This document shows positions 1 through 64,000 of a DNA stretch of 64,000 nucleotides, one piece after another. The translations under genes and the position numbers were made by a program. The stretch is from positions 25,858 through 89,857 of the forward strand of contig JAKJEM010000006.1 of the NCBI GenBank assembly GCA_022705425.1, given 5' to 3'. The stretch's first letter is position 1; each line of letters begins with the position of its first letter. The notes beneath the pieces were generated by a model. That model did not search any database. It worked only from the letters and a program-made list of their open reading frames with translations, and had not been told where the DNA came from. This DNA comes from Planctomycetota bacterium. GTDB taxonomy: Bacteria > Planctomycetota > Brocadiia > CAIUPP01.

Positions 1-1141
1 CGCGAACGCCTTGCTGCAGGAGCAGCTCCGCGAGCGGCGCGTTGCCGACCAGCGCCACAGCCTCATGTTGCAGACGGCGATGGACGGCTTCTGGGTGACG
101 GACACGCAGGGGCGTTTTCTCGACGTGAACGAAGCCTATTGCCGTATGACGGGCTACGACCGGAGCGAACTGCTGCGGATGCGGATTCACGACGTCGAGG
201 CCGTGGAGACGCTGGAGGGGACGGAGGGGCACATCCAGCGGTTGATCCGGCTCGGCGCGGACCGGTTCGAGACGCGTCACCGGCGCAAGGACGGCGCGCT
301 CATCGAGGTGGAGGCCAGCGCCACGTTCATGGCGGAGGAGGGCGGGCGGTTGGTCGTCTTCCTGCGCGACATGACGCTGCGGAAATGCGCGGCGGCGCAA
401 CTGGCCCGGACGCTGGAGCGCTTGGAGCAGAGCAACCGGGAGTTGGAGCAGTTCGCGTACGTGGCGTCGCATGACCTTCAGGAGCCTCTGCGGAAGATCG
501 AGGCCTTTGCGGATCGTCTGCGGAGCCAGTGCGGGGAGCGGCTGTCGGCGGAGGGGCTGGACTCCCTGATGCGGGTGCAGAACGCCGCAACGCGAATGGG
601 GCGGCTGATTTCGGACCTGCTGGCGTACTCGCGGGTGACGATGCGGGCCAAGCCGTATGAGGCGGTGGACTTGAACGCGGTGCTTGCGGAGGTGCTGAGC
701 GACTTGGAGGCGCGGATTCAGCAGAGCGGGGCGCGGGTGACGGCGGGCCTGCTGCCGACGGTGGAGGCGGACAGGACGCAGATGCGGCAGTGCCTGCAGA
801 ACCTGGTGGGGAACGCGCTGAAGTTCCACAAGCCGGAGGAGCCGCCGGAGGTCGAAATCGCTGCCACGACAGAGGAAACCGGCGCCGGTCCGCAGGCGGT
901 CATCGCCGTTCGCGACCGCGGGATCGGGTTCGACCCGAAGTTCTCGGAGCGGATTTTTGAGGTCTTCCAGCGCCTGCAGGGTCGGGAGGAGTACGAGGGA
1001 AGCGGGATCGGGCTGGCGGTGTGCCGGAAGATTGCGCAGCGGCACGGGGGGAACGTGACGGCGGAGGGCCGTCCTGGCGAGGGGGCGACGTTTACGTTGA
1101 GGTTGCCGCTGAAGCAGGCGGAGCGTGGAGGAAGCCCGTGA
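1..1141 (+). CDS. PAS-domain sensor histidine kinase (5' partial; reading frame is open to the window start)
   Basis: PAS-like N-terminus (FWVTDTQGRFLDVNEAYCRMTGY), HisKA H-box ELEQFAYVASHDLQEPLRKI, HATPase_c G-box GSGIGLAVCRKIAQRHGG. No stop codon upstream of the TTG at 11. Confidence 0.85.
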   Translation, partial: ANALLQEQLRERRVADQRHSLMLQTAMDGFWVTDTQGRFLDVNEAYCRMTGYDRSELLRMRIHDVEAVETLEGTEGHIQRLIRLGADRFETRHRRKDGALIEVEASATFMAEEGGRLVVFLRDMTLRKCAAAQLARTLERLEQSNRELEQFAYVASHDLQEPLRKIEAFADRLRSQCGERLSAEGLDSLMRVQNAATRMGRLISDLLAYSRVTMRAKPYEAVDLNAVLAEVLSDLEARIQQSGARVTAGLLPTVEADRTQMRQCLQNLVGNALKFHKPEEPPEVEIAATTEETGAGPQAVIAVRDRGIGFDPKFSERIFEVFQRLQGREEYEGSGIGLAVCRKIAQRHGGNVTAEGRPGEGATFTLRLPLKQAERGGSP

Positions 1142-2160
1142 CGGAGGGCGCACATCGGCGCAGGTGGGCGGCGGTTCTGATCGGCGCGGCGCTGGGCGCG
1201 TGCGCGGGGTGGGGAGTCTTTGCGTTGATGCGCGCGCCGGAGGACGCGCCCCGCAGGGAAATGGCGCGGGTGGTGATCGCGGACGCGACGCAGCCGGTCA
1301 GCGGGCTGGTGTACATGGCGCAGGCGCGCGGGCTGTTTGCGGAGGAAGGGCTCGATGTGACGTTGCTGCCGCACACGACGGGCAAGGCGGCGTTGGCGGC
1401 GACGCTGGCCGGAGAGGCGGACGTGGCGACGGTGGCGGAAACGCCGCTGGTCTTTGCGGCGCTGAAGGGGGAGCGTTTCTCGATCCTGGCGACGATTGCG
1501 ACGACGGAACGGAACATCGCCGTGGCGGCGCGCACGGATTGCGGGATCGAGTGCCCGGAGGACCTGCGCGGCAAGCGGGTGGGCGTGGCGCCGGGGACGA
1601 ACGCGGAGTTTTTCTTGGAGACCTTTCTGCTGACGCGGCGCATCCGGACGAACGAGGTACGGATCGAGGCGCTGACGCCCGAGAGCATTCCGCAGGCGCT
1701 GGCGGACGGACGGGTGGAGGCGGCGGCGGTGTGGCATCCGCACCTGGGGGCGGTGCAGCGGGCCATGAAGGAACGGGTGCGCTGCTTCTACGACGAGCAG
1801 ATTTACACGTGGTCGTGGAATCTGGTGTCGCGGCGCGGCTGGGCGGAAACGAACGGGGACGCGGCGCAGCGTCTGCTGCGGGCGCTGGCGCGGGCGGAGG
1901 AGGCGGCGGCGGCCGAACCGGAGGCGGCGCGCGGGATCGTCGCGGCGCGCTGCGGAATGGACGCGCACGACCTCGGCGAGATGTGGAGTTCCTACCATTT
2001 CCGGCTCACCCTCGGGCAGTGGCTGATCCTTTCGATGGAAAGCCAGGCGCAATGGGCTCGTCGCAAGGGGGCCGGGGGCGGGTTGCCGGACTTCCGGGCG
2101 ACGATGTTCCTGCCGATCCTGGAGTCGCTGCGTCCGGAGGCGGTCACGGTGGTGCGTTGA
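1138..2160 (+). CDS. NMT1/THI5-like (NitT/TauT family) ABC-type periplasmic solute-binding protein; no cognate permease or ATPase
   Basis: GTG start overlaps the upstream TGA (GTGA coupling). TM/signal-like N-terminus AAVLIGAALGACAGW, then a periplasmic-binding fold pattern (RVVIADATQPVSGLVY...GKRVGVAPGTNAEFFL). Confidence 0.7.
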   Translation: MTEGAHRRRWAAVLIGAALGACAGWGVFALMRAPEDAPRREMARVVIADATQPVSGLVYMAQARGLFAEEGLDVTLLPHTTGKAALAATLAGEADVATVAETPLVFAALKGERFSILATIATTERNIAVAARTDCGIECPEDLRGKRVGVAPGTNAEFFLETFLLTRRIRTNEVRIEALTPESIPQALADGRVEAAAVWHPHLGAVQRAMKERVRCFYDEQIYTWSWNLVSRRGWAETNGDAAQRLLRALARAEEAAAAEPEAARGIVAARCGMDAHDLGEMWSSYHFRLTLGQWLILSMESQAQWARRKGAGGGLPDFRATMFLPILESLRPEAVTVVR

Positions 2161-2175
2161 GAAGGCGGACGGCGG

Positions 2176-3717
2176 ATGACGATCCGAGGCAGACTCCTGG
2201 CGGCGGCAATCCTTCCGGCGGCGATGCTGCTGGCGGTGGGCGCGGTGGCGGCGGCGTCGCTGGGGCGGCTGGAGGCGGCGCGCCGCCAGCACGCGACGGC
2301 GTCGGGGGTGGTGAAGGGGGCGTTTCAGTTGACGCTGCTGACGTACGAGTACCTTCAGCAGCACAGCGAACGGTCGCGGGAGCAGTGGCTGGGGAAGCAC
2401 GCGACGATGTCCATCTATCTTTCGGAGGCGGAGGCGGCGCGCGACGTGGACCAGGCTCTTCTGCAGAGTCTCCGGACCACGCACAAAGAGACCGGACGGC
2501 TCTTCCGGCGGCTGGTCGGGGCGCGGTCGGCCGGCGCGACGACCGCCGACGAGTTCTCCGCGCCGATCGAGCAGCGGCTGAACGACCAGTTGCTGACGCG
2601 GTCGCATGAGATGCTGTCGCTGGCGTCGCGCCTGGCGTCGGGGGCGGACGCGTACATGGACCGCGTCTTCCGCTGGACGGGGGCGTTCGTGCTGGCGTCG
2701 GCGGCGCTCTGCGCGGCGGCGGTGGCGGCGATTGCGCTGATGGTGCGGCGGAGCGTGGTGAAGCCGCTGGCGAGCCTTCACGCGGGGTTGCGGGACGTCG
2801 GGGCGGGGAAGTTGGATGTGCGGCTGAACCTTCAGCCGGAGAACGAGATCGGGGAACTGGCGTGCGCCTTCGACCGGATGGCGGCGGAGTTGCAGACGGT
2901 TACGGTGTCGCGCGACGACCTGGCGCGCGAGACGGTGCGCCGTGCGGCGGCAGAGGAGCATCTGCGGGCAACGCTGCGGCAGTTGCAGGAGCGGAACCGG
3001 GAGTTGGAGCAGTTCGCCTGGGCGGCGGCGCACGACCTGCAGGAACCGCTGCGAAAGATTCAGGCGTTCGGCGACCGCCTGGTGAAAGAGTGCGCCGGGG
3101 CGGAAGGGACGCCGGTTCAGGACTATGCGGAACGGATGCGGCGCGGCGCGGAGCGGATGAGCCGGCTGCTCAACGACCTGCTGGTCTTCACGCGCGTCGG
3201 CTCCGGGGGACGGACCTTCGGCCCGGTGGACCTGAAGCGCGAGGCGGACCAGGCGGCGGCGGACCTGGCGCCGGCGATACGCGCGGCGAATGCGCGGGTG
3301 ACGATCGGCCCGTTGCCGGAGATCGAGGCGGACGCCGACGAGATGTGGCTGCTCTTCCGGAGTCTGCTGGACAACGCGGTGAAGTTCCGCAAGCCGGGGC
3401 ATTCGCCGGAGGTGCGGGTGACCGGGCGACTGTGCCTGAACGGGGAGCGTCCGCGCTGCGTGATCGAGGTGAGCGACGACGGGATCGGGTTCGACCCGAA
3501 GTACGCCGGGCGGCTTTTCGCCATCTTCCGGCGGCTGCATCCGGCGGACGAGTACGCGGGAACGGGATTGGGTCTTGCGGTGTGCCGGAAGATTGCGGAG
3601 GGGCACGACGGGACGATCGAGGCGCGAAGCGAAGCGGGGCGGGGCGCGACCTTTTCAGTTACGCTGCCCCTGAAACAGGAAGGGAAAGGAGCCATTGCAT
3701 GGGAAAAGCCATCTTGA
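2176..3717 (+). CDS. HAMP-domain sensor histidine kinase
   Basis: Two TM segments; HAMP (LNLQPENEIGELACAFDRMAAELQ); H-box ELEQFAWAAAHDLQEPLRKIQAFGDRL, almost identical to the first kinase; HATPase_c GTGLGLAVCRKIAEGHDG. Confidence 0.85.
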   Translation: MTIRGRLLAAAILPAAMLLAVGAVAAASLGRLEAARRQHATASGVVKGAFQLTLLTYEYLQQHSERSREQWLGKHATMSIYLSEAEAARDVDQALLQSLRTTHKETGRLFRRLVGARSAGATTADEFSAPIEQRLNDQLLTRSHEMLSLASRLASGADAYMDRVFRWTGAFVLASAALCAAAVAAIALMVRRSVVKPLASLHAGLRDVGAGKLDVRLNLQPENEIGELACAFDRMAAELQTVTVSRDDLARETVRRAAAEEHLRATLRQLQERNRELEQFAWAAAHDLQEPLRKIQAFGDRLVKECAGAEGTPVQDYAERMRRGAERMSRLLNDLLVFTRVGSGGRTFGPVDLKREADQAAADLAPAIRAANARVTIGPLPEIEADADEMWLLFRSLLDNAVKFRKPGHSPEVRVTGRLCLNGERPRCVIEVSDDGIGFDPKYAGRLFAIFRRLHPADEYAGTGLGLAVCRKIAEGHDGTIEARSEAGRGATFSVTLPLKQEGKGAIAWEKPS

Positions 3718-4163
3718 TCCTGATGGCCGAGGACGACGCGGAGGACCGGATGCTGGTGCAGGACGCGTGGACGGAGAGCCGGCTGGCGAATGAGTTGCGT
3801 TTTGTGAAGGACGGCGAGGAACTGATGGACTACCTGCGCGGACGGGGGGCGTGGTCGGCGCCGGGCGTCGCGCCGCGTCTGGACCTGATCCTGCTGGACC
3901 TGAACATGCCGCGCAAAGACGGGCGGGAGTGCCTGGAGGAGATCAAGGGGGACCCGGCGCTCCGGCTGATTCCGGTGGTGGTGCTGACGTCGTCGAAGGC
4001 GGAGGAGGACATCGTGCGGTCGTACCATCACGGGGTGAACTCGTACATTACGAAGCCGGTGACCTTCGACAAGCTGGTGGAGACGGTCCGGGCGCTGGGG
4101 AAGTACTGGTTCGAGATCGTGACGCTGCCGGGCGGAACGCCGCGGGCTCCGCGCAACGGCTGA
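3699..4163 (+). CDS. Single-domain response regulator (CheY/Rcp1-like receiver)
   Basis: ATG at 3699 lies inside the longer ORF frame. Receiver motifs ILILMAEDDAED...LDLILLDLNMPRKDG...VVVLTSSKAEEDI...YITKP. Overlaps the kinase stop by 19 nt. Confidence 0.8.
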   Translation: MGKAILILMAEDDAEDRMLVQDAWTESRLANELRFVKDGEELMDYLRGRGAWSAPGVAPRLDLILLDLNMPRKDGRECLEEIKGDPALRLIPVVVLTSSKAEEDIVRSYHHGVNSYITKPVTFDKLVETVRALGKYWFEIVTLPGGTPRAPRNG

Positions 4164-4185
4164 AGCACGAGGGAGTCGCGCCGCC

Positions 4186-6735
4186 ATGACGGAGACGCCG
4201 ATTCGGGTGCTGATCGTGGAAGACGACGCCGAGGACGTCCTGCTGATCCGCGGGATGCTGGCGGAGGGACGGACGGCGCGCTTCGCGGCGGAATCGTGCG
4301 CGACGCTGAAGGAGGCCCTGGAGACGCTGGGGCGGCGGGACTTCGACGCGATACTGCTGGACCTGAACCTGCCGGACAGCCGGGGCGCGGAGACGATCGA
4401 GGCAGTGCGCGCGAAGGCGCCGGCCACGCCGCTGGTGGTGCTGACGGGGCAGGAGGACCCGGAGGTGGGTCTCCGGGCCGTGCAAGCAGGAGCGCAGGAC
4501 TACCTGGTGAAGGGGCGGGTGAAGGCAGACCTTCTGGAGCGGTCGGTGAACTATGCGCGGGAGCGGCAGCGGATTCAGCAGGAGGCCATGCTGAGCGAAT
4601 CGCGCTACCGATCGCTGATCGAGATGGCGCCGGACATCACCTTCCGTCTGGACACGGAGGGGCGGATCGTTTACATCAGCCGGGCGGTGGAGAGCCTGGG
4701 GTACAGCGCGTCGGCGCTGACGGGCGAACCGGTGGAGGCGCTGCTGCACCCGGAGGACGCGCCGCGGGTGAAGCGGCGGGTGTGCGAGCGGCGGACGGGG
4801 GAGCGGATCACGCGGGGGCTGGAGGTTCGGCTTCGCCCCGGCGGCGGCGCGCGGGCGGAGGGTCCGGCGCGCTTCGAGCACGCCGTGCTCTCGGCGCGCG
4901 GGTTGTGGTCGGTGCCGGACGCCGAGATGGCGAGCGCGTCGAAGCGCTTCCTGGGCACGCAGGGGGTGCTCCGCGACGTGACGGATCGCAAGCGGGCCGA
5001 CGAGGCCTCGGCGCAGTACATCGCGAACCTGACGGCCATGGTGGAGGTCACGGCGCGGCTGACGTCGTGCAACGACATCGAGAGCCTGTGCCGGGCGGCG
5101 GTGGAGATCGGGCGGACGCGCCTGGGGATGGAACGGCTGGGCCTGTGGCTGGCCGACGCGGAGGAGGGGTACGTGCGGGGAACGTTCGGGACCGACGGCG
5201 AGGGCCGCACACGGGACGAGCGCCAGGTGCGCTTCTACGCCGGGACGGACTCGCCCATGGGCCGGGTTCTCTCAGGGGAGTCGGATGCCGAGGTGCGCTA
5301 CATGGCGCTGGAGTCGGGCAAGGGAAGCGGCTGGCTGGTGCTGACGCCGATCCCGGGCCGGAACCGGGCGGCGGGGATATTGAGCGCCGATTCCCTCTTC
5401 AGCGGACGCCCTTTCCAGGGGCAGGCGGTGCAACTGCTGCGGCTGTACGGCCTGGCGCTGGGGCGGTTGATCCAGACGCTGCGCAGCGAGGGGGAACGCC
5501 GCGAGACGCAGGCGATCTTCCGCACCTTTGCGGAGACGACGGCGGCGATTGTTTTCATCTCGCAGGGGACGCGCTTCGTGTACGCGAACCCGGCGGCGGA
5601 GCGATTCTTCGGCCACCCGCAGGAGGAGTTGCTCGGGATGGACTTCTGGGAGGTGGTGCATCCGGAGTACCGCGCCCTGGTGCGCGAGCGCGGGCTGGCG
5701 CGGCAGCGGAATGAACCGGCGGAGGCGCAATACGAGATCAAAGTGCAACCCCGGACGGGGGAGGAACGGTGGATGGACTTCCGGGCGGACCGGATCGAGC
5801 TGGAGGGGCGTCCGGCCATCCTGGGGGTGGCGCTGGACATTACGGCGCGCAAGAAGACGGAGCAGTCGCTGCGGGAGTACGCGGAGCGGATGGAGGTGTG
5901 GCGGCTGACGCAGCACCAACTTCAGACGGCGCGCCAGATTCAGCGGGACCTGCTGCCGAAATCGCCGCCGCTGATCCCCGGATTCGACCTGTGGGGCGCG
6001 ACGTACGCGGCGGAGGCGACGGGCGGGGACTACTTCGATTTTATCCGGCTGGGCGGGGACAAGATGGGGCTGGTCATCGGCGACGCCTCGGGACACGGGC
6101 TGGGGCCGGCGCTGCTGGCGGCGGATGCGAGCGCCTATCTGAGGGCGCTGGCGCTGACGGAGACGCACCCGAGCGAGATTCTGGCCGACGCGAATCTGCT
6201 GCTGGCGAGCGACGTGGGGAGCAGCAGCTTCGTGGCGCTGATCTTTGCGCTGCTGGACCCGGACACGCGCCAGTTGACCTACGCGAATGCGGGGCAGGCC
6301 AGCGGCTACATCCTGGGGGCCGACGGGTCGGTCAAGGCAACGCTGGAGAGCACGGACCTGCCGCTGGGGGTGGACCTGACGAGTCGCTTCCCGACGATGG
6401 GTCCGTGGACGTTGGAGACGGGCGACACGGTCTGCCTGGTAAGCGACGGTCTCCAGGATTCGCGCGACGAATCAGAGGGGGGATTCGGGGTGGCACGCCT
6501 GCTGGACGCGCTGCGTGCGCATCTGGGCAAGAGCGCACGCGGGATCGTGGAGGCGCTCTTTGCGGAGGGGACGACCTTTGCCGCCAACACTCCACAGGCG
6601 GACGACATTACGGTCCTCGTGGTAAAGGTGCTGGAACGGGCGGTTTCACGCAACGGCGCGCCCGTTCGGCCGACGTCCGAGGCGCTGCCGGCGGCAGGAC
6701 AGGGGCCGCATTCCAGGGGCCATGGGCCGGGCTGA
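4186..6735 (+). CDS. Response regulator receiver - PAS/GAF - PP2C (SpoIIE/RsbU-type) serine phosphatase
   Basis: REC (VLIVEDDAEDVLL...LLDLNLPDSRG...LVVLTGQEDPE), PAS repeats, and a C-terminal PP2C motif GGDYFDFIRLGGDKMGLVIGDASGHGLGPALLAA...DGL. Confidence 0.8.
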   Translation: MTETPIRVLIVEDDAEDVLLIRGMLAEGRTARFAAESCATLKEALETLGRRDFDAILLDLNLPDSRGAETIEAVRAKAPATPLVVLTGQEDPEVGLRAVQAGAQDYLVKGRVKADLLERSVNYARERQRIQQEAMLSESRYRSLIEMAPDITFRLDTEGRIVYISRAVESLGYSASALTGEPVEALLHPEDAPRVKRRVCERRTGERITRGLEVRLRPGGGARAEGPARFEHAVLSARGLWSVPDAEMASASKRFLGTQGVLRDVTDRKRADEASAQYIANLTAMVEVTARLTSCNDIESLCRAAVEIGRTRLGMERLGLWLADAEEGYVRGTFGTDGEGRTRDERQVRFYAGTDSPMGRVLSGESDAEVRYMALESGKGSGWLVLTPIPGRNRAAGILSADSLFSGRPFQGQAVQLLRLYGLALGRLIQTLRSEGERRETQAIFRTFAETTAAIVFISQGTRFVYANPAAERFFGHPQEELLGMDFWEVVHPEYRALVRERGLARQRNEPAEAQYEIKVQPRTGEERWMDFRADRIELEGRPAILGVALDITARKKTEQSLREYAERMEVWRLTQHQLQTARQIQRDLLPKSPPLIPGFDLWGATYAAEATGGDYFDFIRLGGDKMGLVIGDASGHGLGPALLAADASAYLRALALTETHPSEILADANLLLASDVGSSSFVALIFALLDPDTRQLTYANAGQASGYILGADGSVKATLESTDLPLGVDLTSRFPTMGPWTLETGDTVCLVSDGLQDSRDESEGGFGVARLLDALRAHLGKSARGIVEALFAEGTTFAANTPQADDITVLVVKVLERAVSRNGAPVRPTSEALPAAGQGPHSRGHGPG

Positions 6736-6852
6736 GGTGTGAGGTCCCCTCCGTCCTCCCTACGCAAGGGGTAGGCTGCGCGCCGCCGCCCCCCCCCTAC
6801 CGGTAGTTCTGCCGCCCCTGCGGGGGGTGTACGGAATCTTAACAATTTCCAG

Positions 6853-6881
6853 TTGCAAAAGAGGACGCCGCAACATACAAT
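6853..6881 (+). promoter_or_regulatory. sigma70-like promoter TTGCAA-N17-TACAAT upstream of the porin-like gene
   Basis: TTGCAA at 6853-6858 and TACAAT at 6876-6881. About 100-nt leader carrying inverted repeat GCGTGAC-n6-GTCACGC, then strong RBS AAGGGAGGAGG before GTG 6989. Confidence 0.4.
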
Positions 6882-6988
6882 CTGCGCCAATCGCAGCCGC
6901 GAGGCGGCGAGACAGAGGATGAACCGGCTTGGCGTGACGCGGGGTCACGCGCGTACATCTGTGCTTATGCACAAGGGAGGAGGCGGCC

Positions 6989-8425
6989 GTGAGTTGGAAG
7001 AAAGTGGCGTTGGGCTGCATGTTCGGGTTGCTGGCCTTGGTTCCGTCCGCCTTCGGTCAGGCGGGAACGACCTCGGCGGCGGACGTCCAGTCGTTCATCA
7101 ATGACATCACGGCGCCGGCGCCGGGGGTCAAGTGGGGTCTGGACGTTCGGGTGCGCGAGGAATACGCGCGGAACTGCTTCGACGTGGACGACGTGGCGCT
7201 CTACGACGACAGCAACGTCTTCCGTTTCCGCAATCGGCTGTGGATGGAGCTTGGGCCGTTCCTCTCGGTTGAAGGCCCGGGCGCCGTTCCGAACAACGGG
7301 GTGTCCTTCTACGTGCGGCTGGTCTATGAGCCGTATGTGTACACGGTTCGTCCGGACGTCCCGGCGGTGCGTCCGACGATGTGGAATGAACTGGCGCTCG
7401 ACAACCTGTACGTGAACCTCGACCACTTCATGAACATGCCGGTGTCGTTGAAGGTCGGGCGGCAGGACATGATGTACGGTCACGGTCTGGTGATGGCGGA
7501 AGGGACGCCCTTTGACGGTTCGCGTACGATCTTCTTCGACGCGATCAAGGCGACGCTGCACCTGGATCCGCTGGTGACGAACGTGGACGTGTTCTACGCG
7601 AACAACAAGGCGCGCGAGTCGCGCGTCGAGCCGCTGAACGTGCAGTCGGGTCCGTACCTCAGCGAGTACAACATTGACATCTTCGGCGTGTATGCGATCA
7701 ACAAGATGGCGCCGGGGCACGAGTTCCACGGCTACTGGATTTACCATCACGACAAGTTGATCATGCCGAACAAGCCGACGCTGCCGAAGGACAAGAAGAT
7801 CAACACGGCGGGCGCGCTGGCGCAGGGCAAGTTCGCGAAGAGCTTCGACTACTACGTGGAAGCGGCGGGTCAGTGGGGCCGTCAGGACGGCCAGCCCTTC
7901 GGCGACGCGTGGGCCTTCTCCTCGGACTTCGGCTACACCGTCGAGGGCACGGAAGCGACGCCGGTTCGCGTGCACGCCGGGTATGAGTACCTTTCGGGCA
8001 ACGACGCGGGCGCGGCGCGCGGGCACGGGTGGGACAGCAGCCTTTCGCGTTTCCCCCGCTTCAGCGAGCTCTATACGCGCCTGTGGACGCGCGAGACGGG
8101 GATGGTGGGCTTTGAAACGAACCTGCAGCGCTACATCGCAGGCGCCAGCTACAAGCCCGTTCCCGAACTGGAGTTCGTCTTCGACTACAACCTGCTCCTG
8201 CAGAACAACGCCACGGTGGTGCCGGGCTTCATGACGGGCAAGGGCGACACGCGCGGCAACCTCTTCATGGGCAAGGCGTTCTACAAGATCACCCCCTACC
8301 TCGGCAGCCATCTCTGGGCTGAATGCTTCCTGCCGAGCCGCGTGTACACGAGCAACGCGGATCCGGCGTGGTTCCTGCGGTGGGAGCTGACCTTCACCCT
8401 GGCCAATCAGCAGAAGAAGAAGTAG
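6989..8425 (+). CDS. Outer-membrane beta-barrel protein, alginate-export (AlgE-like) family
   Basis: Signal peptide MSWKKVALGCMFGLLALVPSAFGQA; LKVGRQDMMYGHGLVMAEGTPFDGSRTIFFDA matches the Alginate_exp GRQ...G.G...P.DG...FD motif; aromatic-rich alternating pattern; strong RBS. Confidence 0.6.
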   Translation: MSWKKVALGCMFGLLALVPSAFGQAGTTSAADVQSFINDITAPAPGVKWGLDVRVREEYARNCFDVDDVALYDDSNVFRFRNRLWMELGPFLSVEGPGAVPNNGVSFYVRLVYEPYVYTVRPDVPAVRPTMWNELALDNLYVNLDHFMNMPVSLKVGRQDMMYGHGLVMAEGTPFDGSRTIFFDAIKATLHLDPLVTNVDVFYANNKARESRVEPLNVQSGPYLSEYNIDIFGVYAINKMAPGHEFHGYWIYHHDKLIMPNKPTLPKDKKINTAGALAQGKFAKSFDYYVEAAGQWGRQDGQPFGDAWAFSSDFGYTVEGTEATPVRVHAGYEYLSGNDAGAARGHGWDSSLSRFPRFSELYTRLWTRETGMVGFETNLQRYIAGASYKPVPELEFVFDYNLLLQNNATVVPGFMTGKGDTRGNLFMGKAFYKITPYLGSHLWAECFLPSRVYTSNADPAWFLRWELTFTLANQQKKK

Positions 8426-8519
8426 TCGTCGGGCGCGGAAACGAGCGCGGGCGGCAGGCCGAAGAGGACCTGTCGCCCGCGTTGTTTCTTGCCGGCGGCC
8501 GCCCGGCGCGCCGGAGGGG

Positions 8520-9446
8520 TCAGAGGATGGGGCGTCCGTGGCGGACGAGTTGCATCAGCCAGAGGGTGTAGGCGTCGAAGTCGCGCTTGTTGAGGAAGGT
8601 GAGCGCGTCCCAGATCGGATCGGACGCGCCGGCGGCAAGCAGCCCCACGGCGCGGTTGCGCGGCACGCCGCGGCCGAAGCGCTCGATGTTCATGGCGGAG
8701 CGGAAGAGCGCCCCGAGGGCCAGTTCGGACCCCCGCGTCATCTCTGTCATCGAGAAGGCGGCGGTGTTCTGGTCGAGGCGCAGGCGCTTCCACGGATTGA
8801 CCAGAACGACATCCAGGAGATACTCGTATCGCTTCTGCATGGTGAGGGTGGAGGATCGGGGAATGAGGACGTTGGGGGCGCCGTTTTCGTCGCGGACTTC
8901 GACGGCTTCCTGGACTTCGAGCCGTCCGCAGGAGACGAGGAAGACGTCCTTCCACGGGGCGGCGAGATTGAGGGTGTTGTCCCAGGAGTAGGCGGTGCAG
9001 CGGATACCCTCGGGCCCGAAATGGGCCTGGCGCATCCGTAGAGGCGCGGGGAGGGGCAGGATGGCGTCATCGGGAAGGACCAGGACGCAAGCGCCGAGAT
9101 CGCTTTCGATGCGCTGCGCCAGGTCCACAGCGGCGGGGGCATCGAGTCCAGTGGCCAGGAAGCCCTTGGAGGAGCGCAGGTCGCGGGTAACGTCGGGGAG
9201 CGGCCGTCCGACGGCCTCGGCGACGAGACGCCCGACGCGGCGGATGTCGAGGTCCTCGGCGCCGGCATAGACGACGCTGCACGGACCGCGCAGCGCGGCG
9301 CGGTCGGGCGCGGGTTCGCCGACACGGTCTGGAGCCGGGGGGGACGGGAGATCGGCGGCCAGGGGGGTTCCGCAATACGCGCAAAAGGCCGCTCCCTGGG
9401 GGGCGGCTTGGCCGCACGATGCGCATTTCGCCGTAGTCTCAGACAT
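8520..9446 (-). CDS. Zinc-ribbon domain protein (hypothetical)
   Basis: N-terminal CxxC...CxxC zinc ribbon (CASCGQAAPQGAAFCAYCG). Start chosen at the ATG downstream of a TTGACA-N17-TAGAAT promoter; GC3-rich codon usage. Confidence 0.55.
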   Translation of the reverse strand: MSETTAKCASCGQAAPQGAAFCAYCGTPLAADLPSPPAPDRVGEPAPDRAALRGPCSVVYAGAEDLDIRRVGRLVAEAVGRPLPDVTRDLRSSKGFLATGLDAPAAVDLAQRIESDLGACVLVLPDDAILPLPAPLRMRQAHFGPEGIRCTAYSWDNTLNLAAPWKDVFLVSCGRLEVQEAVEVRDENGAPNVLIPRSSTLTMQKRYEYLLDVVLVNPWKRLRLDQNTAAFSMTEMTRGSELALGALFRSAMNIERFGRGVPRNRAVGLLAAGASDPIWDALTFLNKRDFDAYTLWLMQLVRHGRPIL

Positions 9447-9490
9447 CAGCGCCCAACTAACACGGAAGGCCGGATCGCATCTTCCGATCA

Positions 9491-9519
9491 ATTCTAGAGA
9501 GGCTGGCGGCGAGTGTCAA
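9491..9519 (-). promoter_or_regulatory. sigma70-like promoter TTGACA-N17-TAGAAT for the zinc-ribbon gene
   Basis: Reverse complement of 9491-9519 reads cTTGACActcgccgccagcctctcTAGAATt. Confidence 0.45.
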
Positions 9520-9590
9520 GTAAGGCCCGCCCTGTTGGTATCCGGTCAGTTTTCAGGGGGACACACTGGGAGTGCCGTATGTGGCCCACC

Positions 9591-9608
9591 GGCTGCGCTG
9601 CGGCGCAG
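9591..9608 (-). terminator. GC hairpin (GCTGCGC-TGCG-GCGCAGC) downstream of the SIMPL gene; putative intrinsic terminator
   Basis: Perfect 7-bp stem with 4-nt loop in the 285-bp intergenic gap. No T-tract, as is common in high-GC genomes. Confidence 0.3.
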
Positions 9609-9730
9609 CGCCTGTGGCGCCCTCGCCCGTGGTTGTCGCAGCAGGACGTTCCCACAGCCGAGGGCGGCTTTGCCACACCCCCGGAAGACTGACCGGTTAC
9701 CCTGTTGGGATCTGGGAACCGGAAGGCCCG

Positions 9731-10468
9731 TTACTTGGCGACGGCATATTCCAGGGTGACGACGGCCTTGACGGACTTCTCGATGGTGGTGGTGTCGTAG
9801 GCGCCGTAGTCGGAGACCTCGGTGGAGTCCACGGGAACGATCTGAAAGACGCCCTGGCTGGCGGCGATGAGGTCGCCGACGCGCCCGCGTCCGCGCTCGG
9901 CCAGCGCGGCAGCGCGGTGGCGTCCGTTCTCCGTGGCCTCGGCGAGGAGTTGGAGCTTGAGCTTCTCGATCTCGGAGCTGGTGAAGGCGGGCCGCTCCGA
10001 GCGGACCTCGATTCCCTCGGCGATGAGGTCGGTGACTTCCTTGGAAAGGCGATCGGCCTTGCGAACGTCGCGCGTGAAAACGGAGAGGGTCTGGGTGAGC
10101 CGGTAGAACTCGATCTCGTTGGTGGGCTCGCCTTTGGCGTCGCGCTTGTAGAGGATATCGGTGGCGATGGGGCCGGAGACGAGTTCGGTCTCGACGGCCC
10201 CCAGGGCGAGCAGGCGCTTGCGGCAGGCCTCTACGTCGCGCTTGATGCGGGCATAACCGGTTTGGAGTTCGCGGTCGCGCGCGGTGACGACGCATTCCCA
10301 GGCGGCGGTGTCGGAGATGATGCGGCGCTCGGCGTAGCCTTTGACGCGGATGGCGTTGGGGCGCTTGAACTCCGCAACGGCGTTGGAGATGCGCCCCATG
10401 CCGTACACGAAGCCGAGGGCCAGGCATGCGCCGAGGAGAAACATGGCGATACTGAGATGCTTGTTCAT
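9731..10468 (-). CDS. SIMPL-domain (DUF541) periplasmic protein
   Basis: Start at MNKHLSIAMFLLGACLALG (signal/TM). Body (IRVKGYAERRIISDTAAWECVV...VTLEYAVAK) fits the SIMPL/26-kDa periplasmic immunogenic protein family. Confidence 0.7.
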   Translation of the reverse strand: MNKHLSIAMFLLGACLALGFVYGMGRISNAVAEFKRPNAIRVKGYAERRIISDTAAWECVVTARDRELQTGYARIKRDVEACRKRLLALGAVETELVSGPIATDILYKRDAKGEPTNEIEFYRLTQTLSVFTRDVRKADRLSKEVTDLIAEGIEVRSERPAFTSSEIEKLKLQLLAEATENGRHRAAALAERGRGRVGDLIAASQGVFQIVPVDSTEVSDYGAYDTTTIEKSVKAVVTLEYAVAK

Positions 10469-10683
10469 GCGGCGTATTCCCTTCTGCCCCGGTGCGGAGG
10501 GCGTTGGCGTTCTCTGCGTTCGCGCCGGGGCGGAGACACACCGCACCGGCGCGTCGGCGCTATCTCTACCACAAACGGAGCGGGCGGGCAACGGCATTCT
10601 TCCAGGAGGGCGCGGCGGCTTACCTGACACCGGCGCTCGGAGATGCTAGAATGTGTTTGGAGCGGGGCTGGGAGGTTCGGAGG

Positions 10684-11529
10684 ATGGGAGAAACTCTTGC
10701 GCCGGAGGTGGCGCTGAAGCTTGAGGCCCTTCGCGGGCGGCTGCGGGGGTTGGGGTCGGCGCTGATCGCCTTCAGCGGCGGGGTGGACAGCACGTTTCTG
10801 GCGCGAGTAGCGCGGGAGGAGTTGGGGGAACGTGCGGTGGCCGTGACGGCGCGCTCGGAGACCTACCCGCTGTTCGAGTATCGCGAGGCGGTGGACTTGG
10901 CGCGCGAGATGGGGATACGCCACGTGACGATCGAGACGCGCGAGTTGACGCTGGAGGCCTTTCGGAACAACCCGCCGGACCGGTGTTATCACTGCAAGCG
11001 GGAGCTTTTCGGGCGGTTGCGTGCGCTGGCGGATGAGTTGGGGGTACGGCACGTGCTCGACGGGGCGAACCTGGACGACACGGGCGACTTCCGTCCGGGA
11101 ATGAAGGCCGCAGCGGAGTTGGGGGTGGTCAGCCCGTTGCGGGAGACAGGGTTCACGAAGGAGGACATCCGCGCGGCATCGCGAGCGTTGGGGTTGCCGA
11201 CGTGGGGGAAGCCGTCGTATGCGTGTCTTTCGTCGCGCTTTCCGTACGGGCAGACGATTGAGCCGGAGGCCGTGGCGCGGGTGGGCCTGGCGGAGGAGTT
11301 CCTGCGGGGGCTCGGGTTCACGCAGTTGCGTGTGCGCCATCACGGGGACGTGGCGCGGATCGAGGTTCCGCCTTCGGAGATCGCGGCGCTGGCCTCGGAG
11401 CCAACACGGGGGCGGGTGGTGGCGAGGTTGAAGGAACTGGGCTTCCGGTATGTTGCCCTGGACATGCAGGGGTATCGGACGGGCAGCATGAATGAGACGC
11501 TGACGGCGGAGGAGAAGGCCCGTGCCTGA
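10684..11529 (+). CDS. PP-loop ATP pyrophosphatase, LarE/TIGR00268 family (sulfur-transferase-like)
   Basis: PP-loop SGGVDS, conserved CYHCK and C-terminal LRVRHHGDVARIEV. Start ATG 10684 preceded by GGGAGG. Confidence 0.75.
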   Translation: MGETLAPEVALKLEALRGRLRGLGSALIAFSGGVDSTFLARVAREELGERAVAVTARSETYPLFEYREAVDLAREMGIRHVTIETRELTLEAFRNNPPDRCYHCKRELFGRLRALADELGVRHVLDGANLDDTGDFRPGMKAAAELGVVSPLRETGFTKEDIRAASRALGLPTWGKPSYACLSSRFPYGQTIEPEAVARVGLAEEFLRGLGFTQLRVRHHGDVARIEVPPSEIAALASEPTRGRVVARLKELGFRYVALDMQGYRTGSMNETLTAEEKARA

Positions 11530-12181
11530 CGCGCGCCGCCGCCGGCTGGACCGGGTCTTCGAGGCGCTGAACGCGCGCTACGGCGCGCCGGTATGGAAGC
11601 CGGACGGCCCGGCGATGGACGAACTGGTGCTGACGGTGCTGTCGCAGCACACGAACGACCGGAACCGTGACGCGGCCTATGCGAGGTTGCGGCAGAGCTT
11701 TCGGGACTGGGGGGCGGTGGCGCGCGCGCCGCACGCGGCGGTGGCGCAGGCCATCCGAGCGACGGGTTTGAGCAACGGCAAGGCGCGGAGCATCCAGGGC
11801 ATCCTGCGGCGGGTGCAGGAGGAACGAGGGGACTACTCGCTGGAGTTTCTGAAGGGGCGTCCCCCCGAGGAAGCGCGGGCGTATCTGCGTTCGCTGCCGG
11901 GGGTGGGTCCGAAGACGGCGGCGTGCGTGCTGTTGTTCTGCTTCGGGATGCCGCTCTTCCCGGTGGATACGCACATTCACCGTGTAACGACGCGGCTGGG
12001 GATACTGGCGTCGGGGCGAACGGCGGAGCAGGCGCATGAGGACTTGGCGGCGCTGATCCCGCCGGAGCGCTACTACCCCTTTCACCTGATGCTGATCCGG
12101 CACGGACGGGACACCTGCCACGCGCGACGTCCGGCGTGCGGCGAGTGTGCGTTGCGGCGGCTCTGCCCATCGCGGGCGTAG
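11522..12181 (+). CDS. nth: Endonuclease III (HhH-GPD DNA glycosylase with 4Fe-4S cluster)
   Basis: HhH-GPD motif (LPGVGPKTAACVLLF...D) and Cys cluster CHARRPACGECALRRLC. GTG start overlaps the LarE-like stop by 8 nt. Confidence 0.8.
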   Translation: MPDARRRRLDRVFEALNARYGAPVWKPDGPAMDELVLTVLSQHTNDRNRDAAYARLRQSFRDWGAVARAPHAAVAQAIRATGLSNGKARSIQGILRRVQEERGDYSLEFLKGRPPEEARAYLRSLPGVGPKTAACVLLFCFGMPLFPVDTHIHRVTTRLGILASGRTAEQAHEDLAALIPPERYYPFHLMLIRHGRDTCHARRPACGECALRRLCPSRA

Positions 12182-12220
12182 CCGCGCACTGGCGCTCCGT
12201 CGCCGCCGCCCCAAGAGAAA

Positions 12221-12250
12221 GGCGCGGAGCGGTTGGGCCGCGTCCGCGCC
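12221..12250. terminator. Bidirectional GC-rich hairpin between convergent nth and dnaK
   Basis: GGCGCGGA-gcggttgggccgcg-TCCGCGCC, an 8-bp stem, in the 96-bp convergent gap. Confidence 0.45.
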
Positions 12251-12277
12251 TTCCGGAACTTTGCTTCTGCGACCGGA

Positions 12278-14230
12278 TTACTTCTTGTCCTTGTTCTTGT
12301 CGTCGTCAATCACCTCGAAGTCGGCGTCCACGACGTTCTCGCCGGGCTTCCCGGCACCCTGAGCGCCGGGCTGCGGGCCGGGCTGCGCGCCGGCATCGGG
12401 GCCGGGCTGTGCGCCGGCTGCCGCGCCACCCTGGGCGGAGGACTGCTGATAGAGCATCTGCGCGAGGGCGTGAGCGGCGTTCATCAACTGCTCGGACTCG
12501 CGCCGGATCGCCTCGACGTCCTCGCCGTCCTTGGCTTTGTTGAGGGCGGCGATGGCGTCCTGGATACGCTTGCGCTCGGCTTCGGGGAGTTTGGCGCCGT
12601 GCTCCTTGAGGGTGCGTTCGGTGCTGTAGATGAGGCTGTCGGCCTTGTTGCGCTCTTCGACGAGTTCGCGGCGCTTGTGGTCCTCGGCAGCGTTGCTTTC
12701 GGCATCGCGGCGCATCTTCTCGATGTCGTCCTTGGTGAGGCCGGAGCTGGACTGGATCTGGATGGCCTGCTGCTTGCCGGTGGCCATGTCCTTGGCGGAA
12801 ACGTTGAGAATGCCGTTGGCGTCAATGTCGAAGGCGACTTCGATCTGGGGCATACCGCGCGGGGCGGGGGGCAGCCCGACGAGTTGGAACCGTCCGAGGG
12901 TGCGGTTGTCGCGCGCGAAATCGCGTTCGCCCTGCAGGACGTGGATTTCGACGGAGGTCTGGTTGTCGGCGGCGGTGGTGAAGGTTTCCTTCTTGCTGGT
13001 GGGGATGGTGGCGTTGCGCTCGATCAGCTTCGTCATCACGCCGCCGAGCGTTTCGATGCCGAGGGAGAGGGGCGTAACGTCGAGCAGGACGATGTCGCCG
13101 GGACCTTCGCCGGAGAGGATGCCGGCCTGGACGGCGGCGCCGACGGCGACGGCCTCGTCGGGGTTGACGCTCCGGTTCGGCTCGCGTCCGAAGATGTCGC
13201 GAACGACCTGCTGAACGGCGGAACCGCCGACGAGGATGACCTCGTCAATCTGCGCAGGCTTCAGGCCGGCATCGCGCAGAGCCTGCTCGCAGGGCTTCCG
13301 CGTGCGTTCGGTGAGGTGCTGGGTGAGTTGCTCGAACCTGGCGCGGGTGAGGGTCATCTGCAAGTGCTTGGGCCCGGTGGCATCGGCGGTGATGAAGGGC
13401 AGGTTGATGTCGGTCTGCATCTGGGAGGAGAGTTCGCACTTGGCCTTTTCGCAGGCTTCCTTGAGGCGCTGGAGGGCCATCTGGTCGCGGCGCAGGTCAA
13501 TGCCGTTGGACTTGCGGAACTCGTCGGCGACGTAGTCAATCAGGACCTGGTCGTAGTCGTCGCCGCCGAGATGCGTATCGCCGTTGACGGCCTTGACCTC
13601 GAAGACGCCGTCGCCCACTTCGAGGATGGAGATGTCGAACGTGCCGCCGCCGAGGTCGAAGACGGCGATCTTCTGGTCCTTGCGCTTGTCGAGTCCATAG
13701 GCCAGGGCGGAGGCAGTGGGCTCGTTGAGGATGCGATGGACCTTGAGTCCGGCGATCTCGCCGGCGTCCTTGGTGGCCTGCCGCTGGCTGTCGTTGAAGT
13801 AGGCGGGGACGGTGATGACGGCGTCGGTAACCTTCTCGCCCAGGTAGTCCTCAGCGGTCTGCTTGAGTTTCTGGAGAATCATGGCGGAGATTTCGGGCGG
13901 GGTGTAGTCGCGCTTCTCCTTGTCCACGTGAACCTTGACGAGTTCCTGGGGTCCGCCGACGACCTGGTAGGGAACGAGCTTCTCCTCGGCGCCGACTTCG
14001 ACGTGGCGACGACCCATGAAACGCTTGATGGAGAAGACGGTGTTTCGGGGGTTGGTGATGGCCTGGCGTTTGGCGGCCTGGCCGACCAGACGTTCCTCCC
14101 CGGTGAAGCCGACGACGGAGGGCGTAAGGCGGCTGCCCTCGGCGTTGGTGATGACGACGGGCTTGTTGCCCTCCATCACAGCCACGACGGAGTTCGTCGT
14201 GCCCAGGTCAATCCCGATGATCTTACCCAT
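12278..14230 (-). CDS. dnaK: Molecular chaperone DnaK (Hsp70)
   Basis: [18 protein letters not shown]..., [10 protein letters not shown], full Hsp70 architecture, 650 aa. Confidence 0.97.
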
Positions 14231-14315
14231 TGTTCTAACCTCCGTTCTTACAGTGACTTAGGTGCATTATGCGCAGGACGCCCCCTTCGGGCGAAGCTGC
14301 GGCTACTGTCTGTCC

Positions 14316-14343
14316 ATTGTACAACGGATTCGGAAACTGTCAA
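14316..14343 (-). promoter_or_regulatory. sigma70-like promoter TTGACA-N16-TACAAT for dnaK; about 78-nt leader with a nested GC hairpin
   Basis: Reverse complement gives cacTTGACAgtttccgaatccgttgTACAATgg. The leader contains GCGCAGGACGCCCCCTTCGGGCGAAGCTGCG (14271-14301) and RBS GGAGG 9 nt before the ATG. No CIRCE element found. Confidence 0.4.
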
Positions 14344-14559
14344 GTGAAAATTTGGCACAATGTCTTACATATTCGGCATTTACAACACGGGCGAGGTATG
14401 GTACACTAAGGGGTTTGGCTCTTCTTGAGCCGTGTGCGGCACGCCGCGGGGACCGGTGGCGGCCTTCGGGCGGCGGGAGCGCGAGTTGGGCTTGACTCGG
14501 AGGGAGGAATCTGTTTTGCTTCTACCGGCGAGTAACCCCAGAGGAGAGAGGAAGGAACA

Positions 14560-15348
14560 ATGGCGGAGCGGAAGACGGCGCTGGCGGTCGGGGCGCACCC
14601 GGATGACGTCGAGTTCATGATGGCGGGGACGCTGTCGTTGCTGGCGAAGGCGGGATACGAGCCGCACATTCTGACGGTGGCGAATGGGTCCTGCGGGACG
14701 GCGCAGTACACCGAGGCGGAGATCATTCGCATCCGGCGCAAGGAGTCGGAGGCGGCGGCGCGCGTCATCGGGGCGACGTATCACAAGGGGCTTGTGAATG
14801 ACCTGATGGTGTATTACGAGGACTCACTGGTGCGTAAGGCGACGGCCGTGATCCGGGAGGTGGCGCCGACGATCGTGCTGCTGCCGTCGCTGGCGGACTA
14901 CATGGAGGACCACACGATTTCGGCGCGGGTGACGGTGACGGCCTGTTTCTGCCGCGGGATGATGAACTACTTCTCGATTCCACGCCGCAAGGTGACGATG
15001 CAGGACGTCTATCTCTATCACGCGCAGCCCTACCACAATCGCGACGGGATGCGCAACCTGTACCGTCCGTCCATCGTGGTGGACGTGGGCGGCGAGCTTG
15101 CGACGAAGGAGGAGATGCTGCGCTGCCACGCGAGTCAGAAGCACTGGCTGGACGTGAGTCAGGGGCAGGACTCCTACCTGGCGACCATGCGGAGTATCTG
15201 CGCGGACATCGCGAAGCTGGCGGGCGCGCGGGGGGTTCGCCACGCGGAGGGCTTCCGCCAGCACAGCCATGTCGGTTTTTCGGCGCAGGACCGGGACGTT
15301 CTGAGTGAGGCGCTGGGGTCGAAGGCGCGGCGGGTGAAGGGGGCGTGA
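14560..15348 (+). CDS. PIG-L/LmbE family N-acetylglucosaminyl deacetylase
   Basis: AHPDDVEF zinc-binding motif near the N-terminus, typical of LmbE/BshB/MshB. Confidence 0.75.
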   Translation: MAERKTALAVGAHPDDVEFMMAGTLSLLAKAGYEPHILTVANGSCGTAQYTEAEIIRIRRKESEAAARVIGATYHKGLVNDLMVYYEDSLVRKATAVIREVAPTIVLLPSLADYMEDHTISARVTVTACFCRGMMNYFSIPRRKVTMQDVYLYHAQPYHNRDGMRNLYRPSIVVDVGGELATKEEMLRCHASQKHWLDVSQGQDSYLATMRSICADIAKLAGARGVRHAEGFRQHSHVGFSAQDRDVLSEALGSKARRVKGA

Positions 15349-15423
15349 GGAGGCGACGCAGGCGCGTCCCCCCAAGCGGATGCTCTTCGCCCGGACCGGC
15401 TACTGCTCCCGATCGGGGAGGGT

Positions 15424-16494
15424 TCAGTATGCCCCGTACTTCCGCACCCACTCCATGACCTGGCAGTAGCGGTGGAAGCTGACGTCCTTGGGGACGCTGT
15501 GGTCGCTGTGGAAGAGATATCCCCCTCCGGGCTTAAGGGCGGTGAGTTTCGACCGGATTTCGGCTTCGGTGACGGCGGGGTCGGGATCCTCGATGGCGCG
15601 AGTGTCTATGCCGCCGAAGACGGCGAGGCGGTCGCCGAACCGGCGCTTGATGGCGACCGGGTCCATGCCGGCCTTCACTTCAAGGGGTTGGAGGCAGTCG
15701 ATCCCGGAATCGAGAAGGTCGGGGATGAGGCCGCTGACGCGGCCGCAGGAGTGAAGGATCGTCTGGGCGCCGCGCCGGTGGGCGGCGTCCCACATCAGGC
15801 GGTCGCCGGGCTGGATGATGTCGCGGTATGTGCGGGGCGAGAAGAGAGAGGCGTTGCGGTAGCCCATGTCGTTGTACACCCAGAGGGCGTCGAACTCGAA
15901 GCCCTTGCTCCACATCATCTCGAAGCCCGCGGTGATGAGGCGGGCGATGGTCATGGCGATCTCGGCGATCCATTCCGGGTCGGTGGCCATGAACTCGAGG
16001 AGTTGCTCGCTGCGAATGATGGACTGCATGAGGTCGTAGCCGCTGCCGGCGGAAAAGACGACGTAGCGGCCTTCGTCGCGCCACTTGCGGTACTTGGCGA
16101 GGGAACTGTCCCAGTTGAAGCGGGTGAAGTCGGGTTCGAGGAGGGGCTTGAGGCGCGCCCAGTCGTCGCGGGACTTGACAGGGGTGTCAATGATCTCCGG
16201 GGTGGTGGAGCGGTCCTTGTGGTTGCGGTGGACGCCGCCCCAGGGGGTGGTCTCGGTGATGTACTCGTCGTCCTCACTCAGGATGCGCGTCGGCAGGCGC
16301 GGAGTGAGGTTTCCGCCGAGTCCGCGGACCTCGTAGCCGAAGAAATCGGCGGGCGACTGATCGGCGGGAAGCCCTTCGGTGCGCCAGCGGGCCACGGTGG
16401 CGCCCCAGGGGGAATCATGGACGGGCACCCGGTCCGGTTCGCGCCGGGCGATAGCGCGACGGACGCGCTCGCGGGAGGTCATTGCGGCGGGCAT
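15424..16494 (-). CDS. Uroporphyrinogen decarboxylase (URO-D) family protein
   Basis: URO-D/MtaA-like (beta/alpha)8 pattern (RVPVHDSPWG...ILHSCGRVSGLIPDLLDSGIDCLQPLE). Start set at the ATG at 16494; alternative 16482. Confidence 0.6.
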   Translation of the reverse strand: MPAAMTSRERVRRAIARREPDRVPVHDSPWGATVARWRTEGLPADQSPADFFGYEVRGLGGNLTPRLPTRILSEDDEYITETTPWGGVHRNHKDRSTTPEIIDTPVKSRDDWARLKPLLEPDFTRFNWDSSLAKYRKWRDEGRYVVFSAGSGYDLMQSIIRSEQLLEFMATDPEWIAEIAMTIARLITAGFEMMWSKGFEFDALWVYNDMGYRNASLFSPRTYRDIIQPGDRLMWDAAHRRGAQTILHSCGRVSGLIPDLLDSGIDCLQPLEVKAGMDPVAIKRRFGDRLAVFGGIDTRAIEDPDPAVTEAEIRSKLTALKPGGGYLFHSDHSVPKDVSFHRYCQVMEWVRKYGAY

Positions 16495-16765
16495 GGGTAC
16501 CCTGCCATGGCTGAAAAGGACGTGGAACCACGGAACACAGCGCAACCATGTGAGGAGAGTCTATCACAACGCGATGTCCAGAACAAGTTCTTGCCGCTTG
16601 CATCCCGCTTGAAGGCCGGCAGGGGATGTCGTAGGTGACCGAAACGCTTCAGCCTGTGAGGGCGCGCGGTCGCGCCACCCCACAGTCGCGGGCTCGGGAG
16701 ACGCGGCAACGCCTTGGCCCGCGCCGAATCGGGCAAGACCGTTCCACGCCGACAGGCACCCCCTC

Positions 16766-16795
16766 TTGCGCGGTCGCGCCGTAACGTGCTAGATT
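16766..16795 (+). promoter_or_regulatory. Candidate promoter TTGCGC-N18-TAGATT for the MNT/HEPN pair
   Basis: Sequence motif only. Confidence 0.25.
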
Positions 16796-16820
16796 ACCCC
16801 GGGCATCGGGAGGACTTCGC

Positions 16821-17141
16821 ATGATGACCGAGGCGACAATCCAGCGCATAACAACGCGCATTGTGGAGCGTTTCCGCCCCGTTCGCATTGTTCTTTTCGG
16901 CAGCTATGCCAGGGGCGAGGCGGACGAGAACAGCGACTTGGACCTTCTCGTTGTGCTGGACTCGCCGCCGCCGCGGGGCCGGCGAAGCGCGCCCATTGTC
17001 CGATTCCTTGCCGAGCAGTTCACGCTCCCCATTGACGTCGTTGTGCGCTCGCGGGAGAGCGTCGAGCGATACGGCAACACGGCTGGCACGCTGGTGGCCG
17101 AAGCGCTGCGGGAAGGGGTGGTGCTTTATGAGCGCGGCTAG
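16821..17141 (+). CDS. Minimal nucleotidyltransferase (MNT) protein; antitoxin of a HEPN/MNT type VII TA module
   Basis: Pol-beta NTase motif LFGSYARGEADENSDLDLLVV. Confidence 0.8.
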   Translation: MMTEATIQRITTRIVERFRPVRIVLFGSYARGEADENSDLDLLVVLDSPPPRGRRSAPIVRFLAEQFTLPIDVVVRSRESVERYGNTAGTLVAEALREGVVLYERG

Positions 17142-17520
17142 CCCGGAAGGGCTGTGGTTCTCGAAAGCGGATCGGGGCTTGCGTGCGGCGGACTTGGCGC
17201 TGGCCACGACCCCGCCGATGCCCGACATTGCCTGCTACCACGCACAGCAGTGCGCCGAGAAGTATCTGAAGGGCTATCTCATCGTGCACGGGACGCGCTT
17301 TCGTTACGTCCACGAGCTCGCGTATCTGGCGAGTCTCTGCGCGAAGACGGACCCTTCCTTCGGCGATCTGCTTGAGGCGGCAGCGACCCTGCAAGACTAC
17401 GCCTCCGACGTCCGCTATCCCGAGGAGGACGGCGCTGAACCGACAGCGCAGGATGCCATGGAGGCGATTCGCCTGGCGCGGCTCATCCGGGACTACATCC
17501 GCACGAGGGTCGTTGCCTGA
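17128..17520 (+). CDS. HEPN-domain protein (toxin of a HEPN/MNT module)
   Basis: ATG at 17128 overlaps the MNT gene by 14 nt. R-x4-H motif RFRYVH plus a HEPN helical pattern. Confidence 0.7.
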   Translation: MSAASPEGLWFSKADRGLRAADLALATTPPMPDIACYHAQQCAEKYLKGYLIVHGTRFRYVHELAYLASLCAKTDPSFGDLLEAAATLQDYASDVRYPEEDGAEPTAQDAMEAIRLARLIRDYIRTRVVA

Positions 17521-17603
17521 GGGGCGTAGCCGGCATTTCCTGGCGAAGCGACACCCGTTCGCGGAAGAGCGTCCGTCCGGAAGTCCTCCTGCGCCAACAC
17601 GGT

Positions 17604-18686
17604 CTACTTCGCCGGTCCGTACTCCTTGGCGTTATCCGGGAGCGGGGTCATCGCCAGAGGCGCAGCGGCCAGGCAACGGTCGAGCTCGGCGAGTTCGTTG
17701 CGTCCGTCGTCCAGGGGGAGGCGGACCTGGCCGCGGTCGGCGGCGGAGCGCATGATGGCGCAGAGGATTTCGAAGCCCTTGTACGCCTCTTCGCCGCTGC
17801 AGCAGTGGACCTTTCTGTCGTCGTCGAGCCAGGCGGCCATGTCGGCGATATAGGGGGGCATGTCGAGGTCGTAGTTCATGTTGCCGCTGCCGCCGAGGAG
17901 GCCGTTCCTGGTAACGGCGCGCCAGCCGCCGCCGGTGAGGACTTCGGCGAAGCCTTCGGTCCCCTGGGCGCCGACGCGGCACTTGCGCCACCAGGCTTCG
18001 ACCTCGGGGACGTCGGGGCTGCACGCGCCGGTCTGCACGATGCCCTGGACGCCGTTGGCGAACTGGATAAGGCCGGCGACGTAGTCGGGGGAGGGGTGGA
18101 GGTCGGCGAGTTTGCGCCGCCCGGCGGCCTGGCCGAAGACCCACTGCGCCTCGGCGTTTCCCGCGTACCAGCGGGCGTAGTCAATCATGTGGGTCATCAT
18201 GTGCATCATCCAGCCGGTGGCGTGGCCGTAAACGGTATGCACGCGTCCGATGGCGCCGCTGTCAATGAGCTGCTTGACGGTGGCGTAGTGAGCGCCGTAG
18301 CGGTGCTGGTGGCTGACGACGGTCTTGACGCGGGCCTGGCGGACGAGGGCCATAATGCGGCGGGCTTCGTCGGAGGAGAGGGCCATCGGCTTTTCGTAGG
18401 CGATGAGCCGGACACCGGCTTCGACACCGAGCTTGATGAAGTCGTAGCGCAGGGTGGGCATGGTGCAGAAGCAGAAGACGTCCGGCCTGAGATCGGCCAG
18501 CATCTTTGCGGCATCCGTGCCGGTGCGGGGGTTGCCGAGCTTCGCGGCGGCGGCGGGAAGCTTGTCGGCCACGATGTCGCACAGGCCGACGACCCTGAAA
18601 CGCGGGTCGGCGTGAAAGGCGGCGGCGTGGTGCATGCCGCGTTTGCCCATACCGGCGATGACGACGGTGTAGATGGGGGCGCTCAT
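17604..18686 (-). CDS. Gfo/Idh/MocA family NAD(P)-dependent oxidoreductase
   Basis: Rossmann N-terminus VVIAGMGKRGMHHAAAF...VVGLCD and the EKP motif. ATGA overlap with the DegT stop. Confidence 0.75.
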   Translation of the reverse strand: MSAPIYTVVIAGMGKRGMHHAAAFHADPRFRVVGLCDIVADKLPAAAAKLGNPRTGTDAAKMLADLRPDVFCFCTMPTLRYDFIKLGVEAGVRLIAYEKPMALSSDEARRIMALVRQARVKTVVSHQHRYGAHYATVKQLIDSGAIGRVHTVYGHATGWMMHMMTHMIDYARWYAGNAEAQWVFGQAAGRRKLADLHPSPDYVAGLIQFANGVQGIVQTGACSPDVPEVEAWWRKCRVGAQGTEGFAEVLTGGGWRAVTRNGLLGGSGNMNYDLDMPPYIADMAAWLDDDRKVHCCSGEEAYKGFEILCAIMRSAADRGQVRLPLDDGRNELAELDRCLAAAPLAMTPLPDNAKEYGPAK

Positions 18687-19819
18687 CCGATCCTCCGGCA
18701 CGCTTCGAGGGTCTTCTCGATCGTGTAGTCAATCTCGGACTGGGTGAGCTCGGGGAACATGGGGAGGGAGATGCAGTTGGCGGCGTTCCACTCGCTGTTC
18801 TTGACGGCGCCGACGATCCGGGCCTCTCTGCCCCAGGGGTAGCCTTCCTGCTGATGGATGGCGATGGGGTAATGGCACTTGGCGTCCACCCCCTCGTCGT
18901 TGAGGAACTTGAGGAAGGCGTCGCGTCCGCCGCGAAGGGTTTCGACGACGTAGAGGTGATAGACGTGGCGGTAGCCGGGGAGTTCCTGCGGGAGTTTGAG
19001 GACGTTGCGGACGCCGTCGAGTGCGCGGGTGTATTGCGCGGCAATCTCGCGGCGGCGGTCGGACCAGGCGGTGATGCGCTTGAGCTTGACGCTGAGGACG
19101 GCAGCGTGGATGTCGTCGAGGCGGCTGTTGAAGCCGTAGCTGTGAACGGAGCGCTTGAGGGAGCCGTGGTTGCGGAGGCGGCGAATGCCCTCGGCCACGT
19201 CGTCGCGGTTGGTCATCACGGCGCCGCCGTCGCCGAAGGTGCCGAGGTTCTTCTGGATGATGAAGCTGGTGCCGACGGCGTCGGAGAGATGACCGATTCG
19301 GAAGCCGGCGCCGGCGGCGTCAATGGCCTGGGCGCAGTCCTCGATGACGGCGAGTTTGTGCCGCTTCGCGATCGCGGCGATCTTGTCCATCTCGGCGCAT
19401 TGGCCGTAGAGGTGGACGGGGATGATGGCTCGGGTCTTCGGGGTGACGGCCTTTTCGATCTTCGACACGTCAATGTTGTTGGTGGCCGGTTCGCTGTCCA
19501 CGAAGACGGCCCTGGCGCCGGCGATCCAGATAGCCTCTGCGGTGGCGAAGAAGGTGTTGGTCGTGGTAATGACTTCGTCGCCGGGCCCGATGCCGAGGGC
19601 CATGAGGGAGAGCCAGAGCGCATCGGTGCCGTTCCCGACGCCGATGGCGTGTTTCGTGCCGAAGTAAGCGGCGAGTTCCTTCTCAAAGCGCGCCAGAGCC
19701 GGACCCATGACGTATTGGCCGGAGGTCATCACGTCCACCCAGGCCTTGTCCAACTCCGACTTGAGGTCCTGGTACTGCCGTACATGTCCGTAGAAGGGAA
19801 CGGTCATCTTCGCCGCCAT
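18683..19819 (-). CDS. DegT/DnrJ/EryC1/StrS family PLP-dependent sugar aminotransferase
   Basis: HAIGVGNGTDALWLSL..., PLP-lysine region, 378 aa. Confidence 0.85.
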   Translation of the reverse strand: MAAKMTVPFYGHVRQYQDLKSELDKAWVDVMTSGQYVMGPALARFEKELAAYFGTKHAIGVGNGTDALWLSLMALGIGPGDEVITTTNTFFATAEAIWIAGARAVFVDSEPATNNIDVSKIEKAVTPKTRAIIPVHLYGQCAEMDKIAAIAKRHKLAVIEDCAQAIDAAGAGFRIGHLSDAVGTSFIIQKNLGTFGDGGAVMTNRDDVAEGIRRLRNHGSLKRSVHSYGFNSRLDDIHAAVLSVKLKRITAWSDRRREIAAQYTRALDGVRNVLKLPQELPGYRHVYHLYVVETLRGGRDAFLKFLNDEGVDAKCHYPIAIHQQEGYPWGREARIVGAVKNSEWNAANCISLPMFPELTQSEIDYTIEKTLEACRRIG

Positions 19820-19949
19820 GATGAATCACTCCTGGATGAAGGGACGCTGAACACCTCACGATGCGGAGAAACTATCCCCTCGACGGCGGAAATGCAAATG
19901 ACACTTCCGGAAGGGGCGCCGAGGGGTGCCTACAATATAGGCAGCCCCC

Positions 19950-21014
19950 CTACCGCGTCACCGTCACCTTGTTGAGGCCGCGGGGGCGGTCGGGGTCGAG
20001 CCCCTTCATCACGGACAAGGCACAGGCGAGAATCTGGCCCACGACGACGGCGGGAAAGGGGGAGACCTCCTCGGGCAGTTCTTCGTCGAGGGCGATGGGA
20101 AAGGCGATGTCGGCGCTCTGGAGGGCTTCGGGGGCATTGCCGATGACGACGGTCTCGGCGCCGCGCGTGCGCGCGTTGGCCACGACGTCGAGGACGGACG
20201 CAAGGGCCGCCCCGCGGTTGGCAATGGCGATGACGGGATAGCCCTTCTCGATGATGGCGATGGGGCCGTGCATGAAATCGGGGGAGGCGAAGGACTGGGC
20301 GCGAACGTTGCAGGTTTCGCGGAACTTGAGGGCCAGTTCGAGTGCGGTTCCGAGGTTGAAGCCGCGCCCAAGGACGACGCACTCTTCGAGATATCGAAAG
20401 CGCTCGCACTTGCCGCGCAGGCGGGGTTCGTCGCGCAGAACGCCGCGCAGGACGTCGGGGACGCGACGGAGGGATTCGATCAACTCCTCGCGTCCGTCCA
20501 GCGCAGCGGAAAGGACTCCGAGGGCGGCGAGGGAGGTGGTGAAGGTCTTCGTGGCGGCCACGGAGCGTTCGGGCCCGGCATGGAGAAGGATGGTTTCCTG
20601 GGCGGCGGCGGCCAGGGGGGAATCGGCGGCGTTGGTGATCGCCAGGGTATCCGCGCCGCCGCGCCGGGCCTGTTCGAGGACGGCAATGACATCGGCGGCC
20701 TGACCGGACTGCGAGATGCCGATGAAGAGCGCGCCTTCGACGTGGACGTCGGCGCGGTAAACGGTGGCGATGGACGGGGCGGCCATTCCGACCGGGATGC
20801 CGTTACGCACCTCGAAGAGGTACTTGCCGTAGAGGGCGGCGTGGTCGGAGGTGCCGCGGGCGGCGATGAAGATGAAGCGCGGGGGCTTGCGACGCCATCG
20901 GTCGGCGAGGGTCCGGGCGCGGTCGGATTCGGTCTTCAGGAAACGTTCGACGACCTCCGGCTGTTCCCGGATTTCGGACGTCATCAGGGCGCCGGGCAGG
21001 TTTTCGGCCATCAT
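19950..21014 (-). CDS. SIS-domain sugar-phosphate isomerase/aminotransferase-like protein (GlmS C-terminal/AgaS-like, two SIS domains)
   Basis: FIAARGTSDHAALYGKYL and LFIGISQSGQAADV (SIS phosphosugar-binding) plus a second SIS half. Confidence 0.7.
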   Translation of the reverse strand: MMAENLPGALMTSEIREQPEVVERFLKTESDRARTLADRWRRKPPRFIFIAARGTSDHAALYGKYLFEVRNGIPVGMAAPSIATVYRADVHVEGALFIGISQSGQAADVIAVLEQARRGGADTLAITNAADSPLAAAAQETILLHAGPERSVAATKTFTTSLAALGVLSAALDGREELIESLRRVPDVLRGVLRDEPRLRGKCERFRYLEECVVLGRGFNLGTALELALKFRETCNVRAQSFASPDFMHGPIAIIEKGYPVIAIANRGAALASVLDVVANARTRGAETVVIGNAPEALQSADIAFPIALDEELPEEVSPFPAVVVGQILACALSVMKGLDPDRPRGLNKVTVTR

Positions 21015-21069
21015 GCAGACTCCATCTCCAGGTCAGGACAGCCCGCGCGGGCGCGGGGCGCGGGACTTT

Positions 21070-22257
21070 CTATTCTTCAACGTCCTTGCTGAAGTACTCG
21101 ATCAGCTTCTTCGGGAGCGGGGGGATATCGGCAGGCTTTCCGCCGTGGCGCAGGGACCAGGCGGCCATGCACCCGGCAGCGACGCTGTTTCGCGCCGCGA
21201 TCGGCGAGGTGTATATCTTGCGCCCGAAGCGAACATAATCCACGAAGGCCTGGACGATGCCCGGGTCGGCGCCGCCGTGTCCGCCACGGACCTCGGGGAT
21301 GAAGTACTGCTCGTGGCCGTAGGGGTTGTACGCCACGCGCTTGTTCCAGAGGCGCACGACGCAGTGGCCGGGGTGGTCGCCGAAGTTCTCGATGCGTCCC
21401 TCGGTTCCGATGATGGTGTAGTTGCGCCAGCCGTCGGGCGTGTAGTGGCACTGCTGGTAGGAGCAGAGGACGCCGTTGTCGAGTTCCATGAGCATCATGC
21501 TGAGGTCCTCGACGTCAATGACGGGGTTGAGGCCCTTCTGGGAGAGGGGCGGCCAGTTGTCGAGGCTCCAGCCGGCGTCGCCGCGTTCCTCGGGGGGATG
21601 GCGGTCGGTGATTCGGTTGTAAACGGAGAGGTTTCCCATGGCTGTCACACGGGTCGTGTAGCCGCCCATCAGCCAGTGCAGGATATCGATGTCGTGCGCG
21701 GCTTTCTGGAGCAGGAGGCCGGTGGACTTGGCGCGTTCGGCGTGCCAGTCCTTGAAGTAGGCATCGCCGCCGTAGGCGACGAAGTGTCGGCACCAACCGG
21801 CGCGCACCTCGCCGATGGCGCCCTTGCGGATGAGTTCGCGCATCTTCTGGATGAGGTTCATGTAGCGCATGTTGTGGCCGAGCATGAGGCGGCGTTTCAG
21901 CCGGCAGGCCGTTTCGAGGATGCGGTCGCAGCCCTCGACGGTGATCGCCATGGGTTTTTCGAGGTACACGTGCTTGCCGGCCTCGAGCGCGGCAAGGGCA
22001 TGCTCCTCGTGGAGGAAGTCGGGGGAGGTGACGAAGACGGCGGCGATATCGTCGCGCTTGAGCAACTCGCGGTAGTCGCTGGTGACGAAGACGTCGGGGC
22101 CGAAGCGTTCGCGGAAGCGCGCGAAGGCCTTGGGGTTGACGTCGGCGCCGGCGACAACGCGGACGCCGGACTCGGGCTTGTGGGCGTGAAGGGCCAGTCC
22201 GCCTCGTCCGCCCGCGCCGATGACGCCGATGTTGAGATCGCGCTTCGACTTGGCCAT
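21070..22257 (-). CDS. Gfo/Idh/MocA family oxidoreductase
   Basis: Start MAKSKRDLNIGVIGAGGRGG (ATG 22257, GGAG RBS). The long upstream in-frame extension lacks homology. EKPMA motif present. Confidence 0.75.
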   Translation of the reverse strand: MAKSKRDLNIGVIGAGGRGGLALHAHKPESGVRVVAGADVNPKAFARFRERFGPDVFVTSDYRELLKRDDIAAVFVTSPDFLHEEHALAALEAGKHVYLEKPMAITVEGCDRILETACRLKRRLMLGHNMRYMNLIQKMRELIRKGAIGEVRAGWCRHFVAYGGDAYFKDWHAERAKSTGLLLQKAAHDIDILHWLMGGYTTRVTAMGNLSVYNRITDRHPPEERGDAGWSLDNWPPLSQKGLNPVIDVEDLSMMLMELDNGVLCSYQQCHYTPDGWRNYTIIGTEGRIENFGDHPGHCVVRLWNKRVAYNPYGHEQYFIPEVRGGHGGADPGIVQAFVDYVRFGRKIYTSPIAARNSVAAGCMAAWSLRHGGKPADIPPLPKKLIEYFSKDVEE

Positions 22258-22469
22258 GCGTGAATATCTCCAAGGGCCGGACCCGCAGAAGAGGGGCCGG
22301 GCCGAAGACGGAAACCGAGATGGATTATAGGGGAGAGGCGGAGGAAGCACAACCGCAGCGGAGGGCGCATGTCTTGCCTGCGGTTTTGCGCTGTGTGCGG
22401 AATTGGATACACTGGATGCACGGCGGCACAGGACAGTCCGGCGATCGCCGGCGTTGAGAACGGTTGACC

Positions 22470-23672
22470 ATGCATACGGTCTGGCTTCGATACATCGGGC
22501 TGTGCATTGTGCTGCACCTCTACTTGGTGCATGCGCTGCGGCTGGCCTACCCCGGCGTGGAGGAGCTGGCGTGGGGGGTGATGGGTCCGTGCGCAATCAT
22601 GCTGGCGCTGCCCTTCGTGGCGCGGCGGCTGGAGGACGCGGGGCACTATCACGAGGCGCGCGGGGTGGCGGCGGTGAATGCGCCGTACATGGTCATGCTG
22701 ACGTGGTTCTGCGCGCTGGCGCTGGGGATGGAGGGCTGGAACCTGGCGCTGGGGCGGTGGGGCGGCGAGGGCGGATTGCGGTGGGCGCTGCCCCCCGGGC
22801 GTACGCTGGGGGTGATTGCGCTGCTGGTCTGCGTGGCCGCGCTGTGGAGCGTTTACGAAGCCGGACGGGTGAAGCTGAAGCGCGTGACCTTTCACTCGGT
22901 GCGCGTGCGGCGCACGGTGCGCATCCTGCAGATTTCGGACCTGCATCTGGGGCTGCTGACGCGACGGCGGGCGCTGCGGCGCGTGCTGCGGCTGATGGAA
23001 TCTTCGCACGCGGACCTGATCGTCAGTACCGGGGATCTGGTGGACGGGGCGCTGGAGCATCTGGAGCCGCTGGCGGCGGAGATGGCGCGCATCCGTCCCC
23101 GGCTGGGCAAGTTCGCCGTCCTGGGGAACCATGAGTTCTACGCGGGGATTGTGGACAGCCTGAGGTTTCTGGAGGCGTCCGGTTTCCGGGTGATCCGCGG
23201 CGAGTGTGTGCGGCTGCCCGAGGGGCTGCGGCTGGTGGGAGTGGACGACCCCACGGGACATCGCTTCGATGGGGCTTCGAGGAGCGACGAGAGCGCGGCG
23301 CTGCCGCCGCGCTCGCGCCGGCAGGTGACGATCCTGCTGAAACATCGCCCGACGATCAACGAGTCGGCGGTGGGGCGCTTCGACCTCCAGTTGTCGGGTC
23401 ACACGCACGGGGGACAGATCTCGACCGACAAGCTGGTGAACGTGGCCTATCCGCTGCGTACGGGCTTGCGGCACATTGACGAGGAGACGGCGAGTTACGT
23501 CAGCCGGGGTTCGGGAACGTGGGGCGCGCCGATGCGGCTCTTCTCGCCGCCGGAGGTGACGCTGATCCTGCTGGAACCGGGCAGTCGCCGCCCGCTGAGG
23601 CTTCGGCGGCGCTGGGTGGCGCGAGGCGGTCTGATCCGCCGGCTCAGGGCGCGGATGCAGCGGCGAAGGTGA
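22470..23672 (+). CDS. Membrane-anchored metallophosphoesterase (calcineurin-like, YkuE-type)
   Basis: N-terminal TM helices, then ILQISDLHLG, GDLVDG, GNHEF, GHTHGGQ. The 3' end overlaps the convergent gene by 29 nt. Confidence 0.75.
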   Translation: MHTVWLRYIGLCIVLHLYLVHALRLAYPGVEELAWGVMGPCAIMLALPFVARRLEDAGHYHEARGVAAVNAPYMVMLTWFCALALGMEGWNLALGRWGGEGGLRWALPPGRTLGVIALLVCVAALWSVYEAGRVKLKRVTFHSVRVRRTVRILQISDLHLGLLTRRRALRRVLRLMESSHADLIVSTGDLVDGALEHLEPLAAEMARIRPRLGKFAVLGNHEFYAGIVDSLRFLEASGFRVIRGECVRLPEGLRLVGVDDPTGHRFDGASRSDESAALPPRSRRQVTILLKHRPTINESAVGRFDLQLSGHTHGGQISTDKLVNVAYPLRTGLRHIDEETASYVSRGSGTWGAPMRLFSPPEVTLILLEPGSRRPLRLRRRWVARGGLIRRLRARMQRRR

Positions 23673-25137
23673 AGGCGTGGAGGCGGGCGCGCAGCAGGCG
23701 GATGTGCAGCAGGAGGCCGCGCTCCGCAAGAGCGCCGACGTCGCGCTTCCCGCGCCAGGCGACCTCGCGCCAGAGGCAGTCGCCCTCGAGGGGATCGCAG
23801 TCGTCCACGGAGAAGCCTTCGACGGGGCCGTCACTCGATTCAAGGCCGATCCGGATGCCGCCTCCAAGGCGCGCCCAGGAGTTCACTCGCAGGCGGTTGC
23901 CGGTCCAGGTAACGGGATAGGTCCAGCACTCCCCTGCCGCGTCGGCACAGAGGGACATGAAGCCGTCGGGGCGGATGGTCGCCAGCCAGGGGCCCTGGCG
24001 GCGGTGAAGATGGTCGTCGTCGGGGGGGACGTAGTTGTGGGTGTAGTACACAACGCCGATGGGGATGGCCCACAGCGTGGCGGCATCGTGATTGGGGGCA
24101 AGGCCGCGCTCGGTGAGGGCGGCAATACCGTGCCCCGCGTACATCCCCCCTTCCCAGGGCGCGCCGGGTTCTCCGGCGGGGAGGATGGGGGTCTTCGCGG
24201 GGCGCGACCAGTGCCAGGCGTCGCGACTGACGGCGAGGTGGACTTCGACGACGTCGCTTGCGCGGCAGTAGAAGGAGGGGAACATGAGGTGCGCGTCGGC
24301 AGCGCCGGGCCACTGGACGTAGGCGTTGGCGTAGATATCCCAATCGGGGGGATCGTCGGGACCGGGGGAAAGGACCGGTTCGGGACTGGGCCAGACGCGG
24401 AAGTCTTTGGTCACTGCGCCGTCCACGGCGCGACGGCCGTGGAAGCCCTTGCCCAGACGTCCGTGAGTGGGGAAGATGCCCCGGACGAAGGCGCGGTAGA
24501 GGCGTGCCTCGGCGTCCCAGGCGATGATGTTCTGCGTATCGGAGGTGTGCTGCATGAGCGGCTTTTCAAGGGGACGCCAGCGAAGGCCGTCGGGGGAGAC
24601 GGATGCCCACAGGCCGGGAAGGGTCTGTTCGCCGACGCGGATGGGGCCGCAATGGACGATCTTGTAGCGCTCCTCGGGGGGCGCGGAGGGGTCCTTGAAG
24701 ACGGCCGCGCCGTGCGCGGCGACGACGCCGGGGATTTCCTTGGAATAGACGATGTTGTTCTGGCGCGAGCCCTGCCACTCGATCAGGCCGAGGGGATCGC
24801 GCCGCCAGAGGCGGCCATCGTCCGACTCGGCGAGGCAGACGCGGGCGGAGAGGTCGCTGCGCCGGTCGTGGCAGGAGTGGGTCTCGTAGTACATGCGCAA
24901 CCGCCCCTGCTCCTGCACGAGGGTGGTGTAGCAGGCATTGATGAAGCGGTCCTCCCAGGGTCGGTCGGCATAGAAGGAGGGCGCGGGCATCAGCACGGGC
25001 GGGTGAACGGCCAGGCGGACGCCCCTGGGCATGCGCCGCGGAGCGGCCTTGCCGTCCTTGAAGGACAGGCCGTATCCGGCGTCAATCAAGGTCCAGTCAA
25101 CGAAGACCTGCTTGCGGCCGCCCAGCGGAATCGGCAT
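23644..25137 (-). CDS. Glycoside-hydrolase-like five-bladed beta-propeller protein (GH43/32/130 superfamily-like); paralog of 44689-46113
   Basis: Start MPIPLGG (AGGAG RBS). Shares N-terminal VDWTLID...ADRPWED and many motifs with the 44689 gene. Confidence 0.55.
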   Translation of the reverse strand: MPIPLGGRKQVFVDWTLIDAGYGLSFKDGKAAPRRMPRGVRLAVHPPVLMPAPSFYADRPWEDRFINACYTTLVQEQGRLRMYYETHSCHDRRSDLSARVCLAESDDGRLWRRDPLGLIEWQGSRQNNIVYSKEIPGVVAAHGAAVFKDPSAPPEERYKIVHCGPIRVGEQTLPGLWASVSPDGLRWRPLEKPLMQHTSDTQNIIAWDAEARLYRAFVRGIFPTHGRLGKGFHGRRAVDGAVTKDFRVWPSPEPVLSPGPDDPPDWDIYANAYVQWPGAADAHLMFPSFYCRASDVVEVHLAVSRDAWHWSRPAKTPILPAGEPGAPWEGGMYAGHGIAALTERGLAPNHDAATLWAIPIGVVYYTHNYVPPDDDHLHRRQGPWLATIRPDGFMSLCADAAGECWTYPVTWTGNRLRVNSWARLGGGIRIGLESSDGPVEGFSVDDCDPLEGDCLWREVAWRGKRDVGALAERGLLLHIRLLRARLHAFTFAAASAP

Positions 25138-25181
25138 GGGGACGACTCCTGACGAAGGGAGACGGCGTGCGGCGCGAGGGG

Positions 25182-25940
25182 TCATTCGCCGAGAAGGAAC
25201 CAGGAGCAAAGGGCGATGGCGGCGGTCTCGACGCGAAGGATTCTCTTGCCGAGGGAAACGGGGTGGCAGCCGGAACGTCGGGCGAGGTCCATTTCCTCGG
25301 GGGTGAACCCCCCTTCCGGCCCGACGACGGCGACGACGGGCTGGTCCGGAGCGAGGCGGGCGGCGCACTCGCTCAGCGTGAGGGAATCGGCCCCGGGCGC
25401 CGCGACCAGGCGCAGGGCATCGGTTTCGGGCGCGCGAAGGGCGGCGTCATAGGGCAACGCGGGGGTGACCTCCATAAGGCGTGTGCGTCCGGACTGTTTG
25501 GCGGCCTCGATGACAATGCGCCGCCAGCGGGCGAGGTGATTCTCCTGCCGTCCGAGCGGGTCAACGACACTGCGGGCGGTGACCATCGGGGAGAGGCGCT
25601 TGAGCCCCAGTTCGCAGCACTTCTCGACGAGGGTATCCATGCGCGAGGCTCTGGGCAGGGCACAGAGCAGGGTCATACGGCGGCGAGGTTCGGTGTCGCG
25701 TTGTTCAAGGGACAGCACATGGAGTGTGGCTTCGCGGCGGCGGGATTCCACGAGGCGCGCGCGGGCCAGGCGACCGGAGCCGTCGAGGAGTTCGACCTCC
25801 TCCCCGAGGCGGACGTGAATGACGTTGAGGAGGTGGTGGGCCTCCTCGTCGCGCAGGATGAGACGCTGCCCGGCCTCGGCCAGGGCTTCGATGAAGAACC
25901 GGCGCAGGTGGTGGGCGATGGCTGTGGCTCCTGAGAACAG
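25182..25940 (-). CDS. rsmE: 16S rRNA (uracil1498-N3)-methyltransferase RsmE; start codon uncertain
   Basis: RsmE-like from HHLRRFFIEAL to the end (PUA-like plus SPOUT, GPEGGFTPEE). No ATG/GTG/TTG is in frame near the conserved N-terminus; AGGAG precedes an ATC/CTG region. The longer ORF to 26399 runs through an intergenic tandem repeat. Confidence 0.55.
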   Translation of the reverse strand: MFSGATAIAHHLRRFFIEALAEAGQRLILRDEEAHHLLNVIHVRLGEEVELLDGSGRLARARLVESRRREATLHVLSLEQRDTEPRRRMTLLCALPRASRMDTLVEKCCELGLKRLSPMVTARSVVDPLGRQENHLARWRRIVIEAAKQSGRTRLMEVTPALPYDAALRAPETDALRLVAAPGADSLTLSECAARLAPDQPVVAVVGPEGGFTPEEMDLARRSGCHPVSLGKRILRVETAAIALCSWFLLGE

Positions 25941-26127
25941 CGCGCGTGCCGCACGCGGGCGCGCCGACAGAATACCGCGTCGGAAAGGGGCGGTCAACCG
26001 GACGCCGCAGCGGACTTGCGCCACCCCCCTTCCGGGCACTACGATGCCCGGTGGCAGGCGGATGGTTGTGCGGAAGGGACGCGCTTCGCCGCGTCCGTGG
26101 TTGCAGCGCAGGAGTTCTCGCCTGCCG

Positions 26128-26162
26128 TCGTCTGTCGTCCATCGTCTGTCGTCCATCGTCCA
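26128..26162. repeat. Tandem repeat (TCGTCTGTCGTCCA)x2.5; member of a dispersed GAC/GTC-rich intergenic motif
   Basis: Direct 14-bp tandem. The core TCGTCTGTCGTC recurs, reverse-complemented, at 62065-62080, and a related copy sits at 46135-46150. Confidence 0.6.
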
Positions 26163-26187
26163 TCCCACGCAAAGCGCAGCCCGTGTC

Positions 26188-26772
26188 ATGTCCACGATAG
26201 CGTTCATCCTGAGCCACACCCCGCAGGCGGTGCTGATGGCGGGGCTTTTCGCGCTGGGCGGCGCGGCTGCCGGGGCGGCGCTGCGCTGGCGGATCGAGGC
26301 GCTGCTGGCCATGCCGCGGGTCTTTGCGCGAGCGCTGGGGCGGCTCTTCAATTCTCGCCTGGCGTGGCCGCTGCTGGCGCTGGCGATCTTCCTCTTCAAC
26401 GGCGCAGCGGTCTTTCTTTACATGCTGAGCGGGCTGATTCCCTGGGGAGTGCACGCCGTGGCCATCCTGACGGGGTTGAACGTGGTGGCGGGGGGCATCC
26501 TGGCACGGGAGATCGTTCCGACGCCGCCCGCGCCGCCGTCGCCCCTGGCGCAGTTCTGCGTGGGGGCAACGTTCCTCCTGGAACTCCCCTGCTTCTGGTA
26601 CAGTCTGGCGATGGGGGCGACGCTGGAGACGTCGGGGACGGCGGGGCTTGGGGCGCGGATCGAGGCATACCTGGCGGTGGTGTTGCCGTTGCTGGCCCTT
26701 TCGGCGCTGGCGGAGGGTTACGCCGTGAGCCGGGCGCTTCCGCCGCGCGACGTGAACGGCACGCCGCCCTGA
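26188..26772 (+). CDS. Integral membrane protein (4-5 TM helices), hypothetical
   Basis: Hydrophobic helices MAGLFALGGAAAGAAL, WPLLALAIFLFNGAAVFLYMLSGLI, etc. Confidence 0.5.
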   Translation: MSTIAFILSHTPQAVLMAGLFALGGAAAGAALRWRIEALLAMPRVFARALGRLFNSRLAWPLLALAIFLFNGAAVFLYMLSGLIPWGVHAVAILTGLNVVAGGILAREIVPTPPAPPSPLAQFCVGATFLLELPCFWYSLAMGATLETSGTAGLGARIEAYLAVVLPLLALSALAEGYAVSRALPPRDVNGTPP

Positions 26773-26793
26773 CCGCGCGAAGGGGGCGCCGGA

Positions 26794-27588
26794 TCAGTCG
26801 CCGGGCTTTCGACGCCCGATGATGACGTGGGGACGTCCGGAGATGGGGTTGGGCTGCGTGAGGACGGAGGCGCTGTAGGTTCGGCGGATGGCGTCGGACG
26901 TCACGACGGACTCGGGCGCGCCCTCGGCGACGATCCGGCCCTCCTGCATCAGGTAGAGGCGGTCGCAGTATTCCGAGGCGAGGTTGAGGTCGTGCAGGAC
27001 GGCGAGGACGGTCAACCCTTCGCGTTCATTCAGGGAGCGGATGAGGTCGAGGGCCGCCAGCTGGTGTCCGAGGTCGAGATGGCTGGTCGGTTCATCGAGC
27101 AGGAGGAGTTCGGGCTGCTGGGCGAGGCACATGGCCAGGAAGGCGCGGCGTCGTTCGCCGCCGCTGATCTGAGTGATGGGGCGATCGGCGAGGCCGGCCA
27201 CGTCGGCGAGGGCGAGGGCTTGCTCGGCGGCCTGGCGGTCGGCGGTCGTCTCCCCCGCCAGCAGGCCCAGTCGCGCCGTTCGGCCCATCTGCGCCACCTC
27301 GCGCACGGTGAAGGGAAGGTCGAGGACGATGTCCTGCGCAAGGCAGGCCATGATACAGGCGCGCTCGCGCCAGGGGATCTCGCCCAGGGGCCGGTCCTTG
27401 AGCGTGACGCGTCCGGCCAGCGGGCGCTTGACGCCGGTGACGACGCGGAAGAGGGTGGTCTTGCCGCAGCCGTTGGGGCCGATGAGCCCCACGAACTCGC
27501 CGCGCCGGACGCGGAGGTCGGCGCCGTGCAGGACGGCGCGTTCGCCGTAGGCGGCGCGGACGCCTTCGACGCGGAGAAGGTCATCCAT
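26794..27588 (-). CDS. Iron-siderophore/cobalamin-type ABC transporter ATP-binding protein (BtuD/FepC-like)
   Basis: Walker A GPNGCGKTT, signature LSGGERRR, Walker B LLLLDEPTSHLD. Confidence 0.85.
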   Translation of the reverse strand: MDDLLRVEGVRAAYGERAVLHGADLRVRRGEFVGLIGPNGCGKTTLFRVVTGVKRPLAGRVTLKDRPLGEIPWRERACIMACLAQDIVLDLPFTVREVAQMGRTARLGLLAGETTADRQAAEQALALADVAGLADRPITQISGGERRRAFLAMCLAQQPELLLLDEPTSHLDLGHQLAALDLIRSLNEREGLTVLAVLHDLNLASEYCDRLYLMQEGRIVAEGAPESVVTSDAIRRTYSASVLTQPNPISGRPHVIIGRRKPGD

Positions 27589-28549
27589 GGGTCGTCCTCC
27601 GGCGCTTGAGGAGGTAGAGGAAGAAGGGGCCGCCGAGGAAGGCGGTGATGACGCCGACGGGGATGTCGCGCGGGGCGATGACGGAGCGTCCGAAGGCGTC
27701 GGCGAGGACCATGAAGGCGGCGCCGGCGAGGGCGGAGGCGGGCAGAAGGCGGCGATGGTCGGGCCCGACGATCAGGCGCATGGCGTGCGGGACGATGAGT
27801 CCGACGAAGCCGATGAGGCCGCAGGCGGAGACGACGGCGCCGGTGATGAGGGAGGCCAGGACGAAGAAGAAGAACTTGGCGCGCTCGACATTGAGGCCGA
27901 CGTGCGCGGCGGGTTCTTCGCCCAAGGTCATCACGTTGAGGTCGCGCGCGCGGAGGGCGGCCAGGAGTATGCCGGCGACGACGACGACGGCGACCAGTAC
28001 GAGAAGGGGGACGTCGAAGATTTGAAGGTTTCCCAGCAACCACCAGAGGACGTTGTGGACCTCCTCGGCCGTGGAGAGGGAGACGAGGAACATGAGGAGG
28101 CTTCCGAGAACGGCGCTGACGACGACGCCGGCGAGGAGAAGGGTATGGGTGGGTGCGCCTCCGCCGGGCGTGCGCGCGAGGCCGTAAACGAGGGCCATCG
28201 AGGCGGCGGCGCCCAGGAAGGCCGCCGCGGGGAGGGTCCAGGCGCCCCACACGCCGAGTCCGGCCAGGATGGCCGTCACGGCGCCCAGTCCGGCCCCGGA
28301 AGAAACGCCGAGGACGTAGGGATCGGCCAGCGGGTTTCGCAGGAGGGCTTGGAAGAGGACGCCGGCAACGGAGAGCCCGGCGCCGGCGACGAGACCGAGG
28401 AGGATGCGCGCGACGCGCAGGCGAATGATGCCGGACTCGGGCATTTCGGCGATGGGGACGCGCGCCGCGCCGAGGAATAGGGCCGCGAGGAAGGCCAGCA
28501 GGACCACGCCGATCAGCAGGGGGTAAAGGGCGAAGGGTCTCACGCGCAC
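27581..28549 (-). CDS. FecCD-family ABC transporter permease (BtuC-like)
   Basis: FecCD motifs (LGVSSGAGLGAV..., GLIGFVGLIVPH). GTG start about 28543-28549. 8-nt overlap with the ATPase gene. Confidence 0.8.
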   Translation of the reverse strand: MRVRPFALYPLLIGVVLLAFLAALFLGAARVPIAEMPESGIIRLRVARILLGLVAGAGLSVAGVLFQALLRNPLADPYVLGVSSGAGLGAVTAILAGLGVWGAWTLPAAAFLGAAASMALVYGLARTPGGGAPTHTLLLAGVVVSAVLGSLLMFLVSLSTAEEVHNVLWWLLGNLQIFDVPLLVLVAVVVVAGILLAALRARDLNVMTLGEEPAAHVGLNVERAKFFFFVLASLITGAVVSACGLIGFVGLIVPHAMRLIVGPDHRRLLPASALAGAAFMVLADAFGRSVIAPRDIPVGVITAFLGGPFFLYLLKRRRTTHG

Positions 28550-28619
28550 GGGCGCGCTCCCGGCACGCAGCGTGCGCGCACATCGGCGGGACGGCGGGGT
28601 GGCGCCGGACGGCGGGGGA

Positions 28620-29576
28620 TCACGTGGGACCATCCTCAGCCGGCGGGAGGGGGACGCCGGTCTCCCCCGTCGTTCTCGGGAGGAGGGCGGGGGCGGGGCG
28701 CGTGTTCAGACGGTCGGCGAGCAGACGCAGCCCGAGCAGGAGCCGCGGGCCGGGCCGAAGGAGGAGGTCGGGGGGAATGTCGGTGATGATGCGCCCCTGT
28801 CGCACGGCGGCGACCTTGCTCCATCCGATGCGATTGGCCAACTGCATCGCTGCCTGGCCCGCGGGCGTCATGTAACAGAGGACGACGACTTCAGGGTTCC
28901 ACTCGACAACCTTCTCGGGGTTGACGATGGGATACATCTGGGCGATCTCGCCGGCGACGTTGAAGCCTCCGGCCTTGGCGACAACGTCATGGAGAAAGGA
29001 GGTCCCGCCCGCGGTGGTGAGGGGATCATGCCAGACCTCGATGAAGACGCGCGGGCCTGTTTCGCCGGGATTGCGGCGATAGGAGCCGGCGATCACGGCG
29101 ACTTCGGACTGCAAGCGGGCGGCGAGGGCATCGGCCTCGCCGACGCGTCCGGCGGCTTCGCCCACGGTGCGGACGCTCTCGAAGATCTCGGTGAAGCTGT
29201 TCTGATAGGTCCGGACGAAGGGGACGCCGGCGGCCTTCATGGCCGCGACGAACTCCGGGGTTTCCATGCTGCTGCCGATGACGACGGTAGGCTTGAGGGA
29301 GAGAATCTTCTCGATACTGGGGGCGTTGAAGGTCCCGATGCAGGCGATCTTCTTTGCTTCGGGGGGATAGTCGCAGCAGTCGGTCACGCCGACGAGTTGC
29401 TTCTCGGCCCCGAGGGCGAAGACGAGCTCGGTCACAAAGGGACCGAGGGAGACGATGCGGCGCTGCTCGGGCGGGAGGGGCAGCGCCGTCTTGGGTCGGG
29501 GCGCTTCGCGCTCGCAGGCGGCGAGGAGCGTGGAAAGGGCGAAGAGCGCCCAGAGCATTCGTGCGGACGTCTTCAT
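28620..29576 (-). CDS. Periplasmic cobalamin/siderophore-binding lipoprotein (BtuF-like, class III SBP)
   Basis: Lipoprotein signal LSTLLAAC; RIVSLGPFVTELVFALG...VVIGS class-III binding-protein pattern. Confidence 0.75.
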   Translation of the reverse strand: MKTSARMLWALFALSTLLAACEREAPRPKTALPLPPEQRRIVSLGPFVTELVFALGAEKQLVGVTDCCDYPPEAKKIACIGTFNAPSIEKILSLKPTVVIGSSMETPEFVAAMKAAGVPFVRTYQNSFTEIFESVRTVGEAAGRVGEADALAARLQSEVAVIAGSYRRNPGETGPRVFIEVWHDPLTTAGGTSFLHDVVAKAGGFNVAGEIAQMYPIVNPEKVVEWNPEVVVLCYMTPAGQAAMQLANRIGWSKVAAVRQGRIITDIPPDLLLRPGPRLLLGLRLLADRLNTRPAPALLPRTTGETGVPLPPAEDGPT

Positions 29577-29592
29577 CGTATCAGCTTCCTCC

Positions 29593-30339
29593 TCAGGCGC
29601 GCATTGCCCAGGCGCAGAGCGTCACAGCGGTCAGTGTTTCGCCGATCTCGCAAGAGGCGCCGAGGGTATCGCCCGTGGCGCCGCCGATCCTCCTTCGGCA
29701 CAGGGCGTTGAAGAGAATCGTGCCGGCGACGACGACGCCCATCGCCACGACGCCGGCGCGCCCGCCGAGGACCCAGCCGACGGCGACCATCAGGAGGGTG
29801 GCCACGACGAGCGGGGTCCAGGCGCGTCCGCGATAGAAGACGGCGGCCAGGCCGCCCTCGGGGCGGGCGTAGGGCAGAGCGGCCATCTGGATGACAATGG
29901 CGCAGCGCCCGGCGAGGGGCATCAGGACGGCGGCCTTCCAGAAGCCGGCCAGGGAGAGTGAGGCGAGGGAGGCCGTCTTGAGCATGAGGACGCTGCCGAT
30001 GGCGAGGGCGCCCATGGCGCCGATGCGGCTGTCCTTCATGATCTCGAGAATGCGCTCCCTGGGGCGTGAACTCATGAAGCCGTCGGCGGTATCGGAAAGG
30101 CCGTCCACGTGGAGTCCGCCGGAGAAAAGGGCGAGGAGGATCACCACGGCGGCGGTGGCGGGCCAAGGAGGCAGGAGATGGCTGAGTCCGAAGGCGGCCG
30201 CGCCGGCGACGAGGCCGAGCAGGAGTCCAACGACGGGAAAGAAGGCGCTGCTGCCGGCGAGGTCCTCCTCGGACGTGCCCCACGCGCCGGGCAGAGGGAG
30301 GATGGTGAGGAAGCGCAGGGCGGCGATGAACTCTTTCAT
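29593..30339 (-). CDS. cobS: Adenosylcobinamide-GDP ribazoletransferase (cobalamin synthase)
   Basis: Start MKEFIAALRFLTILPLPG; CobS membrane protein pattern. ATGA overlap with cobT. Confidence 0.85.
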   Translation of the reverse strand: MKEFIAALRFLTILPLPGAWGTSEEDLAGSSAFFPVVGLLLGLVAGAAAFGLSHLLPPWPATAAVVILLALFSGGLHVDGLSDTADGFMSSRPRERILEIMKDSRIGAMGALAIGSVLMLKTASLASLSLAGFWKAAVLMPLAGRCAIVIQMAALPYARPEGGLAAVFYRGRAWTPLVVATLLMVAVGWVLGGRAGVVAMGVVVAGTILFNALCRRRIGGATGDTLGASCEIGETLTAVTLCAWAMRA

Positions 30340-31403
30340 GCGTTGGCCTTGGAGACGGCGGCTTCGTCGAACGTGGCGACGCGCGTCAGGACGGCGGCGG
30401 CGGCTTCGAGCAGGGGCATGGCCAGCGCGGCGCCGGTGCCCTCGCCCAGACGAAGGTCGAGGTCGAGCAGGGGTTTCCTGCCCAGCCGGTCGAGCATGGC
30501 GGCGTGGCCGGGTTCCTTGCTCCGGTGCGACGCAATCATATACTCCCGCGCGGACGGACACAAGGCGGCGGCGATGAGGGCGCCGGCGGTGGAGATGAAG
30601 CCGTCCACCAGGACGGGCTTGCGCGCAGCGGCGGCGCCGAGGATGAGTCCGGCGATGCCGCCGATCTCGAATCCGCCGACCTTGCTCAGGACGTCGAGCC
30701 CGTCTTCGGCGCGGGGCTGGTTGACGCGCAGGGCGCGCGCGATGACGGCGCGCTTGCGGGAGAGCTGCGCGTCGTCAATGCCGGTGCCGCGTCCGGTGAC
30801 GTTTTCGAGCGATTGGCCGGTCATCACGGCGGCGATGGCGGCGCTGGGGGTGGTGTTGCCGATGCCCATGTCGCCGGTGCCGAAGAGGTCGGTTCCGGGG
30901 GCGAGTTCGCGGGCGAGTTCGATACCGGCGAGGAGGGCGCGCAGGGCTTCGTCGCGGGACATGGCGGGCCCGACGGCCATGTTGCGCGTGCCGGGGCCGA
31001 TGCGCCTGCCCACGACGCTTCCGGCGCGAACGAGGTCGGCGAGGTCCTCGGCCACGCCCATGTCCACAACGACGACGCGTGCGCGCGCCACGGCGGCGAG
31101 CGCGTTGATGCCGGCGCCGCCGGCGACGAAATTGCGGACCATCTGAGGGGTAACGGCCTGGGGAAACCTGCTGACGCCTTCGGCGACGACGCCGTGGTCG
31201 GCGGCGAAGGTGACGACGGCGCGCCGCGCGACGGGCGGGTTGAGGGAGCGCGTCATGCCGGCGAGGTCCTCGGCGAGGTCCATGAGGCGTCCGAGCGCCC
31301 AGTGGGGCATGGTGAGTTGATCGAGGCGGGCGCGGGCGCGGGCGCGCCAGGCAGGGTCCTGCGGGGCGATGTCGGCCAGGGTGCGTTCAAGGCGTTCCTT
31401 CAC
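30336..31403 (-). CDS. cobT: Nicotinate-nucleotide--dimethylbenzimidazole phosphoribosyltransferase
   Basis: GDMGIGNTT motif; 355 aa; GTGA overlap with cobU. Confidence 0.9.
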   Translation of the reverse strand: MKERLERTLADIAPQDPAWRARARARLDQLTMPHWALGRLMDLAEDLAGMTRSLNPPVARRAVVTFAADHGVVAEGVSRFPQAVTPQMVRNFVAGGAGINALAAVARARVVVVDMGVAEDLADLVRAGSVVGRRIGPGTRNMAVGPAMSRDEALRALLAGIELARELAPGTDLFGTGDMGIGNTTPSAAIAAVMTGQSLENVTGRGTGIDDAQLSRKRAVIARALRVNQPRAEDGLDVLSKVGGFEIGGIAGLILGAAAARKPVLVDGFISTAGALIAAALCPSAREYMIASHRSKEPGHAAMLDRLGRKPLLDLDLRLGEGTGAALAMPLLEAAAAVLTRVATFDEAAVSKANA

Positions 31404-31951
31404 GGTGTTTCTCGCTTCTTGAGTGTTGTGGGAATGCCGCAGAGGACGAGGACGACCTCATCGGCGGCGTCGGCCAGGACCTGATTGCAGCGCCCGGCCA
31501 GGTCGCGGAAGCGGCGGGCGAGGGCGTTCTCGGGGATGATGCCCCAGCCGACTTCGTTTGTCACGAGGAGCACGGTGCCCGGATGCCGGGCACAGGCTTC
31601 GGCGAGGCGTGTGGCGCAGCGGGCCATCGCGGACTCGTCAAAGCGCCGCTTCTCCCCTTCGGCATGGTACATGAGGTTGTTCACCCACAGGGTAACGCAG
31701 TCCACCAGGACGGCGTTGGCCTTGCGCTCGCGGTCGAGGACCTCTTGGAGATTGACGGTCTCTTCCACGGTCGTCCAGCCGCGCCCGGCGCGCTCCTCGC
31801 GGTGTCGGCGGATTCGCTCGACCATTTCCGCGTCGAGATCGGGGCAGGTGGCCACGAAGAGACGGGGGCCGGGCAGTCCCTCGGCGCGGTTTTGCGCGTA
31901 GCCGCTCTTGCCGCTGCGGCTGCCGCCGGTGACCAGGATCGTCCGTGCCAT
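31400..31951 (-). CDS. cobU: Bifunctional adenosylcobinamide kinase / adenosylcobinamide-phosphate guanylyltransferase
   Basis: P-loop LVTGGSRSGKS; 183 aa. Confidence 0.85.
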   Translation of the reverse strand: MARTILVTGGSRSGKSGYAQNRAEGLPGPRLFVATCPDLDAEMVERIRRHREERAGRGWTTVEETVNLQEVLDRERKANAVLVDCVTLWVNNLMYHAEGEKRRFDESAMARCATRLAEACARHPGTVLLVTNEVGWGIIPENALARRFRDLAGRCNQVLADAADEVVLVLCGIPTTLKKRETP

Positions 31952-31981
31952 GCTTTCTCCTTGCGTTGGGGAGCGGGGCCA

Positions 31982-32584
31982 TCAGGGATTCACGGGGACC
32001 AGTTCTGCGAGGACACCCAGGCCGTCGGCGGTCTTGACGGCGCACAAGGTCCCCGGCGCGACGGCGAAGGCAAGGGCGTGGCGCGGTTCGAGGCCGAGGA
32101 GGCGGCAGAGCATGGCGCGCACGACGCCGCCGTGGGTGACGACGAGGGTGGTCCCGCGCTCGGAGGCGACGCGAGCGGTGAATCGTTCGACGCGGCGCTG
32201 GAAGTCCGCCAAGGCCTCGCCGCCGGGAAAGGCGAAATCGGGGGCCAGGCGCGCCCAGTCCTCGACGCGGGCGGGGTCGCTCTGGGAGATCTCCATGAAG
32301 CTCTTCCCCTCCCAGAGGCCGAAGTCCACCTCGCGCACGTCGTCGGCGATGACGGGCGGCGCATCGAGCACGGAGGAGATCGCGGCAGCGGACTGGCGCG
32401 CGCGGAGTCTGGGGCTGCAATAGCAGCGCGCGATGGGCGCCCAGCGGCGCAGGCGGGGCGCCACGGCGGCGAGTTGCGCGACGCCTTCCTCCGAAAGGGC
32501 GAGGTCGGTGCTGCCGACGTAGCGTCCCTCCCATTTCCAGCCGACGCAACCGTGGCGCAGAAGGAGCAACGTGCTGTCGGACAT
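31982..32584 (-). CDS. cobC: Alpha-ribazole phosphatase (histidine phosphatase family)
   Basis: LLLLRHG catalytic His motif, VVTHGG; 200 aa. Confidence 0.75.
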   Translation of the reverse strand: MSDSTLLLLRHGCVGWKWEGRYVGSTDLALSEEGVAQLAAVAPRLRRWAPIARCYCSPRLRARQSAAAISSVLDAPPVIADDVREVDFGLWEGKSFMEISQSDPARVEDWARLAPDFAFPGGEALADFQRRVERFTARVASERGTTLVVTHGGVVRAMLCRLLGLEPRHALAFAVAPGTLCAVKTADGLGVLAELVPVNP

Positions 32585-32605
32585 GACGACCTCCGGTCTT
32601 CCCCC

Positions 32606-32866
32606 CTACTTCGGCGGGGCGGCCGCCCCCGGCGGAGGAATGCGCGCCTTGCACTTGGGGCAGGCCGCCACCGGGCTGCCGGGGGCCGCTCGAACGAGTT
32701 CCTCCGGGCGAAGCCTGGCTCCGCAACCGGGACAGACGACCTGGGCGACCGCCTTGAGCGACGGGGGCGGGGCTTGAACGAGTCTGGGGGGCGGCTCCTT
32801 CTTGGAGCAGCCGGGCAGGAGCGCGACGGCGACGCCGACGGCGAGCAACGCCGGGATGGGTTTCAT
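32606..32866 (-). CDS. Small zinc-ribbon lipoprotein (CPGC...CPKC)
   Basis: Lipobox LLPGC, two CxxC pairs, Pro-rich tail. Embedded in the riboswitch-controlled operon. Confidence 0.55.
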   Translation of the reverse strand: MKPIPALLAVGVAVALLPGCSKKEPPPRLVQAPPPSLKAVAQVVCPGCGARLRPEELVRAAPGSPVAACPKCKARIPPPGAAAPPK

Positions 32867-32911
32867 GGCACGGTTCCTTCAGGAGATGGGTTGGCCGAAA
32901 GGCGGCGCAGT

Positions 32912-33955
32912 CTATCGGTAATCGAACAACGAGTTGTTGTCCGGTCCGAACCAACCCACGCCCAGTGCGGCGCGCTCGCCGGCAGTGATGTCCGGCTGTC
33001 CGGTCCAGTAATCGTAGGTATCGGTGGTCCAGTCCATGCGGCGCGAGGAGACGCTCTGATCGAGCCAGAGGACGTTGGCCGCGCCGTCATGGCGGAAGTG
33101 AATGGTGGGCGAGGCGAAGCCCCAGCTCGTTTCTTCCTTGCCCATGCCGTCGGGGCTGGCGCTGATGAAGCGCGGCGGCTGGACGTTGGACTGCTCGATG
33201 ACGTAGAGCTTTCCGTTGACCTTCTTGACCATTCCGGCGTCGCTGAAGAGAACGGTTTCGTGGGGGGACTTGAACTTGGCGGACTGGGCGGGGGTTTCGT
33301 ACGGCGCGGCGGTCAGGAAGACGTAATTCCAGCTTGCGTCGTAGCCCCAGGCGTCCCAACGGGATTCGCTTCCACCGCAGTAGGTGGTGTTGTATCCATA
33401 GCCTCCCGCGCCCGCCTCGAAGGCCTCGATGCCGGCGCCGGAGGTCTTTTCGTAGAGGCCGCGGAAGGTGGGGCACATTTTGACCGCCTGCATCTTGAGG
33501 ATGGTGTTGGCGTCCGGGGGCGCGTAGGCGTCAATTTCGGCCTGGGTGGAGGGGAAACGCAGGGGTTCGATCCCGAGGTAGGAGGCCAGGTAGCCGAAGC
33601 GCGGGTCGAAGGCGTCGTCGGTGGTCTTGCGCCAGCCGTGCCAGCGCCAGTAGCCGGCCGACCAGGCGCTTCCCGGCGGGGTGACGTGCATGTCGGCATT
33701 GCCGGGCATGTAGTACTGGCCGTAGTCGCTGAGATACATTTCCATGGCCGTGCCGAGTTGATGGAGGTTGTTCTTGCAGCTCGTTTGCCGTCCCTTCTCG
33801 CGAGCCGACGCCAGCGCGGGGAGAAGCATCCCCGCGAGCACGGCGATGATCGCGATGACGACGAGGAGTTCGATCAGCGTGAACCCCGCCGGTCCGAATG
33901 CCACCGCCCCGTCCCACAACGCCTTCAAGCGACGACCCAACCCACGCGCGCGCAT
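32912..33955 (-). CDS. DUF1559 protein with type IV pilin-like N-terminal cleavage/methylation domain
   Basis: [63 protein letters not shown] 5 nt upstream. First gene downstream of the B12 riboswitch. Confidence 0.85.
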
Positions 33956-34104
33956 GACGACCTCCTCTCTGCCGGCGGGCTTTTCTCCGAAGCCCGCAAC
34001 ATGCTCGACGCTTCCGAACGGAGAGGAGGGCTGTGGGAAGCCGCGCGGAGTCAGGCCGACCGCCCCGGTCGTCCGACATCCGCCGCCGCGGAAAGCGGCG
34101 CGGT

Positions 34105-34300
34105 CTTCACCGGCCCTGACCTCGAAGCCGTTCTGAAGCGCGCACAGGCAGGTCTTCTGGCTCTCGGATCATCCTACCGGCCGCGCCTTCCCGTTCCACA
34201 CGATGGAACAGTGGCCACGCGGCGTTCGTCCCCGATCACAGCGGCGGGACCGCGACGGATTCGCACCGTCTTCCCTTTTCAGCCCGTACGTCGGGCCACC
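34105..34300 (-). promoter_or_regulatory. Cobalamin (AdoCbl) riboswitch with SD-sequestering expression platform
   Basis: The minus strand reads GGTGGCCCGACG...AAAGGGAAGACGGTGCGAATCCGTC...CCGCTGTGA...AGCCAGAAGACCTGCCTG (B12 box). Downstream, CCCTCCTCTC (34030-34021) is complementary to the RBS GAGAGGAGG (33969-33961). Confidence 0.85.
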
Positions 34301-34314
34301 TGTGAACATAGTTT

Positions 34315-34344
34315 TATTATCGCACCGGACGCGGCAGGAGTCAA
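34315..34344 (-). promoter_or_regulatory. sigma70-like promoter TTGACT-N18-ATAATA driving the riboswitch/B12 operon
   Basis: Reverse complement: cacTTGACTcctgccgcgtccggtgcgATAATAaaac. The predicted TSS lies just 5' of the aptamer. Confidence 0.45.
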
Positions 34345-34413
34345 GTGACGCCGACAGGAAGGGCGATTGCGCCCCCCGGCGGAGGGGAGTATACTGCCGA
34401 CAACGCGCGGACG

Positions 34414-35496
34414 ATGCCGCGCCCTCTTGTGTCGGGAGCCGCCGTGTTCGGAAAGCTCGACCGTTACATCATTCGCGGGTACCTGGGTCCCTTCTTCGTG
34501 GCCACGGGGGTGATCGTGGGCCTCTATGTCGTGGCAGAGGCCTTCTCGAATCTGGACATCTATCTGCGGGAGGCGCCGGGGTTCTTCGCGGCGCTGGGGC
34601 GGATGGGGCAGGTGTACGTCCTGCGGCTTCCGGCGTTGCTGGTGCCGGTGCTGCCGATCGGGATTCTGGTGGGGGCTTCATACGGCATTGCGCAGTTGAG
34701 CGCGAACAACGAACTGACGGCGATGAAGGCGAGCGGGTTGAGCTTCTGGCGCATTCTGACGCCCGTGTACGCCGTGTCCGTGGTGATCGCATTCGCAGGG
34801 ATGGCGAACCGCGAGTTTCTGGTCCCCGCCGCCGAGCGTCTGGCCGCCCCGGCGATGCAGCGCTGGACGGGGAAGCAGGAGAGGAACGAGCGGGTGGTGA
34901 TGTACTTCGATCGGGAGGAGACGCTCTTCACCATTGAGTACAACGTGGCGCGCGAGCAGGTGATGACGATGACGATCACGCGCAAGTTGGGAGACGGGCA
35001 GTCGGTGAACCTGATGGCGCGCGAGGCGCAGTACGTGGGGGGCGGCTGGGTGCTGCGCGGGGTGCAGTCGCAGGGCAAGGCGCTCGAGGACCAGTTCTGG
35101 CCGACGGCGCTGCGCCCGCGCGACATCGAGATGGAGCTTCTGCCGGCGGACGTTCAGCCTCTGAAGGTCATCAACCGCCTGTTGCGAAAGGCCGGATCGG
35201 GCGCCGAACGGCAGAGCCTGCTGGTGCGCTACTATGCGCACCTGGCCTATCCGCTGGCGGGGATCATCCTGGTGGGGATCGGCGTGCCCTTTGTGGTGTC
35301 GAACGAGCGCATCCAGCGCAGCCGGATGATCGGCATGGGGGTGTGCATCATCATCTGCATGGTCTTCTATACGTTGCAGTTCATCTGCACGGACCTGGGC
35401 GAGAGCGGGATTCTGCCGGCGGGGCTTTCGGCCTTTCTACCGATCGGGATTTTTGCGGGTGTCGGGCTGTACCTGCTGGAGAATGTTCATACCTGA
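34414..35496 (+). CDS. LptF/LptG family (YjgP/YjgQ) LPS export permease
   Basis: LDRYIIRGYLGPFFVATGV motif and TM pattern. Start is ATG 34414 or GTG 34444. Confidence 0.7.
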   Translation: MPRPLVSGAAVFGKLDRYIIRGYLGPFFVATGVIVGLYVVAEAFSNLDIYLREAPGFFAALGRMGQVYVLRLPALLVPVLPIGILVGASYGIAQLSANNELTAMKASGLSFWRILTPVYAVSVVIAFAGMANREFLVPAAERLAAPAMQRWTGKQERNERVVMYFDREETLFTIEYNVAREQVMTMTITRKLGDGQSVNLMAREAQYVGGGWVLRGVQSQGKALEDQFWPTALRPRDIEMELLPADVQPLKVINRLLRKAGSGAERQSLLVRYYAHLAYPLAGIILVGIGVPFVVSNERIQRSRMIGMGVCIIICMVFYTLQFICTDLGESGILPAGLSAFLPIGIFAGVGLYLLENVHT

Positions 35497-35523
35497 GTCG
35501 CTGTGTTCCGGGGAGGGTGTCCG

Positions 35524-35958
35524 ATGGCGGTTCTTCGCGTGTTGTGGGCGTGCGCGGCGGTGGCGCTTGTGGCGGCGGGTTGCTCGCAGACGCGCGAGGT
35601 GGTCGGCCCGGAGGCCCAGTACGGCAGGCCGATCGAGGTGATTACGAAGAGCCTGGGACAGGACGAGGTGTGGTTCACCTTCGAAGGTTCGCGGGGCATC
35701 TACGCCTTCGACCTTGCGCCGCTGCCGGCGACGGTGACGCGCGCGATTTTCGTGCTGAAGGGACAGCGGGCGCTGGAGTCGCTGACGATCACTCCCGAGG
35801 GGGGCCGCGCCACGCCGCTGCACGAGCCGGCCAAGCCGGACGCGGCGGGCGTGACGGTGAAGCGCCAGGGAGAGGACTTCGTCGTCGCGTTCGAGGGCGA
35901 AGCGCTGGGGTTGCTCCGGCGCGGCGGGCGCATCCAGGTAATAGACTACTGGCGGTGA
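35524..35958 (+). CDS. Lipoprotein, hypothetical
   Basis: MAVLRVLWACAAVALVAAGCS lipobox; RBS GGGGAGGG. Confidence 0.5.
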   Translation: MAVLRVLWACAAVALVAAGCSQTREVVGPEAQYGRPIEVITKSLGQDEVWFTFEGSRGIYAFDLAPLPATVTRAIFVLKGQRALESLTITPEGGRATPLHEPAKPDAAGVTVKRQGEDFVVAFEGEALGLLRRGGRIQVIDYWR

Positions 35959-36008
35959 GGGACGCGCCGGAGCGATCGGAAGCCCCCCTTTTGTGCGGAG
36001 GCCCTTTC

Positions 36009-36038
36009 TTGACTCCCTCTCGGAGGCGCTGATAGAAT
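36009..36038 (+). promoter_or_regulatory. Candidate promoter TTGACT-N18-TAGAAT upstream of trpE
   Basis: Sequence motif only. Confidence 0.35.
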
Positions 36039-36084
36039 CCGTTCGTTCACGTCTCCTTCCTCCTTGATACCAGGACAACGTCCC

Positions 36085-37578
36085 ATGGCTTCGCCGCGTT
36101 ACGAGCCGGAGTTCGGTCGCTTTGCCGAACTGGCCGCGCAGGGCAACGTGATCCCCGTCTGCCGCACCCTTCTGGCCGATACGCTGACACCGGTGAGCGC
36201 GTATCAGAAGCTGGCGCAGGGGCGGCACTCCTTCCTTCTGGAAAGCGCGACGGGAGGGGAGAAGCTGGCGCGTTACAGTTTCCTGGGGACGGACCCCTTC
36301 ATGACCTTCCGGGCGCGCGAGGATTCGGTCGAGGTCCGGCGGGAGGGCCATTCGGACCTGCGGGTGTGCGATGATCCGATCGAGGAGTTGCGGCGGTTGC
36401 TGGAGCGTTTCCGGGTGGTGCGCCTGCCGGGGCTGCCGCGCTTCTGCGGCGGAGCGGTGGGGTACGCGGCGTATGACGCCGTGCGCTACATTGAGCGGCT
36501 GCCGACGCCTCCCCCGGACGAACTGGGCGCGCCCGACCTGTTCTTTGCCTTCTACGATCTGATGGTGGTGTTCGACCACCTGAACAAGACGATCCTGGTG
36601 ATCTGCTGCGCGCAACTGGAGGGGAAGACGCCGCGCAGCGCGTACGACAAGGCGCGGCGGCGGATAGACGAGGCGGTGGACCGTCTGCGCACGCCGGTGA
36701 CGGCGCTGAGCGACGACATCACCCCGCGGGGGCAGATCACGCTGCCGTACACCAGCAACTTCGACAAGGCGGCCTTCTGCAAGGCGGTCGAGCGGTGCAA
36801 GGAATACATTCTGGCGGGGGACATCTTCCAGGTGGTCCTGAGCCAGCGTCTGGCGGCGAAGACACGGGCGAAGCCGTTCAACGTGTATCGGGCGCTGCGC
36901 GTCATCAACCCCTCCCCCTACATGTTCTATCTGCACATGGACGAACTGACGCTGGTGGGGTCGTCGCCGGAGATCATGGTGAAGGTCGAGGCGGGCAAGG
37001 TGACGGTGCGTCCGATCGCGGGGACGCGCCGCCGCGGGGCGACGGAGGAGGAGGACGCGGCGCTGGCGGCTGAGTTGCAGGCGGACCCGAAGGAGCGGGC
37101 AGAGCACATCATGCTGCTGGACCTGGGGCGGAATGACGTGGGGCGCATTTCGCGATACGGGACGGTGACGATCTCGGAGGAGATGATCATCGAGCGTTTC
37201 AGCCACGTGATGCACATGACCTCGACGGTCACGGGGATGCTGGACGCCGGGCGGACGTGCTTCGACGCCTTCCGGGGCTGTTTCCCGGCCGGAACGGTGT
37301 CGGGCGCGCCGAAGATCCGGGCGATGGAGATTCTGGACGAGGTGGAGCCGGTGAAGCGCGGGCCTTACGCCGGGGCGGTGGGCTACGTGGATTTCGGCGG
37401 GAACCTGGACACGTGCATTGCCATCCGGACGATTGTGATGAAGGGAGACGTGGCGGTCTGTCAGGCCGGGGCGGGAATCGTGGCTGATTCGATGCCGGAA
37501 GCGGAGTATGAGGAGACGCTGAACAAGGCCCGGGCGCTCTTCCGCGCCATCCAGGTGGCAGAGGAATCCTTTGCATGA
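36085..37578 (+). CDS. trpE: Anthranilate synthase component I
   Basis: LLESATGGEKLARYSFLG, chorismate-binding C-terminus (GTVSGAPKIRAMEIL...GAVGY). Confidence 0.9.
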   Translation: MASPRYEPEFGRFAELAAQGNVIPVCRTLLADTLTPVSAYQKLAQGRHSFLLESATGGEKLARYSFLGTDPFMTFRAREDSVEVRREGHSDLRVCDDPIEELRRLLERFRVVRLPGLPRFCGGAVGYAAYDAVRYIERLPTPPPDELGAPDLFFAFYDLMVVFDHLNKTILVICCAQLEGKTPRSAYDKARRRIDEAVDRLRTPVTALSDDITPRGQITLPYTSNFDKAAFCKAVERCKEYILAGDIFQVVLSQRLAAKTRAKPFNVYRALRVINPSPYMFYLHMDELTLVGSSPEIMVKVEAGKVTVRPIAGTRRRGATEEEDAALAAELQADPKERAEHIMLLDLGRNDVGRISRYGTVTISEEMIIERFSHVMHMTSTVTGMLDAGRTCFDAFRGCFPAGTVSGAPKIRAMEILDEVEPVKRGPYAGAVGYVDFGGNLDTCIAIRTIVMKGDVAVCQAGAGIVADSMPEAEYEETLNKARALFRAIQVAEESFA

Positions 37579-38273
37579 ACGTGCTGGCGATCGAGAGCAG
37601 CGGGGCAATCGGGTCGGTGGCGGCGTGCCGTGAGGAGACGGTGCTGGCGGAGGCGCGGCTTGAGCGCGGGGCGGAGCACGGGCGCGGGTTGGTGGCGTTG
37701 GTGGACGAGGTGACGCGCCGGGCGGGTTGGGAGCGCGGGATGGGAGCGGACCTGATTGCGGTGAGCCAGGGGCCGGGGTCGTTCACGGGGTTGCGGGTGG
37801 GCCTGGTGTGCGCCAAGACGATAGCGGCGCTGCTGGCGAAGCCGATTGTGGGGGTGTGCAGTCTGGACGCCATGGCCGAGAACGCGCCGTCAGAGGCGGT
37901 CTCGGTAGCCACGGCGCTGGACGCCAAGCGGGGACAGGTGTACTACGCGCAGTACGAGCGCGACGGAGGACGGCTGCGCCGGAGAAGCGGACCGCTCTTG
38001 GGCGCGCCGGAGGCCGTGACGGCGGGGCTGACGCCGCCGGTGCGCATCCTGGGCGATGCGCTGCGGCAGTATGCGAGCGTGTGGAGTGCCGGGGGGGCGG
38101 TAGCGCTTCCGGAGGAGTTGTGGCGCATCGGCGCTTCGACGGTGGCCCGGTTGGGGCTGGCGGCCTTTCGGGCGGGGCGGAGCGATGAGCCCTTCGGGCT
38201 GCAACCGTTGTACGTGCGGTTGCCCGAGGCGGAGGAGCGTCGCCTGGCCCGGGTGGAAGGGACAAGACCGTGA
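37575..38273 (+). CDS. tsaB: tRNA threonylcarbamoyladenosine biosynthesis protein TsaB (YeaZ)
   Basis: MNVLAIESSGAIGSVAA...GPGSFTGLRVG. Confidence 0.8.
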   Translation: MNVLAIESSGAIGSVAACREETVLAEARLERGAEHGRGLVALVDEVTRRAGWERGMGADLIAVSQGPGSFTGLRVGLVCAKTIAALLAKPIVGVCSLDAMAENAPSEAVSVATALDAKRGQVYYAQYERDGGRLRRRSGPLLGAPEAVTAGLTPPVRILGDALRQYASVWSAGGAVALPEELWRIGASTVARLGLAAFRAGRSDEPFGLQPLYVRLPEAEERRLARVEGTRP

Positions 38274-39088
38274 TGGAGATTCTGGCGGCGCTCCTGCGTC
38301 ACTTCCGTCCGAGGCTGTGGTTCTTCGCCGCTGCGCATTGCCTGACGGGGATCGTGGCGGCGCAGGGGGCGGGGATACTGCAGAGCGACCTGTGGACGTG
38401 GCTGCAGTACGCGGTGGCGTGCGGATTGTGGTCGGTGTCGCTGGTGGGGGGCGGGGCGGCGCTGTGCGACGCCTTTGCGATGTACGGACAGGACACGCGC
38501 GAGGCGGACGGCTACGTGACGACGCGCGAGCGGCTGGGCTGGATTGCGCTGGCGACGCTGCTGGGGGGAATGGCGCTGTCGCTGCTGATTTCGTGGTCGT
38601 ACTGGGACGCGTATCGTCTGGGGCTGCTGCTGCTGGCGGTGTATGCGGCGCCACCGGTGCGGCTGGCGCGGTGGGCGGGGGGCGATTTCGCTTTGCAGGG
38701 TCTCGGCCTGGGCGCGCTGACCTTCTACGCCGGCATCGCGGCGACGGAGACGGGCCTGCTCGACGGGTACCCCCTTCCGCTCTTCATCGCGGGGTTCTTC
38801 CTGCTCTTCGTGGCGGCGAAGGCCTTCCTGCGCGAGGGGGCGAAGAAGTCGGCCTGGCTCTACTGGACGACACTGGCGGGGGCGTTCGCGTGTTTGTCGG
38901 TGGGCGGGGTGATGGCGGGCGAGCGATGGGCGGCGGCGCTGCTGGTCTTCCCGCTGGGGGTGTGGACGGTGGCGGGGCTGGATCGGTTCGACGCGCGCGC
39001 GACGGGACGGTTCCGAGGGAAGACGTCGGTGTTCGGGGCGTGGCTGCTGACGGACGCGGCCGTGGCGCTGGCGGCGCTGCTGACGTAG
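38270..39088 (+). CDS. Polytopic membrane protein (possible UbiA-like prenyltransferase), hypothetical
   Basis: 7-8 predicted TM helices. Only weak Asp-rich motif (GQDTREADG), so the family call is tentative. Confidence 0.45.
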   Translation: MMEILAALLRHFRPRLWFFAAAHCLTGIVAAQGAGILQSDLWTWLQYAVACGLWSVSLVGGGAALCDAFAMYGQDTREADGYVTTRERLGWIALATLLGGMALSLLISWSYWDAYRLGLLLLAVYAAPPVRLARWAGGDFALQGLGLGALTFYAGIAATETGLLDGYPLPLFIAGFFLLFVAAKAFLREGAKKSAWLYWTTLAGAFACLSVGGVMAGERWAAALLVFPLGVWTVAGLDRFDARATGRFRGKTSVFGAWLLTDAAVALAALLT

Positions 39089-39094
39089 GCGGGG

Positions 39095-41266
39095 CTAGAG
39101 CAGGAAACGGCGGCTGATCATTCGGCGGAACTCGCGCCAGAGTTGAACGCCCAGGGGGTCGCTGCTGACGACGAAACGCGCGCGCCCGGTGGCGCCGACG
39201 GGCAGCGTCTCGACGTCGCGATCGAGGATCACGTCCACGCGATACCAAGGCATGAGGGTGCGGTCTCGCGCCTTGGGATCCAGGAGGACCGGTCCGCCGC
39301 CGGCGTCGGTGAGGGAGACGTCCGGCGGGGTGAAGGTGGCGGAGGGGTGGATGCGCTCGATTCGGCCTTCATAGACGCGCGCGGGATCGCTGCGGAACTT
39401 GATGCGGACGGGCCGGTCGGCGGCGGCACGAATAGCGGGAAGGTCGGTGGTTTCGACCACAACGCAGACGCGGAGTCGGTCGGCGGAGGCGACGCGGCAG
39501 AAGACGTCGCCGAGTTGGAGGTACTTGCCGCGCGTTTCGTCGAGGTCCGGGGCGTCGAGGCGGCCGTCGAAGGGGGCGCGGAAGGTGAGGGCGCGGGCGC
39601 GCGCCTGGAGGGTGTCGAGACCCTTGTGCAGGCCGGCGAGGCGCACACGCTCGGCGCGCGCGGCGCCCTGGTCCTGGGCTTCGAGCATCCGCAGGCGGGC
39701 GGCGGATCCCCGGATGCGGGCTTCAAGTTCGGCGATCTGGAAGTCCAACGTCTCATTGCGCAGTGTGCCGAGGACGCGGTCCTTGGACACGCGCTCGCCG
39801 TCGTGGACGGAAACCTCGGTGAGAAAGCCGGGCCACTCGGCGCGAAGGACAGCGAGGTCCGCCGGCTCCAGGACGCAGGGGCAGCGGACGCCTTCGGGCA
39901 GCGGCACGGCCACGAGCAGGGCAGCCAGGACGGCAACGCCGGCGGCCAGGACGCCGGCCGCGCGCCAGCGCACGGGGCGGGTGGCGGGGTCGAAGAGGCA
40001 GTACTTGACCATCTTGACGGCCGGCGTCACGAGCCAGAGGATGGCGATAATGACCGCAAGGAGGATTCCCAGGATGAAGAGCTGCGAGGCGATGAAGAGG
40101 ATGATTCCGACGGCAATGATCGTGCGATAGATGGTGGCGAGGATGCCGTAGCCGAGGTACCAGGCGCGCTCGCGCGGGGTGGCCGGGGTCATCGTCACCT
40201 GCGCGCCGATGAGGCGCTTCTTGAGCAGATCGGTGATGTACTTGGTCGAGCGCTGGCGGAGGTTGGGGATTTCGATCAGGTCGGCGAGGATATAGTAGGC
40301 GTCATAGCGAAGGAGCGGGTTTCCGTTGAAGAGGAGGGAGGAGACGCTGGCGACGAAGATGACGTTGTAGCAGACGCTCTTGAGGACGCCGGGTTCCAGG
40401 GAGAGCCAGGCGAAGAGGGCGAGGGCGGCGACAAAGAACTCGACCATCATTCCAGCCGCGCCGATGAGGATCTTCTGCCACTTGGACTGAAGCCCCCAGG
40501 CCGGGGTGACATCCACATAGGGCATGGGCATGAAGATGATGAGCATGATCCCCATGCGATGGACCTCGACGCCGTGACAACGCGCGGCATAGGCGTGGCC
40601 GAACTCGTGGAGGGACTTGACGATGACGAAAGCCAGATAGAGGTAGAGGAGGTTGTCGGGGGCGAGGATTCCGTTGGCGGGCTGGGCGAGGGCGCGGATG
40701 TTGTAGGCCAGGGCGACGGCGGCCGCGCCGACGACGGCCAGCCACAGGAAGAAGACCCAGCGGCTGAAGACCCAGCGGACCCAGGGCATCGTTTCGATGA
40801 GGAAACGGTCGGGGTCGAGCAGGGGAATTGTGGCATACATGAAGTTGGAGAGGCGCCCGAGGGTGCGCTGACGTCGCTTCTTGGCCGCGCGTTCGACGTG
40901 CCACTTGCTGTCGTCGGCGCCTTCGGGGGTGGTCAGGTTGGCCTGGCGGAGCATGAAGGCGAACTGGGCGAGGTCGCGGAAGGACGGAGCCCGGGAGCCG
41001 AGCTTCGCCTTGAGGGCGTCGTGGATTTCGCCGAGGGTGGTCCGCCCGTCGAGGCGGTCGAGGATTTCGCGCTCGTCGCGTCCGATGCGGTAGAACTGGA
41101 GGGTGATGGGGTCCTGCAGGACAAACCACTGCTCCCCGCGGAAGCTCTGCGGGGTGACGACGGCGTCGTGCCGGAGACGGGGCTTGAGGCGGCGGAGTTG
41201 GGGGCCGTATTCCTCGAATTCGAGGTCTCGGCTGAGGTCGTCCTCGGGCTTTTCGACTCGACTCAT
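39095..41266 (-). CDS. Fusion protein: N-terminal soluble domain, site-2-protease-like peptidase M50 membrane domain (HEFGH), and a C-terminal HlyD/membrane-fusion-protein periplasmic domain
   Basis: HExxH (SLHEFGHAYAARCHG) within multiple TM helices; C-terminal biotin-lipoyl-like, coiled-coil (ELEARIRGSAARLRMLEAQDQ) and beta-barrel segments. One-nucleotide gap to the upstream gene. Confidence 0.75.
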   Translation of the reverse strand: MSRVEKPEDDLSRDLEFEEYGPQLRRLKPRLRHDAVVTPQSFRGEQWFVLQDPITLQFYRIGRDEREILDRLDGRTTLGEIHDALKAKLGSRAPSFRDLAQFAFMLRQANLTTPEGADDSKWHVERAAKKRRQRTLGRLSNFMYATIPLLDPDRFLIETMPWVRWVFSRWVFFLWLAVVGAAAVALAYNIRALAQPANGILAPDNLLYLYLAFVIVKSLHEFGHAYAARCHGVEVHRMGIMLIIFMPMPYVDVTPAWGLQSKWQKILIGAAGMMVEFFVAALALFAWLSLEPGVLKSVCYNVIFVASVSSLLFNGNPLLRYDAYYILADLIEIPNLRQRSTKYITDLLKKRLIGAQVTMTPATPRERAWYLGYGILATIYRTIIAVGIILFIASQLFILGILLAVIIAILWLVTPAVKMVKYCLFDPATRPVRWRAAGVLAAGVAVLAALLVAVPLPEGVRCPCVLEPADLAVLRAEWPGFLTEVSVHDGERVSKDRVLGTLRNETLDFQIAELEARIRGSAARLRMLEAQDQGAARAERVRLAGLHKGLDTLQARARALTFRAPFDGRLDAPDLDETRGKYLQLGDVFCRVASADRLRVCVVVETTDLPAIRAAADRPVRIKFRSDPARVYEGRIERIHPSATFTPPDVSLTDAGGGPVLLDPKARDRTLMPWYRVDVILDRDVETLPVGATGRARFVVSSDPLGVQLWREFRRMISRRFLL

Positions 41267-41267
41267 G

Positions 41268-43172
41268 TCACCACCACAGGCGCAGACGCAGCCAGTTGAG
41301 GAGCTTGCGGGAGGCCACCCAGGTCACGTTGCGCCGCCCAGCCTTGAGACGGGCCACGCCTTCAATGCCGGGGCGAAGCGAGCCGTCGGGATTGGGGACA
41401 AGGGCCTCGGCGACATAGACGTTTTCGCCGTCGCGGGTTTCGGGCATGGGGTGCAGTTTGGAGAGCTTGAAGGGAACGACCTCATCGGGCTGGGCGCGGG
41501 TGGTGAACTCGCCCTGCATTCCGAGGCGGACGTGGGCGATGTCCTCCTGGGCGATGGAGATTTCGAGGATGAGTTTGTCGAGGGGGGCGACTTCGAGGAG
41601 TTCCTGCCCGGTGCGCACGGGGCGTCCGATATCGCGGGAGAGGTCGCCGCGCAGGAGCAGTCCGGGAAAATCGGCCTCGACGCGGGCCTTTTCGGCGTGG
41701 CGCTGGAGGAGGGCGATCTCGGCGGCAAGGGCGTCGGCGCGCGCCTGGGCTTCGGCATAGCGCGAGAGCTTCTGTTCGGCGAGATAGGAGGCCATTTCCT
41801 TCTCGACGCTGGCGCGCTTGGCGAGAGACTCGCGGAGCTGGAGGTCAATCTCGTCGCGGTCGAAGCTGAGGAGGAGGCTTCCCACGGCGACCTCGTCGCC
41901 GGGGCGAAGGGGCGCCTCTTTGATGGTCGTGTCATACGGGGCGGCGTAGATGCGGCGGAAGGAGGGCGTGAGGACGCAGTTGCCGGAGAGGTTGAAGTCC
42001 CACCGCCCGAAGACCGCAAAGGCGAGAAGGGCCAGAAGGGCGGCGATGGCGGCGCGCCGCCCGGGGTGCTCGCGCCCGAAGACCCAACGGACGGCGGCGC
42101 GCGTGGCGTCGCCGAGGCGGCGGGCAAGGGGACGTTCATTCAACTGGGCCAGGCGGAGGATGGGGCCGATCTGGCCGGCGGCGACGTCAATGACCTCGCG
42201 CGCGCCGGGGGGGAGTTCGTCGGCGGCGAATTCGAGGGTCCAGACACCGACAAGTTCGCGGTCCTTGCGGAGTGGAACGCTGTAGATGACGCGCGCGCCG
42301 GCCTTGGCGGCGAGTTCGTCGTGCTGGGGGCTGCGGCTGCGCTGGGCGGCGCGGGCCTCTCCGGCGAGCGCGACGGCATAGAGGATGGGTTCGCCGGCGA
42401 GGGCCGTCTCGGTCTGCGCGGCGCGCAGGAGGCGAACCATGTTGCTTCGCGCGTCGAGGGTGTCTTCACCGGAGACGGCGGCGACGGAGGTCTTTGCGCC
42501 GCGGACGAAGCCGAAGGTGACGCGTTCGGCGTTGAAGGCGGTCTTGGCGCGGTTGGCCGCGACGTGCGCCATATCGTGCGATCGGGTGAAGGCGGTCATC
42601 TCCCCCACCAGCGCCCAGGCGGCGGAGAGGGCGCGGTAGGCGGCGCGGCCCTCTTCGGACCCGCGACGGGTGGAATAGAGCCCCATCATGGCCGCAACCA
42701 GCCGAAGCATGGCCAGGCGTCCGTCGGTGAGGACGCCGGACTTGAGGCCGACGGCGAGCGTGGCGCACTGCGCGGGGGATTCCGGGGCGCACAGGGGAAT
42801 CGCCAGCGCAACGAGGTCGCCCCCGGCGGCGACGCGCTCGGGGGGTTCGGGGAGGGAACGGGTCTGGATGACGCCGGACTGAACGGCGGCGGTGGCGGCT
42901 TCGGAGAGGCGCTGAGCCCAGGCCTGGGCCGTGGCTTCAGTGACGCGGGGGGCGATCTGCATCACGGGTCGCAGGGCGCCGCCGTCCTCGCGCCGCCACA
43001 GGGCGCCGTGCCAGGCTTCGGAAAGGCCGACCAGTCCGCGCAGGACTTCGGCCATGACGCCCTCTGCGGCGCCATCGGCAAGGCACATCTTCTCGAGGCG
43101 CTCGATCAGCGCCACGAGGGGCCAGGTTTGTCCCGGCGCGCCGGGCTGCGTCCGTTGTTCGCCGCTCATCAT
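41268..43172 (-). CDS. GAF-GAF-TM-HlyD: membrane fusion (HlyD-family) protein with a roughly 380-aa cytoplasmic tandem GAF-like sensor domain
   Basis: GAF-like ends (VALAIPLCAPESPAQCATLAVGLKSGVLTD...; VIYSVPLRKDRELVGVWTLEFAADELPPGAREVIDVAAGQIGPIL); TM AAIAALLALLAFAVF; HlyD periplasmic portion with coiled-coil and beta-barrel. Confidence 0.7.
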   Translation of the reverse strand: MMSGEQRTQPGAPGQTWPLVALIERLEKMCLADGAAEGVMAEVLRGLVGLSEAWHGALWRREDGGALRPVMQIAPRVTEATAQAWAQRLSEAATAAVQSGVIQTRSLPEPPERVAAGGDLVALAIPLCAPESPAQCATLAVGLKSGVLTDGRLAMLRLVAAMMGLYSTRRGSEEGRAAYRALSAAWALVGEMTAFTRSHDMAHVAANRAKTAFNAERVTFGFVRGAKTSVAAVSGEDTLDARSNMVRLLRAAQTETALAGEPILYAVALAGEARAAQRSRSPQHDELAAKAGARVIYSVPLRKDRELVGVWTLEFAADELPPGAREVIDVAAGQIGPILRLAQLNERPLARRLGDATRAAVRWVFGREHPGRRAAIAALLALLAFAVFGRWDFNLSGNCVLTPSFRRIYAAPYDTTIKEAPLRPGDEVAVGSLLLSFDRDEIDLQLRESLAKRASVEKEMASYLAEQKLSRYAEAQARADALAAEIALLQRHAEKARVEADFPGLLLRGDLSRDIGRPVRTGQELLEVAPLDKLILEISIAQEDIAHVRLGMQGEFTTRAQPDEVVPFKLSKLHPMPETRDGENVYVAEALVPNPDGSLRPGIEGVARLKAGRRNVTWVASRKLLNWLRLRLWW

Positions 43173-43281
43173 TCAAGCTTCCCGACGTCCGCTGCGCCCT
43201 CATCGCGCGCGGCGTCATCCTCTGAAAACGGCCCTGGATTCCCCTCGGGCGGCGTCGCCGTTCGACGCGGGCCCGTCCCCC

Positions 43282-43623
43282 TCACCCGAAGCGCGGGCGC
43301 GGCTGGTCCGGCGGGCGCGGCGGAGGCGCGCCGGGGATGACGTTGATTGTGCCGTGGACGGATTCGTATTGCTGGAGCACGCCGCCGAGGGCCAGGGCCA
43401 GTCGCTTCGCCGCCGGATAGGTCATGATGACGCGGCTTGAGACGTCCACTTCCGTGGGTGTGCCCGGCTGGGGCGGGTTGAGGTTGAGCGCGAAGTTGAG
43501 GATGATCTCCTCGGGGGTGCTGGTGATGACGGCGAAGTTGGCGTAGTTCGTCACCGTCTTTTCCCAGTGCATTCGCAGCATACCGCTGTGGTCGGGCTTC
43601 TCATCCGGCTTCTTGTCGGCCAT
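43282..43623 (-). CDS. DUF3467-family small protein
   Basis: YANFAVITSTPEEIILNF...SSRVIMTYPAAKRLALALGGVLQQYESVHGTI matches the DUF3467 pattern. GGGAG RBS; 113 aa. Confidence 0.6.
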   Translation of the reverse strand: MADKKPDEKPDHSGMLRMHWEKTVTNYANFAVITSTPEEIILNFALNLNPPQPGTPTEVDVSSRVIMTYPAAKRLALALGGVLQQYESVHGTINVIPGAPPPRPPDQPRPRFG

Positions 43624-43639
43624 GCGTGTTCTCCCAGAG

Positions 43640-44494
43640 TTACCGGCTGAGCGGAACGGAGAGCGCGCCCTTGGCGCCGGCGGCGATACGTCCGCCGGGA
43701 TTGGGCAGAGTGAACTTGACGCGGTACATGCCGCTGGCGGGGTCCACGACGTTGTCCACGACGGCGACGTTGCAGGAGAGGGTCTGGCCGGGCATGTTTT
43801 CGAGGGTCAGGCGCCCTTGGGTTCCGGGCGCGATGCGACCGGAGGTGGCAATGGGCAGGTTGGCGATGACGTAGAGGGGGTCCACGCAGCAGATGCTGGC
43901 GACGGGGGTGCGCTCCTGGACGGCCTCCCCTTCGCGTTTGTAGATGCGGACGACGGTGGCGTCGTGGGGGGCGCGGACCTGGGTGCGTCGGATGGCTTCG
44001 TCGTCGCGCTGGACGGCGACTTCGATCATCTTGAGCTGGGCTTTGGCGTTATCCACGCCCAGGCGCGCGAGTTCCATCTCCAAGCGGGCCTTGTCGTGGT
44101 CCTCGTGCGACATGATCTTCTTCTCGAAGAGGGCGGCGACGCGGTCGAGGTCCATCTTGCGCTGGGTGAAGGTGGCCTCGGAGGCCGTCACCTGTACGCG
44201 GGCGGACTCGAGGCGAGAGAGGGTGACGGCGCGCTCGGCCTTGAGCAGGTCGGAGCGCAGTTCGACGAGGAGTTGCCCTTCCTTGACGGCATCGCCCTCT
44301 TCGCAGTGGACCTTCTGAACGACGCCGCCGGCGTCGGTGGCCAGTTCCACCATGCGGAAGGGGACGGTGAAGGCCGTGGCTTCCGCGACCTCCGGCCCCT
44401 TGGGCGCGGGGGCCTGGCCCGGTGCGGAGGATGCCGCCCAGAGCAGCCAAGCGCAAAGACCCGCCGCACAGGCGGGCTGTAGCGAGATTCGCAA
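43640..44494 (-). CDS. Secreted periplasmic adaptor / membrane fusion protein (RND/HlyD_D23-like)
   Basis: TTG start with GGAGGAGGAG RBS; signal peptide MRISLQPACAAGLCAWLLWAASSAPGQA; biotin-lipoyl (GVVQKVHCEEGDAVKEGQLLVELRS), helical hairpin, beta-barrel (VRAPHDATVVRIYKREGEAV). Confidence 0.7.
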   Translation of the reverse strand: MRISLQPACAAGLCAWLLWAASSAPGQAPAPKGPEVAEATAFTVPFRMVELATDAGGVVQKVHCEEGDAVKEGQLLVELRSDLLKAERAVTLSRLESARVQVTASEATFTQRKMDLDRVAALFEKKIMSHEDHDKARLEMELARLGVDNAKAQLKMIEVAVQRDDEAIRRTQVRAPHDATVVRIYKREGEAVQERTPVASICCVDPLYVIANLPIATSGRIAPGTQGRLTLENMPGQTLSCNVAVVDNVVDPASGMYRVKFTLPNPGGRIAAGAKGALSVPLSR

Positions 44495-44533
44495 GGGGTT
44501 CTCCTCCTCCTGAGACACGACCGTCCTTGAAGG

Positions 44534-44563
44534 AGGATATCGCGGGCGGGGCTTCCGTGTCAA
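44534..44563 (-). promoter_or_regulatory. Candidate promoter TTGACA-N17-GATATC for the adaptor/M50 cluster
   Basis: Reverse complement: ccgaTTGACAcggaagccccgcccgcgATATCCtcc. Placement supports the TTG 44494 start. Confidence 0.3.
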
Positions 44564-44688
44564 TCGGCGGACGGGGGCGAGGGCTTCGATCCAAGGGTCG
44601 CTCACGGGTCGGGCAAGGCGCGACTTGCCTCTGTCCGCGTCAAGTGCTACGCTCGCCCGTCGGCTGACGGTACGGCATCTCGCGGGGA

Positions 44689-46113
44689 ATGCGTTTGCGG
44701 AGGCATCCAGTGGAATGGTTGTTCGACGATGCGGCGCTGGACCGTTCTGCGGGCGTGCGGCGCACGCTGGCGATGCCCCGAAAGGAACCCGTTCCGGTAC
44801 TGCGCCCGGAGCGCCCGTGGGAGCAGGCCGGGCTGGTGGGAACCCTTTCACCCTTCTACGACCGCACGCGCCGGCTCTTCCGGCTGTGGTACCGCGCGCG
44901 GATGCCGGGCGCGCCGCGACGCACCTTTCTCTGCTATGCCGAAAGCCCGGATGCCGTCCATTGGACGCGCCCGGCGCTGGGGTTGTCGGATTTCACCGGG
45001 TTCGCCGGGAACAACATTGTGCGTGAGATCGGCGAAGCGGATTCGGTCTTCTGGAACATCGTGTTCGACGCGGACGATCCGGATCCGGCGCGGCGCTACA
45101 AGGCGCTGGGGTTCGACCATACTCCCGAGGGCAACGGGATCTGCGTAGCCTACTCCCCGGACGGGTTCCGCTGGCCGACGCCGCCCCGGCAGGCGCTGCC
45201 GACGAGCCAGGTGACCGACGCCGACTGCCTCTTCCCGCGGCGCGACCCACTGTCCGGGAAGTGGGTGGGGTTCTTTCGCCCCCGGACGGCGCCCAAGCGC
45301 CGCTTCCTTGGCTTGTCCGAGAGCGATGATTTCGACCATTGGACGCGCCCGCGCATGCTCTTGACGCCGGACGCGCAGGACGAGGAGTGGACGGAGTTCT
45401 ACGGTCTGGCGGCGGCGTGTCTGGGTGAGTGGCGCGTGGGGGCGATGTGGGTCTATCGCAACCACCCGGACTACTCGCCGATGACCACGGAGTTGGTGTA
45501 TTCGCGCGAGGGACGCGCGTACCACCGCGCCTTCCCTCGCCGGAAGTTCGTCCCCCTCGGGCCCGCCGGGGCGTTCGACTGCCGGATGATCATGCCGGTC
45601 GCGCTCGTGGAGCACGGCCCGGAGTTCCTGATCTTCTACAGCGGCTGGAACCGCGAGCACGGCTCGGACCGCGGGATGCCCATGCAGAACAAGGAGGCCG
45701 CCCTGTGCGAACCCCTGAAGACGGGGATCGGCCTGGCGCGGGTGAACAAACACCATCTCTGCGGCCTGCAGGCGGAGGGGAGCGGCGTCATTGAGAGCCG
45801 CTGGCTCTGCAACTACGGCGAGAGCGGCGTGCTCCTTGCGGCAGACATCGCTCCGAGTGGAACAATCCTCGTGGAGTTGCTCGATCAGTACGGGAAGGTC
45901 CTTCCGGGATGGTCCGGCAGAGAGAGCCGTCTGGCGCCGTGTGGCGACGGAAGGTTCCGTTGCCTGTGGAGCGGGGACCGGTCCGCCCAACCGGGGCGCG
46001 CGAGTCCCGAAGGCGGGACGATTGGACATGTGCTGAAACTTCGGCTGTGCATCCACAAAGCGACGCTCTGCGGTTTCCAGGCGGGCGATGCGCCGGGCGC
46101 CGGACCGGCTTAG
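44689..46113 (+). CDS. Glycoside-hydrolase-like beta-propeller protein; paralog of 23644-25137
   Basis: N-terminus VEWLFDDAAL...ERPWEQ aligns with VDWTLIDAG...DRPWED of the paralog; further shared motifs throughout. Confidence 0.55.
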   Translation: MRLRRHPVEWLFDDAALDRSAGVRRTLAMPRKEPVPVLRPERPWEQAGLVGTLSPFYDRTRRLFRLWYRARMPGAPRRTFLCYAESPDAVHWTRPALGLSDFTGFAGNNIVREIGEADSVFWNIVFDADDPDPARRYKALGFDHTPEGNGICVAYSPDGFRWPTPPRQALPTSQVTDADCLFPRRDPLSGKWVGFFRPRTAPKRRFLGLSESDDFDHWTRPRMLLTPDAQDEEWTEFYGLAAACLGEWRVGAMWVYRNHPDYSPMTTELVYSREGRAYHRAFPRRKFVPLGPAGAFDCRMIMPVALVEHGPEFLIFYSGWNREHGSDRGMPMQNKEAALCEPLKTGIGLARVNKHHLCGLQAEGSGVIESRWLCNYGESGVLLAADIAPSGTILVELLDQYGKVLPGWSGRESRLAPCGDGRFRCLWSGDRSAQPGRASPEGGTIGHVLKLRLCIHKATLCGFQAGDAPGAGPA

Positions 46114-46134
46114 GGGACGCCGGCGAACGGCAGC

Positions 46135-46150
46135 CGACAGACGACGACAG
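46135..46150. repeat. GAC-rich motif GACAGACGACGACAGG, related to the repeats at 26128 and 62041
   Basis: Intergenic, upstream of the GT4 gene. Confidence 0.35.
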
Positions 46151-46287
46151 GCGAGGATGCCTGCGCGGGGTAACGGCTGCACGGCGGGAACGGGGTGGGC
46201 GCTTCGGGCGGTCCCTTGCGCCTTGCGGGATGTGCGGATATGCTGGGGCCGTTGATGTCTCGGAATGAATGCTTGGGGAAGGGATTC

Positions 46288-47454
46288 ATGCGTCCGCCGA
46301 TCACGGTTCTCTATGTCAACCACTGTTCGCAAGTCTCGGGGGCGGAGGAAAGCCTCCTGTCGCTGATGGCGCGGCTGGACCGGAACGCGTTCAACCCGGT
46401 ACTGGCCTGCCCTCCCGGGGAGTTGGCGCGGCGGGCCGGGGAGGTCGGCGTTCCAGCGCACACGATGCCGCTGCAGCGTTTCCGGCGCACTTGGAACCCC
46501 TTGCGGCTGGCGGGATATGCGGCGGGATGGCCGTATGGGCGACACCGGATACGCCGTGCAGCGCGGGCGTGCGGGGCGCGGATCATTCACTCGAACAGCG
46601 CAACGGCGCATCTTTACGCTTCGGGCGCGGCGGCGGCCCTGCGGCTGCCGGCGATCTGGCACTCGCGCGATCTGCGCCCGCTGCCGTTTCCGGCGCTGGC
46701 GTTGTGCCGCCGGGCGGACCGGGTGGTTGCGGTTTCGGAGGCGGTGGCGGATTTCTTGTCGCAGGAGGGTCTGACGCGCCCGCGCGTGACGCGCATCTAC
46801 AACGGGATAGACGCGGCGGCGTGGCGCGCCCGTGTGACGGGGACCGACGCGCGCGCGGGACTGGGGCTGGACGCTTCGGCGCGGGTGATCCTGATGCCGG
46901 CGCAGTTCGTGCCGTGGAAGCGCCACGAGGATGCGCTGCGGATGATGCCGACGCTGCTGGCGCACGAACCGGCGGCGCGACTGGTGCTGGCGGGATCGGA
47001 CGCCTTTGGGGATCATCGGAAGCTGGAGGCGTCGCTGCGGGCGCTGGCGGCGGAGCTGGTGATCTCGGACAAGGTTGTTTTCGCCGGGGCGCGGGGGCAC
47101 ATTCCGGACCTGATGGCGACGTCGGAGATCGTGCTGATCCCGTCGGAGGGGGAACCCTTCGGGCGGGTGGCCATCGAGGCGATGGCGCTGGGAAAGCCCG
47201 TGGTGGGGACGCGGGCGGGAGGGCTGCCGGAGGTGGTGCGCGACGGGGAGACGGGCCTGCTGACGGCACCGTGCGCGCCGCAGAGCCTGGCAACGGCGTG
47301 CGCGCGGTTGCTGCTGAACCGCGGCCTGGCGCGCCGTCTGGGCGAGGCCGGCTACAGCCGGGTGCTGGCGCGGTTCAACATTGACCACGTGGCCCAGGAG
47401 ACGCAGACGCTCTACGAAGCGGTTCTGCACCCCCCGCTGCGTTTCAGGCGCTGA
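46288..47454 (+). CDS. Glycosyltransferase family 4 (GT-B)
   Basis: C-terminal EGEPFGRVAIEAMALGKPVVGTRAGGLPEVV GT4 motif. RBS GGGGAAGGGA. Confidence 0.8.
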   Translation: MRPPITVLYVNHCSQVSGAEESLLSLMARLDRNAFNPVLACPPGELARRAGEVGVPAHTMPLQRFRRTWNPLRLAGYAAGWPYGRHRIRRAARACGARIIHSNSATAHLYASGAAAALRLPAIWHSRDLRPLPFPALALCRRADRVVAVSEAVADFLSQEGLTRPRVTRIYNGIDAAAWRARVTGTDARAGLGLDASARVILMPAQFVPWKRHEDALRMMPTLLAHEPAARLVLAGSDAFGDHRKLEASLRALAAELVISDKVVFAGARGHIPDLMATSEIVLIPSEGEPFGRVAIEAMALGKPVVGTRAGGLPEVVRDGETGLLTAPCAPQSLATACARLLLNRGLARRLGEAGYSRVLARFNIDHVAQETQTLYEAVLHPPLRFRR

Positions 47455-47460
47455 CCCCCC

Positions 47461-48900
47461 CTACTGCTCGGCGAGACGCTTTTCGAGAAGTTGCCGGACG
47501 ACCTGCGGATTGGCTTTGCCCTTCGTCTCGCGCATGACGGGTCCGATCAGGGCGTTGAAGGCGGCCTTCTTGCCGGCCTTCCAGTCGGCCACCACCTGGG
47601 GCTGGGCGGCAAGCACACGGTCCACGATGGCGATGATGGCGGATTCGTCGCTGATCTGGGCGAGGCCCTTCTTCCGGACGATCTCCTCGGGGGGCTCACC
47701 CGTCGCGAGCATGTCGTCGAGTACGCTGCGTCCGGTGGGTTGGCCGATGACGCCTGTCTCGACGAGGGCGGCCAGCGCGGCGAGGCGGTCGGGCGGAATG
47801 GGGAACGCGACAGGGCTGATCTGGCGCTCGTTGAGAATGCGGAGGACGTCATTGATGACCCAGTTGGCGACGGCTTTGGGGGAGGCCTTTCCGGCGGCGA
47901 CGGCGGACTCGAAGTAGTCGGCGAGGGCGCGGTCGTCGGTGAGGACGCCGGCTTCGTAGGGGCCGAGGTTGAGTTGCTGCTGAAGGCGAAGGCGTCGCGG
48001 AACGGGGAGTTCTGGGAGTTCGGCGCGGATTCGGGCCTTCCAGGTTTCGTCCACGCGGATTTCCACGAGGTCGGGCTCGGGGAAGTAGCGATAGTCGGCG
48101 GAGGTTTCCTTTCGGCGCATGGAGACGGTGCGCCCGAGTCGGTCGTCCCAGAGGCGCGTTTCGGGGGTGAGGCGCTCGCCGGAATCGAGGGCGCGGGTCT
48201 GGCGCTGGATCTCGTATTCGACGGCCTTGACGACGGCGCTGATGGAGCCGACATTCTTGATTTCGATGCGCGCGCCGTACTCCTTCTGCCCGGCGGGGCG
48301 CAGGGAGATGCTCGGCTCGAAGCGCAGGCGGCCTTCCTGCATCTTGCAGTCGGAGACGCCGGTGTAGAGGAGGATGTTGCGCAGGGCGCGCATGAAGGCG
48401 TCAATCTCGGCGGGGGCGCGCATGTCGGGGGCGGAGACGATTTCGAGGAGCGGGGTGCCGGCGCGGTTGAGGTCCACAAGGCTGTCGGACTGGCCGGATT
48501 CGGGATGGAGCAGTTTTCCGGCGTCTTCTTCGAGGTGAACGTTCCAGATGCCGACGCGGAGGGAACGCCCCTCGACCGGGAGGTCGAGATGCCCGTTGCG
48601 CCCGAGGTTTCGGTGGTTCTGGGAGATCTGGTAGTTCTTGGGCAGGTCGGGGTAGTAGTAGTTCTTGCGGTCGAAGAAGGTGACGGGGTCCACGTGGCAG
48701 TTGAGGGCGAGGGCGACTTTGAGGGCGTGCTCGAAGGCCAGGCGGTTCATCACCGGCAGCACGCCGGGCATGCCGAGACAGACGGGGCAGGTCTGGGTGT
48801 TGGGGGGCGCGCCGAAGGCGGTGGAACATCCGCAGAAAAGCTTCGTCAGCGTAGCAAGTTCTGCATGGACTTCGGCGCCGATGACGGCTTCGTACGGCAT
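47461..48900 (-). CDS. gatB: Asp-tRNA(Asn)/Glu-tRNA(Gln) amidotransferase subunit B
   Basis: MPYEAVIGAEVHAEL...CGCSTAFG...PNTQTCPVCLGMPGVLP; C-terminal GatB/YqeY domain. Confidence 0.9.
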   Translation of the reverse strand: MPYEAVIGAEVHAELATLTKLFCGCSTAFGAPPNTQTCPVCLGMPGVLPVMNRLAFEHALKVALALNCHVDPVTFFDRKNYYYPDLPKNYQISQNHRNLGRNGHLDLPVEGRSLRVGIWNVHLEEDAGKLLHPESGQSDSLVDLNRAGTPLLEIVSAPDMRAPAEIDAFMRALRNILLYTGVSDCKMQEGRLRFEPSISLRPAGQKEYGARIEIKNVGSISAVVKAVEYEIQRQTRALDSGERLTPETRLWDDRLGRTVSMRRKETSADYRYFPEPDLVEIRVDETWKARIRAELPELPVPRRLRLQQQLNLGPYEAGVLTDDRALADYFESAVAAGKASPKAVANWVINDVLRILNERQISPVAFPIPPDRLAALAALVETGVIGQPTGRSVLDDMLATGEPPEEIVRKKGLAQISDESAIIAIVDRVLAAQPQVVADWKAGKKAAFNALIGPVMRETKGKANPQVVRQLLEKRLAEQ

Positions 48901-51323
48901 CAGGGTTGCTCCTTCTGCTGCGCGGCGACACCCGCCGCCGCCTCGCCGGCCGGGGGGGCGGGTTTGACCTTGCCGGCGATGTCGCTGGTGAAGGCGGGCA
49001 CGGGGCACCGGAGAACGCCGTCGGCCGGGACGCTGACGGAGGCGGACTTCACAATGCCGCCCTTGCGGGTGTCCCAGAACTCCACGCGATAGTCGCCGGG
49101 CTTGAAGCCTTTGATGTCGAGCTGGATTCCGGCGCGCTCCTCGGGGGTGAAGGAGGCGGCGGATTCGGCGCGAATGAGCAGTTTCTCAGAAAGCCAGAAG
49201 TAGGCGCTGGTGTCGTTGTGGAGGAGGTCGAGCCCGAGGCCGGGGGCAGGCCCGCCGGAGGCATCGAGGGCGCGCCCGACGCCGACGGCGAGGTTGCGTC
49301 CGCGCCGGTCCTCTCCGGCGGCGAACTCGGCGAGGGGGCGGAAGGCGTCGTAGAGATCGCGGTCGTCAATGTAGTCCCACCACCAGGAGAGCCCGGCCCC
49401 GGCAAAGGGGATCATGTGGGTGGTCCAAAGGCAGGCATGAAGGTAGCGTTCGGTGGTGTCGGGTCCGGCGCCTCGGAAGCTGTAGCCGACTTCGCCCATG
49501 ATGGCGGGTTTGCCGAGAGCGGCCTTGGCGGGCCAGACGGTGTTGCGGAGGACGGAATCTATCTGGACAGCGTAGTAATGGGTGCTGGTGAAGCTGATCT
49601 CAGGAATGGCGAGGAGGCTGAAGTCGCCCTCGCCCTGGGAGAAGCTGGTGGTGACCAGGTGGTCGTTGGGGTCGAAGGCGCGGATGGTGTCGGCGCATTG
49701 CTTATGCCAGGCGGTGACCTCGGGTTTGAGGCCCTTCCAGCCGGTGAAAAGGTCGGCTTCGTTGCAGAGCTCCCAGGCAGCGATGTGGGTGGAATAGGCG
49801 TAGCGGGCCATGACGTAGCGGACCATGCGCTGGTAGATTTCCTGGGCTTTCGGGCTTTTCCAGAAGTCCTGGGGGTCCTTGAGGAGGCCGCCGTTGGCGA
49901 TATTGTAAGGGCTCCAGCGCCAGTCGCCCTCCTCGTTGCGTCCGGTGAGGCGGAAGTGGCCGAAGGTGGTCAGGGCGAGTTGGACGTACACGCCGCATTC
50001 GCGGGCCTTGTCGAGGACGTAGTCGAGCCGCCAGGCGTTCTCCTGATTGTAGCGTCCGAGGCCGGGGAAGGCGCGGTCGTACTGGCGGCTCCATTCGAGG
50101 GCGAAGGACCAGGAGCTGAGCCAGATGCGGGCGTAGTTTTCCTTGCCGCGGGCCATGCCGGGCAGGTAGCGGTCGTAGGGCAGGGCGCCGTCGCGTTTGT
50201 GCTTCTCGACGTATTCGTCCTCGTCGCTGGCCAGGCCGAGCAGGAGGCTGCCCTTGGGGTTAACCGCGGCGGGGATGTTGTGGCCGATGGGGTAGAAGAA
50301 GTCGCCGTTGTCGAACTCGAAGTGGCGCTTGTCGGGAGCGACGCGGATGAAGCCGGGGGAGGCGGCGGGCCGTGCGGTGAAGATGCGCGGGGGGAGAACG
50401 AGGGGATCGCTATCGCGGATGTGGATGCGGTAGGAGTGCTCGCCGGGCTCGCGGGGGCAATAGCGGATCTTCCACTTCGGGGGGCCGGCGGGGATGAGGA
50501 TTTCGGCCTTTCGGTCCACGCGCCGTTCATAGTCCTGGTAGTAGAAGCCGATGGCGCGGACGGTGCGTCCGCCGGGGGTAAGAACCTCGGCGTAGACGTC
50601 AATCTGCGCGGGGTCGTAGGGGTTCTCGTAGGCGCGGCGAAGTTCAAAGGTCACTTCAAAGCGGCCGTAAACGGAGGGTTCGTCTCCGGAGGTCTCGAAG
50701 CTGTAAACGTCCTGCGGGGGCAGCCCGGCATCGCCGGGGAGGAGGGCGATGTTGTCGAGCAGGACGGTGGCGCGCGTTTCGCGATCGCAGAAGATGCGGA
50801 TGCCGACCTCGCGGATGTTGCGGGCGGGGTAGGGCCCCCACGGGCGGCTGTGGCCTTTCGGTTCGAGTTGGCCCGCTTCGGGCCGGATGTCCACTTCGAT
50901 CGTGTCCCATCGGTTGGCGGCGGGAACGAGACGGGGCCAGGTCTGATACCAGAAGTCCTCATCGTCAATGAAGTAAGCGCTGACCTGCATCTGGGCGGCG
51001 GAGCGAGGCAGGAAGGCGTCGAGGCGCAGGGTACGATAGCGGGAGAGGTCGAGGGGTTTCTTCAAACGCAGGGTGGCGGAGGCGCCGACCAGGTCCAGCT
51101 CGACGCAGGCCCCGCGGTCGGGGTGATCGGCCCGCGATGCGACGCGGAGGGCGGCGGTGTCGCCTCCGGCGGTCCATCCGGAGAGACCGCCGGTGAAGTC
51201 GAAGACGAGGGCCTGGGGCGCGGACGGTTCGGCGGGGGCGGACACAGCCGCGCCGCCCGGGAGCAGGCAGAGTGCCAGGGTCCAGAGCGAGCGGAGGCCG
51301 GTGGTCCTGGTGCCGATCGGCAT
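48900..51323 (-). CDS. Secreted glycoside hydrolase, TIM-barrel GH5/GH140-like with N-terminal beta-sandwich (DUF5060-like) domain
   Basis: Signal peptide; WELCNEAD (GH-A clan NE acid/base-like); 807 aa. Confidence 0.55.
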   Translation of the reverse strand: MPIGTRTTGLRSLWTLALCLLPGGAAVSAPAEPSAPQALVFDFTGGLSGWTAGGDTAALRVASRADHPDRGACVELDLVGASATLRLKKPLDLSRYRTLRLDAFLPRSAAQMQVSAYFIDDEDFWYQTWPRLVPAANRWDTIEVDIRPEAGQLEPKGHSRPWGPYPARNIREVGIRIFCDRETRATVLLDNIALLPGDAGLPPQDVYSFETSGDEPSVYGRFEVTFELRRAYENPYDPAQIDVYAEVLTPGGRTVRAIGFYYQDYERRVDRKAEILIPAGPPKWKIRYCPREPGEHSYRIHIRDSDPLVLPPRIFTARPAASPGFIRVAPDKRHFEFDNGDFFYPIGHNIPAAVNPKGSLLLGLASDEDEYVEKHKRDGALPYDRYLPGMARGKENYARIWLSSWSFALEWSRQYDRAFPGLGRYNQENAWRLDYVLDKARECGVYVQLALTTFGHFRLTGRNEEGDWRWSPYNIANGGLLKDPQDFWKSPKAQEIYQRMVRYVMARYAYSTHIAAWELCNEADLFTGWKGLKPEVTAWHKQCADTIRAFDPNDHLVTTSFSQGEGDFSLLAIPEISFTSTHYYAVQIDSVLRNTVWPAKAALGKPAIMGEVGYSFRGAGPDTTERYLHACLWTTHMIPFAGAGLSWWWDYIDDRDLYDAFRPLAEFAAGEDRRGRNLAVGVGRALDASGGPAPGLGLDLLHNDTSAYFWLSEKLLIRAESAASFTPEERAGIQLDIKGFKPGDYRVEFWDTRKGGIVKSASVSVPADGVLRCPVPAFTSDIAGKVKPAPPAGEAAAGVAAQQKEQP

Positions 51324-51334
51324 GGAGGACTCCC

Positions 51335-52006
51335 CTACTTCGCGGGCGCGGGCGCGGCGGAGGGAGTCGCGTCCGCCGGACGCGCGGGGGGAAGGGTGGT
51401 TGTCGTGACCGGGGGCGGAGCGGACTCGAGTTGACGGAGACGGCCTTCGAGCGTCGTGCGCAGAGCGGTCAGGCGCTTGACGTCCCCTTCCAGGGAGGCG
51501 ATGCGGTCTGCGGCGGCCTTGGCATCGGCGAGGGCCTTGTCGCGGGCGACCTTGGCTTCGGCGGCTTCGGTCTTGACCTCTTCGAGGGCCTTGCGCGCGG
51601 CGGCGGCATCGGCCTGGGCGGACTTCAGGTCGGTCTGCGCCTTGTCGGCCTGGGCGCGGACGGCGGCGAGATTGCGGGCGGCTTCGGCTTCGACCTTTTC
51701 ACGGGCCAGGCGCAGTTCGTTCAACTGGGCGCGGATGGGCTCGGCGGCCTTGCGCTCGACGTCGAGGCGGGCTTCGGCGGCGGCGAGGCGCTCCTGCGCG
51801 GCGGCCAGGCCGGCTTTGAGGGACTCCTCGACTTCGCTGAGGCGCGCGGCGTCGGCGGCGGAACGCTCGACGGCGTCCTTGACGGTGGCGGTGACGACGG
51901 TTTCCGCGCGACCGAACATGCCGATGGCGACGAGCATGGCAGCCAGGCCCAGAATGAGCATCAGGATGCCGACCATGAAGACGACGTGCGACTTGCTCTG
52001 GTCCAC
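51335..52006 (-). CDS. Membrane-anchored coiled-coil protein (Ala/Glu/Lys-rich), hypothetical
   Basis: GTG start with GGGAGG RBS; TM MVGILMLILGLAAMLVAIGMF; long heptad-like AEAR/AKAA repeats. Confidence 0.5.
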   Translation of the reverse strand: MDQSKSHVVFMVGILMLILGLAAMLVAIGMFGRAETVVTATVKDAVERSAADAARLSEVEESLKAGLAAAQERLAAAEARLDVERKAAEPIRAQLNELRLAREKVEAEAARNLAAVRAQADKAQTDLKSAQADAAAARKALEEVKTEAAEAKVARDKALADAKAAADRIASLEGDVKRLTALRTTLEGRLRQLESAPPPVTTTTLPPARPADATPSAAPAPAK

Positions 52007-52022
52007 GTGCGATCCTCCCGAA

Positions 52023-54341
52023 TCAGGGTCTGGCGGCGCGCGGGGCGTCGTCGAGGAGCGCCTTGACCAGCGTGGCAGCCATGAGTTCCTGGCCGCGAGC
52101 GGTGGGCGCCATGTGATACACGGGGGCGGTGCTTTCGGTATCGCGATAGAGGATCCGCCAGGCCGGGGCCGAGTCGTCGGCGCGCGCGCCGCCGTAGCGC
52201 AGGAAGGCGCTGTACATGTCGGCGACGGGAAGCTTCCGGCGCAGACCCACGGTCTTGACGGCGACGGCGTAATCCTGGCTGAGGGCAGGGTTGGCCATGG
52301 TGGGCGGCGGCGCAATGAGGGCGACGGGCGCCCCGCCGACGGCCTCAAAGCGCTCGGCCATGGCCTGAACGGTGCGTTCGTAGATGCGGACGGGGGCGAA
52401 GCGGAGGACGTCGCGCAAGGAGGCGGCCAGGATGACGAGGTCGGCGTTCATCTCGCGCGCCTGACGGGGGTAGTCCACAAGGTGGCGGAGGGGCTGGTGG
52501 CTGCGCCCGGTGGGGTCGAGGCCGACGCGGGTAATCTTGAGGGCCGTCTTGGGGTAACGGCGCTGGATTTCGGCGGCGGCCAAGTCGGCATAGCCCCCCG
52601 CACCGGCCCCGGCAAGGGAATCGTCCACGAGCATCACGCGGACTTCTCCACCGCGTTCGAGACGGCGGAGGAAGGCGTCGCCGAACCCGGCGCCGGAGGT
52701 GAGCCGCAGGACGACGGGCGCACCGGCGGCGTCGGTCAGGCGGTCGCCATCGAACTGGAGGACCAGCTTCGGGTCGGCGGCGTTGCGAATGCAGAGCTTG
52801 CGGGCGGCGACGTCGGCCCCCCGGTGTTCGAGGCGCAGGGCCACGTCGCCGGAGGCCATCTCGATCCCTTCGGGGGCGAGGGGCCGCGAGACGACGACCC
52901 ATTCGGAGGTGGACTGGCCGGGCGCCGGAGGGGGAAAGGCGAGGGTTTCGCGCTCGCGGCGCAACATCCTTCCGTCGGGTCCCCAGTACTCCGTGATCAA
53001 CGCCAGGCAGACCGGCTGGAGCGCGCTCAGGCGGCTCTTGAAGGTCAGGCGCGGCGATTCGCCGGGCATCAGGAAGTTGGCGTCGCAGGTCAGTTCCACG
53101 TCCACGTCCACGCGGCTGTCGGCCACGACGCTGCCGGCAACCTCCATGCTGAATCGGCCGTCGAAGCCGAGGGAATCGGTAACGCGGAGGGAGACGGTGC
53201 GCGGCTGACCGCCGATGAAGACGTGTGTGGGGTTGGGCTCGCGGCTGACGACGCCGTCGCCGAAGTCCCACTCGCGAACGACGATCTCGCCGAGCCGGGA
53301 ACGGCTCAGGTCGGTGAACTCCATGGTGGTAAAGACCGGCCCACTGCTGCCGAACTGCATTCCGCCGCGGGGGCGGACGCGGAAGAAGGCGGCGGCGGGG
53401 TCGTCGCGGCCTTCGAGAATGAGGGGCAGGGTCATCAGTTCGCGGACAAAGGCCTCTTCGGGAATCGTGACGAAGGCGGCGGCGCCGGGGGGCTGCCAGC
53501 CGGCGCGGGCCTGGGTGCCGCCGGTGGTCTGGACGTGATAGTACTCGATGCGGTGGAGGCCGGCTTTGAGTTCGATGCGTCCGAAGTGGGTGAACTTGCC
53601 TTCGGGGTTATGCCCCCCCGGCCACTGGGCGACGAGGACGCCGTCTATCAGGAGGAAGGAGGAATCGTCGGAGTCGGTGCCGAAGGCGTAGCGGCCGTCC
53701 ACGGGGCAGTAGATCATTCCCTTGTAGATGCTGAGGAAGTTCTCGTTGCGCGGGCCGTAGGGGTTTTCGGTGTCGTTGATTTCGCGGCGCGGCCCCCCGC
53801 CGAGGCGGGCGGAACTGGCGGCGAGGAGGTCGTTCATCTCCTTCCAGTTGGCGGCGGTGCGTTTGAGGGTGTTGTCGCGGACTTCGAGGGTGAGGCTGCC
53901 GAGTTTCTTCTCCCACTGGGCGGGAGGTTCGGGCGTGGCGGCGGGGTTTCCCCAGTACGCGGCGTAGCGACGGACGGCGGGATCGGCGACCTCAAAGTGA
54001 ATGCGAAGGGGGCCACCTTCGGGGATGGGGCCGGCGAGGGGCTCGCGGTTGCGTCCGACGAGTTGAAGGCGGACGGGGCGGCCCTGCTCATCAAGGAGGC
54101 GGACGTCGCGTCCGTCGGGGGCGACGGCGGGGGGACCGACCGGCACTTCGATGTAACCGGTGTTGATCTTGCCGGTGCGGTCCACCTGCTGCACCTCAAC
54201 GACCTGCCGCCACTTCCAGTCCGGCAATTGCCACGGCAGGGCGGCATCGCGGGCCGGGGTCTGCCCCGAGGCCGCCAGGCAGAGCCAGCCTGCCGCCGCC
54301 CACGCGCATACCGCCATGCGACTCTGTGTTCGTGCGTCCAT
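52023..54341 (-). CDS. Secreted multidomain protein: PA14 - PKD - SGNH/GDSL hydrolase
   Basis: Signal peptide; PA14-like (GKFTHFGRIELKAGLHRIEYYH); PKD (REWDFGDGVVSREPNPTHVF); SGNH blocks (VRVMLVDDSLAG, DLVILAASLRD). Confidence 0.6.
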   Translation of the reverse strand: MDARTQSRMAVCAWAAAGWLCLAASGQTPARDAALPWQLPDWKWRQVVEVQQVDRTGKINTGYIEVPVGPPAVAPDGRDVRLLDEQGRPVRLQLVGRNREPLAGPIPEGGPLRIHFEVADPAVRRYAAYWGNPAATPEPPAQWEKKLGSLTLEVRDNTLKRTAANWKEMNDLLAASSARLGGGPRREINDTENPYGPRNENFLSIYKGMIYCPVDGRYAFGTDSDDSSFLLIDGVLVAQWPGGHNPEGKFTHFGRIELKAGLHRIEYYHVQTTGGTQARAGWQPPGAAAFVTIPEEAFVRELMTLPLILEGRDDPAAAFFRVRPRGGMQFGSSGPVFTTMEFTDLSRSRLGEIVVREWDFGDGVVSREPNPTHVFIGGQPRTVSLRVTDSLGFDGRFSMEVAGSVVADSRVDVDVELTCDANFLMPGESPRLTFKSRLSALQPVCLALITEYWGPDGRMLRRERETLAFPPPAPGQSTSEWVVVSRPLAPEGIEMASGDVALRLEHRGADVAARKLCIRNAADPKLVLQFDGDRLTDAAGAPVVLRLTSGAGFGDAFLRRLERGGEVRVMLVDDSLAGAGAGGYADLAAAEIQRRYPKTALKITRVGLDPTGRSHQPLRHLVDYPRQAREMNADLVILAASLRDVLRFAPVRIYERTVQAMAERFEAVGGAPVALIAPPPTMANPALSQDYAVAVKTVGLRRKLPVADMYSAFLRYGGARADDSAPAWRILYRDTESTAPVYHMAPTARGQELMAATLVKALLDDAPRAARP

Positions 54342-54493
54342 CGTGCGCCACCCTATCTTACGGTTCCGGAAGATGCCGCCATGACGACAGTCTAGCATTC
54401 ACGGGGAGCGGGTACAAACCGGGCCGCATGGGCACAGCCTGCCTGCTCTGAGTATCGGCGCCCCGCACGTGCGTTCTGGCGTCTGCCCGGGCG

Positions 54494-56194
54494 TTACGGG
54501 CGCACTCCGGGCGTCAGCCGCAGCGCCAGCGTCGCCGCCTTCGTCTCGATTCGCAGCCGTCCCATGGGTTCCCCTGGCGTCCAGTTCCAGAGGGTCCGCT
54601 CGCAGGGGAGATCGGGGACGACGCGCAGGGCGCAGCGACGGGCTTCGGGGTCCACGTTGACCAGGATGAGTTCCTCCCCCTCCCCCGCCGCACCGACGGG
54701 GAGTCCGCGAAGGGGGACTTCGCCACCCCGGATTAGCAGGACGAGTGGCAGAACCTGCGGGGTGACGCGCAGTTCGAGCCGCAGGCGCTTCGGCCCGTGC
54801 GCGCGCAGTTCGATTTCCTCCGGGCCGAAATGCCACTCGGCCTCCCAATCCCCCTGCCGCCACAGCGCCGTACGCTCGGCAGGCCAGGTCAGTTCCCCCG
54901 GGCCACACGGCGGCGAGTCGGCCTCGCCGACAAGGGAGAGCGCCATGACCGGGTCTTTGACGTCGGCGATGGGGGATTTCGTCCGCCCTTCGGGCCGGAA
55001 GCGCGCGGCATCGAGCAGGAAGGGATGAATCCACCGTCCAAAACGCTCGCGCGCAAGGGACCGGGTGTAGGGGTCCTCCGCCCCGGCGGGATAGGCGCGC
55101 AGGTCCGTCAGATCGAAGATTCCGCGCGACGGGCACACTCTGGCGCGCGCCCGGTAGCGCCCGGTACAGGCCATGATCGCCCCGAACTGCTCCGCCGAGT
55201 TCGGCAGTCCCGGCGGCTGATACCAGACCTGCATCGGCGAAGGACCGGGCCAACGACGATCAAGCCACTCGCCGTATTCCCGCGCGGTGACGGAGCGCGC
55301 CACCCTTGTGGCCTCGCGCTCGGCCAGCCACGCCAACTGCCGTTCATAGCAGGGGCGCAGGCGATCCCAACGCCACCCGTTCTCCGCCACGTACGACGCC
55401 AAGGCCACCGGCTTCCCCCGCAGGCACAACTCCGAGAGGGGGTTGATGTAGTCCTCGACGGTTTCGCCGGGGAGGTTGCGCTGCTGGATGATGCTCACCT
55501 CGGTGGACCAGATACCCCGGTCGTTGCCGTAGTCCACGACGAGGTCCTCGCTGATGAGGGGCCAGACCCAATAGGGCGCGGCCTCGGCGACCTCCGCCGC
55601 CGGCTGCCAGATGTAGCGCCGGGCGGGTCGCCAGGGCAGGTTCGGCCATCCGCCCCAAAGGGTGTAGCCGTCCACGCCGTATTGATTGCGGCAGAGACCG
55701 ACCATGCGCACGCCGTAGCGTGCGGCGAGGTAGTCGGCGGAGGTGGAATCGAGCATCCACATCGCCACGGTGCGGGGGTGGCGTCCGAAGGTTCTGTGAA
55801 AGAGGTCCATGGCGACGTCGCAGAGGCGCAGGCGCTCCTCCGGCGCGTAGCCCAGCGTCAGGCAGAACTGTGCTTCATACCAGTGGCGTCCGGCCTCGAG
55901 ACGGTAGGGTACGCCGGCTGCCGCCGCATGGGAGCGCGTGATCTCCATCCAGAGGCCGACCTCTTGGCGCGCGCCCAGGCCGAGGCAGAGGTCGCGGTAC
56001 TCCGGATCGGCGATGGCGTCGAAGCGCGGCAGCCAGGTGCCGGCGATGTCGTAGCGTTCCAGCAGGTCGCGCATCCCGCGCGCCATCTCCCAGTTCGCCC
56101 ATGCCGGGGGTGTGTCGTCGCTGCGCAAGGGAAGGCTGTAGAGGATGAAGGCGTCCGGTTGGGGCAGCGGCGAAGGTGTCTGATCCTGTGTCAT
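54494..56194 (-). CDS. Hypothetical protein (possible carbohydrate-active enzyme)
   Basis: 566-aa ORF with coding-like composition; no motif I can name with confidence. Confidence 0.45.
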   Translation of the reverse strand: MTQDQTPSPLPQPDAFILYSLPLRSDDTPPAWANWEMARGMRDLLERYDIAGTWLPRFDAIADPEYRDLCLGLGARQEVGLWMEITRSHAAAAGVPYRLEAGRHWYEAQFCLTLGYAPEERLRLCDVAMDLFHRTFGRHPRTVAMWMLDSTSADYLAARYGVRMVGLCRNQYGVDGYTLWGGWPNLPWRPARRYIWQPAAEVAEAAPYWVWPLISEDLVVDYGNDRGIWSTEVSIIQQRNLPGETVEDYINPLSELCLRGKPVALASYVAENGWRWDRLRPCYERQLAWLAEREATRVARSVTAREYGEWLDRRWPGPSPMQVWYQPPGLPNSAEQFGAIMACTGRYRARARVCPSRGIFDLTDLRAYPAGAEDPYTRSLARERFGRWIHPFLLDAARFRPEGRTKSPIADVKDPVMALSLVGEADSPPCGPGELTWPAERTALWRQGDWEAEWHFGPEEIELRAHGPKRLRLELRVTPQVLPLVLLIRGGEVPLRGLPVGAAGEGEELILVNVDPEARRCALRVVPDLPCERTLWNWTPGEPMGRLRIETKAATLALRLTPGVRP

Positions 56195-56248
56195 TTCTGC
56201 CGGTTCTTGGCGAAGTTCCCGGGTGACGCGCGCAGCGGCGGGTCGGCG

Positions 56249-57727
56249 TCACGGCCTGACCCGGACGCGATAGAGCATGCCCTTGTCCACCGCCAGATAC
56301 TCCAAGGCGCCTCCGGCGTCGAAGGACGGGCCGTGGCGAACGACGACCGCAAACTCGGGGCCGGGTTGTCCGTCGAGCATGACGACGACCGCCTGGCCGC
56401 GGCGCTCGACCCAGGCGACGCGACGGCTGTCGGGGCTGAATCGGGGCGGGTGCCCGATTTCGTCGCAGGGCGGTTGGGGCTTGCCGTCGAGGACGACGAA
56501 CTGCTTGCCGGCGGATTCGGCGGTGCAGGCGATGCGGCGGCCGTCGGGACTGAAGACGTATCCGTTGCCGATGAGGTCATAGGCGGGACCGGGTTGGCCG
56601 TCCACGACCAGGGACCAGGATTTCCCCCGACGGGCGCGCCAAGCCAGGCGAGTTCCGTCGGGGCTGAAGCTGATCCAGTCCGGGTCCACGCTGTCCCAGG
56701 CCGGTCCTTCGCGTCCGTCGAGGACGATGAAGTCCTTGCCGCCTCGTGACGCGGCGCAGGCGAAGCGGCGACTGTCGGGGCTGAAGAGAAGTCCGGCGAC
56801 GGCATCGAAGTGGGCGGACGGGACGCCATCGAGGACGCAGACCCAGCTCTCGCCGAGCTGGGCGGCGTAGGCCAGGCGGCGGCCGTCGGGGCTGAAGACC
56901 GGGCTGCGGACGCCAATGCCGTCGCAAGCGAGGCCGAGTTGGCCGTCCAGGACGACGCCCCACTTGCCGCCGCGACGGGCGACGTAGGCCAGGCGCGCGC
57001 CGTCGGGGCTGAAGACGGGGGCGGCCAGGGCGAGACCGTCATAGGGTCCTTCGGCGCGCCCGTCCACGACGACCCAGGCGCTACGGTCGCGCCGGGCGGC
57101 ATAGACGCAGCGGCGGCCGTCGGAGCTGAAGAGGGGATAGCCGCGTTCGATTTCGTCGTACTCGGGGCCGATGCGTCCGTCGAGCACGACGACGCTGTGG
57201 ATGCCGAGTTCGGCGGCGTAGGCGCAACGCGCGCCGTCGGGGCTGAGGCGAAGGTTGCGCAGGCGGTCGAACTCGGGACCGGCCTTGCCGTCATGCATGA
57301 CGGCCCACTTGCCGGGCCGGGTCTGAACGGCATAGGCGACGCGGCGGCCGTCGCGGGAGAGGGTCAGCGCACTGACGGCGGCGTGTTCGGGGCCGGGGAG
57401 GCCATCGTGCACGACGCGCGCGCGTCCGCCGGCTGTGGCGACAAAGGCGTAATGCCGGCCATCGGGGCTGAGGAGGGGCGGGCCGATGGCCTCGAACTCG
57501 GGACCGGGAACGCCGTCCAGGAGGAAGGCGTGGCGGCCCTGCTTCGGAACGATCCAGGCGAAGTGGAGCCCGTCGGGGGTGACGACGGGGTGAAGGGGGC
57601 GTTCGGGGATGGGTCCGAGCGGGGTGCGCTCGGTCGAAGGCGCGCCGTGAAGGGCAACGGCAAGGAGGAGCAAGAGGGCGATCGCGCTGCCGCGCCGGGC
57701 GGGCCGAAGGGATGGGATCGCGCGCAT
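56249..57727 (-). CDS. Secreted PD40/TolB-like beta-propeller repeat protein
   Basis: Signal peptide; more than 10 repeats of the form SPDG(R)R.AYA...VV.DG.PGPEYD. Confidence 0.65.
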   Translation of the reverse strand: MRAIPSLRPARRGSAIALLLLLAVALHGAPSTERTPLGPIPERPLHPVVTPDGLHFAWIVPKQGRHAFLLDGVPGPEFEAIGPPLLSPDGRHYAFVATAGGRARVVHDGLPGPEHAAVSALTLSRDGRRVAYAVQTRPGKWAVMHDGKAGPEFDRLRNLRLSPDGARCAYAAELGIHSVVVLDGRIGPEYDEIERGYPLFSSDGRRCVYAARRDRSAWVVVDGRAEGPYDGLALAAPVFSPDGARLAYVARRGGKWGVVLDGQLGLACDGIGVRSPVFSPDGRRLAYAAQLGESWVCVLDGVPSAHFDAVAGLLFSPDSRRFACAASRGGKDFIVLDGREGPAWDSVDPDWISFSPDGTRLAWRARRGKSWSLVVDGQPGPAYDLIGNGYVFSPDGRRIACTAESAGKQFVVLDGKPQPPCDEIGHPPRFSPDSRRVAWVERRGQAVVVMLDGQPGPEFAVVVRHGPSFDAGGALEYLAVDKGMLYRVRVRP

Positions 57728-57761
57728 GGGCGGGTCCTCCGACTGCATCCTCCGCGACGGG

Positions 57762-59279
57762 TTACTGCCCCTTTTTCATTCCGCCGCCGGTGTAGGTGAC
57801 CTTGTACTTGCTTTCGAGCCGCTGGTGGGCCTGACTGGACTGCGCGGAGCCTGGGTAGAGGTCGAGAACGCGCTTGAAGGTGGCGATGGCGCGCTCCTTG
57901 TCTCCTTCCTGATTGCGGCGCTCGTAGCAGAGACCGCTGCGCCACATGGCCTCGGGGGCCTGGGCTTTGAAGAAGCCGACGATTTCCTGGTAGTCCTTGA
58001 GGGCGAGGTCGTATTTCTTCCAGGCCTCGTGGCATTCGGCGATGCGGAAGAGATACTCGGGAGGACTTTGCTCGCTCTGGCGATAGGCGTTGATGGCCTT
58101 TTCGTAGTTGCCGCTCAGGTACTGATGGAGGTTGCCGACGCGATAGAGGGCCTGCTTGGCCAGGTCGGGGAAGTCGGCAACGACCTTCATGTAGGCGGCT
58201 TCGGCCTCGGCGACGTTGCGCTGGCGATAGTAGGACTCGGCCAGTTGCATGGCCCCGCGGGACTTGCTCTTGAAGCGCATGTACTGAAGGCGCGCTTCGG
58301 GCCACTTGCCGTTCTCTTCGAGAGCCAGGCCGTACTGGTAGCGCCAGTCATCATCATCGGGGTTGGCTTCGAGAAGCTTTTCATAGGCTTCGAAGGCCTT
58401 GTCGGGGCGTCCGGAGTAGCGATAGGCCTGGGCGATCATGCCCTGGGCTTCCTTGACGTGGCGCTTGTCCTTGGGGAACTGCTCGATGAGGCCCTGGAGA
58501 ATCTCGACAGCCTTGTCCATGAACTTGCGGCCTTCGTCGGTCTTCTTCTGGCTGTGGTAGAGCCAGTGTCCGCGATCATAACGGCGCTGGGCGAGGTACC
58601 GCTCGGTCTCGACGGGATTGCGGCGTTGGCGGCAGACGGCGCGGGCGGCGTCGAGATCGTCGGCGCGGAAGAGGTAATGGTCCACCAGCCAGTCCACGGC
58701 CTGATTGAAACGGGCGGACTTCGGGGCATCGTCCACGAGGCGTCGTCGAAGCTCGAAGGCCTTCTCGTAGAGATCGCGCTGGAGTTGGATTTCGGAGGCT
58801 TCCCAGAGGGCGTCGCCGGCGACGGGTTCCTTGGGATACTGGGTCATGACCTGGACGTACTGCTGGACGGCGAGTTCCTGCTCGCCGGTCTTGGCGTGGC
58901 AGCGTCCGATGGCGAAGGCGGCGGCGGGGGCTTCGGGGGAGTCGGGGAAGTAGGAGACGACGGCCTTGTATTCTTTGATGGCCTGGTTGATGAGGTTGCG
59001 GTTCTCGCAGCAGGCGGCGATCATGAACTGGGCATAGGGGGCGCCGGGGCTCTTGACGTAGAGGTTGATGAACTTCTCGTATTCGGCCTGGGCGCTTTCC
59101 CACTTGCGGTCCTGGACAAGTTTTTCGGCGACGTCCATCTGGTAGCGTTCGGCTTCGCGCAGTTCGCCGTAGCGTTTGGTGTCCAGGCGGGCGGGGGCGT
59201 CCGGGGCGAGGACGCAGGCCATCAGCGCCGCGCACAGGACGGTCGCCCAGTTCGGTGCGTTGGCTGCGCGTCGGATCAT
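57762..59279 (-). CDS. Secreted tetratricopeptide-repeat protein (CpoB/BatC-like)
   Basis: Multiple TPR-like helical repeats (W-LG-Y, AxxAY patterns); signal peptide. Confidence 0.65.
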   Translation of the reverse strand: MIRRAANAPNWATVLCAALMACVLAPDAPARLDTKRYGELREAERYQMDVAEKLVQDRKWESAQAEYEKFINLYVKSPGAPYAQFMIAACCENRNLINQAIKEYKAVVSYFPDSPEAPAAAFAIGRCHAKTGEQELAVQQYVQVMTQYPKEPVAGDALWEASEIQLQRDLYEKAFELRRRLVDDAPKSARFNQAVDWLVDHYLFRADDLDAARAVCRQRRNPVETERYLAQRRYDRGHWLYHSQKKTDEGRKFMDKAVEILQGLIEQFPKDKRHVKEAQGMIAQAYRYSGRPDKAFEAYEKLLEANPDDDDWRYQYGLALEENGKWPEARLQYMRFKSKSRGAMQLAESYYRQRNVAEAEAAYMKVVADFPDLAKQALYRVGNLHQYLSGNYEKAINAYRQSEQSPPEYLFRIAECHEAWKKYDLALKDYQEIVGFFKAQAPEAMWRSGLCYERRNQEGDKERAIATFKRVLDLYPGSAQSSQAHQRLESKYKVTYTGGGMKKGQ

Positions 59280-59286
59280 CCGGGCC

Positions 59287-60363
59287 TCACTTCGTTTCGG
59301 GGTTGTGGATCTTGTAGTGGTAGCGTCCGGCGTAGTCCATGACGTTGACGCCCATTTCGAAGGCGGCTTCCCAGGCGCTCTGCGGGGCGCCGGAGTGGCC
59401 GTCCTTCCAGGCGTCGCCGATGTCGCCTTGGTGATAGAATATCACCCAGCGGCCCTGATGGCGAACGCCGAGGGCGCGGTAGCCGCTGTGGTGCCAGAGG
59501 GGCGGGGCGCCGGGCAGGGCGTAGGGGGCCTGGAAGATCTCGTCGTCAAAGGGGATTTCGACGATGGGGTTCTGGGGCATGAGGCGGCGCGCGAGGTTCA
59601 TGAAGGCGCCGTGGAAGGAGCCGCCGCCGTTGTCGGCAAAGATCATGCCGCCGCGGTCGGTGAGGTACTCGCGAAGAATCTTGACCTCGGCCTCGTTGAG
59701 GACGATGTTGCGCTCGCCGGTGATGTAAAGGAAGGGCGGGGAGCCGTTTCGGGGCATCTTGGCAAGTTCGCGGGGGGTGACGTATTCGGCGCGCTCGGCG
59801 GTCTTCATGCCGGTGCGGCGGGCGAATTCGATGAGCATGTTGGTGTCGGAGCGGCCGTCGAGGTCCTGGTCCCAGTCGCCGCCGTCGTACTTGAGGCGGA
59901 TGAAGCGCATGGCGCCGCCGGCACCGCCGCCGTAGCCGGCGCCTTTGCCCTTTCCGGCTCCGGCGCCGATGCGCCCGCTGTAGGCGTTTTCGGTGAGCTT
60001 GTCGAGGCGGAGGTCCACGTCGAGCACGTCGGGGAAGTTGAAGGCGATTTCAGAGTGGGGGTTGTGGATGATGCGAGGTTTCTTCTTGACCTGGACGCGC
60101 TTGACGGGCTTCGCTTCGACCTTGCCGCCGGCGGGCGGCTTGTACGGGGGAACGCGATGGAAGAGGGACCAGAGGAAGGGCAGGAGGGAGAGGAAGATGA
60201 CGGCGGCGTGGAGGGCGAGGGACCACTTGATGGCGCGGGAGTAGCGGCGATCGCCGCCGGCGAACTGGTCGGTGAAACGGCGGTCGAGTTCGGCGGCAAA
60301 GCGCCGGAGGCGCGCGCGCCAGACGGGACGAGGGCGTTGGTCGGGTGAGCGGGTGTCGGACAT
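59287..60363 (-). CDS. DUF4159-domain membrane protein
   Basis: N-terminal TM (LALHAAVIFLSLLPFLWSLF); C-terminal class-I-amidotransferase-like DUF4159 pattern (MIFADNGGGSFHGAFMNLARRLMP...IPFDDEIFQAPYAL). Confidence 0.55.
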   Translation of the reverse strand: MSDTRSPDQRPRPVWRARLRRFAAELDRRFTDQFAGGDRRYSRAIKWSLALHAAVIFLSLLPFLWSLFHRVPPYKPPAGGKVEAKPVKRVQVKKKPRIIHNPHSEIAFNFPDVLDVDLRLDKLTENAYSGRIGAGAGKGKGAGYGGGAGGAMRFIRLKYDGGDWDQDLDGRSDTNMLIEFARRTGMKTAERAEYVTPRELAKMPRNGSPPFLYITGERNIVLNEAEVKILREYLTDRGGMIFADNGGGSFHGAFMNLARRLMPQNPIVEIPFDDEIFQAPYALPGAPPLWHHSGYRALGVRHQGRWVIFYHQGDIGDAWKDGHSGAPQSAWEAAFEMGVNVMDYAGRYHYKIHNPETK

Positions 60364-60426
60364 CGGGCGACATTTCTCATGCGGCGCGCGCGGGGGTGTC
60401 ACGTCGGGGCGCGCGCCGGCGGCGCG

Positions 60427-60855
60427 CTACTTGAGGTCATCGAGCGTCTTCTTGATTTCGTCGCGGGCTTCAAAGGGATTCTTGGGGATTTCGTCGCTCT
60501 TGGCCGGGGTGTTGTCAATGCCCTGGCGCTTGTAGTAGTCGTCCTTCTGGCCGGTGGGTTTGTCGGGCGCCGACGGCGGTTTGGGAGGCTGGTCGGGCTT
60601 GGCGGCGGCGCCTTTGGCGGCGGGGGGCGCGGCGGGGTCCTTGGCGGCGGGCGCGGCGGTGGTAGTTGTGGCCGACGCGGCGGCGGGTGGTTTCTTGGGC
60701 AGGATCATGTTCACGGACAGGGCGCCAATGAGGACGACGTGGAAGATGACGGAGTAGATGACGTACTTGCGCAGGGGGCTCATGACGGCGTCATGCGCGA
60801 ACTGGCGGCTGACGCGCCCGACTTCGGCAAGGTCGGCGAAGAATCTGAACTTCAT
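60427..60855 (-). CDS. TonB/TolA-like proline/alanine-rich membrane protein (no recognisable C-terminal TonB domain)
   Basis: TM YVIYSVIFHVVLIGALSV, then a Pro/Ala/Lys-rich spacer. Sits downstream of exbB/exbD-like genes. Confidence 0.5.
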   Translation of the reverse strand: MKFRFFADLAEVGRVSRQFAHDAVMSPLRKYVIYSVIFHVVLIGALSVNMILPKKPPAAASATTTTAAPAAKDPAAPPAAKGAAAKPDQPPKPPSAPDKPTGQKDDYYKRQGIDNTPAKSDEIPKNPFEARDEIKKTLDDLK

Positions 60856-60892
60856 GGATCGAACTCCGTATGCTGTGCGCAGGGGCCGGGGA

Positions 60893-61351
60893 TCAGGGGG
60901 TGGCCGTGACGGGGCCGGAGGAGGCGCCGGCGGCGGTTTCCTCTTCCATGATGAGGACCATGATCCCGTCGAGCCGGTTCACGATGTCTATGGCGGTGAC
61001 AACGGTCTGCCATTCGATAGTCTTATCGGCTTTGATGGTTACGGAGCGCGCTTCGTCGTCCTTGGCATCCTTGAGCATATCGGCCAGGGACTGCTCGATG
61101 GCTTCGGGGGACATGGGGACGCCGTTGAAGTAATACTGGCCCTTCTTGCTGATGACGATGCTCTTTTCGCGGACTTTCTTCTGCTCGGTCTTCTTGGCCT
61201 GGGGCAGGGTGAGTTCGATGCCGGATTCCTTGACGATGGTGCTGGTGAGCATGAAGAAGATGATGAGGAGGAAGGCGACATCGGCCATCGAGGAGAGGGG
61301 GATGGTCGCTTCAGTTTTTCGGCTGGTCCTGATCTTCACGGCTTTCCTCAC
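60893..61351 (-). CDS. Biopolymer transport protein ExbD/TolR
   Basis: IPLSSMADVAFLLIIFFMLTS... ExbD signature. 4-nt overlap with the upstream gene. Confidence 0.8.
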   Translation of the reverse strand: MRKAVKIRTSRKTEATIPLSSMADVAFLLIIFFMLTSTIVKESGIELTLPQAKKTEQKKVREKSIVISKKGQYYFNGVPMSPEAIEQSLADMLKDAKDDEARSVTIKADKTIEWQTVVTAIDIVNRLDGIMVLIMEEETAAGASSGPVTATP

Positions 61352-62013
61352 GCGCTCTGGGGCGTCTGGCTGCCGGTCCGGGACTGTTCGACGACGGCTT
61401 CGACGAGTTCGGCGGAGGTGACTTCCATGTTGAGGACGAAGTCCTTGACGCGCGTGGTGAAGTGGTTGTAGGCGATGAAGGCGGGGATGGCGATGAAGAG
61501 GCCGGCAGCGGTAGTGAGGAGGGCCTCGGAGATGCCGGTGGCGACGATTTCGGGCCGCATACCGCCGGCGCTGGCGATGTCGTTGAAGGAGCGGATCATG
61601 CCGGTGACGGTGCCGAGGAAGCCGAAGAGGGGCGCGATGTTGCCGACGGTGACGAGGACGACGATGTACTTTTCGAGGTTGTTGACGACGTAGGGGGCGT
61701 GGTCTTCCATGGCTTTGACGACGCCCTGCTCGACCTGGTCGTCGGGGCGGCCGAGGGACTTGAGCTGACGGTAACGGCGCAGGCCGACGACGAGGATTTC
61801 GGCGATGGGGAGAGGCGTCTGCTCACAGAGCCGGATGGCGCCGTCGGTGTCGCCCTGCCGGAGAAGGGCCATCAACTGGTCGCGGAAGGGCGCGGGGTCG
61901 GCCCGGAGGACTTCGAGAGACCGACGGCGTTCGAGGATGACGGCGACCATGGCGATCGAACAGAGCATCAGCGGGACCATGCAGATGCCGCCCTTGACGA
62001 TATACTCCCACAT
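61348..62013 (-). CDS. MotA/TolQ/ExbB proton-channel protein
   Basis: 3 TM; GNIAPLFGFLGTVTGMIRSF motif. Confidence 0.85.
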   Translation of the reverse strand: MWEYIVKGGICMVPLMLCSIAMVAVILERRRSLEVLRADPAPFRDQLMALLRQGDTDGAIRLCEQTPLPIAEILVVGLRRYRQLKSLGRPDDQVEQGVVKAMEDHAPYVVNNLEKYIVVLVTVGNIAPLFGFLGTVTGMIRSFNDIASAGGMRPEIVATGISEALLTTAAGLFIAIPAFIAYNHFTTRVKDFVLNMEVTSAELVEAVVEQSRTGSQTPQSA

Positions 62014-62040
62014 GGGGGTCGCTCCAGAACAGAGGGGACG

Positions 62041-62137
62041 ATAGACGACGGACGACGGACGGCAGACGACAGACGACGGACGACGGACGACAGACGACGA
62101 ACGATAGACGGCGGACGGCGGACGACGACAACGACGG
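62041..62137. repeat. Degenerate GAC-rich intergenic repeat (GACGACGGAC / GACGACAGAC units)
   Basis: About 9 imperfect decamer units between the exbB start and the TPR gene stop; shares the 12-mer GACGACAGACGA with the 26128 tandem repeat. Confidence 0.6.
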
Positions 62138-64000
62138 CTATTCCATCTTCTCGAAGACGGGGGCGGTGAGTTTGCCGCGGGCCCACTTGGCCCACTTGCT
62201 TTCGGGGAAGTCCCAGACGACGCGCTTGAACATCTGGTACGCCTTCTGGTTGTCGTTGGCTTTCATGTACGAGTCGCCCGCCCAGTAGAGGGCGGCGGCT
62301 TTGAGCTTGCTTTCGGGGTACTTGTCAATAAAGGACTGGAAGTGCTCGGCAGCGGGGCGGAACTTCTCATCCATGATGAGGGCAAGGCCCATCTTGAACC
62401 AGACTTCCTCGATGGCGCCGTGCATGGGGTACTTCTCGATGAAGCGCTGGAAGACGGCGACAGACTGGGGGAACTTCTTGTCGTCGAAGAACTTGAGTCC
62501 GATGCGGATCATGGCGTCGCCGACGAGGGTGTTGTCGGGATACTTGTAGGCGAGCCGGACGTACTCGTCGCAGGCGGTGTCGAAGTCGCCCTTCTTCTCG
62601 TAGCACATGCCGATGTGATACTGGGCGTTGGGGGCGACGGGGCTCTCGGGCCAGTTGGCGGCGATGCGGCGGTAGATGTCAATGGCTTCGTCGTAGCGCT
62701 GCTGCTCCTGGACGAGACTGCCGAGCAGATAGGCGGCCTGGTCTATCTTCGCGTTCTCCGGATAGGCGCGAACGAGGTCGTCGAGGATGCGCTGGCCGGT
62801 GGCGAGTTCCTCGCGGGCGAGTTTCTGGAGTTCTTCCTTGGCTTCGGGCTTGGTCTCCTCCTCGGCGAGCTTCATGTGCTTGCGCCCGAGGTAGTAGTAG
62901 CTTTCACCGATCTTGAACTGGGTTTCGACGGCGATCTGGACGGTGGGGTACTTGCGCCCGAAGGCGGCGACGGCGCCGTCGGAGCCGATGACGACCCTGG
63001 CCTCGGCGACGCGCTCGACGGGCTGGGACTTCTCGGTGTTCTTCTCGTCCAGGTAGGTCGCTTTGATCCTGGCGTCGAAATCGGCCTCGAACTTGTCGTT
63101 GTTGGGGTCGGGCGGCGCGGCCTGTTCGAGCAGGACGGCGCGAGTGAAGACGCCGCTGTGGCTGAGCGTTTCGGTGAGTTCGACGACGCACTTGTCGCCG
63201 GTGCTGGATTCGAGGACGACCTTGATGACGTCGCGGTCATTGGTCAGATCGGCATCGGGGTCCACAACCTTGAGGTAGAGGTTCTCGCCGATGTGGGCGG
63301 TGGCGGCGGAGGTTTCGTACTGGTCGTCGAAGAAGCCGATGAGGGCGTTGGTGGCGAGGCGGGCGGTGTCCTCGCGAGGGGTGTTGGGCGGGTCGCGGGG
63401 CGAGACGGCGTCCACGTAAACGGCCTTGATGACGTCCTGGCCGGCGACATTGAGGACGGGGACTTCGGCGCCCTTCTTCTGGCCGCCGGCAAAGCGGCGG
63501 GCGTCGAGTTTGAGGGCCTCAACGACGAAGCCCGGCGAGTCCTTGTCGCCGAGGTTCATGCGGATTTCGCCCACGAAGACGCCCTCGCGAAGGGCCTTGT
63601 ATTGTTCGGTTTCGCGCAGGTTCTGGGGTCCGCCGACGTAGCATTCGACCTCGGCGGTGGCGCCGGCGGTGGTGGTGAGGTTCACGGTGACGGTGTCGCC
63701 GGTGCTCTTGGCGCGGTCGGGGTCGGTGACGACAACGACAAGGGGCTCGTCGAGAGAGACGAGCTTGGTGCGGTTCGGGTCGGACGGGGGCGGCGGCGGG
63801 GGTTCTTTGGCCGGGGCGCGCCCGCGCGCGGGAGCCTTGGGCTGGTGTTCGCGGATGACGATGCTGCCGCGCGAGGGTTCATTGACGAGGAGTTCGGCCG
63901 TGCGCGGGCAGGCGTTGCCGGGAAGGGTGTTCTCCTTGTCCACGTAGGACACGGTGATCTTGTCGCCGGGTTTGACGAGGAGGGCGTCGCCCTGGCGCGT
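62138..64000 (-). CDS. TPR-repeat protein with N-terminal beta-rich domain (5' partial; the frame is open to the window end)
   Basis: C-terminal TPRs (YHIGMCYEKKGDFDTA..., LYWAGDSYMKANDNQKA...). In-frame sequence continues upstream of the annotated GTG at 63952 with no stop before position 64000. Confidence 0.65.
   Translation of the reverse strand, partial: TRQGDALLVKPGDKITVSYVDKENTLPGNACPRTAELLVNEPSRGSIVIREHQPKAPARGRAPAKEPPPPPPSDPNRTKLVSLDEPLVVVVTDPDRAKSTGDTVTVNLTTTAGATAEVECYVGGPQNLRETEQYKALREGVFVGEIRMNLGDKDSPGFVVEALKLDARRFAGGQKKGAEVPVLNVAGQDVIKAVYVDAVSPRDPPNTPREDTARLATNALIGFFDDQYETSAATAHIGENLYLKVVDPDADLTNDRDVIKVVLESSTGDKCVVELTETLSHSGVFTRAVLLEQAAPPDPNNDKFEADFDARIKATYLDEKNTEKSQPVERVAEARVVIGSDGAVAAFGRKYPTVQIAVETQFKIGESYYYLGRKHMKLAEEETKPEAKEELQKLAREELATGQRILDDLVRAYPENAKIDQAAYLLGSLVQEQQRYDEAIDIYRRIAANWPESPVAPNAQYHIGMCYEKKGDFDTACDEYVRLAYKYPDNTLVGDAMIRIGLKFFDDKKFPQSVAVFQRFIEKYPMHGAIEEVWFKMGLALIMDEKFRPAAEHFQSFIDKYPESKLKAAALYWAGDSYMKANDNQKAYQMFKRVVWDFPESKWAKWARGKLTAPVFEKME

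Follow-up and report, generated by a model that had tools for sequence, protein, structure and literature searches.

Analysis of a 64,000-nt stretch of DNA from an uncultured planctomycete (referred to below as the window) revealed what is probably a B12-repressed corrinoid-salvage operon, the first product of which is an envelope protein with a type IV pilin fold, belonging to the RWHG subfamily of DUF1559 and acting as an accessory in corrinoid acquisition. The cobalamin riboswitch at the head of this operon was confirmed to be genuine and to be positioned to control the DUF1559 gene first. Coordinates of the features are given in Table 1.

Table 1. Positions in the window of the riboswitch, its leader elements and the nine genes that follow
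Feature	Position	Strand	Remarks
Sigma-70-like promoter, TTGACT-17 nt-GATAAT, TG-extended	34316..34344	-	10/12 matches; directly 5′ of aptamer
Cobalamin riboswitch aptamer (RF00174) with B12 box AGCCAGAAGACCUGCC	34130..34318	-	125.9 bits
P13-like hairpin GGCUU-CGAGGUCA-GGGCC, CGNGG loop	34112..34129	-	just 3′ of P1; kept in both clades
Anti-Shine-Dalgarno CCUCCUCUC (DNA string CCTCCTCTC)	34021..34029	-	complementary to Shine-Dalgarno
Shine-Dalgarno GAGAGGAGG	33961..33969	-	ends 5 nt before ATG 33955
Prepilin-type DUF1559 protein, 347 aa	32912..33955	-	first gene; PF07596 + PF07963
Small lipoprotein, 86 aa: lipobox LPG/C, Pro-rich linker, CPGC-x22-CPKC	32606..32866	-	second gene
CobC-like alpha-ribazole phosphatase (His_Phos_1)	31982..32584	-	His_Phos_1 167 bits
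CobU, adenosylcobinamide kinase/guanylyltransferase	31400..31951	-	NF004469 189 bits > cutoff 161
CobT, NaMN:DMB phosphoribosyltransferase	30336..31403	-	TIGR03160 443 bits > cutoff 319
CobS, cobalamin-5′-phosphate synthase	29593..30339	-	TIGR00317 152 bits > cutoff 110; start overlaps cobT stop
BtuF-like periplasmic binding protein	28620..29576	-	Peripla_BP_2
BtuC-like permease	27581..28633	-	FecCD; true start may be about 28543-28549
BtuD-like ABC ATPase	26794..27588	-	ABC_tran; last gene of row

When the whole 64-kb window was searched with cmscan, RF00174 (Cobalamin) was the sole Rfam family matched, in agreement with the minus-strand adenosylcobalamin riboswitch of the original prediction. 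The score was well above the gathering score of 31.5 (E = 3e-31), and the aptamer was full length, covering model positions 1–189 of 189; a covariance model built in the present analysis, R1, gave it 217 bits. The strings quoted earlier for the riboswitch (GGGAAGACGGTGCGAATCC, CCGCTGTGA and the B12 box AGCCAGAAGACCTGCC) and for its expression platform were all present in the window, and the core junction sequences GGGAAGACGGUGCGAAUCC and CCGCUGUGA were found in the aptamer along with the B12 box. Promoters lay at the position equivalent to that of the window promoter in two homologous loci, L004 and L009. The end of the aptamer is separated from the start codon of the DUF1559 gene by 175 nt on the same strand. 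A terminator in this interval, combined with an independent promoter for the cob genes, had been named as evidence against the predicted arrangement; no terminator-like site was found there on the minus strand. An intrinsic terminator was thereby ruled out as the expression platform of the window, and the leader of L009 has one.

Regulation had been proposed to proceed through pairing of an anti-Shine-Dalgarno sequence with the Shine-Dalgarno sequence of the first gene. The two are perfectly complementary, and the corresponding 9-mer occurs at only two places in the whole window, these being the anti-Shine-Dalgarno and Shine-Dalgarno sites themselves (1.2 occurrences expected per window). With such a low frequency, a perfect complement within the 175-nt leader is improbable by chance (about 1e-3). 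C/U-rich tracts were also present at the equivalent place in homologous leaders. Fold prediction of the leader showed that the complementarity is real, yet the two sequences are not minimum-free-energy partners. The Shine-Dalgarno sequence was paired in both predicted folds, and the minimum-free-energy fold was not significantly more stable than those of shuffled sequences (z about −1.5). Compensatory changes were observed in the stem of the P13-like hairpin (GGUCC/GGACU in L004, GGCU/AGCC in L007 and CAACUU/AGUUG in Hydrogenedentota), and the hairpin is presumed to be a regulatory helix with a kissing-loop role. Complementarity between L5 and L13 looked suggestive by eye and was too inconsistent to be claimed. 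The pairing of the two 9-nt sequences is more likely to be one state of a three-part switch that includes the conserved P13-like hairpin.

The riboswitch is followed by nine tightly packed genes, encoding the DUF1559 prepilin-like protein, the CxxC lipoprotein, CobC-CobU-CobT-CobS and BtuF-BtuC-BtuD. They are contiguous and several are coupled, as had been predicted, with intergenic gaps of 16–45 nt or overlaps; the latter are 4 nt for cobU/cobT and for cobT/cobS (cobS ATG at 30339), and 8 nt for btuC/btuD. Beyond btuD, a plus-strand ORF is convergent with the row. The CobC-like protein scored 153.8 bits with TIGR03162, against an equivalog cutoff of 162.9. The scores of the BtuF-, BtuC- and BtuD-like proteins were below their NCBIfam cutoffs (86 vs 234, 273 vs 461 and 250 vs 537, respectively), and the best names among these sub-cutoff matches for the BtuC-like and BtuD-like proteins were B12 or corrinoid; gene context points to B12 as the substrate of the importer. 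A weak promoter match (9/12) lies inside cobU (31564–31536), and an internal promoter for the cob genes is conceivable. The window also encodes ExbB/ExbD. All named DnaK relatives belonged to Planctomycetota, which agrees with the PVC affiliation assumed in the original prediction. No BtuB, BtuG, BtuH or DUF4465 gene was present in the window operon, and neither the BtuH-like profile nor a DUF4465-like ORF (PF14717) found a match among the window ORFs. Genes for pilus or type II secretion assembly, including secretin, prepilin peptidase, ATPase and platform, were absent from the window and the flanks examined.

The first gene indeed encodes a DUF1559 protein of the prepilin type. The PF07596 match (39 bits vs gathering 23.3) spans residues 50–217, and the prepilin motif was recognized by PF07963 (29.3 bits against a cutoff of 21.2) and by TIGR02532 (30 bits against 16.3). 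The protein has a leader of 24 aa, a cleavage site G24/F25-T-L-I-E29 and an alpha-1 helix at residues 27–77; F25, T26, L27, I28 and E29 were invariant in 20 homologues. Its enlarged head carries the subfamily motifs WRWHG, FDP, KxCPxF, ExGxGGYGYN, HFRH-x9-D and GWFGP, and an invariant Cys60/Cys161 pair. The window protein reads H289-x9-D299-Q at the place where the subfamily consensus has D-G. Close homologues are labelled prepilin-type H-X9-DG protein by JGI, and TIGR04294 was absent from the NCBIfam matches at E ≤ 0.01. None of the pilin equivalogs GspG, PilA, ComGC and GspH exceeded its NCBIfam cutoff, the best being GspG with 44 bits vs 88.9, and the equivalog matches spanned the N-terminal helix only.

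A high-confidence predicted model showed a true pilin fold, in which a long alpha-1 helix is packed on an antiparallel beta-sheet with an enlarged head. The two-lobed alpha/beta solute-binding fold implied by the Pfam name SBP_bac_10 was not seen in this model, which resembles no known B12-binding fold, and no recognizable B12-binding motif was found in the protein. A likeness between the head and any B12-binding protein of solved structure was rejected, as the PDB profile matches were confined to the N-terminal helix, and a Foldseek hit to BtuK1 (9s6c; E 1.7, probability 0.01) was regarded as noise. The large head and the deeply conserved subfamily motifs suggest a surface for recognition of a ligand or partner, rather than a plain structural subunit.

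The second gene had been described as a zinc-ribbon lipoprotein. The lipoprotein part of this description holds, since MKPIPALLAVGVAVALLPG followed by C fits the lipobox [LVI][ASTG][GA]C by inspection (LPGC), and two CxxC motifs are present; the zinc-ribbon models scored below the Pfam gathering cutoffs (DZR 20.4 vs 27.3 bits, Zn_ribbon_3 17 vs 27 bits). In L003, L005 and L013, a homologous partner gene lies behind the pilin-like gene and keeps the CxxC-x22-CxxC spacing, and this partner is retained only within the close planctomycete subfamily.

The RWHG subfamily comprised 765 clusters at E ≤ 1e-30, compared with 221,816 generic pilin-like/DUF1559 clusters at E ≤ 1e-10, and its invariant motifs were retained across phyla. 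Among homologues of 41–100% identity, RF00174 was found on the same strand directly upstream in 10/10 loci (7 distinct contexts, with close homologues of 41–84% identity). In L004 and L009, a promoter and the riboswitch precede the pilin-like gene alone, a separate rpoB promoter lies downstream, and in L004 the gene is followed by a terminator-like site; behind the riboswitch of L007, the pilin-like gene comes first. A wider set of 80 species-representative loci from Planctomycetota, Hydrogenedentota and Armatimonadota was collected by means of the subfamily motifs. A same-strand upstream riboswitch was present in 49 of them and an opposite-strand one in none. Upstream sequence was incomplete in most of the riboswitch-less loci, and about 6–8 relatives had no riboswitch within 3 kb. 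These counts rest on both R1 and Rfam, because R1 missed two divergent riboswitches that Rfam found (L045 and the one upstream in L071). In contrast, none of the 7 control loci with generic DUF1559 genes (9 genes) had a riboswitch; these genes sit between GntR/LacI-type regulators and glycoside hydrolases or lyases. To judge from these sequences, the co-occurrence of riboswitch and pilin-like DUF1559 gene, a type of pairing which the original prediction had proposed to examine by comparative genomics, is conserved across phyla independently of cob and btu genes, and the riboswitch and the pilin-like gene appear to have been inherited together.

Partner genes in the relatives also bear on B12. 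The BtuH-domain family was a recurrent partner, with profile matches (8BLW_B, E 6e-28; 7BIZ_A, E 1e-22) spanning the whole B12-binding domain. For BtuH2, the affinity for B12 is roughly picomolar and the protein is required for uptake (PMC8941943), and BtuG1 bears a BtuH-type domain (PMC10404256). Genes for DUF4465, the B12-binding BtuJ family (PMC13398666), were found in L006, L060 and L078. The partner proteins bear signal peptides and PEP-CTERM-like or transmembrane anchors. A single ORF encodes both the BtuH-like and the pilin-like part in 16 loci and in independently called proteins, with the prepilin site immediately after the membrane helix of the BtuH-like part; in these fusions the head would lie, at least initially, at the periplasmic side of the inner membrane. 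The pairing across phyla and the operons with BtuH and DUF4465 homologues bear out the predicted tie of this DUF1559 protein to B12 biology. The further proposal that it acts at the cell surface in place of BtuB is unsupported, because riboswitch-controlled genes for BtuB-like receptors adjoin the pilin-like gene in L049, L071 and L087.

The true pilin fold, the processing motif and the lack of a detectable B12-binding fold would also suit a structural or secretory pseudopilin that exports, anchors or displays the real B12 binders (the BtuH-like protein, DUF4465 protein or CxxC lipoprotein), is co-regulated with them on that account and has no contact with corrinoid; the anchors and signal peptides of the partners, and the prepilin site set right behind the partner's membrane helix in the fusions, agree with such a function. 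This explanation is unlikely, as the units of L004, L007, L009 and the window contain no BtuH-like or DUF4465 cargo, and the large head with its deeply conserved subfamily-specific motifs also speaks against it.

Type IV pilin-like proteins commonly mediate adhesion, and a B12-repressed adhesin or fibre subunit for attachment to B12-producing neighbours or particles, outside any uptake relay, would fit expression only at B12 limitation and the observation that neither assembly nor transport genes accompany the pilin-like gene throughout. It is nevertheless quite improbable. The gene is repeatedly co-transcribed with or fused to the BtuH and DUF4465 domains, which bind soluble ligands, and the BtuB and BtuFCD transport genes adjoin it; these associations point to handling of the corrinoid molecule itself.

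That the riboswitch serves the canonical cob and btu targets downstream in the row, the DUF1559 and lipoprotein genes being an unrelated insertion from what is a very numerous group of paralogues in planctomycetes (the largest paralogous family in their genomes, with 68–74 copies per genome; PMC10632474, PMC2754498), is scarcely credible and was effectively refuted by the riboswitch/pilin-like units without any cob or btu gene in many lineages and phyla, by the riboswitch-free generic controls and by the apparent joint inheritance of riboswitch and gene.

The predicted role of the pilin-like protein in corrinoid acquisition is regarded as strongly supported, and the following mechanism is proposed. 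At low intracellular cobalamin, the Shine-Dalgarno sequence would be left accessible and the operon would be on; when cobalamin is bound, the P13-like hairpin would dock on the aptamer and the anti-Shine-Dalgarno/Shine-Dalgarno pairing would stop translation. The elements of this switch are seen in the sequence, and the switching is the presumed part. The prepilin-like protein would be inserted into the inner membrane, where a prepilin peptidase would cut the 24-residue leader at G/FTLIE. Its head, probably stabilized by a disulfide, would face the periplasm, and the protein would either stay anchored in the membrane or be built into a short pseudopilus by machinery encoded elsewhere. Gene association and fusion suggest that the head binds corrinoid, or docks a loaded binder, for delivery to BtuF-BtuCD; in relatives, a BtuH-like or DUF4465 protein would serve as the docked binder, and in the window the CxxC lipoprotein might do so. 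As neither a BtuH-like nor a DUF4465 partner is encoded in the window, the relay proposed for the relatives need not hold there. On imported precursors of the cobinamide type, the nucleotide loop would be added or restored by CobU, CobT, CobC and CobS, in line with the established pathway.

Rather tentatively, DUF1559 pilin-like proteins in general might be substrate-recognition modules of pilin-based nutrient capture, with RWHG as the B12-specific member. Such a system would span Planctomycetota, Hydrogenedentota and their allies, with every paralogue belonging to a single nutrient locus; it would correspond in bacteria to the bindosome of archaea and resemble SusD/BtuG in function. In the enlarged periplasm, the RWHG protein would take over corrinoid from BtuH-like or DUF4465 binders, or bind it directly, and hand it to BtuF-BtuCD. 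By splitting the BtuH-like::prepilin fusions, prepilin peptidase would yield two membrane-anchored partners at 1:1 stoichiometry.

To our knowledge, no DUF1559 member has an assigned function, and no earlier description of a cobalamin riboswitch or a B12 link for DUF1559, prepilin-type or H-X9-DG proteins was found in the literature. Because the riboswitch/pilin-like pairing recurs across several phyla, and often together with domains of proven B12 binding in a neighbouring or fused position, it offers the first concrete clue to the function of any DUF1559 protein, namely B12 scavenging. A riboswitch reveals the compound to which a cell relates a gene. In this case a sharply delimited subfamily of DUF1559 is singled out as related to B12, and the question of DUF1559 function becomes directly testable by experiment. 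The finding also suggests a general logic, in which the generic paralogues in sugar-regulator/glycoside-hydrolase loci would fit substrate-specific capture modules. B12 exchange shapes communities in wastewater, sediments and oceans, and the catalogue of corrinoid scavenging is extended beyond Bacteroidota to phyla abundant in these habitats. The role proposed here would be the first link of the type IV pilin fold to vitamin uptake.

Like BtuG, BtuH and BtuJ of Bacteroides (PMC8941943, PMC10404256, PMC13398666), the window protein is a predicted non-transporter envelope protein encoded behind a cobalamin riboswitch with btu genes. The Bacteroides proteins work with BtuB and BtuFCD, and two of their B12-binding domains, the BtuH domain and DUF4465, have homologues that share a transcript or an ORF with relatives of the window protein. 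The window protein is different from them in having a type IV pilin fold, where BtuG has a beta-propeller, BtuH its globular domain and DUF4465 a beta-jelly roll, and a prepilin leader instead of a lipoprotein signal; the RWHG subfamily is found in Planctomycetota, Hydrogenedentota and Armatimonadota, not in Bacteroidota.

The sugar-binding proteins of the archaeal bindosome of Sulfolobus carry class III (type IV pilin-like) signal peptides, are assembled by BasEF and feed ABC importers (PMC3047682). The likeness would lie in a protein for nutrient acquisition that bears a pilin-type signal and works with an ABC importer, and in the occurrence of the wider DUF1559 family in substrate-specific nutrient loci (sugar regulator and glycoside hydrolases). 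The bindosome proteins, however, are classical solute-binding folds with a pilin-like signal, whereas the window protein has a pilin fold throughout in the predicted model; no Bas-like assembly genes lie near the window gene, and its host is a diderm bacterium.

Pilin folds are also used by the pseudopilins of type II secretion (GspG/EpsG) and by type IV minor pilins with ligand-binding heads, such as the DNA-binding ComP. Compared with these, the window protein (347 aa in total) has a head about twice the usual size and equivalog scores far below the cutoffs, and its gene is predicted to be riboswitch-regulated and is an orphan with respect to assembly genes. Generic DUF1559 (PF07596, SBP_bac_10) and H-X9-DG proteins of PVC bacteria have the N-terminal helix and the C-terminal HFRH-x9-D(G) block in common with it, and RWHG is set apart from them as a subfamily by invariant motifs and a regulatory context of its own; the label 'solute-binding protein' that Pfam gives to PF07596 is not matched by the predicted fold. 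With E. coli btuB and Salmonella cob, the window shares the B12-box aptamer and, presumably, the logic of Shine-Dalgarno sequestration, and genes for cob salvage and btuFCD-like genes follow downstream; the first gene under predicted control, however, encodes a pilin-like protein in place of an outer-membrane receptor or a biosynthetic enzyme.

The only Rfam family matched in the whole window was the cobalamin riboswitch (RF00174), present at full length and scoring 125.9 bits where the gathering score is 31.5. A TG-extended sigma-70-like promoter (TTGACT-17-GATAAT, 10 of 12 matches) ended at the start of the aptamer model, and no terminator-like site was found between the aptamer and the first start codon (33955). 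Nine same-strand genes followed, separated by spacers of 16–45 nt or overlapping at three junctions (cobU/cobT, cobT/cobS, and btuC/btuD), up to the operon end (26794), beyond which lay a convergent ORF for a membrane protein; the divergent gene upstream encoded LptF/G. All strings quoted in the original prediction were found in the sequence, and the riboswitch, its unbroken path to the DUF1559 gene and the gene order DUF1559, lipoprotein, cobC-cobU-cobT-cobS, btuF-btuC-btuD were confirmed. The operon reads as a complete corrinoid-salvage line, from the envelope to nucleotide-loop assembly. The same locus was present on an NCBI MAG contig (GCA_029549405.1) and a JGI metagenome contig, and the named relatives of the DnaK encoded in the window were all from Planctomycetota.

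Features of the window and of fetched loci (L numbers) holding relatives of the window protein or generic DUF1559 controls
Feature	Location	Strand	Remarks
Cobalamin riboswitch	window 34130-34318	-	
P13-like hairpin GGCUU-CGAGGUCA-GGGCC	window 34129-34112	-	directly 3' of P1, conserved
Anti-SD 9-mer CCUCCUCUC	window 34029-34021	-	perfect complement of Shine-Dalgarno
Shine-Dalgarno GAGAGGAGG	window 33969-33961	-	complementary to anti-SD
Gene 1, 347 aa	window 32912-33955	-	prepilin N-terminal motif PF07963, DUF1559 PF07596
Gene 2, 86-aa lipoprotein		-	two CxxC motifs
Genes 3-6		-	CobC-like phosphatase, CobU, CobT, CobS
Genes 7-9		-	BtuF-like binding protein, BtuC-like permease, BtuD-like ATPase
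tRNA, riboswitch + pilin-like gene, riboswitch + BtuB-like receptor	L049:2235-6696; L071:257-4203; L087:193-4095		tRNA on opposite strand
Fused ORFs	L062:1066-3747; L031:1399-3690		
Further fused ORFs	L015, L021, L022, L034, L038, L053, L055, L067, L072, L073, L076, L079, L085, L089		
Tandem riboswitches	L019:2078-2254 and 2527-2683; L020:409-591 and 858-1026; L032:2150-2326 and 2505-2683		Hydrogenedentota
Further secreted partners	L050:91-1164; L031:259-1389; L006:5084-6004; L060:1203-2000		
Acido-Lenti-1 sRNA	L054:3939-3984	-	Rfam, 50.4 bits
Control loci (L091-L097)	e.g. L095:1364-5233; L096:2832-7443		
ExbB/ExbD cluster	window 56249-63952	-	ExbB 61348-62013, ExbD 60893-61351, small ORF 60427-60855
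HlyD-type genes	window 39095-44851	-	
URO-D-family genes	window 15424-16545; L003:103-1224	- (window)	
MTTB (trimethylamine methyltransferase) gene	L009:9179-10636		
HEPN-domain protein	window 16861-17520	+	

The leader of the pilin-like gene was 175 nt long. The stem of its P13-like hairpin showed compensatory changes within the planctomycete clade, and the Hydrogenedentota hairpin had another stem sequence with the same CGNGG loop. In cobalamin riboswitches, the P13 regulatory helix kisses L5; the hairpin matches what is expected of this helix, and may make the same contact. The predicted pairing between expression platform and ribosome-binding site held only in part: the anti-SD 9-mer has no second copy in the window and is perfectly complementary to the Shine-Dalgarno, but in the minimum-free-energy fold the partner of the former is GAGG..AGGGC in the P13-like region and that of the latter is ACGGCUUC. 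Such alternative pairing would suit a three-part switch. C/U-rich tracts were found at the position equivalent to the anti-SD in homologous leaders, and the leader of one relative (L009) had an intrinsic terminator in place of such a platform. With a z of about -1.5, leader folds were not significantly more stable than those of shuffled sequences, and the expression platform is accordingly a model that we infer.

The pairing of riboswitch and pilin-like gene is conserved independently of cob and btu genes. A database search set close relatives (at least 40% identity over full length, 310–370 aa) apart as a distinct subfamily from the many generic DUF1559 proteins, and genomic contexts were fetched for seven members with 41–100% identity, giving ten loci. 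RF00174 was directly upstream on the same strand in all ten (103–126 bits); among the seven members, the cob/btu operon was common only to the window protein and an 84%-identical relative (L003). In L004 and L009, the unit consisted of promoter, riboswitch, and pilin-like gene alone, followed by a strong independent rpoB promoter and, in L004, also by a terminator-like site 3' of the gene. The pilin-like gene came first after the switch in L007, with the next same-strand gene about 280 nt further, and in L006 it followed genes for a DUF4465 protein and a 306-aa protein. Similarity among the aptamers was unusually high, as would follow from joint transmission of switch and gene.

Invariant motifs (WRWHGxR, FDP, KxCPxF, ExGxGGYGYN, HFRH-x9-D, and GWFGP) and a Cys pair characterized this subfamily. 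A species survey using two of the motifs, with one genome per GTDB species, yielded 340 confirmed relatives; of these, the top 80 loci were fetched, most of them belonging to Hydrogenedentota or Planctomycetota/Phycisphaerae and a few to Armatimonadota. Rfam and a covariance model derived from the first aptamers jointly detected a same-strand upstream cobalamin riboswitch in 49 of the 80 loci and an opposite-strand one in none. Most riboswitch-free loci had the upstream region cut off or same-strand genes that reached the limit of the 3-kb flank; absence within this flank was apparently genuine in about six to eight of the 80. Three Hydrogenedentota loci carried two tandem riboswitches before the pilin-like gene. 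Seven loci with generic DUF1559 genes served as controls, their products having N-terminal helices 70–80% identical to that of the window protein and different heads; one came from the same metagenome as L003. None had a riboswitch at E≤1, compared with the 49 of 80 subfamily loci; the association of switch and subfamily is both broad and specific. The control genes were flanked by GntR/LacI-type regulators and glycoside hydrolases or polysaccharide lyases, and this position points to DUF1559 proteins at large as substrate-specific components of nutrient-utilization loci. Genes for DUF4838, GH42, GHL10, rhamnogalacturonan lyase, and pectate lyase were seen in these loci, and L095 had three tandem generic DUF1559 paralogues. 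An exhaustive profile search gave about 765 clusters (50% identity) for the subfamily at E≤1e-30 and 221,816 clusters at E≤1e-10.

In Hydrogenedentota, a secreted protein with a DPWADxVxxY start was encoded between riboswitch and pilin-like gene; this BtuH-like family was also present in Phycisphaerae and Armatimonadota loci. Its profile matched the entire B12-binding domain of 8BLW chain B (residues 391–659, E 6e-28) and 7BIZ chain A (residues 223–492, E 1e-22). The former is the BtuB1-BtuG1 complex, in which the C-terminal ~250 residues of BtuG1 form a BtuH domain (PMC10404256), and the latter is B12-bound BtuH2 of Bacteroides thetaiotaomicron (PMC8941943). DUF4465, a BtuJ-type B12-binding domain (PMC13398666), was encoded behind the same switch as the pilin-like gene in L006, L060, and L078. 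Further secreted partners recurred behind these riboswitches, including a CFI-box-CTERM protein, a ~340–380 aa family without a Pfam match, and a PEP-CTERM family weakly similar to LIC_13355 lipoproteins.

Sixteen of the 80 loci had the BtuH-like and pilin-like sequences in one continuous ORF, the same fusion was found in independently called database proteins (P0255 and P0336), and in some unfused loci the two genes overlapped by a few bases. Taken jointly, gene fusion and conserved co-transcription argue strongly for a functional partnership of the two proteins. From N- to C-terminus, the fusions ran from a signal peptide through the BtuH-like domain and a hydrophobic helix, whose tail was Arg-rich or PEP-CTERM-like, to G|FTLIELL and then the pilin-like head. 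The mid-protein prepilin site implies that one product would be cut into two membrane-anchored partners, and both domains are predicted to lie on the periplasmic side of the inner membrane ahead of any further sorting. An Acido-Lenti-1 sRNA match was located directly 3' of one fused gene.

The window protein was assigned to DUF1559 and the pilin superfamily, and not to BtuH, DUF4465, solute-binding proteins, or any named pilin equivalog. Foldseek and PDB profile searches aligned with its N-terminal helix only, and their matches included no solute-binding protein or known B12-binding fold. The leader peptide had 24 residues, with F-T-L-I-E invariant at +1 to +5 and G or A at -1; from this conservation, features for prepilin-peptidase processing are under selection. 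Neither pilus nor type II secretion genes were found in the window or the examined flanks. In the window, L003, L005, and L013, the pilin-like gene was directly followed by one for a secreted or lipidated protein of 83–108 aa with CxxC-x(22-23)-CxxC, which was absent from Hydrogenedentota loci. As for the predicted zinc-ribbon nature of this lipoprotein, the two CxxC motifs are present and zinc-ribbon matches were under Pfam thresholds. It occurred precisely in operons without a BtuH-like or DUF4465 partner and, speculatively, could therefore be a substitute for them.

The comparative evidence supports well the involvement of this DUF1559 protein in B12 biology, and its B12 regulation and role in corrinoid acquisition are well-supported predictions. 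The pilin-like protein, membrane-anchored or polymerized, and the lipoprotein would capture or relay corrinoids in the envelope, the pilin-like head either binding them directly or docking a binder. Periplasmic binding and import would fall to BtuFCD, and nucleotide-loop assembly on incomplete corrinoids to CobU, CobT, CobC, and CobS. That the pilin-like protein stands in for BtuB was not upheld. In L049, L071, and L087, a second riboswitch came after the pilin-like unit, and behind it a TonB-dependent receptor whose top model was the vitamin B12 receptor (259–292 bits, under the equivalog cutoff); this order indicates that the pilin-like gene and BtuB coexist as separately regulated neighbouring units. 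The window itself has ExbB/ExbD.

The ExbB/ExbD cluster, which looks like a Tol/Exb-type energizing system, also contained a second ExbD-sized small ORF without a Pfam match and genes for a DUF4159 protein, a PD40 beta-propeller protein, and two TPR/YfiO-like proteins. Elsewhere in the window were three successive genes with HlyD-type membrane-fusion domains, one product (723 aa) having an unusual architecture with an additional Peptidase_M50 domain, and a HEPN-domain gene amid sugar-modification genes (DegT aminotransferase, GFO/IDH/MocA oxidoreductase, and PIG-L deacetylase). The URO-D family includes methylcobamide methyltransferases, and the URO-D and MTTB genes are a hint that these organisms carry out corrinoid-dependent methyl transfer.

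Published work describes DUF1559 as of 'unknown function, largest paralogue family' (PMC10632474, PMC2754498), and our literature search found no paper tying cobalamin riboswitches to DUF1559, prepilin-type proteins, or pseudopilins. We rate the window protein as a riboswitch-controlled accessory corrinoid-acquisition protein whose fold has had no earlier link to vitamin uptake. Closest to it in function are the Bacteroides accessory B12-capture lipoproteins BtuG, BtuH, and BtuJ, in architecture the ligand-binding minor pilins and pseudopilins, and in concept the archaeal bindosome, in which substrate-binding proteins bear pilin-type signals and feed ABC importers (PMC3047682).

What the first reader, a model, noticed from the sequence alone, without database searches (positions are those of the whole stretch)
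39095..44563. Orphan four-gene adaptor cluster: secreted MFP, DUF3467, GAF-GAF-HlyD and site-2-protease(M50)-HlyD fusion, with no pump or channel partner
Four co-directional, tightly spaced genes (16-nt, about 110-nt and 1-nt gaps) sit behind one candidate promoter. Three of them carry periplasmic membrane-fusion-protein (HlyD/biotin-lipoyl/beta-barrel) domains. No ABC, RND or MFS inner-membrane transporter and no TolC-like channel is encoded here; the flanks are trpE/tsaB and a glycosidase paralog. One adaptor is fused in cis to an intramembrane zinc metalloprotease (HEFGH, peptidase M50/S2P). Another carries a roughly 380-aa cytoplasmic tandem-GAF sensor ahead of its TM anchor. A small DUF3467 protein of unknown function sits between them. 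This architecture suggests a ligand-gated, envelope-spanning proteolysis or peptide-processing and export apparatus rather than a conventional efflux system. DUF3467 may be its substrate or cargo, or a regulatory subunit. I am not aware of a characterised system with this composition.
Basis: partly seen in the sequence, partly recalled or inferred. Interest (0 to 1): 0.85.

Follow-up and report, generated by a model that had tools for sequence, protein, structure and literature searches.

The report
Membrane core of giant-protein secretion module
These four genes are the inner-membrane and periplasmic core of a very widespread but experimentally untested secretion-like machine, first noticed by comparative genomics in 2015, that normally pairs with a shortened SecA motor, a TolC channel and giant 'LEPR-XLL' proteins; in this window the motor, channel and cargo genes are not nearby.

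Summary
Four co-directional minus-strand genes encode a secreted MFP, a DUF3467 protein, a GAF-GAF-TM-MFP protein and an RRE-like/M50-protease/TM-MFP fusion. All are intact, and the catalytic motifs are present. The cluster is not unique. The M50-MFP protein belongs to a family with 4,355 cluster representatives and occurs in at least 597 species. GAF-MFP lies directly upstream in 68/69 loci. A truncated SecA paralogue (NBD1-PPXD-NBD2 only) lies downstream in 66/73. No ABC transporter recurs. Kamneva, Poudel and Ward (PLoS One 2015) already described this locus (secondary SecA_DEAD plus three HlyD proteins, plus or minus OEP) and proposed that SecA replaces the ABC ATPase. No experiments exist. 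New here: the neighbouring genes are very often giant proteins (1,500 to over 13,000 aa, many RTX) carrying the N-terminal LEPR-XLL motif. The M50 domain has the RRE+M50 architecture of RiPP leader peptidases. DUF3467 pairs with the cargo genes. Best reading: a TolC-dependent, SecA-paralogue-driven exporter of LEPR-XLL giant proteins with a built-in leader peptidase. The window's copy lacks the motor, channel and cargo in cis. Novelty: a new member of a described but uncharacterised kind.

The parts
44534..44563 (-). Sigma-70-like promoter candidate TTGACA-18 nt-TATCCT upstream of g1
   Evidence: 10/12 matches; the only site in 8 kb, against 0.2 expected in shuffles. A consensus match only; function not shown.
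43640..44494 (-). g1: secreted periplasmic membrane-fusion protein (284 aa from the TTG at 44494; the ORF is open up to 44851)
   Evidence: RND_mfp 138 bits (above the 94.9 cutoff), HlyD_D23 75 bits; GGAGGAGGAG Shine-Dalgarno before the TTG; hydrophobic signal-like N-terminus. An orthologous ~283-aa MFP is found in at least 55 loci.
44108..44143 (-). R-x3-L-x6-S ('RLS') hairpin-tip motif RVAALFEKKIMS in g1, the motif that contacts TolC-type channels in canonical adaptors
   Evidence: The motif is present in 38/58 g1-type orthologues against 11.9 expected from shuffles. It is absent from the hairpins of g3 and g4. The role of the RLS motif is from my knowledge of the MFP literature, not tested here.
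43282..43623 (-). g2: DUF3467 protein (113 aa), cytoplasmic, with no signal peptide
   Evidence: Pfam 65 bits. The conserved core is SYAN...EE...FG...R.I..P.AAKRL...YE..G. AF2 gives pLDDT 50, so no fold can be assigned. No PDB relative by sequence.
41268..43172 (-). g3: tandem-GAF (cytoplasmic) - TM - membrane-fusion protein (634 aa)
   Evidence: Lies directly upstream of the M50-MFP gene in 68/69 loci.
42006..42062 (-). Single TM anchor of g3 (residues 371-389, GRRAAIAALLALLAFAVFG)
   Evidence: hydropathy.
39095..41266 (-). g4: RRE/PqqD-like domain - M50 intramembrane metalloprotease - TM - membrane-fusion protein (723 aa)
   Evidence: Residues 29-414 match NCBIfam daptide_HExxH over its full length (173.5 bits, below the 300 cutoff). 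PqqD Pfam hits in 13/16 homologues. The family has 4,355 representatives at E<=1e-30.
40595..40609 (-). HEFGH zinc-binding and catalytic motif of the M50 domain
   Evidence: H220/E221/H224 invariant.
40301..40327 (-). NGNPLLRYD: second S2P motif (N-x-x-P-x-x-x-x-D) carrying the third zinc ligand
   Evidence: N314, N316, P317, D322 invariant. The zinc-ligand role is established knowledge of the M50 family.

Best explanation
The four genes are the inner-membrane and periplasmic core of the 'secondary-SecA / type-I-secretion-related' module of Kamneva et al. (2015). I infer that this module is a TolC-dependent, one-step secretion machine for very large proteins that begin with the LEPR-XLL leader.

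Proposed working, with every step inferred unless marked as shown:
1. A cytoplasmic truncated SecA paralogue grips the unfolded cargo and supplies ATP-driven pushing. Shown: it keeps NBD1, the preprotein-binding domain and NBD2. Shown: it lacks the wing domain, the two-helix finger and the C-terminal tail.
2. The N-terminal winged-helix (RRE/PqqD-like) domain of g4 recognises the cargo's basic-stretch-plus-LEPRxLLSA leader. The M50 active site, which lies in the membrane, clips that leader. This parallels how RRE+M50 proteases mature RiPPs and how C39 domains of ABC exporters clip bacteriocin leaders.
3. The multi-TM M50 body, together with the TM anchors of g3 and g4, provides the inner-membrane passage.
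4. The three adaptor domains build the periplasmic duct. The soluble g1, which carries the RLS tip motif, is the one that docks TolC.
5. The tandem GAF domains of g3 gate the machine in response to a small cytoplasmic ligand.
6. DUF3467 is a cargo-linked chaperone or adaptor, not the cargo.

In this window only the core is present. The SecA paralogue, the outer-membrane channel and the cargo must be encoded elsewhere in the genome, or this copy is incomplete.
For: Membership in the module:
- Order and lengths are conserved with the Planctomycetota relatives L001, L007, L008, L087-L090.
- GAF-MFP lies upstream in 68/69 loci and SecA-like downstream in 66/73, 64 of them on the same strand.
- Unbiased ORF clustering finds only M50-MFP (84 loci), GAF-MFP (78), SecA-like (68), MFP (55+) and DUF3467 (30) as recurrent coding-strand families.
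- The published description matches.

Secretion function:
- TolC/OEP genes occur in 16 loci, plus annotated TolC in Methylosinus and Thalassospira.
- SapC occurs in 7 loci.
- An ABC signature appears in only 2/87 loci, and far from the module.
- The g4 C-terminus matches the MacA/MexA/AcrA fold.
- The RLS motif is enriched in g1-type MFPs.
- The SecA paralogue aligns only to B. subtilis SecA residues 20-605 and fails every NCBIfam SecA/SecA2 cutoff.

Cargo:
- RTX-rich ORFs of 1,056 to over 2,900 aa (most cut off by the locus edge) lie directly upstream in 18 loci.
- Every adjacent giant ORF whose N-terminus is visible carries LEPRxLLSA.
- NF012209 hits above cutoff include the L088 protein next to the four-gene cluster of the window's own clade.
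- In 6/6 annotated replicons of cultured bacteria, a 4,033-12,918-aa gene sits directly upstream, and 5/6 carry the motif.
- 29/87 loci have a demonstrable RTX or LEPR neighbour.

Leader-peptidase logic:
- g4 residues 29-414 match the RRE+M50 daptide protease model end to end, and also YydH/LiaK.
- PqqD is found in 13/16 homologues.
- The AF2 model shows a three-stranded sheet plus helices at residues 36-108.

Independent biology (bioRxiv 10.64898/2026.03.19.712371): LEPRxLL giants of Chlorobium chlorochromatii are flanked by sapC and tolC and are exported to a partner cell. They 'lack known signals', and an acquired secA clusters with them in expression.

DUF3467 pairs with giant genes, often with overlapping stop and start codons.
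Against: - There are no experiments on any member. The whole functional reading is guilt by association.
- The window has no SecA paralogue, TolC, RTX or LEPR gene. I could not inspect the rest of its genome.
- About 10% of loci, including L089 in the same clade and Thalassospira, also lack SecA in cis. The motor may therefore be dispensable or shared.
- The inner-membrane channel is not identified; an M50 protease acting as a protein conduit has no precedent.
- The hairpins of g3 and g4 lack the RLS motif.
- The window's own g4 does not reach Pfam PqqD, and its GAF score is below cutoff.
- One cultured giant (Alisedimentitalea) shows no LEPR motif at its annotated start.
- RTX giants could instead use C-terminal signals and an ABC T1SS encoded elsewhere, as the 2026 preprint assumes.
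- In M. extorquens AM1 most of the operon was barely expressed in exponential phase.
- AF2 pTM is only 0.51 for g4, and the DUF3467 model is unusable.
Confidence: 0.6

Rival explanations
1. A RiPP or small-peptide maturation and export system. The RRE+M50 protease would remove the leader from a short ribosomal peptide and the adaptors would export it, as in the daptide or YydF/epipeptide systems.
For: The best specific NCBIfam hits of g4 are daptide_HExxH (173.5 bits, full model length) and YydH/LiaK. JGI/KEGG name the family 'putative peptide zinc metalloprotease'. PqqD-type RRE is found in 13/16 homologues.
Against: Both hits are far below the curated cutoffs (300 and 225). Unbiased clustering of 84 neighbourhoods found no recurrent precursor peptide, radical-SAM or other tailoring enzyme, and no ABC exporter. 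The recurrent neighbours are instead giant LEPR/RTX proteins, a polypeptide motor (SecA paralogue) and TolC.
Confidence: 0.1
2. A regulated-intramembrane-proteolysis signalling device. A ligand sensed by the GAF domains would trigger the S2P-type protease to cleave a membrane regulator such as an anti-sigma factor, with the adaptor domains sensing envelope state.
For: M50/S2P proteases classically act in signalling. g3 carries sensory GAF domains. In L089 a 743-aa sigma-70-domain protein follows the cluster.
Against: No sigma or anti-sigma family recurs in 84 loci. There is no PDZ domain. This reading does not explain three MFPs, a SecA paralogue with a preprotein-binding domain, TolC or giant neighbours.
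Confidence: 0.08
3. Spare or auxiliary adaptors that serve a conventional ABC, RND or MFS pump encoded elsewhere (small-molecule efflux), with the M50 fusion incidental.
For: g1 passes the RND_mfp cutoff and all three proteins have MFP folds. Pumps and adaptors can be unlinked.
Against: In 85/87 loci no ABC signature lies within 10 kb, and no RND or MFS family recurs. The invariant partner is a SecA paralogue. The protease motifs are invariant, which argues for a selected catalytic role.
Confidence: 0.08
4. DUF3467 itself is the cargo or processed substrate.
For: It is small, encoded inside the operon, and its N-terminal ~25 residues are variable and charged.
Against: It is present in only 31 of about 84 loci. 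It has no LEPR-like leader and its core is strongly conserved (21 invariant positions in 59 sequences). It sits next to giant genes, sometimes once per giant gene, with overlapping stop and start codons, the pattern typical of dedicated chaperones.
Confidence: 0.05
5. In this particular genome the cluster is an inactive remnant left behind after loss or relocation of the motor and cargo genes.
For: The window lacks the SecA paralogue, TolC and any LEPR/RTX gene. Its clade normally has the SecA paralogue convergently downstream (L001, L008, L088, L090).
Against: All four ORFs are full length compared with orthologues (284/113/634/723 aa against 277/113/638/723 aa in L087). The catalytic and RLS motifs are intact. 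The 2015 paper reports that unlinked partners are found elsewhere in such genomes.
Confidence: 0.09

Closest known systems
Conserved 'secondary SecA_DEAD + three HlyD-domain proteins (+/- OEP)' locus of Kamneva, Poudel and Ward, PLoS One 2015 (PMC4452313)
   Same: It has the same three adaptor proteins (one with Peptidase_M50, one with GAF, one plain) and the same phyla, including Planctomycetes. It makes the same proposal that a SecA paralogue replaces the ABC ATPase and that the M50 protein supplies the membrane part. It states that partners can be encoded elsewhere in the genome.
   Different: In the window the SecA paralogue is not in cis. DUF3467, SapC, the RRE/PqqD-like domain, the similarity to RiPP proteases and any cargo are not mentioned in that paper. 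The paper is purely computational.
Type I secretion systems (HlyB-HlyD-TolC; LapB-LapC-LapE for giant RTX adhesins)
   Same: Both have membrane-fusion adaptors with a TolC-docking fold, TolC-family genes in a fifth of loci, giant RTX proteins encoded next door, and SapC as in the Campylobacter fetus S-layer T1SS locus.
   Different: No ABC transporter is present. The ATPase is a SecA paralogue. There are three adaptors, two of them fused to cytoplasmic or membrane modules. The candidate signal is N-terminal (LEPR-XLL) rather than C-terminal. An intramembrane metalloprotease is built in.
RRE-containing M50 leader peptidases of RiPP pathways (daptide protease family NF041824; YydH/LiaK NF058609)
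   Same: The N-terminal recognition domain plus M50 core is matched over the whole model length. The HExxH and NxxPxxxxD motifs are present.
   Different: Scores are well below family cutoffs. The protein is fused to a TM helix and an MFP. No RiPP precursor or tailoring genes are present. The neighbours are giant proteins.
Peptidase-containing ABC transporters (PCATs, C39 domain) of bacteriocin/NHLP export (from my own knowledge)
   Same: The logic is the same: a leader-cleaving protease physically built into the exporter that works with an MFP.
   Different: The protease class differs (cysteine C39 against zinc M50), as do the motor (ABC against SecA paralogue) and the cargo size (peptides against proteins of thousands of residues).
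Accessory SecA2 systems of Gram-positive bacteria and mycobacteria
   Same: Both involve a second SecA dedicated to special cargo. SecA2 structures are among the best PDB matches of the paralogue.
   Different: The paralogue here ends after the start of the scaffold helix, so it has no wing domain, two-helix finger or C-terminal tail. It fails all SecA2 model cutoffs. There is no SecY2/Asp partner. It is partnered with MFPs and TolC in diderm bacteria.
SecA_DEAD/PPXD modules lacking scaffold and wing domains inside giant Omnitrophota/Actinobacteria proteins (bioRxiv 10.1101/2023.11.21.568195)
   Same: Both show a truncated SecA motor associated with the export of giant proteins.
   Different: There the SecA module is part of the giant protein itself, and no M50/MFP module is described.

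Membership tests
Secondary-SecA / T1SS-related module (Kamneva et al. 2015) | Peptidase_M50 + HlyD protein | tested here: met
   g4: PF02163 42 bits, HlyD_3 and HlyD_D23 above cutoffs. 50-80% identical to Planctomycetota module members.
Secondary-SecA / T1SS-related module (Kamneva et al. 2015) | GAF + HlyD protein adjacent to the M50 protein | tested here: met
   g3 ends 1 nt before g4. The same adjacency holds in 68/69 loci. GAF is found in 40/41 orthologues.
Secondary-SecA / T1SS-related module (Kamneva et al. 2015) | Third, plain HlyD/biotin-lipoyl adaptor | tested here: met
   g1: RND_mfp 138 bits. An orthologous MFP is found in at least 55 loci.
Secondary-SecA / T1SS-related module (Kamneva et al. 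2015) | Secondary SecA_DEAD protein in the same locus | tested here: not met
   tblastn and HMM searches find no SecA-like sequence in the 64-kb window. The paper accepts unlinked partners. The rest of the genome could not be searched.
Periplasmic adaptor / membrane-fusion protein (HlyD, RND_mfp) | Lipoyl + alpha-hairpin + beta-barrel fold; profile match above cutoff | tested here: met
   All three proteins pass Pfam HlyD cutoffs. The g4 model matches MacA/MexA/AcrA at E about 1e-12.
Periplasmic adaptor / membrane-fusion protein (HlyD, RND_mfp) | RLS (R-x3-L-x6-S) TolC-contact motif at the hairpin tip | tested here: inconclusive
   Present in g1 (RVAALFEKKIMS) and enriched in its family (38/58 against 11.9 expected). 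Absent from the hairpins of g3 and g4.
Peptidase M50 / site-2 protease | HExxH in a TM helix plus NxxPxxxxD(G) with the third zinc ligand | tested here: met
   HEFGH and NGNPLLRYD are present and invariant in 16 homologues. Catalysis itself was not tested.
Daptide biosynthesis intramembrane metalloprotease (NF041824) | Score at or above the curated cutoff (300 bits) and a daptide gene cluster | tested here: not met
   173.5 bits. No RiPP genes recur nearby.
YydH/LiaK epipeptide maturation protease (NF058609) | Score at or above 225 bits; radical-SAM epimerase and ABC exporter neighbours | tested here: not met
   39 bits. No such neighbours.
Type I secretion system | HlyB-type ABC transporter | tested here: not met
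   No ABC signature in the window, and only in 2/87 related loci, distant and small.
Type I secretion system | TolC-family outer-membrane factor | tested here: not met
   No OEP hit in the window. Present in 16 related loci and in the Methylosinus and Thalassospira operons.
Type I secretion system | RTX-type cargo encoded nearby | tested here: not met
   None in the window. Present in 18 related loci.
SecA / SecA2 translocase (for the partner found in related loci) | Full SecA architecture including wing domain and two-helix finger; score above the NCBIfam cutoff | tested here: not met
   The partner aligns to SecA residues 20-605 only. It scores 728 against a cutoff of 814 for SecA, and is below all SecA2 cutoffs.
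DUF3467 (PF11950) | Profile match above the gathering score | tested here: met
   65.1 bits against 25.
GAF domain | Profile match above the gathering score in this protein | tested here: inconclusive
   The window copy scores 17.9-19.3 bits against 22.4. 40/41 orthologues match, and the profile hits solved GAF domains in two regions.
PqqD-like RiPP recognition element (PF05402) | Profile match; three-stranded sheet plus helical bundle | tested here: inconclusive
   No Pfam hit in the window's own g4. 13/16 homologues hit (best 4.8e-6). The AF2 topology at residues 36-108 is compatible. Peptide binding is not testable here.
Known anti-phage defence systems (PADLOC) | Any model match | tested here: not met
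   No hits for any of the four proteins.

The most novel reading that the evidence does not exclude
The module is a distinct, still unnamed type of diderm protein secretion system dedicated to LEPR-XLL giant proteins (up to tens of thousands of residues). An N-terminal leader would be read by an RRE domain and removed by a membrane-embedded M50 protease. A truncated SecA would thread the chain N-to-C through a non-SecY inner-membrane passage into a three-adaptor/TolC duct. GAF domains would gate the process and DUF3467 would act as cargo chaperone. This would explain how LEPR-XLL giants such as those of Chlorochromatium, reported to 'lack known signals', leave the cell.
Probability: 0.4. Interest if true: 0.85.

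Novelty: new member of a known kind. Interest (0 to 1): 0.6.

Why it matters
How bacteria export proteins of 5,000-36,000 residues is an open question. The LEPR-XLL N-terminal signature has been curated (NF012209) but has no assigned pathway. If this module is their exporter, it would be a secretion route that combines parts of three known systems: a Sec motor, a type I adaptor/TolC duct and a RiPP-style leader peptidase. It occurs in hundreds of species, including tractable ones such as Methylorubrum extorquens AM1, Mesorhizobium ciceri, Thalassospira marina and Neptuniibacter caesariensis. That makes the question directly testable by deletion, secretome analysis and N-terminomics. It also corrects widespread mis-annotation: the SecA paralogue is labelled 'prepilin peptidase' or 'DEAD/DEAH helicase', and the M50-MFP protein is labelled 'PqqD chaperone', 'biotin/lipoyl-binding protein' or 'efflux adaptor'. 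For this window specifically, it shows the 'orphan' cluster is a split copy of a known module, not a unique invention.

Tried and rejected
1. DUF3467 as a SecB-like chaperone. hhalign of the DUF3467 profile against E. coli SecB (sequence from memory) gave probability 0.2%. No PDB relative by sequence or profile. AF2 with 59 sequences gave pLDDT 50, too poor for a fold search.
2. A single-sequence word-indexed search for DUF3467 found only 2 relatives. It had to be repeated with an alignment.
3. A hidden classical pump. ABC signature scans and unbiased ORF clustering found none.
4. A regulatory RNA or terminator in the 109-nt g2-g3 gap. The fold z-score is -0.58, and there is no Rfam hit and no terminator-like site.
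5. A defence system. No PADLOC hits.
6. Locating the SecA paralogue elsewhere in the window's genome.
7. Testing whether Thalassospira's plasmid carries an unlinked SecA paralogue. The record was not among the 60 rows listed, so this is unresolved.
8. A shared C-terminal signal in the RTX giants. There is no common motif apart from a 'DW' dipeptide near the end in 7/17, against 1.08 expected. This is too weak to build on.
9. Eight literature searches on component combinations found nothing before the tenth found the 2015 paper.

Full report
**1. What is in the window**

Four minus-strand ORFs occupy 39095-44494:
- g1: ORF 43640-44851. The most plausible start is the TTG at 44494, directly after GGAGGAGGAG. 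That gives 284 aa beginning MRISLQPACAAGLCAWLLWAASSAPGQAP.
- g2: 43282-43623 (113 aa).
- g3: 41268-43172 (634 aa).
- g4: 39095-41266 (723 aa).

The gaps are 16, 109 and 1 nt. The only sigma-70-like site in 8 kb is TTGACA-18-TATCCT at 44563-44534, against 0.2 expected. No terminator-like site or stable structure lies in the 109-nt gap. Long antisense ORFs over g3 and g4 are the usual artefact of roughly 70% G+C.

- g1 is an MFP that passes NCBI's RND_mfp cutoff.
- g2 is DUF3467.
- g3 has HlyD_3 and HlyD_D23 after a single TM helix (residues 371-389).
- g4 has Peptidase_M50 followed by HlyD_3 and HlyD_D23.

HEFGH (40595-40609) and NGNPLLRYD (40301-40327) are present and invariant in a 16-sequence alignment spanning 35-80% identity.

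The GAF call is weak in this copy (about 19 bits against 22.4). It is solid for the family. 40 of 41 orthologues hit GAF, and the family profile matches solved GAF domains in two separate stretches.

An AF2 model of g4 (pLDDT 79, pTM 0.51) shows four parts in order: a small sheet-plus-helices domain (residues 36-108), a helical membrane core, a last TM helix (about 427-452), and a lipoyl/alpha-hairpin/beta-barrel adaptor. Foldseek places the adaptor among MacA, MexA and AcrA at E about 1e-12.

The flanks are TrpE and TsaB on one side. On the other side are a 474-aa protein with no family hit, a GT4 glycosyltransferase and GatB. The rest of the window is ordinary chromosome (DnaK, LptF/G, glycoside hydrolases). 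A DUF1559/N-methyl protein typical of Planctomycetota is also present.

**2. The cluster is the core of a large conserved module**

The g4 architecture (about 715-730 aa) is very common.
- An exhaustive HMMER scan finds 4,355 representatives (50% clusters) at E<=1e-30, almost all matching from residue ~20 to ~720.
- Carriers include Planctomycetota, Verrucomicrobiota, Alpha-, Beta-, Gamma- and Deltaproteobacteria, Nitrospirota, Omnitrophota and others, with cultured strains among them.

I analysed 84 loci with tblastn, iterative HMMs and an unbiased all-against-all ORF clustering.
- GAF-MFP lies immediately upstream of M50-MFP in 68/69 loci.
- A SecA-like gene lies downstream in 66/73 loci: 64 on the same strand, 57 with a gap under 400 nt.
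- A separate ~283-aa MFP is present in 39/47 loci.
- DUF3467 is present in 31 loci.
- No other family recurs on the coding strand except TolC-like OEP (16 loci), SapC (7 loci) and giant ORFs.
- An ABC-ATPase signature occurs in only 2 of 87 loci, far from the module.

In the window's own clade (50-80% identity) the order MFP-DUF3467-GAF-MFP-M50-MFP is exact. The SecA-like gene lies convergently just downstream in L001, L008, L088 and L090. It is absent in L089, and the L087 contig ends too early to tell.

The window contains no SecA-like, OEP, ABC, RTX or LEPR sequence.

**3. The partner ATPase**

The SecA-like proteins (about 540-660 aa) align to B. subtilis SecA residues 20-605. That covers NBD1, the preprotein cross-linking domain, NBD2 and the first turns of the scaffold helix. 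They keep the Walker A (GEGKT) and DEVD motifs. They score below every NCBIfam SecA and SecA2 cutoff.

They therefore lack the wing domain, the two-helix finger that enters SecY, and the C-terminal tail (domain boundaries from established SecA structures). A motor of this shape can hold and push a polypeptide but is unlikely to work on SecYEG in the canonical way. That last point is inference.

**4. Prior art**

Eight literature searches on combinations of the components found nothing. The tenth found Kamneva, Poudel and Ward, PLoS One 2015 (PMC4452313).

[quoted passage not shown] These sit in a conserved locus with three HlyD-domain proteins (one with weak Peptidase_M50 similarity, one with GAF) and sometimes OEP.

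They proposed that the SecA paralogue supplies the ATPase activity of the missing ABC transporter. They also proposed that the M50 protein may form the membrane pore. [quoted passage not shown] The work is computational only. It does not mention a substrate, RTX, PqqD or DUF3467.

Public annotation reflects this. The same protein is called 'PqqD family peptide modification chaperone', 'peptidase M50', 'site-2 protease', 'biotin/lipoyl-binding protein', 'efflux adaptor' or 'hypothetical'. The SecA paralogue is called 'DEAD/DEAH box helicase', 'prepilin peptidase' or 'SecA'.

**5. What this analysis adds: the probable cargo and the leader-peptidase logic**

(a) Giant neighbours. In 18 loci an RTX-rich ORF of 1,056 to over 2,900 aa, usually cut off by the locus edge, lies directly upstream on the same strand.

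In complete, annotated replicons of cultured bacteria the operon begins with a giant gene:

| Organism | Giant gene product |
|---|---|
| Pontibrevibacter | 10,603 aa |
| Methylosinus sp. C49 | 8,847 aa |
| Pseudosulfitobacter | 12,918 aa |
| Thalassospira marina | 4,033 aa |
| Alisedimentitalea | 8,148 aa |
| Mesorhizobium ciceri | 10,518 aa |

That is 6 of 6 replicons. A metagenomic locus has a 13,379-aa gene in the same position.

(b) LEPR-XLL leaders. Wherever the N-terminus of such a neighbour is visible, it carries a basic stretch followed by the LEPRxLLSA motif within the first 20-100 residues.

NCBIfam NF012209 ('LEPR-8K', the LEPR-XLL domain) hits above its cutoff in five proteins. 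One is the 1,699-aa VWA protein directly upstream of the four-gene cluster in L088, in the window's clade. L090 and, in degenerate form, L001 have it too. L020 and L075 show that the RTX giants and the LEPR proteins are the same proteins. In all, 29 of 87 loci have a demonstrable RTX or LEPR neighbour. In 25 loci the big ORF runs off the edge, so its N-terminus is unseen.

(c) Leader-peptidase architecture. g4 residues 29-414 match the NCBIfam model of the daptide RiPP intramembrane protease over its entire length (173.5 bits, below the 300 cutoff). They also match YydH/LiaK. 13 of 16 homologues hit Pfam PqqD. The module's protease therefore has the recognition-element-plus-M50 architecture of enzymes that bind and remove N-terminal leaders.

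(d) DUF3467 and cargo genes. DUF3467 tends to sit next to the giant genes, sometimes with overlapping stop and start codons and sometimes in two copies. Its core is strongly conserved while its ends vary.

(e) The RLS motif. The R-x3-L-x6-S hairpin-tip motif is present in g1 and enriched in its family (38/58 against 11.9 expected). It is not enriched in the M50-MFP family (15/84 against 20.1 expected).

(f) Independent experimental context. A 2026 preprint reports that the LEPRxLL-bearing giants of Chlorobium chlorochromatii, flanked by sapC and tolC, are exported to the partner bacterium. [quoted passage not shown] Chlorobi is one of the phyla in which the 2015 paper found the secondary SecA. 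Neither paper connects LEPR-XLL cargo with the M50/GAF/SecA module.

**6. Most likely mechanism**

Shown here: the domain content, topology, synteny statistics, truncation of the SecA paralogue, absence of ABC transporters, and adjacency of TolC and LEPR/RTX giants.

Inferred:
- The SecA paralogue threads the unfolded giant protein.
- The RRE-like domain of g4 docks the LEPR leader, and the M50 site removes it.
- The M50 body and TM anchors form or gate the inner-membrane passage.
- g3, g4 and g1 build the periplasmic duct, with g1 contacting TolC.
- The GAF domains gate activity.
- DUF3467 chaperones or targets the cargo.

My estimates:
- About 0.95 that the window's genes belong to this module.
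- About 0.6 that the module exports LEPR-XLL proteins.
- About 0.35 for the specific leader-recognition and cleavage step.

For the window itself, the system is split or incomplete. Motor, channel and cargo are not within 64 kb, and I could not search the rest of the genome.

**7. Rivals**

- RiPP export: the best protease hits favour it, but there are no precursor or tailoring genes.
- S2P signalling: GAF and M50 fit, but there is no conserved regulator and it leaves SecA, TolC and the MFPs unexplained.
- Auxiliary efflux adaptors: no pump is found, and the protease motifs are invariant.
- DUF3467 as cargo: it is patchily present and cargo-linked.
- Local remnant: the genes are intact.

Details and refutation tests are in the structured fields.

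**8. Verdict**

The thing is a new, split member of a module described in 2015 and never characterised. It is sustained by the newly visible link to LEPR-XLL giant proteins, which turns an old annotation puzzle into a testable secretion hypothesis.

Noticed in passing
window 34130-34318 (-), with the gene at 32912-33955 (-): A strong cobalamin riboswitch (RF00174, 125.9 bits) sits upstream of a gene for a DUF1559 / prepilin-type N-methylation-motif protein, a Planctomycetota-expanded family. This is an unusual gene to find behind a B12 riboswitch.
   Followed up: no
L091 14094-16079; L092 14177-16093; L095 18083-20107; L099 17141-19102: RefSeq/PGAP labels the truncated SecA paralogue of the module 'DEAD/DEAH box helicase' or 'prepilin peptidase', and gives the M50-MFP protein at least six different names. 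This is systematic mis-annotation of the module.
   Followed up: partly
L104 1-8298 and 10001-10327; L103 10001-10324; L086 5423-5788 and 6790-7185: DUF3467 genes pair with giant genes. A 13,379-aa gene overlaps the start of one DUF3467 copy, while a second copy heads the GAF-M50-SecA operon. Some loci have two copies. This suggests one DUF3467 per cargo.
   Followed up: partly
C-termini of giant ORFs in L011, L022, L023, L027, L064, L067, L068: A 'D-W' dipeptide within the last 45 residues occurs in 7 of 17 RTX giants against 1.08 expected. Proteobacterial DUF3467 proteins have a conserved 'I-K-W-D-D-S' just before their core. A possible shared recognition element, or coincidence.
   Followed up: partly
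window 40799-40825 (-), g4 residues 148-156: A nearly invariant P-L-L-D-P-D-R-F-L segment lies between the RRE-like domain and the first TM helix of the M50-MFP family. Its function is unknown.
   Followed up: no
   Followed up: partly
window 38270-39088 (+): A 272-aa multi-TM protein with no family match is convergent with g4 and overlaps the tsaB stop by 4 nt, so it belongs to the trpE-tsaB transcription unit and not to the cluster.
   Followed up: no
L096 (Thalassospira marina plasmid NZ_CP024200.1) 513-19478: A cultured organism has the operon LEPR-XLL protein - DUF3467 - GAF-MFP - M50-MFP - MFP - TolC with no SecA paralogue in cis. This is the best available analogue of the window's SecA-less arrangement and a good test case for whether the motor is unlinked or dispensable.
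   Followed up: partly
L011, L012, L022, L062, L076, L079, L082, L095: SapC-family genes (PF07277), otherwise known from the Campylobacter fetus S-layer type I secretion locus, are inserted in the module in several Proteobacteria, usually between the M50-MFP and SecA-like genes.
   Followed up: partly
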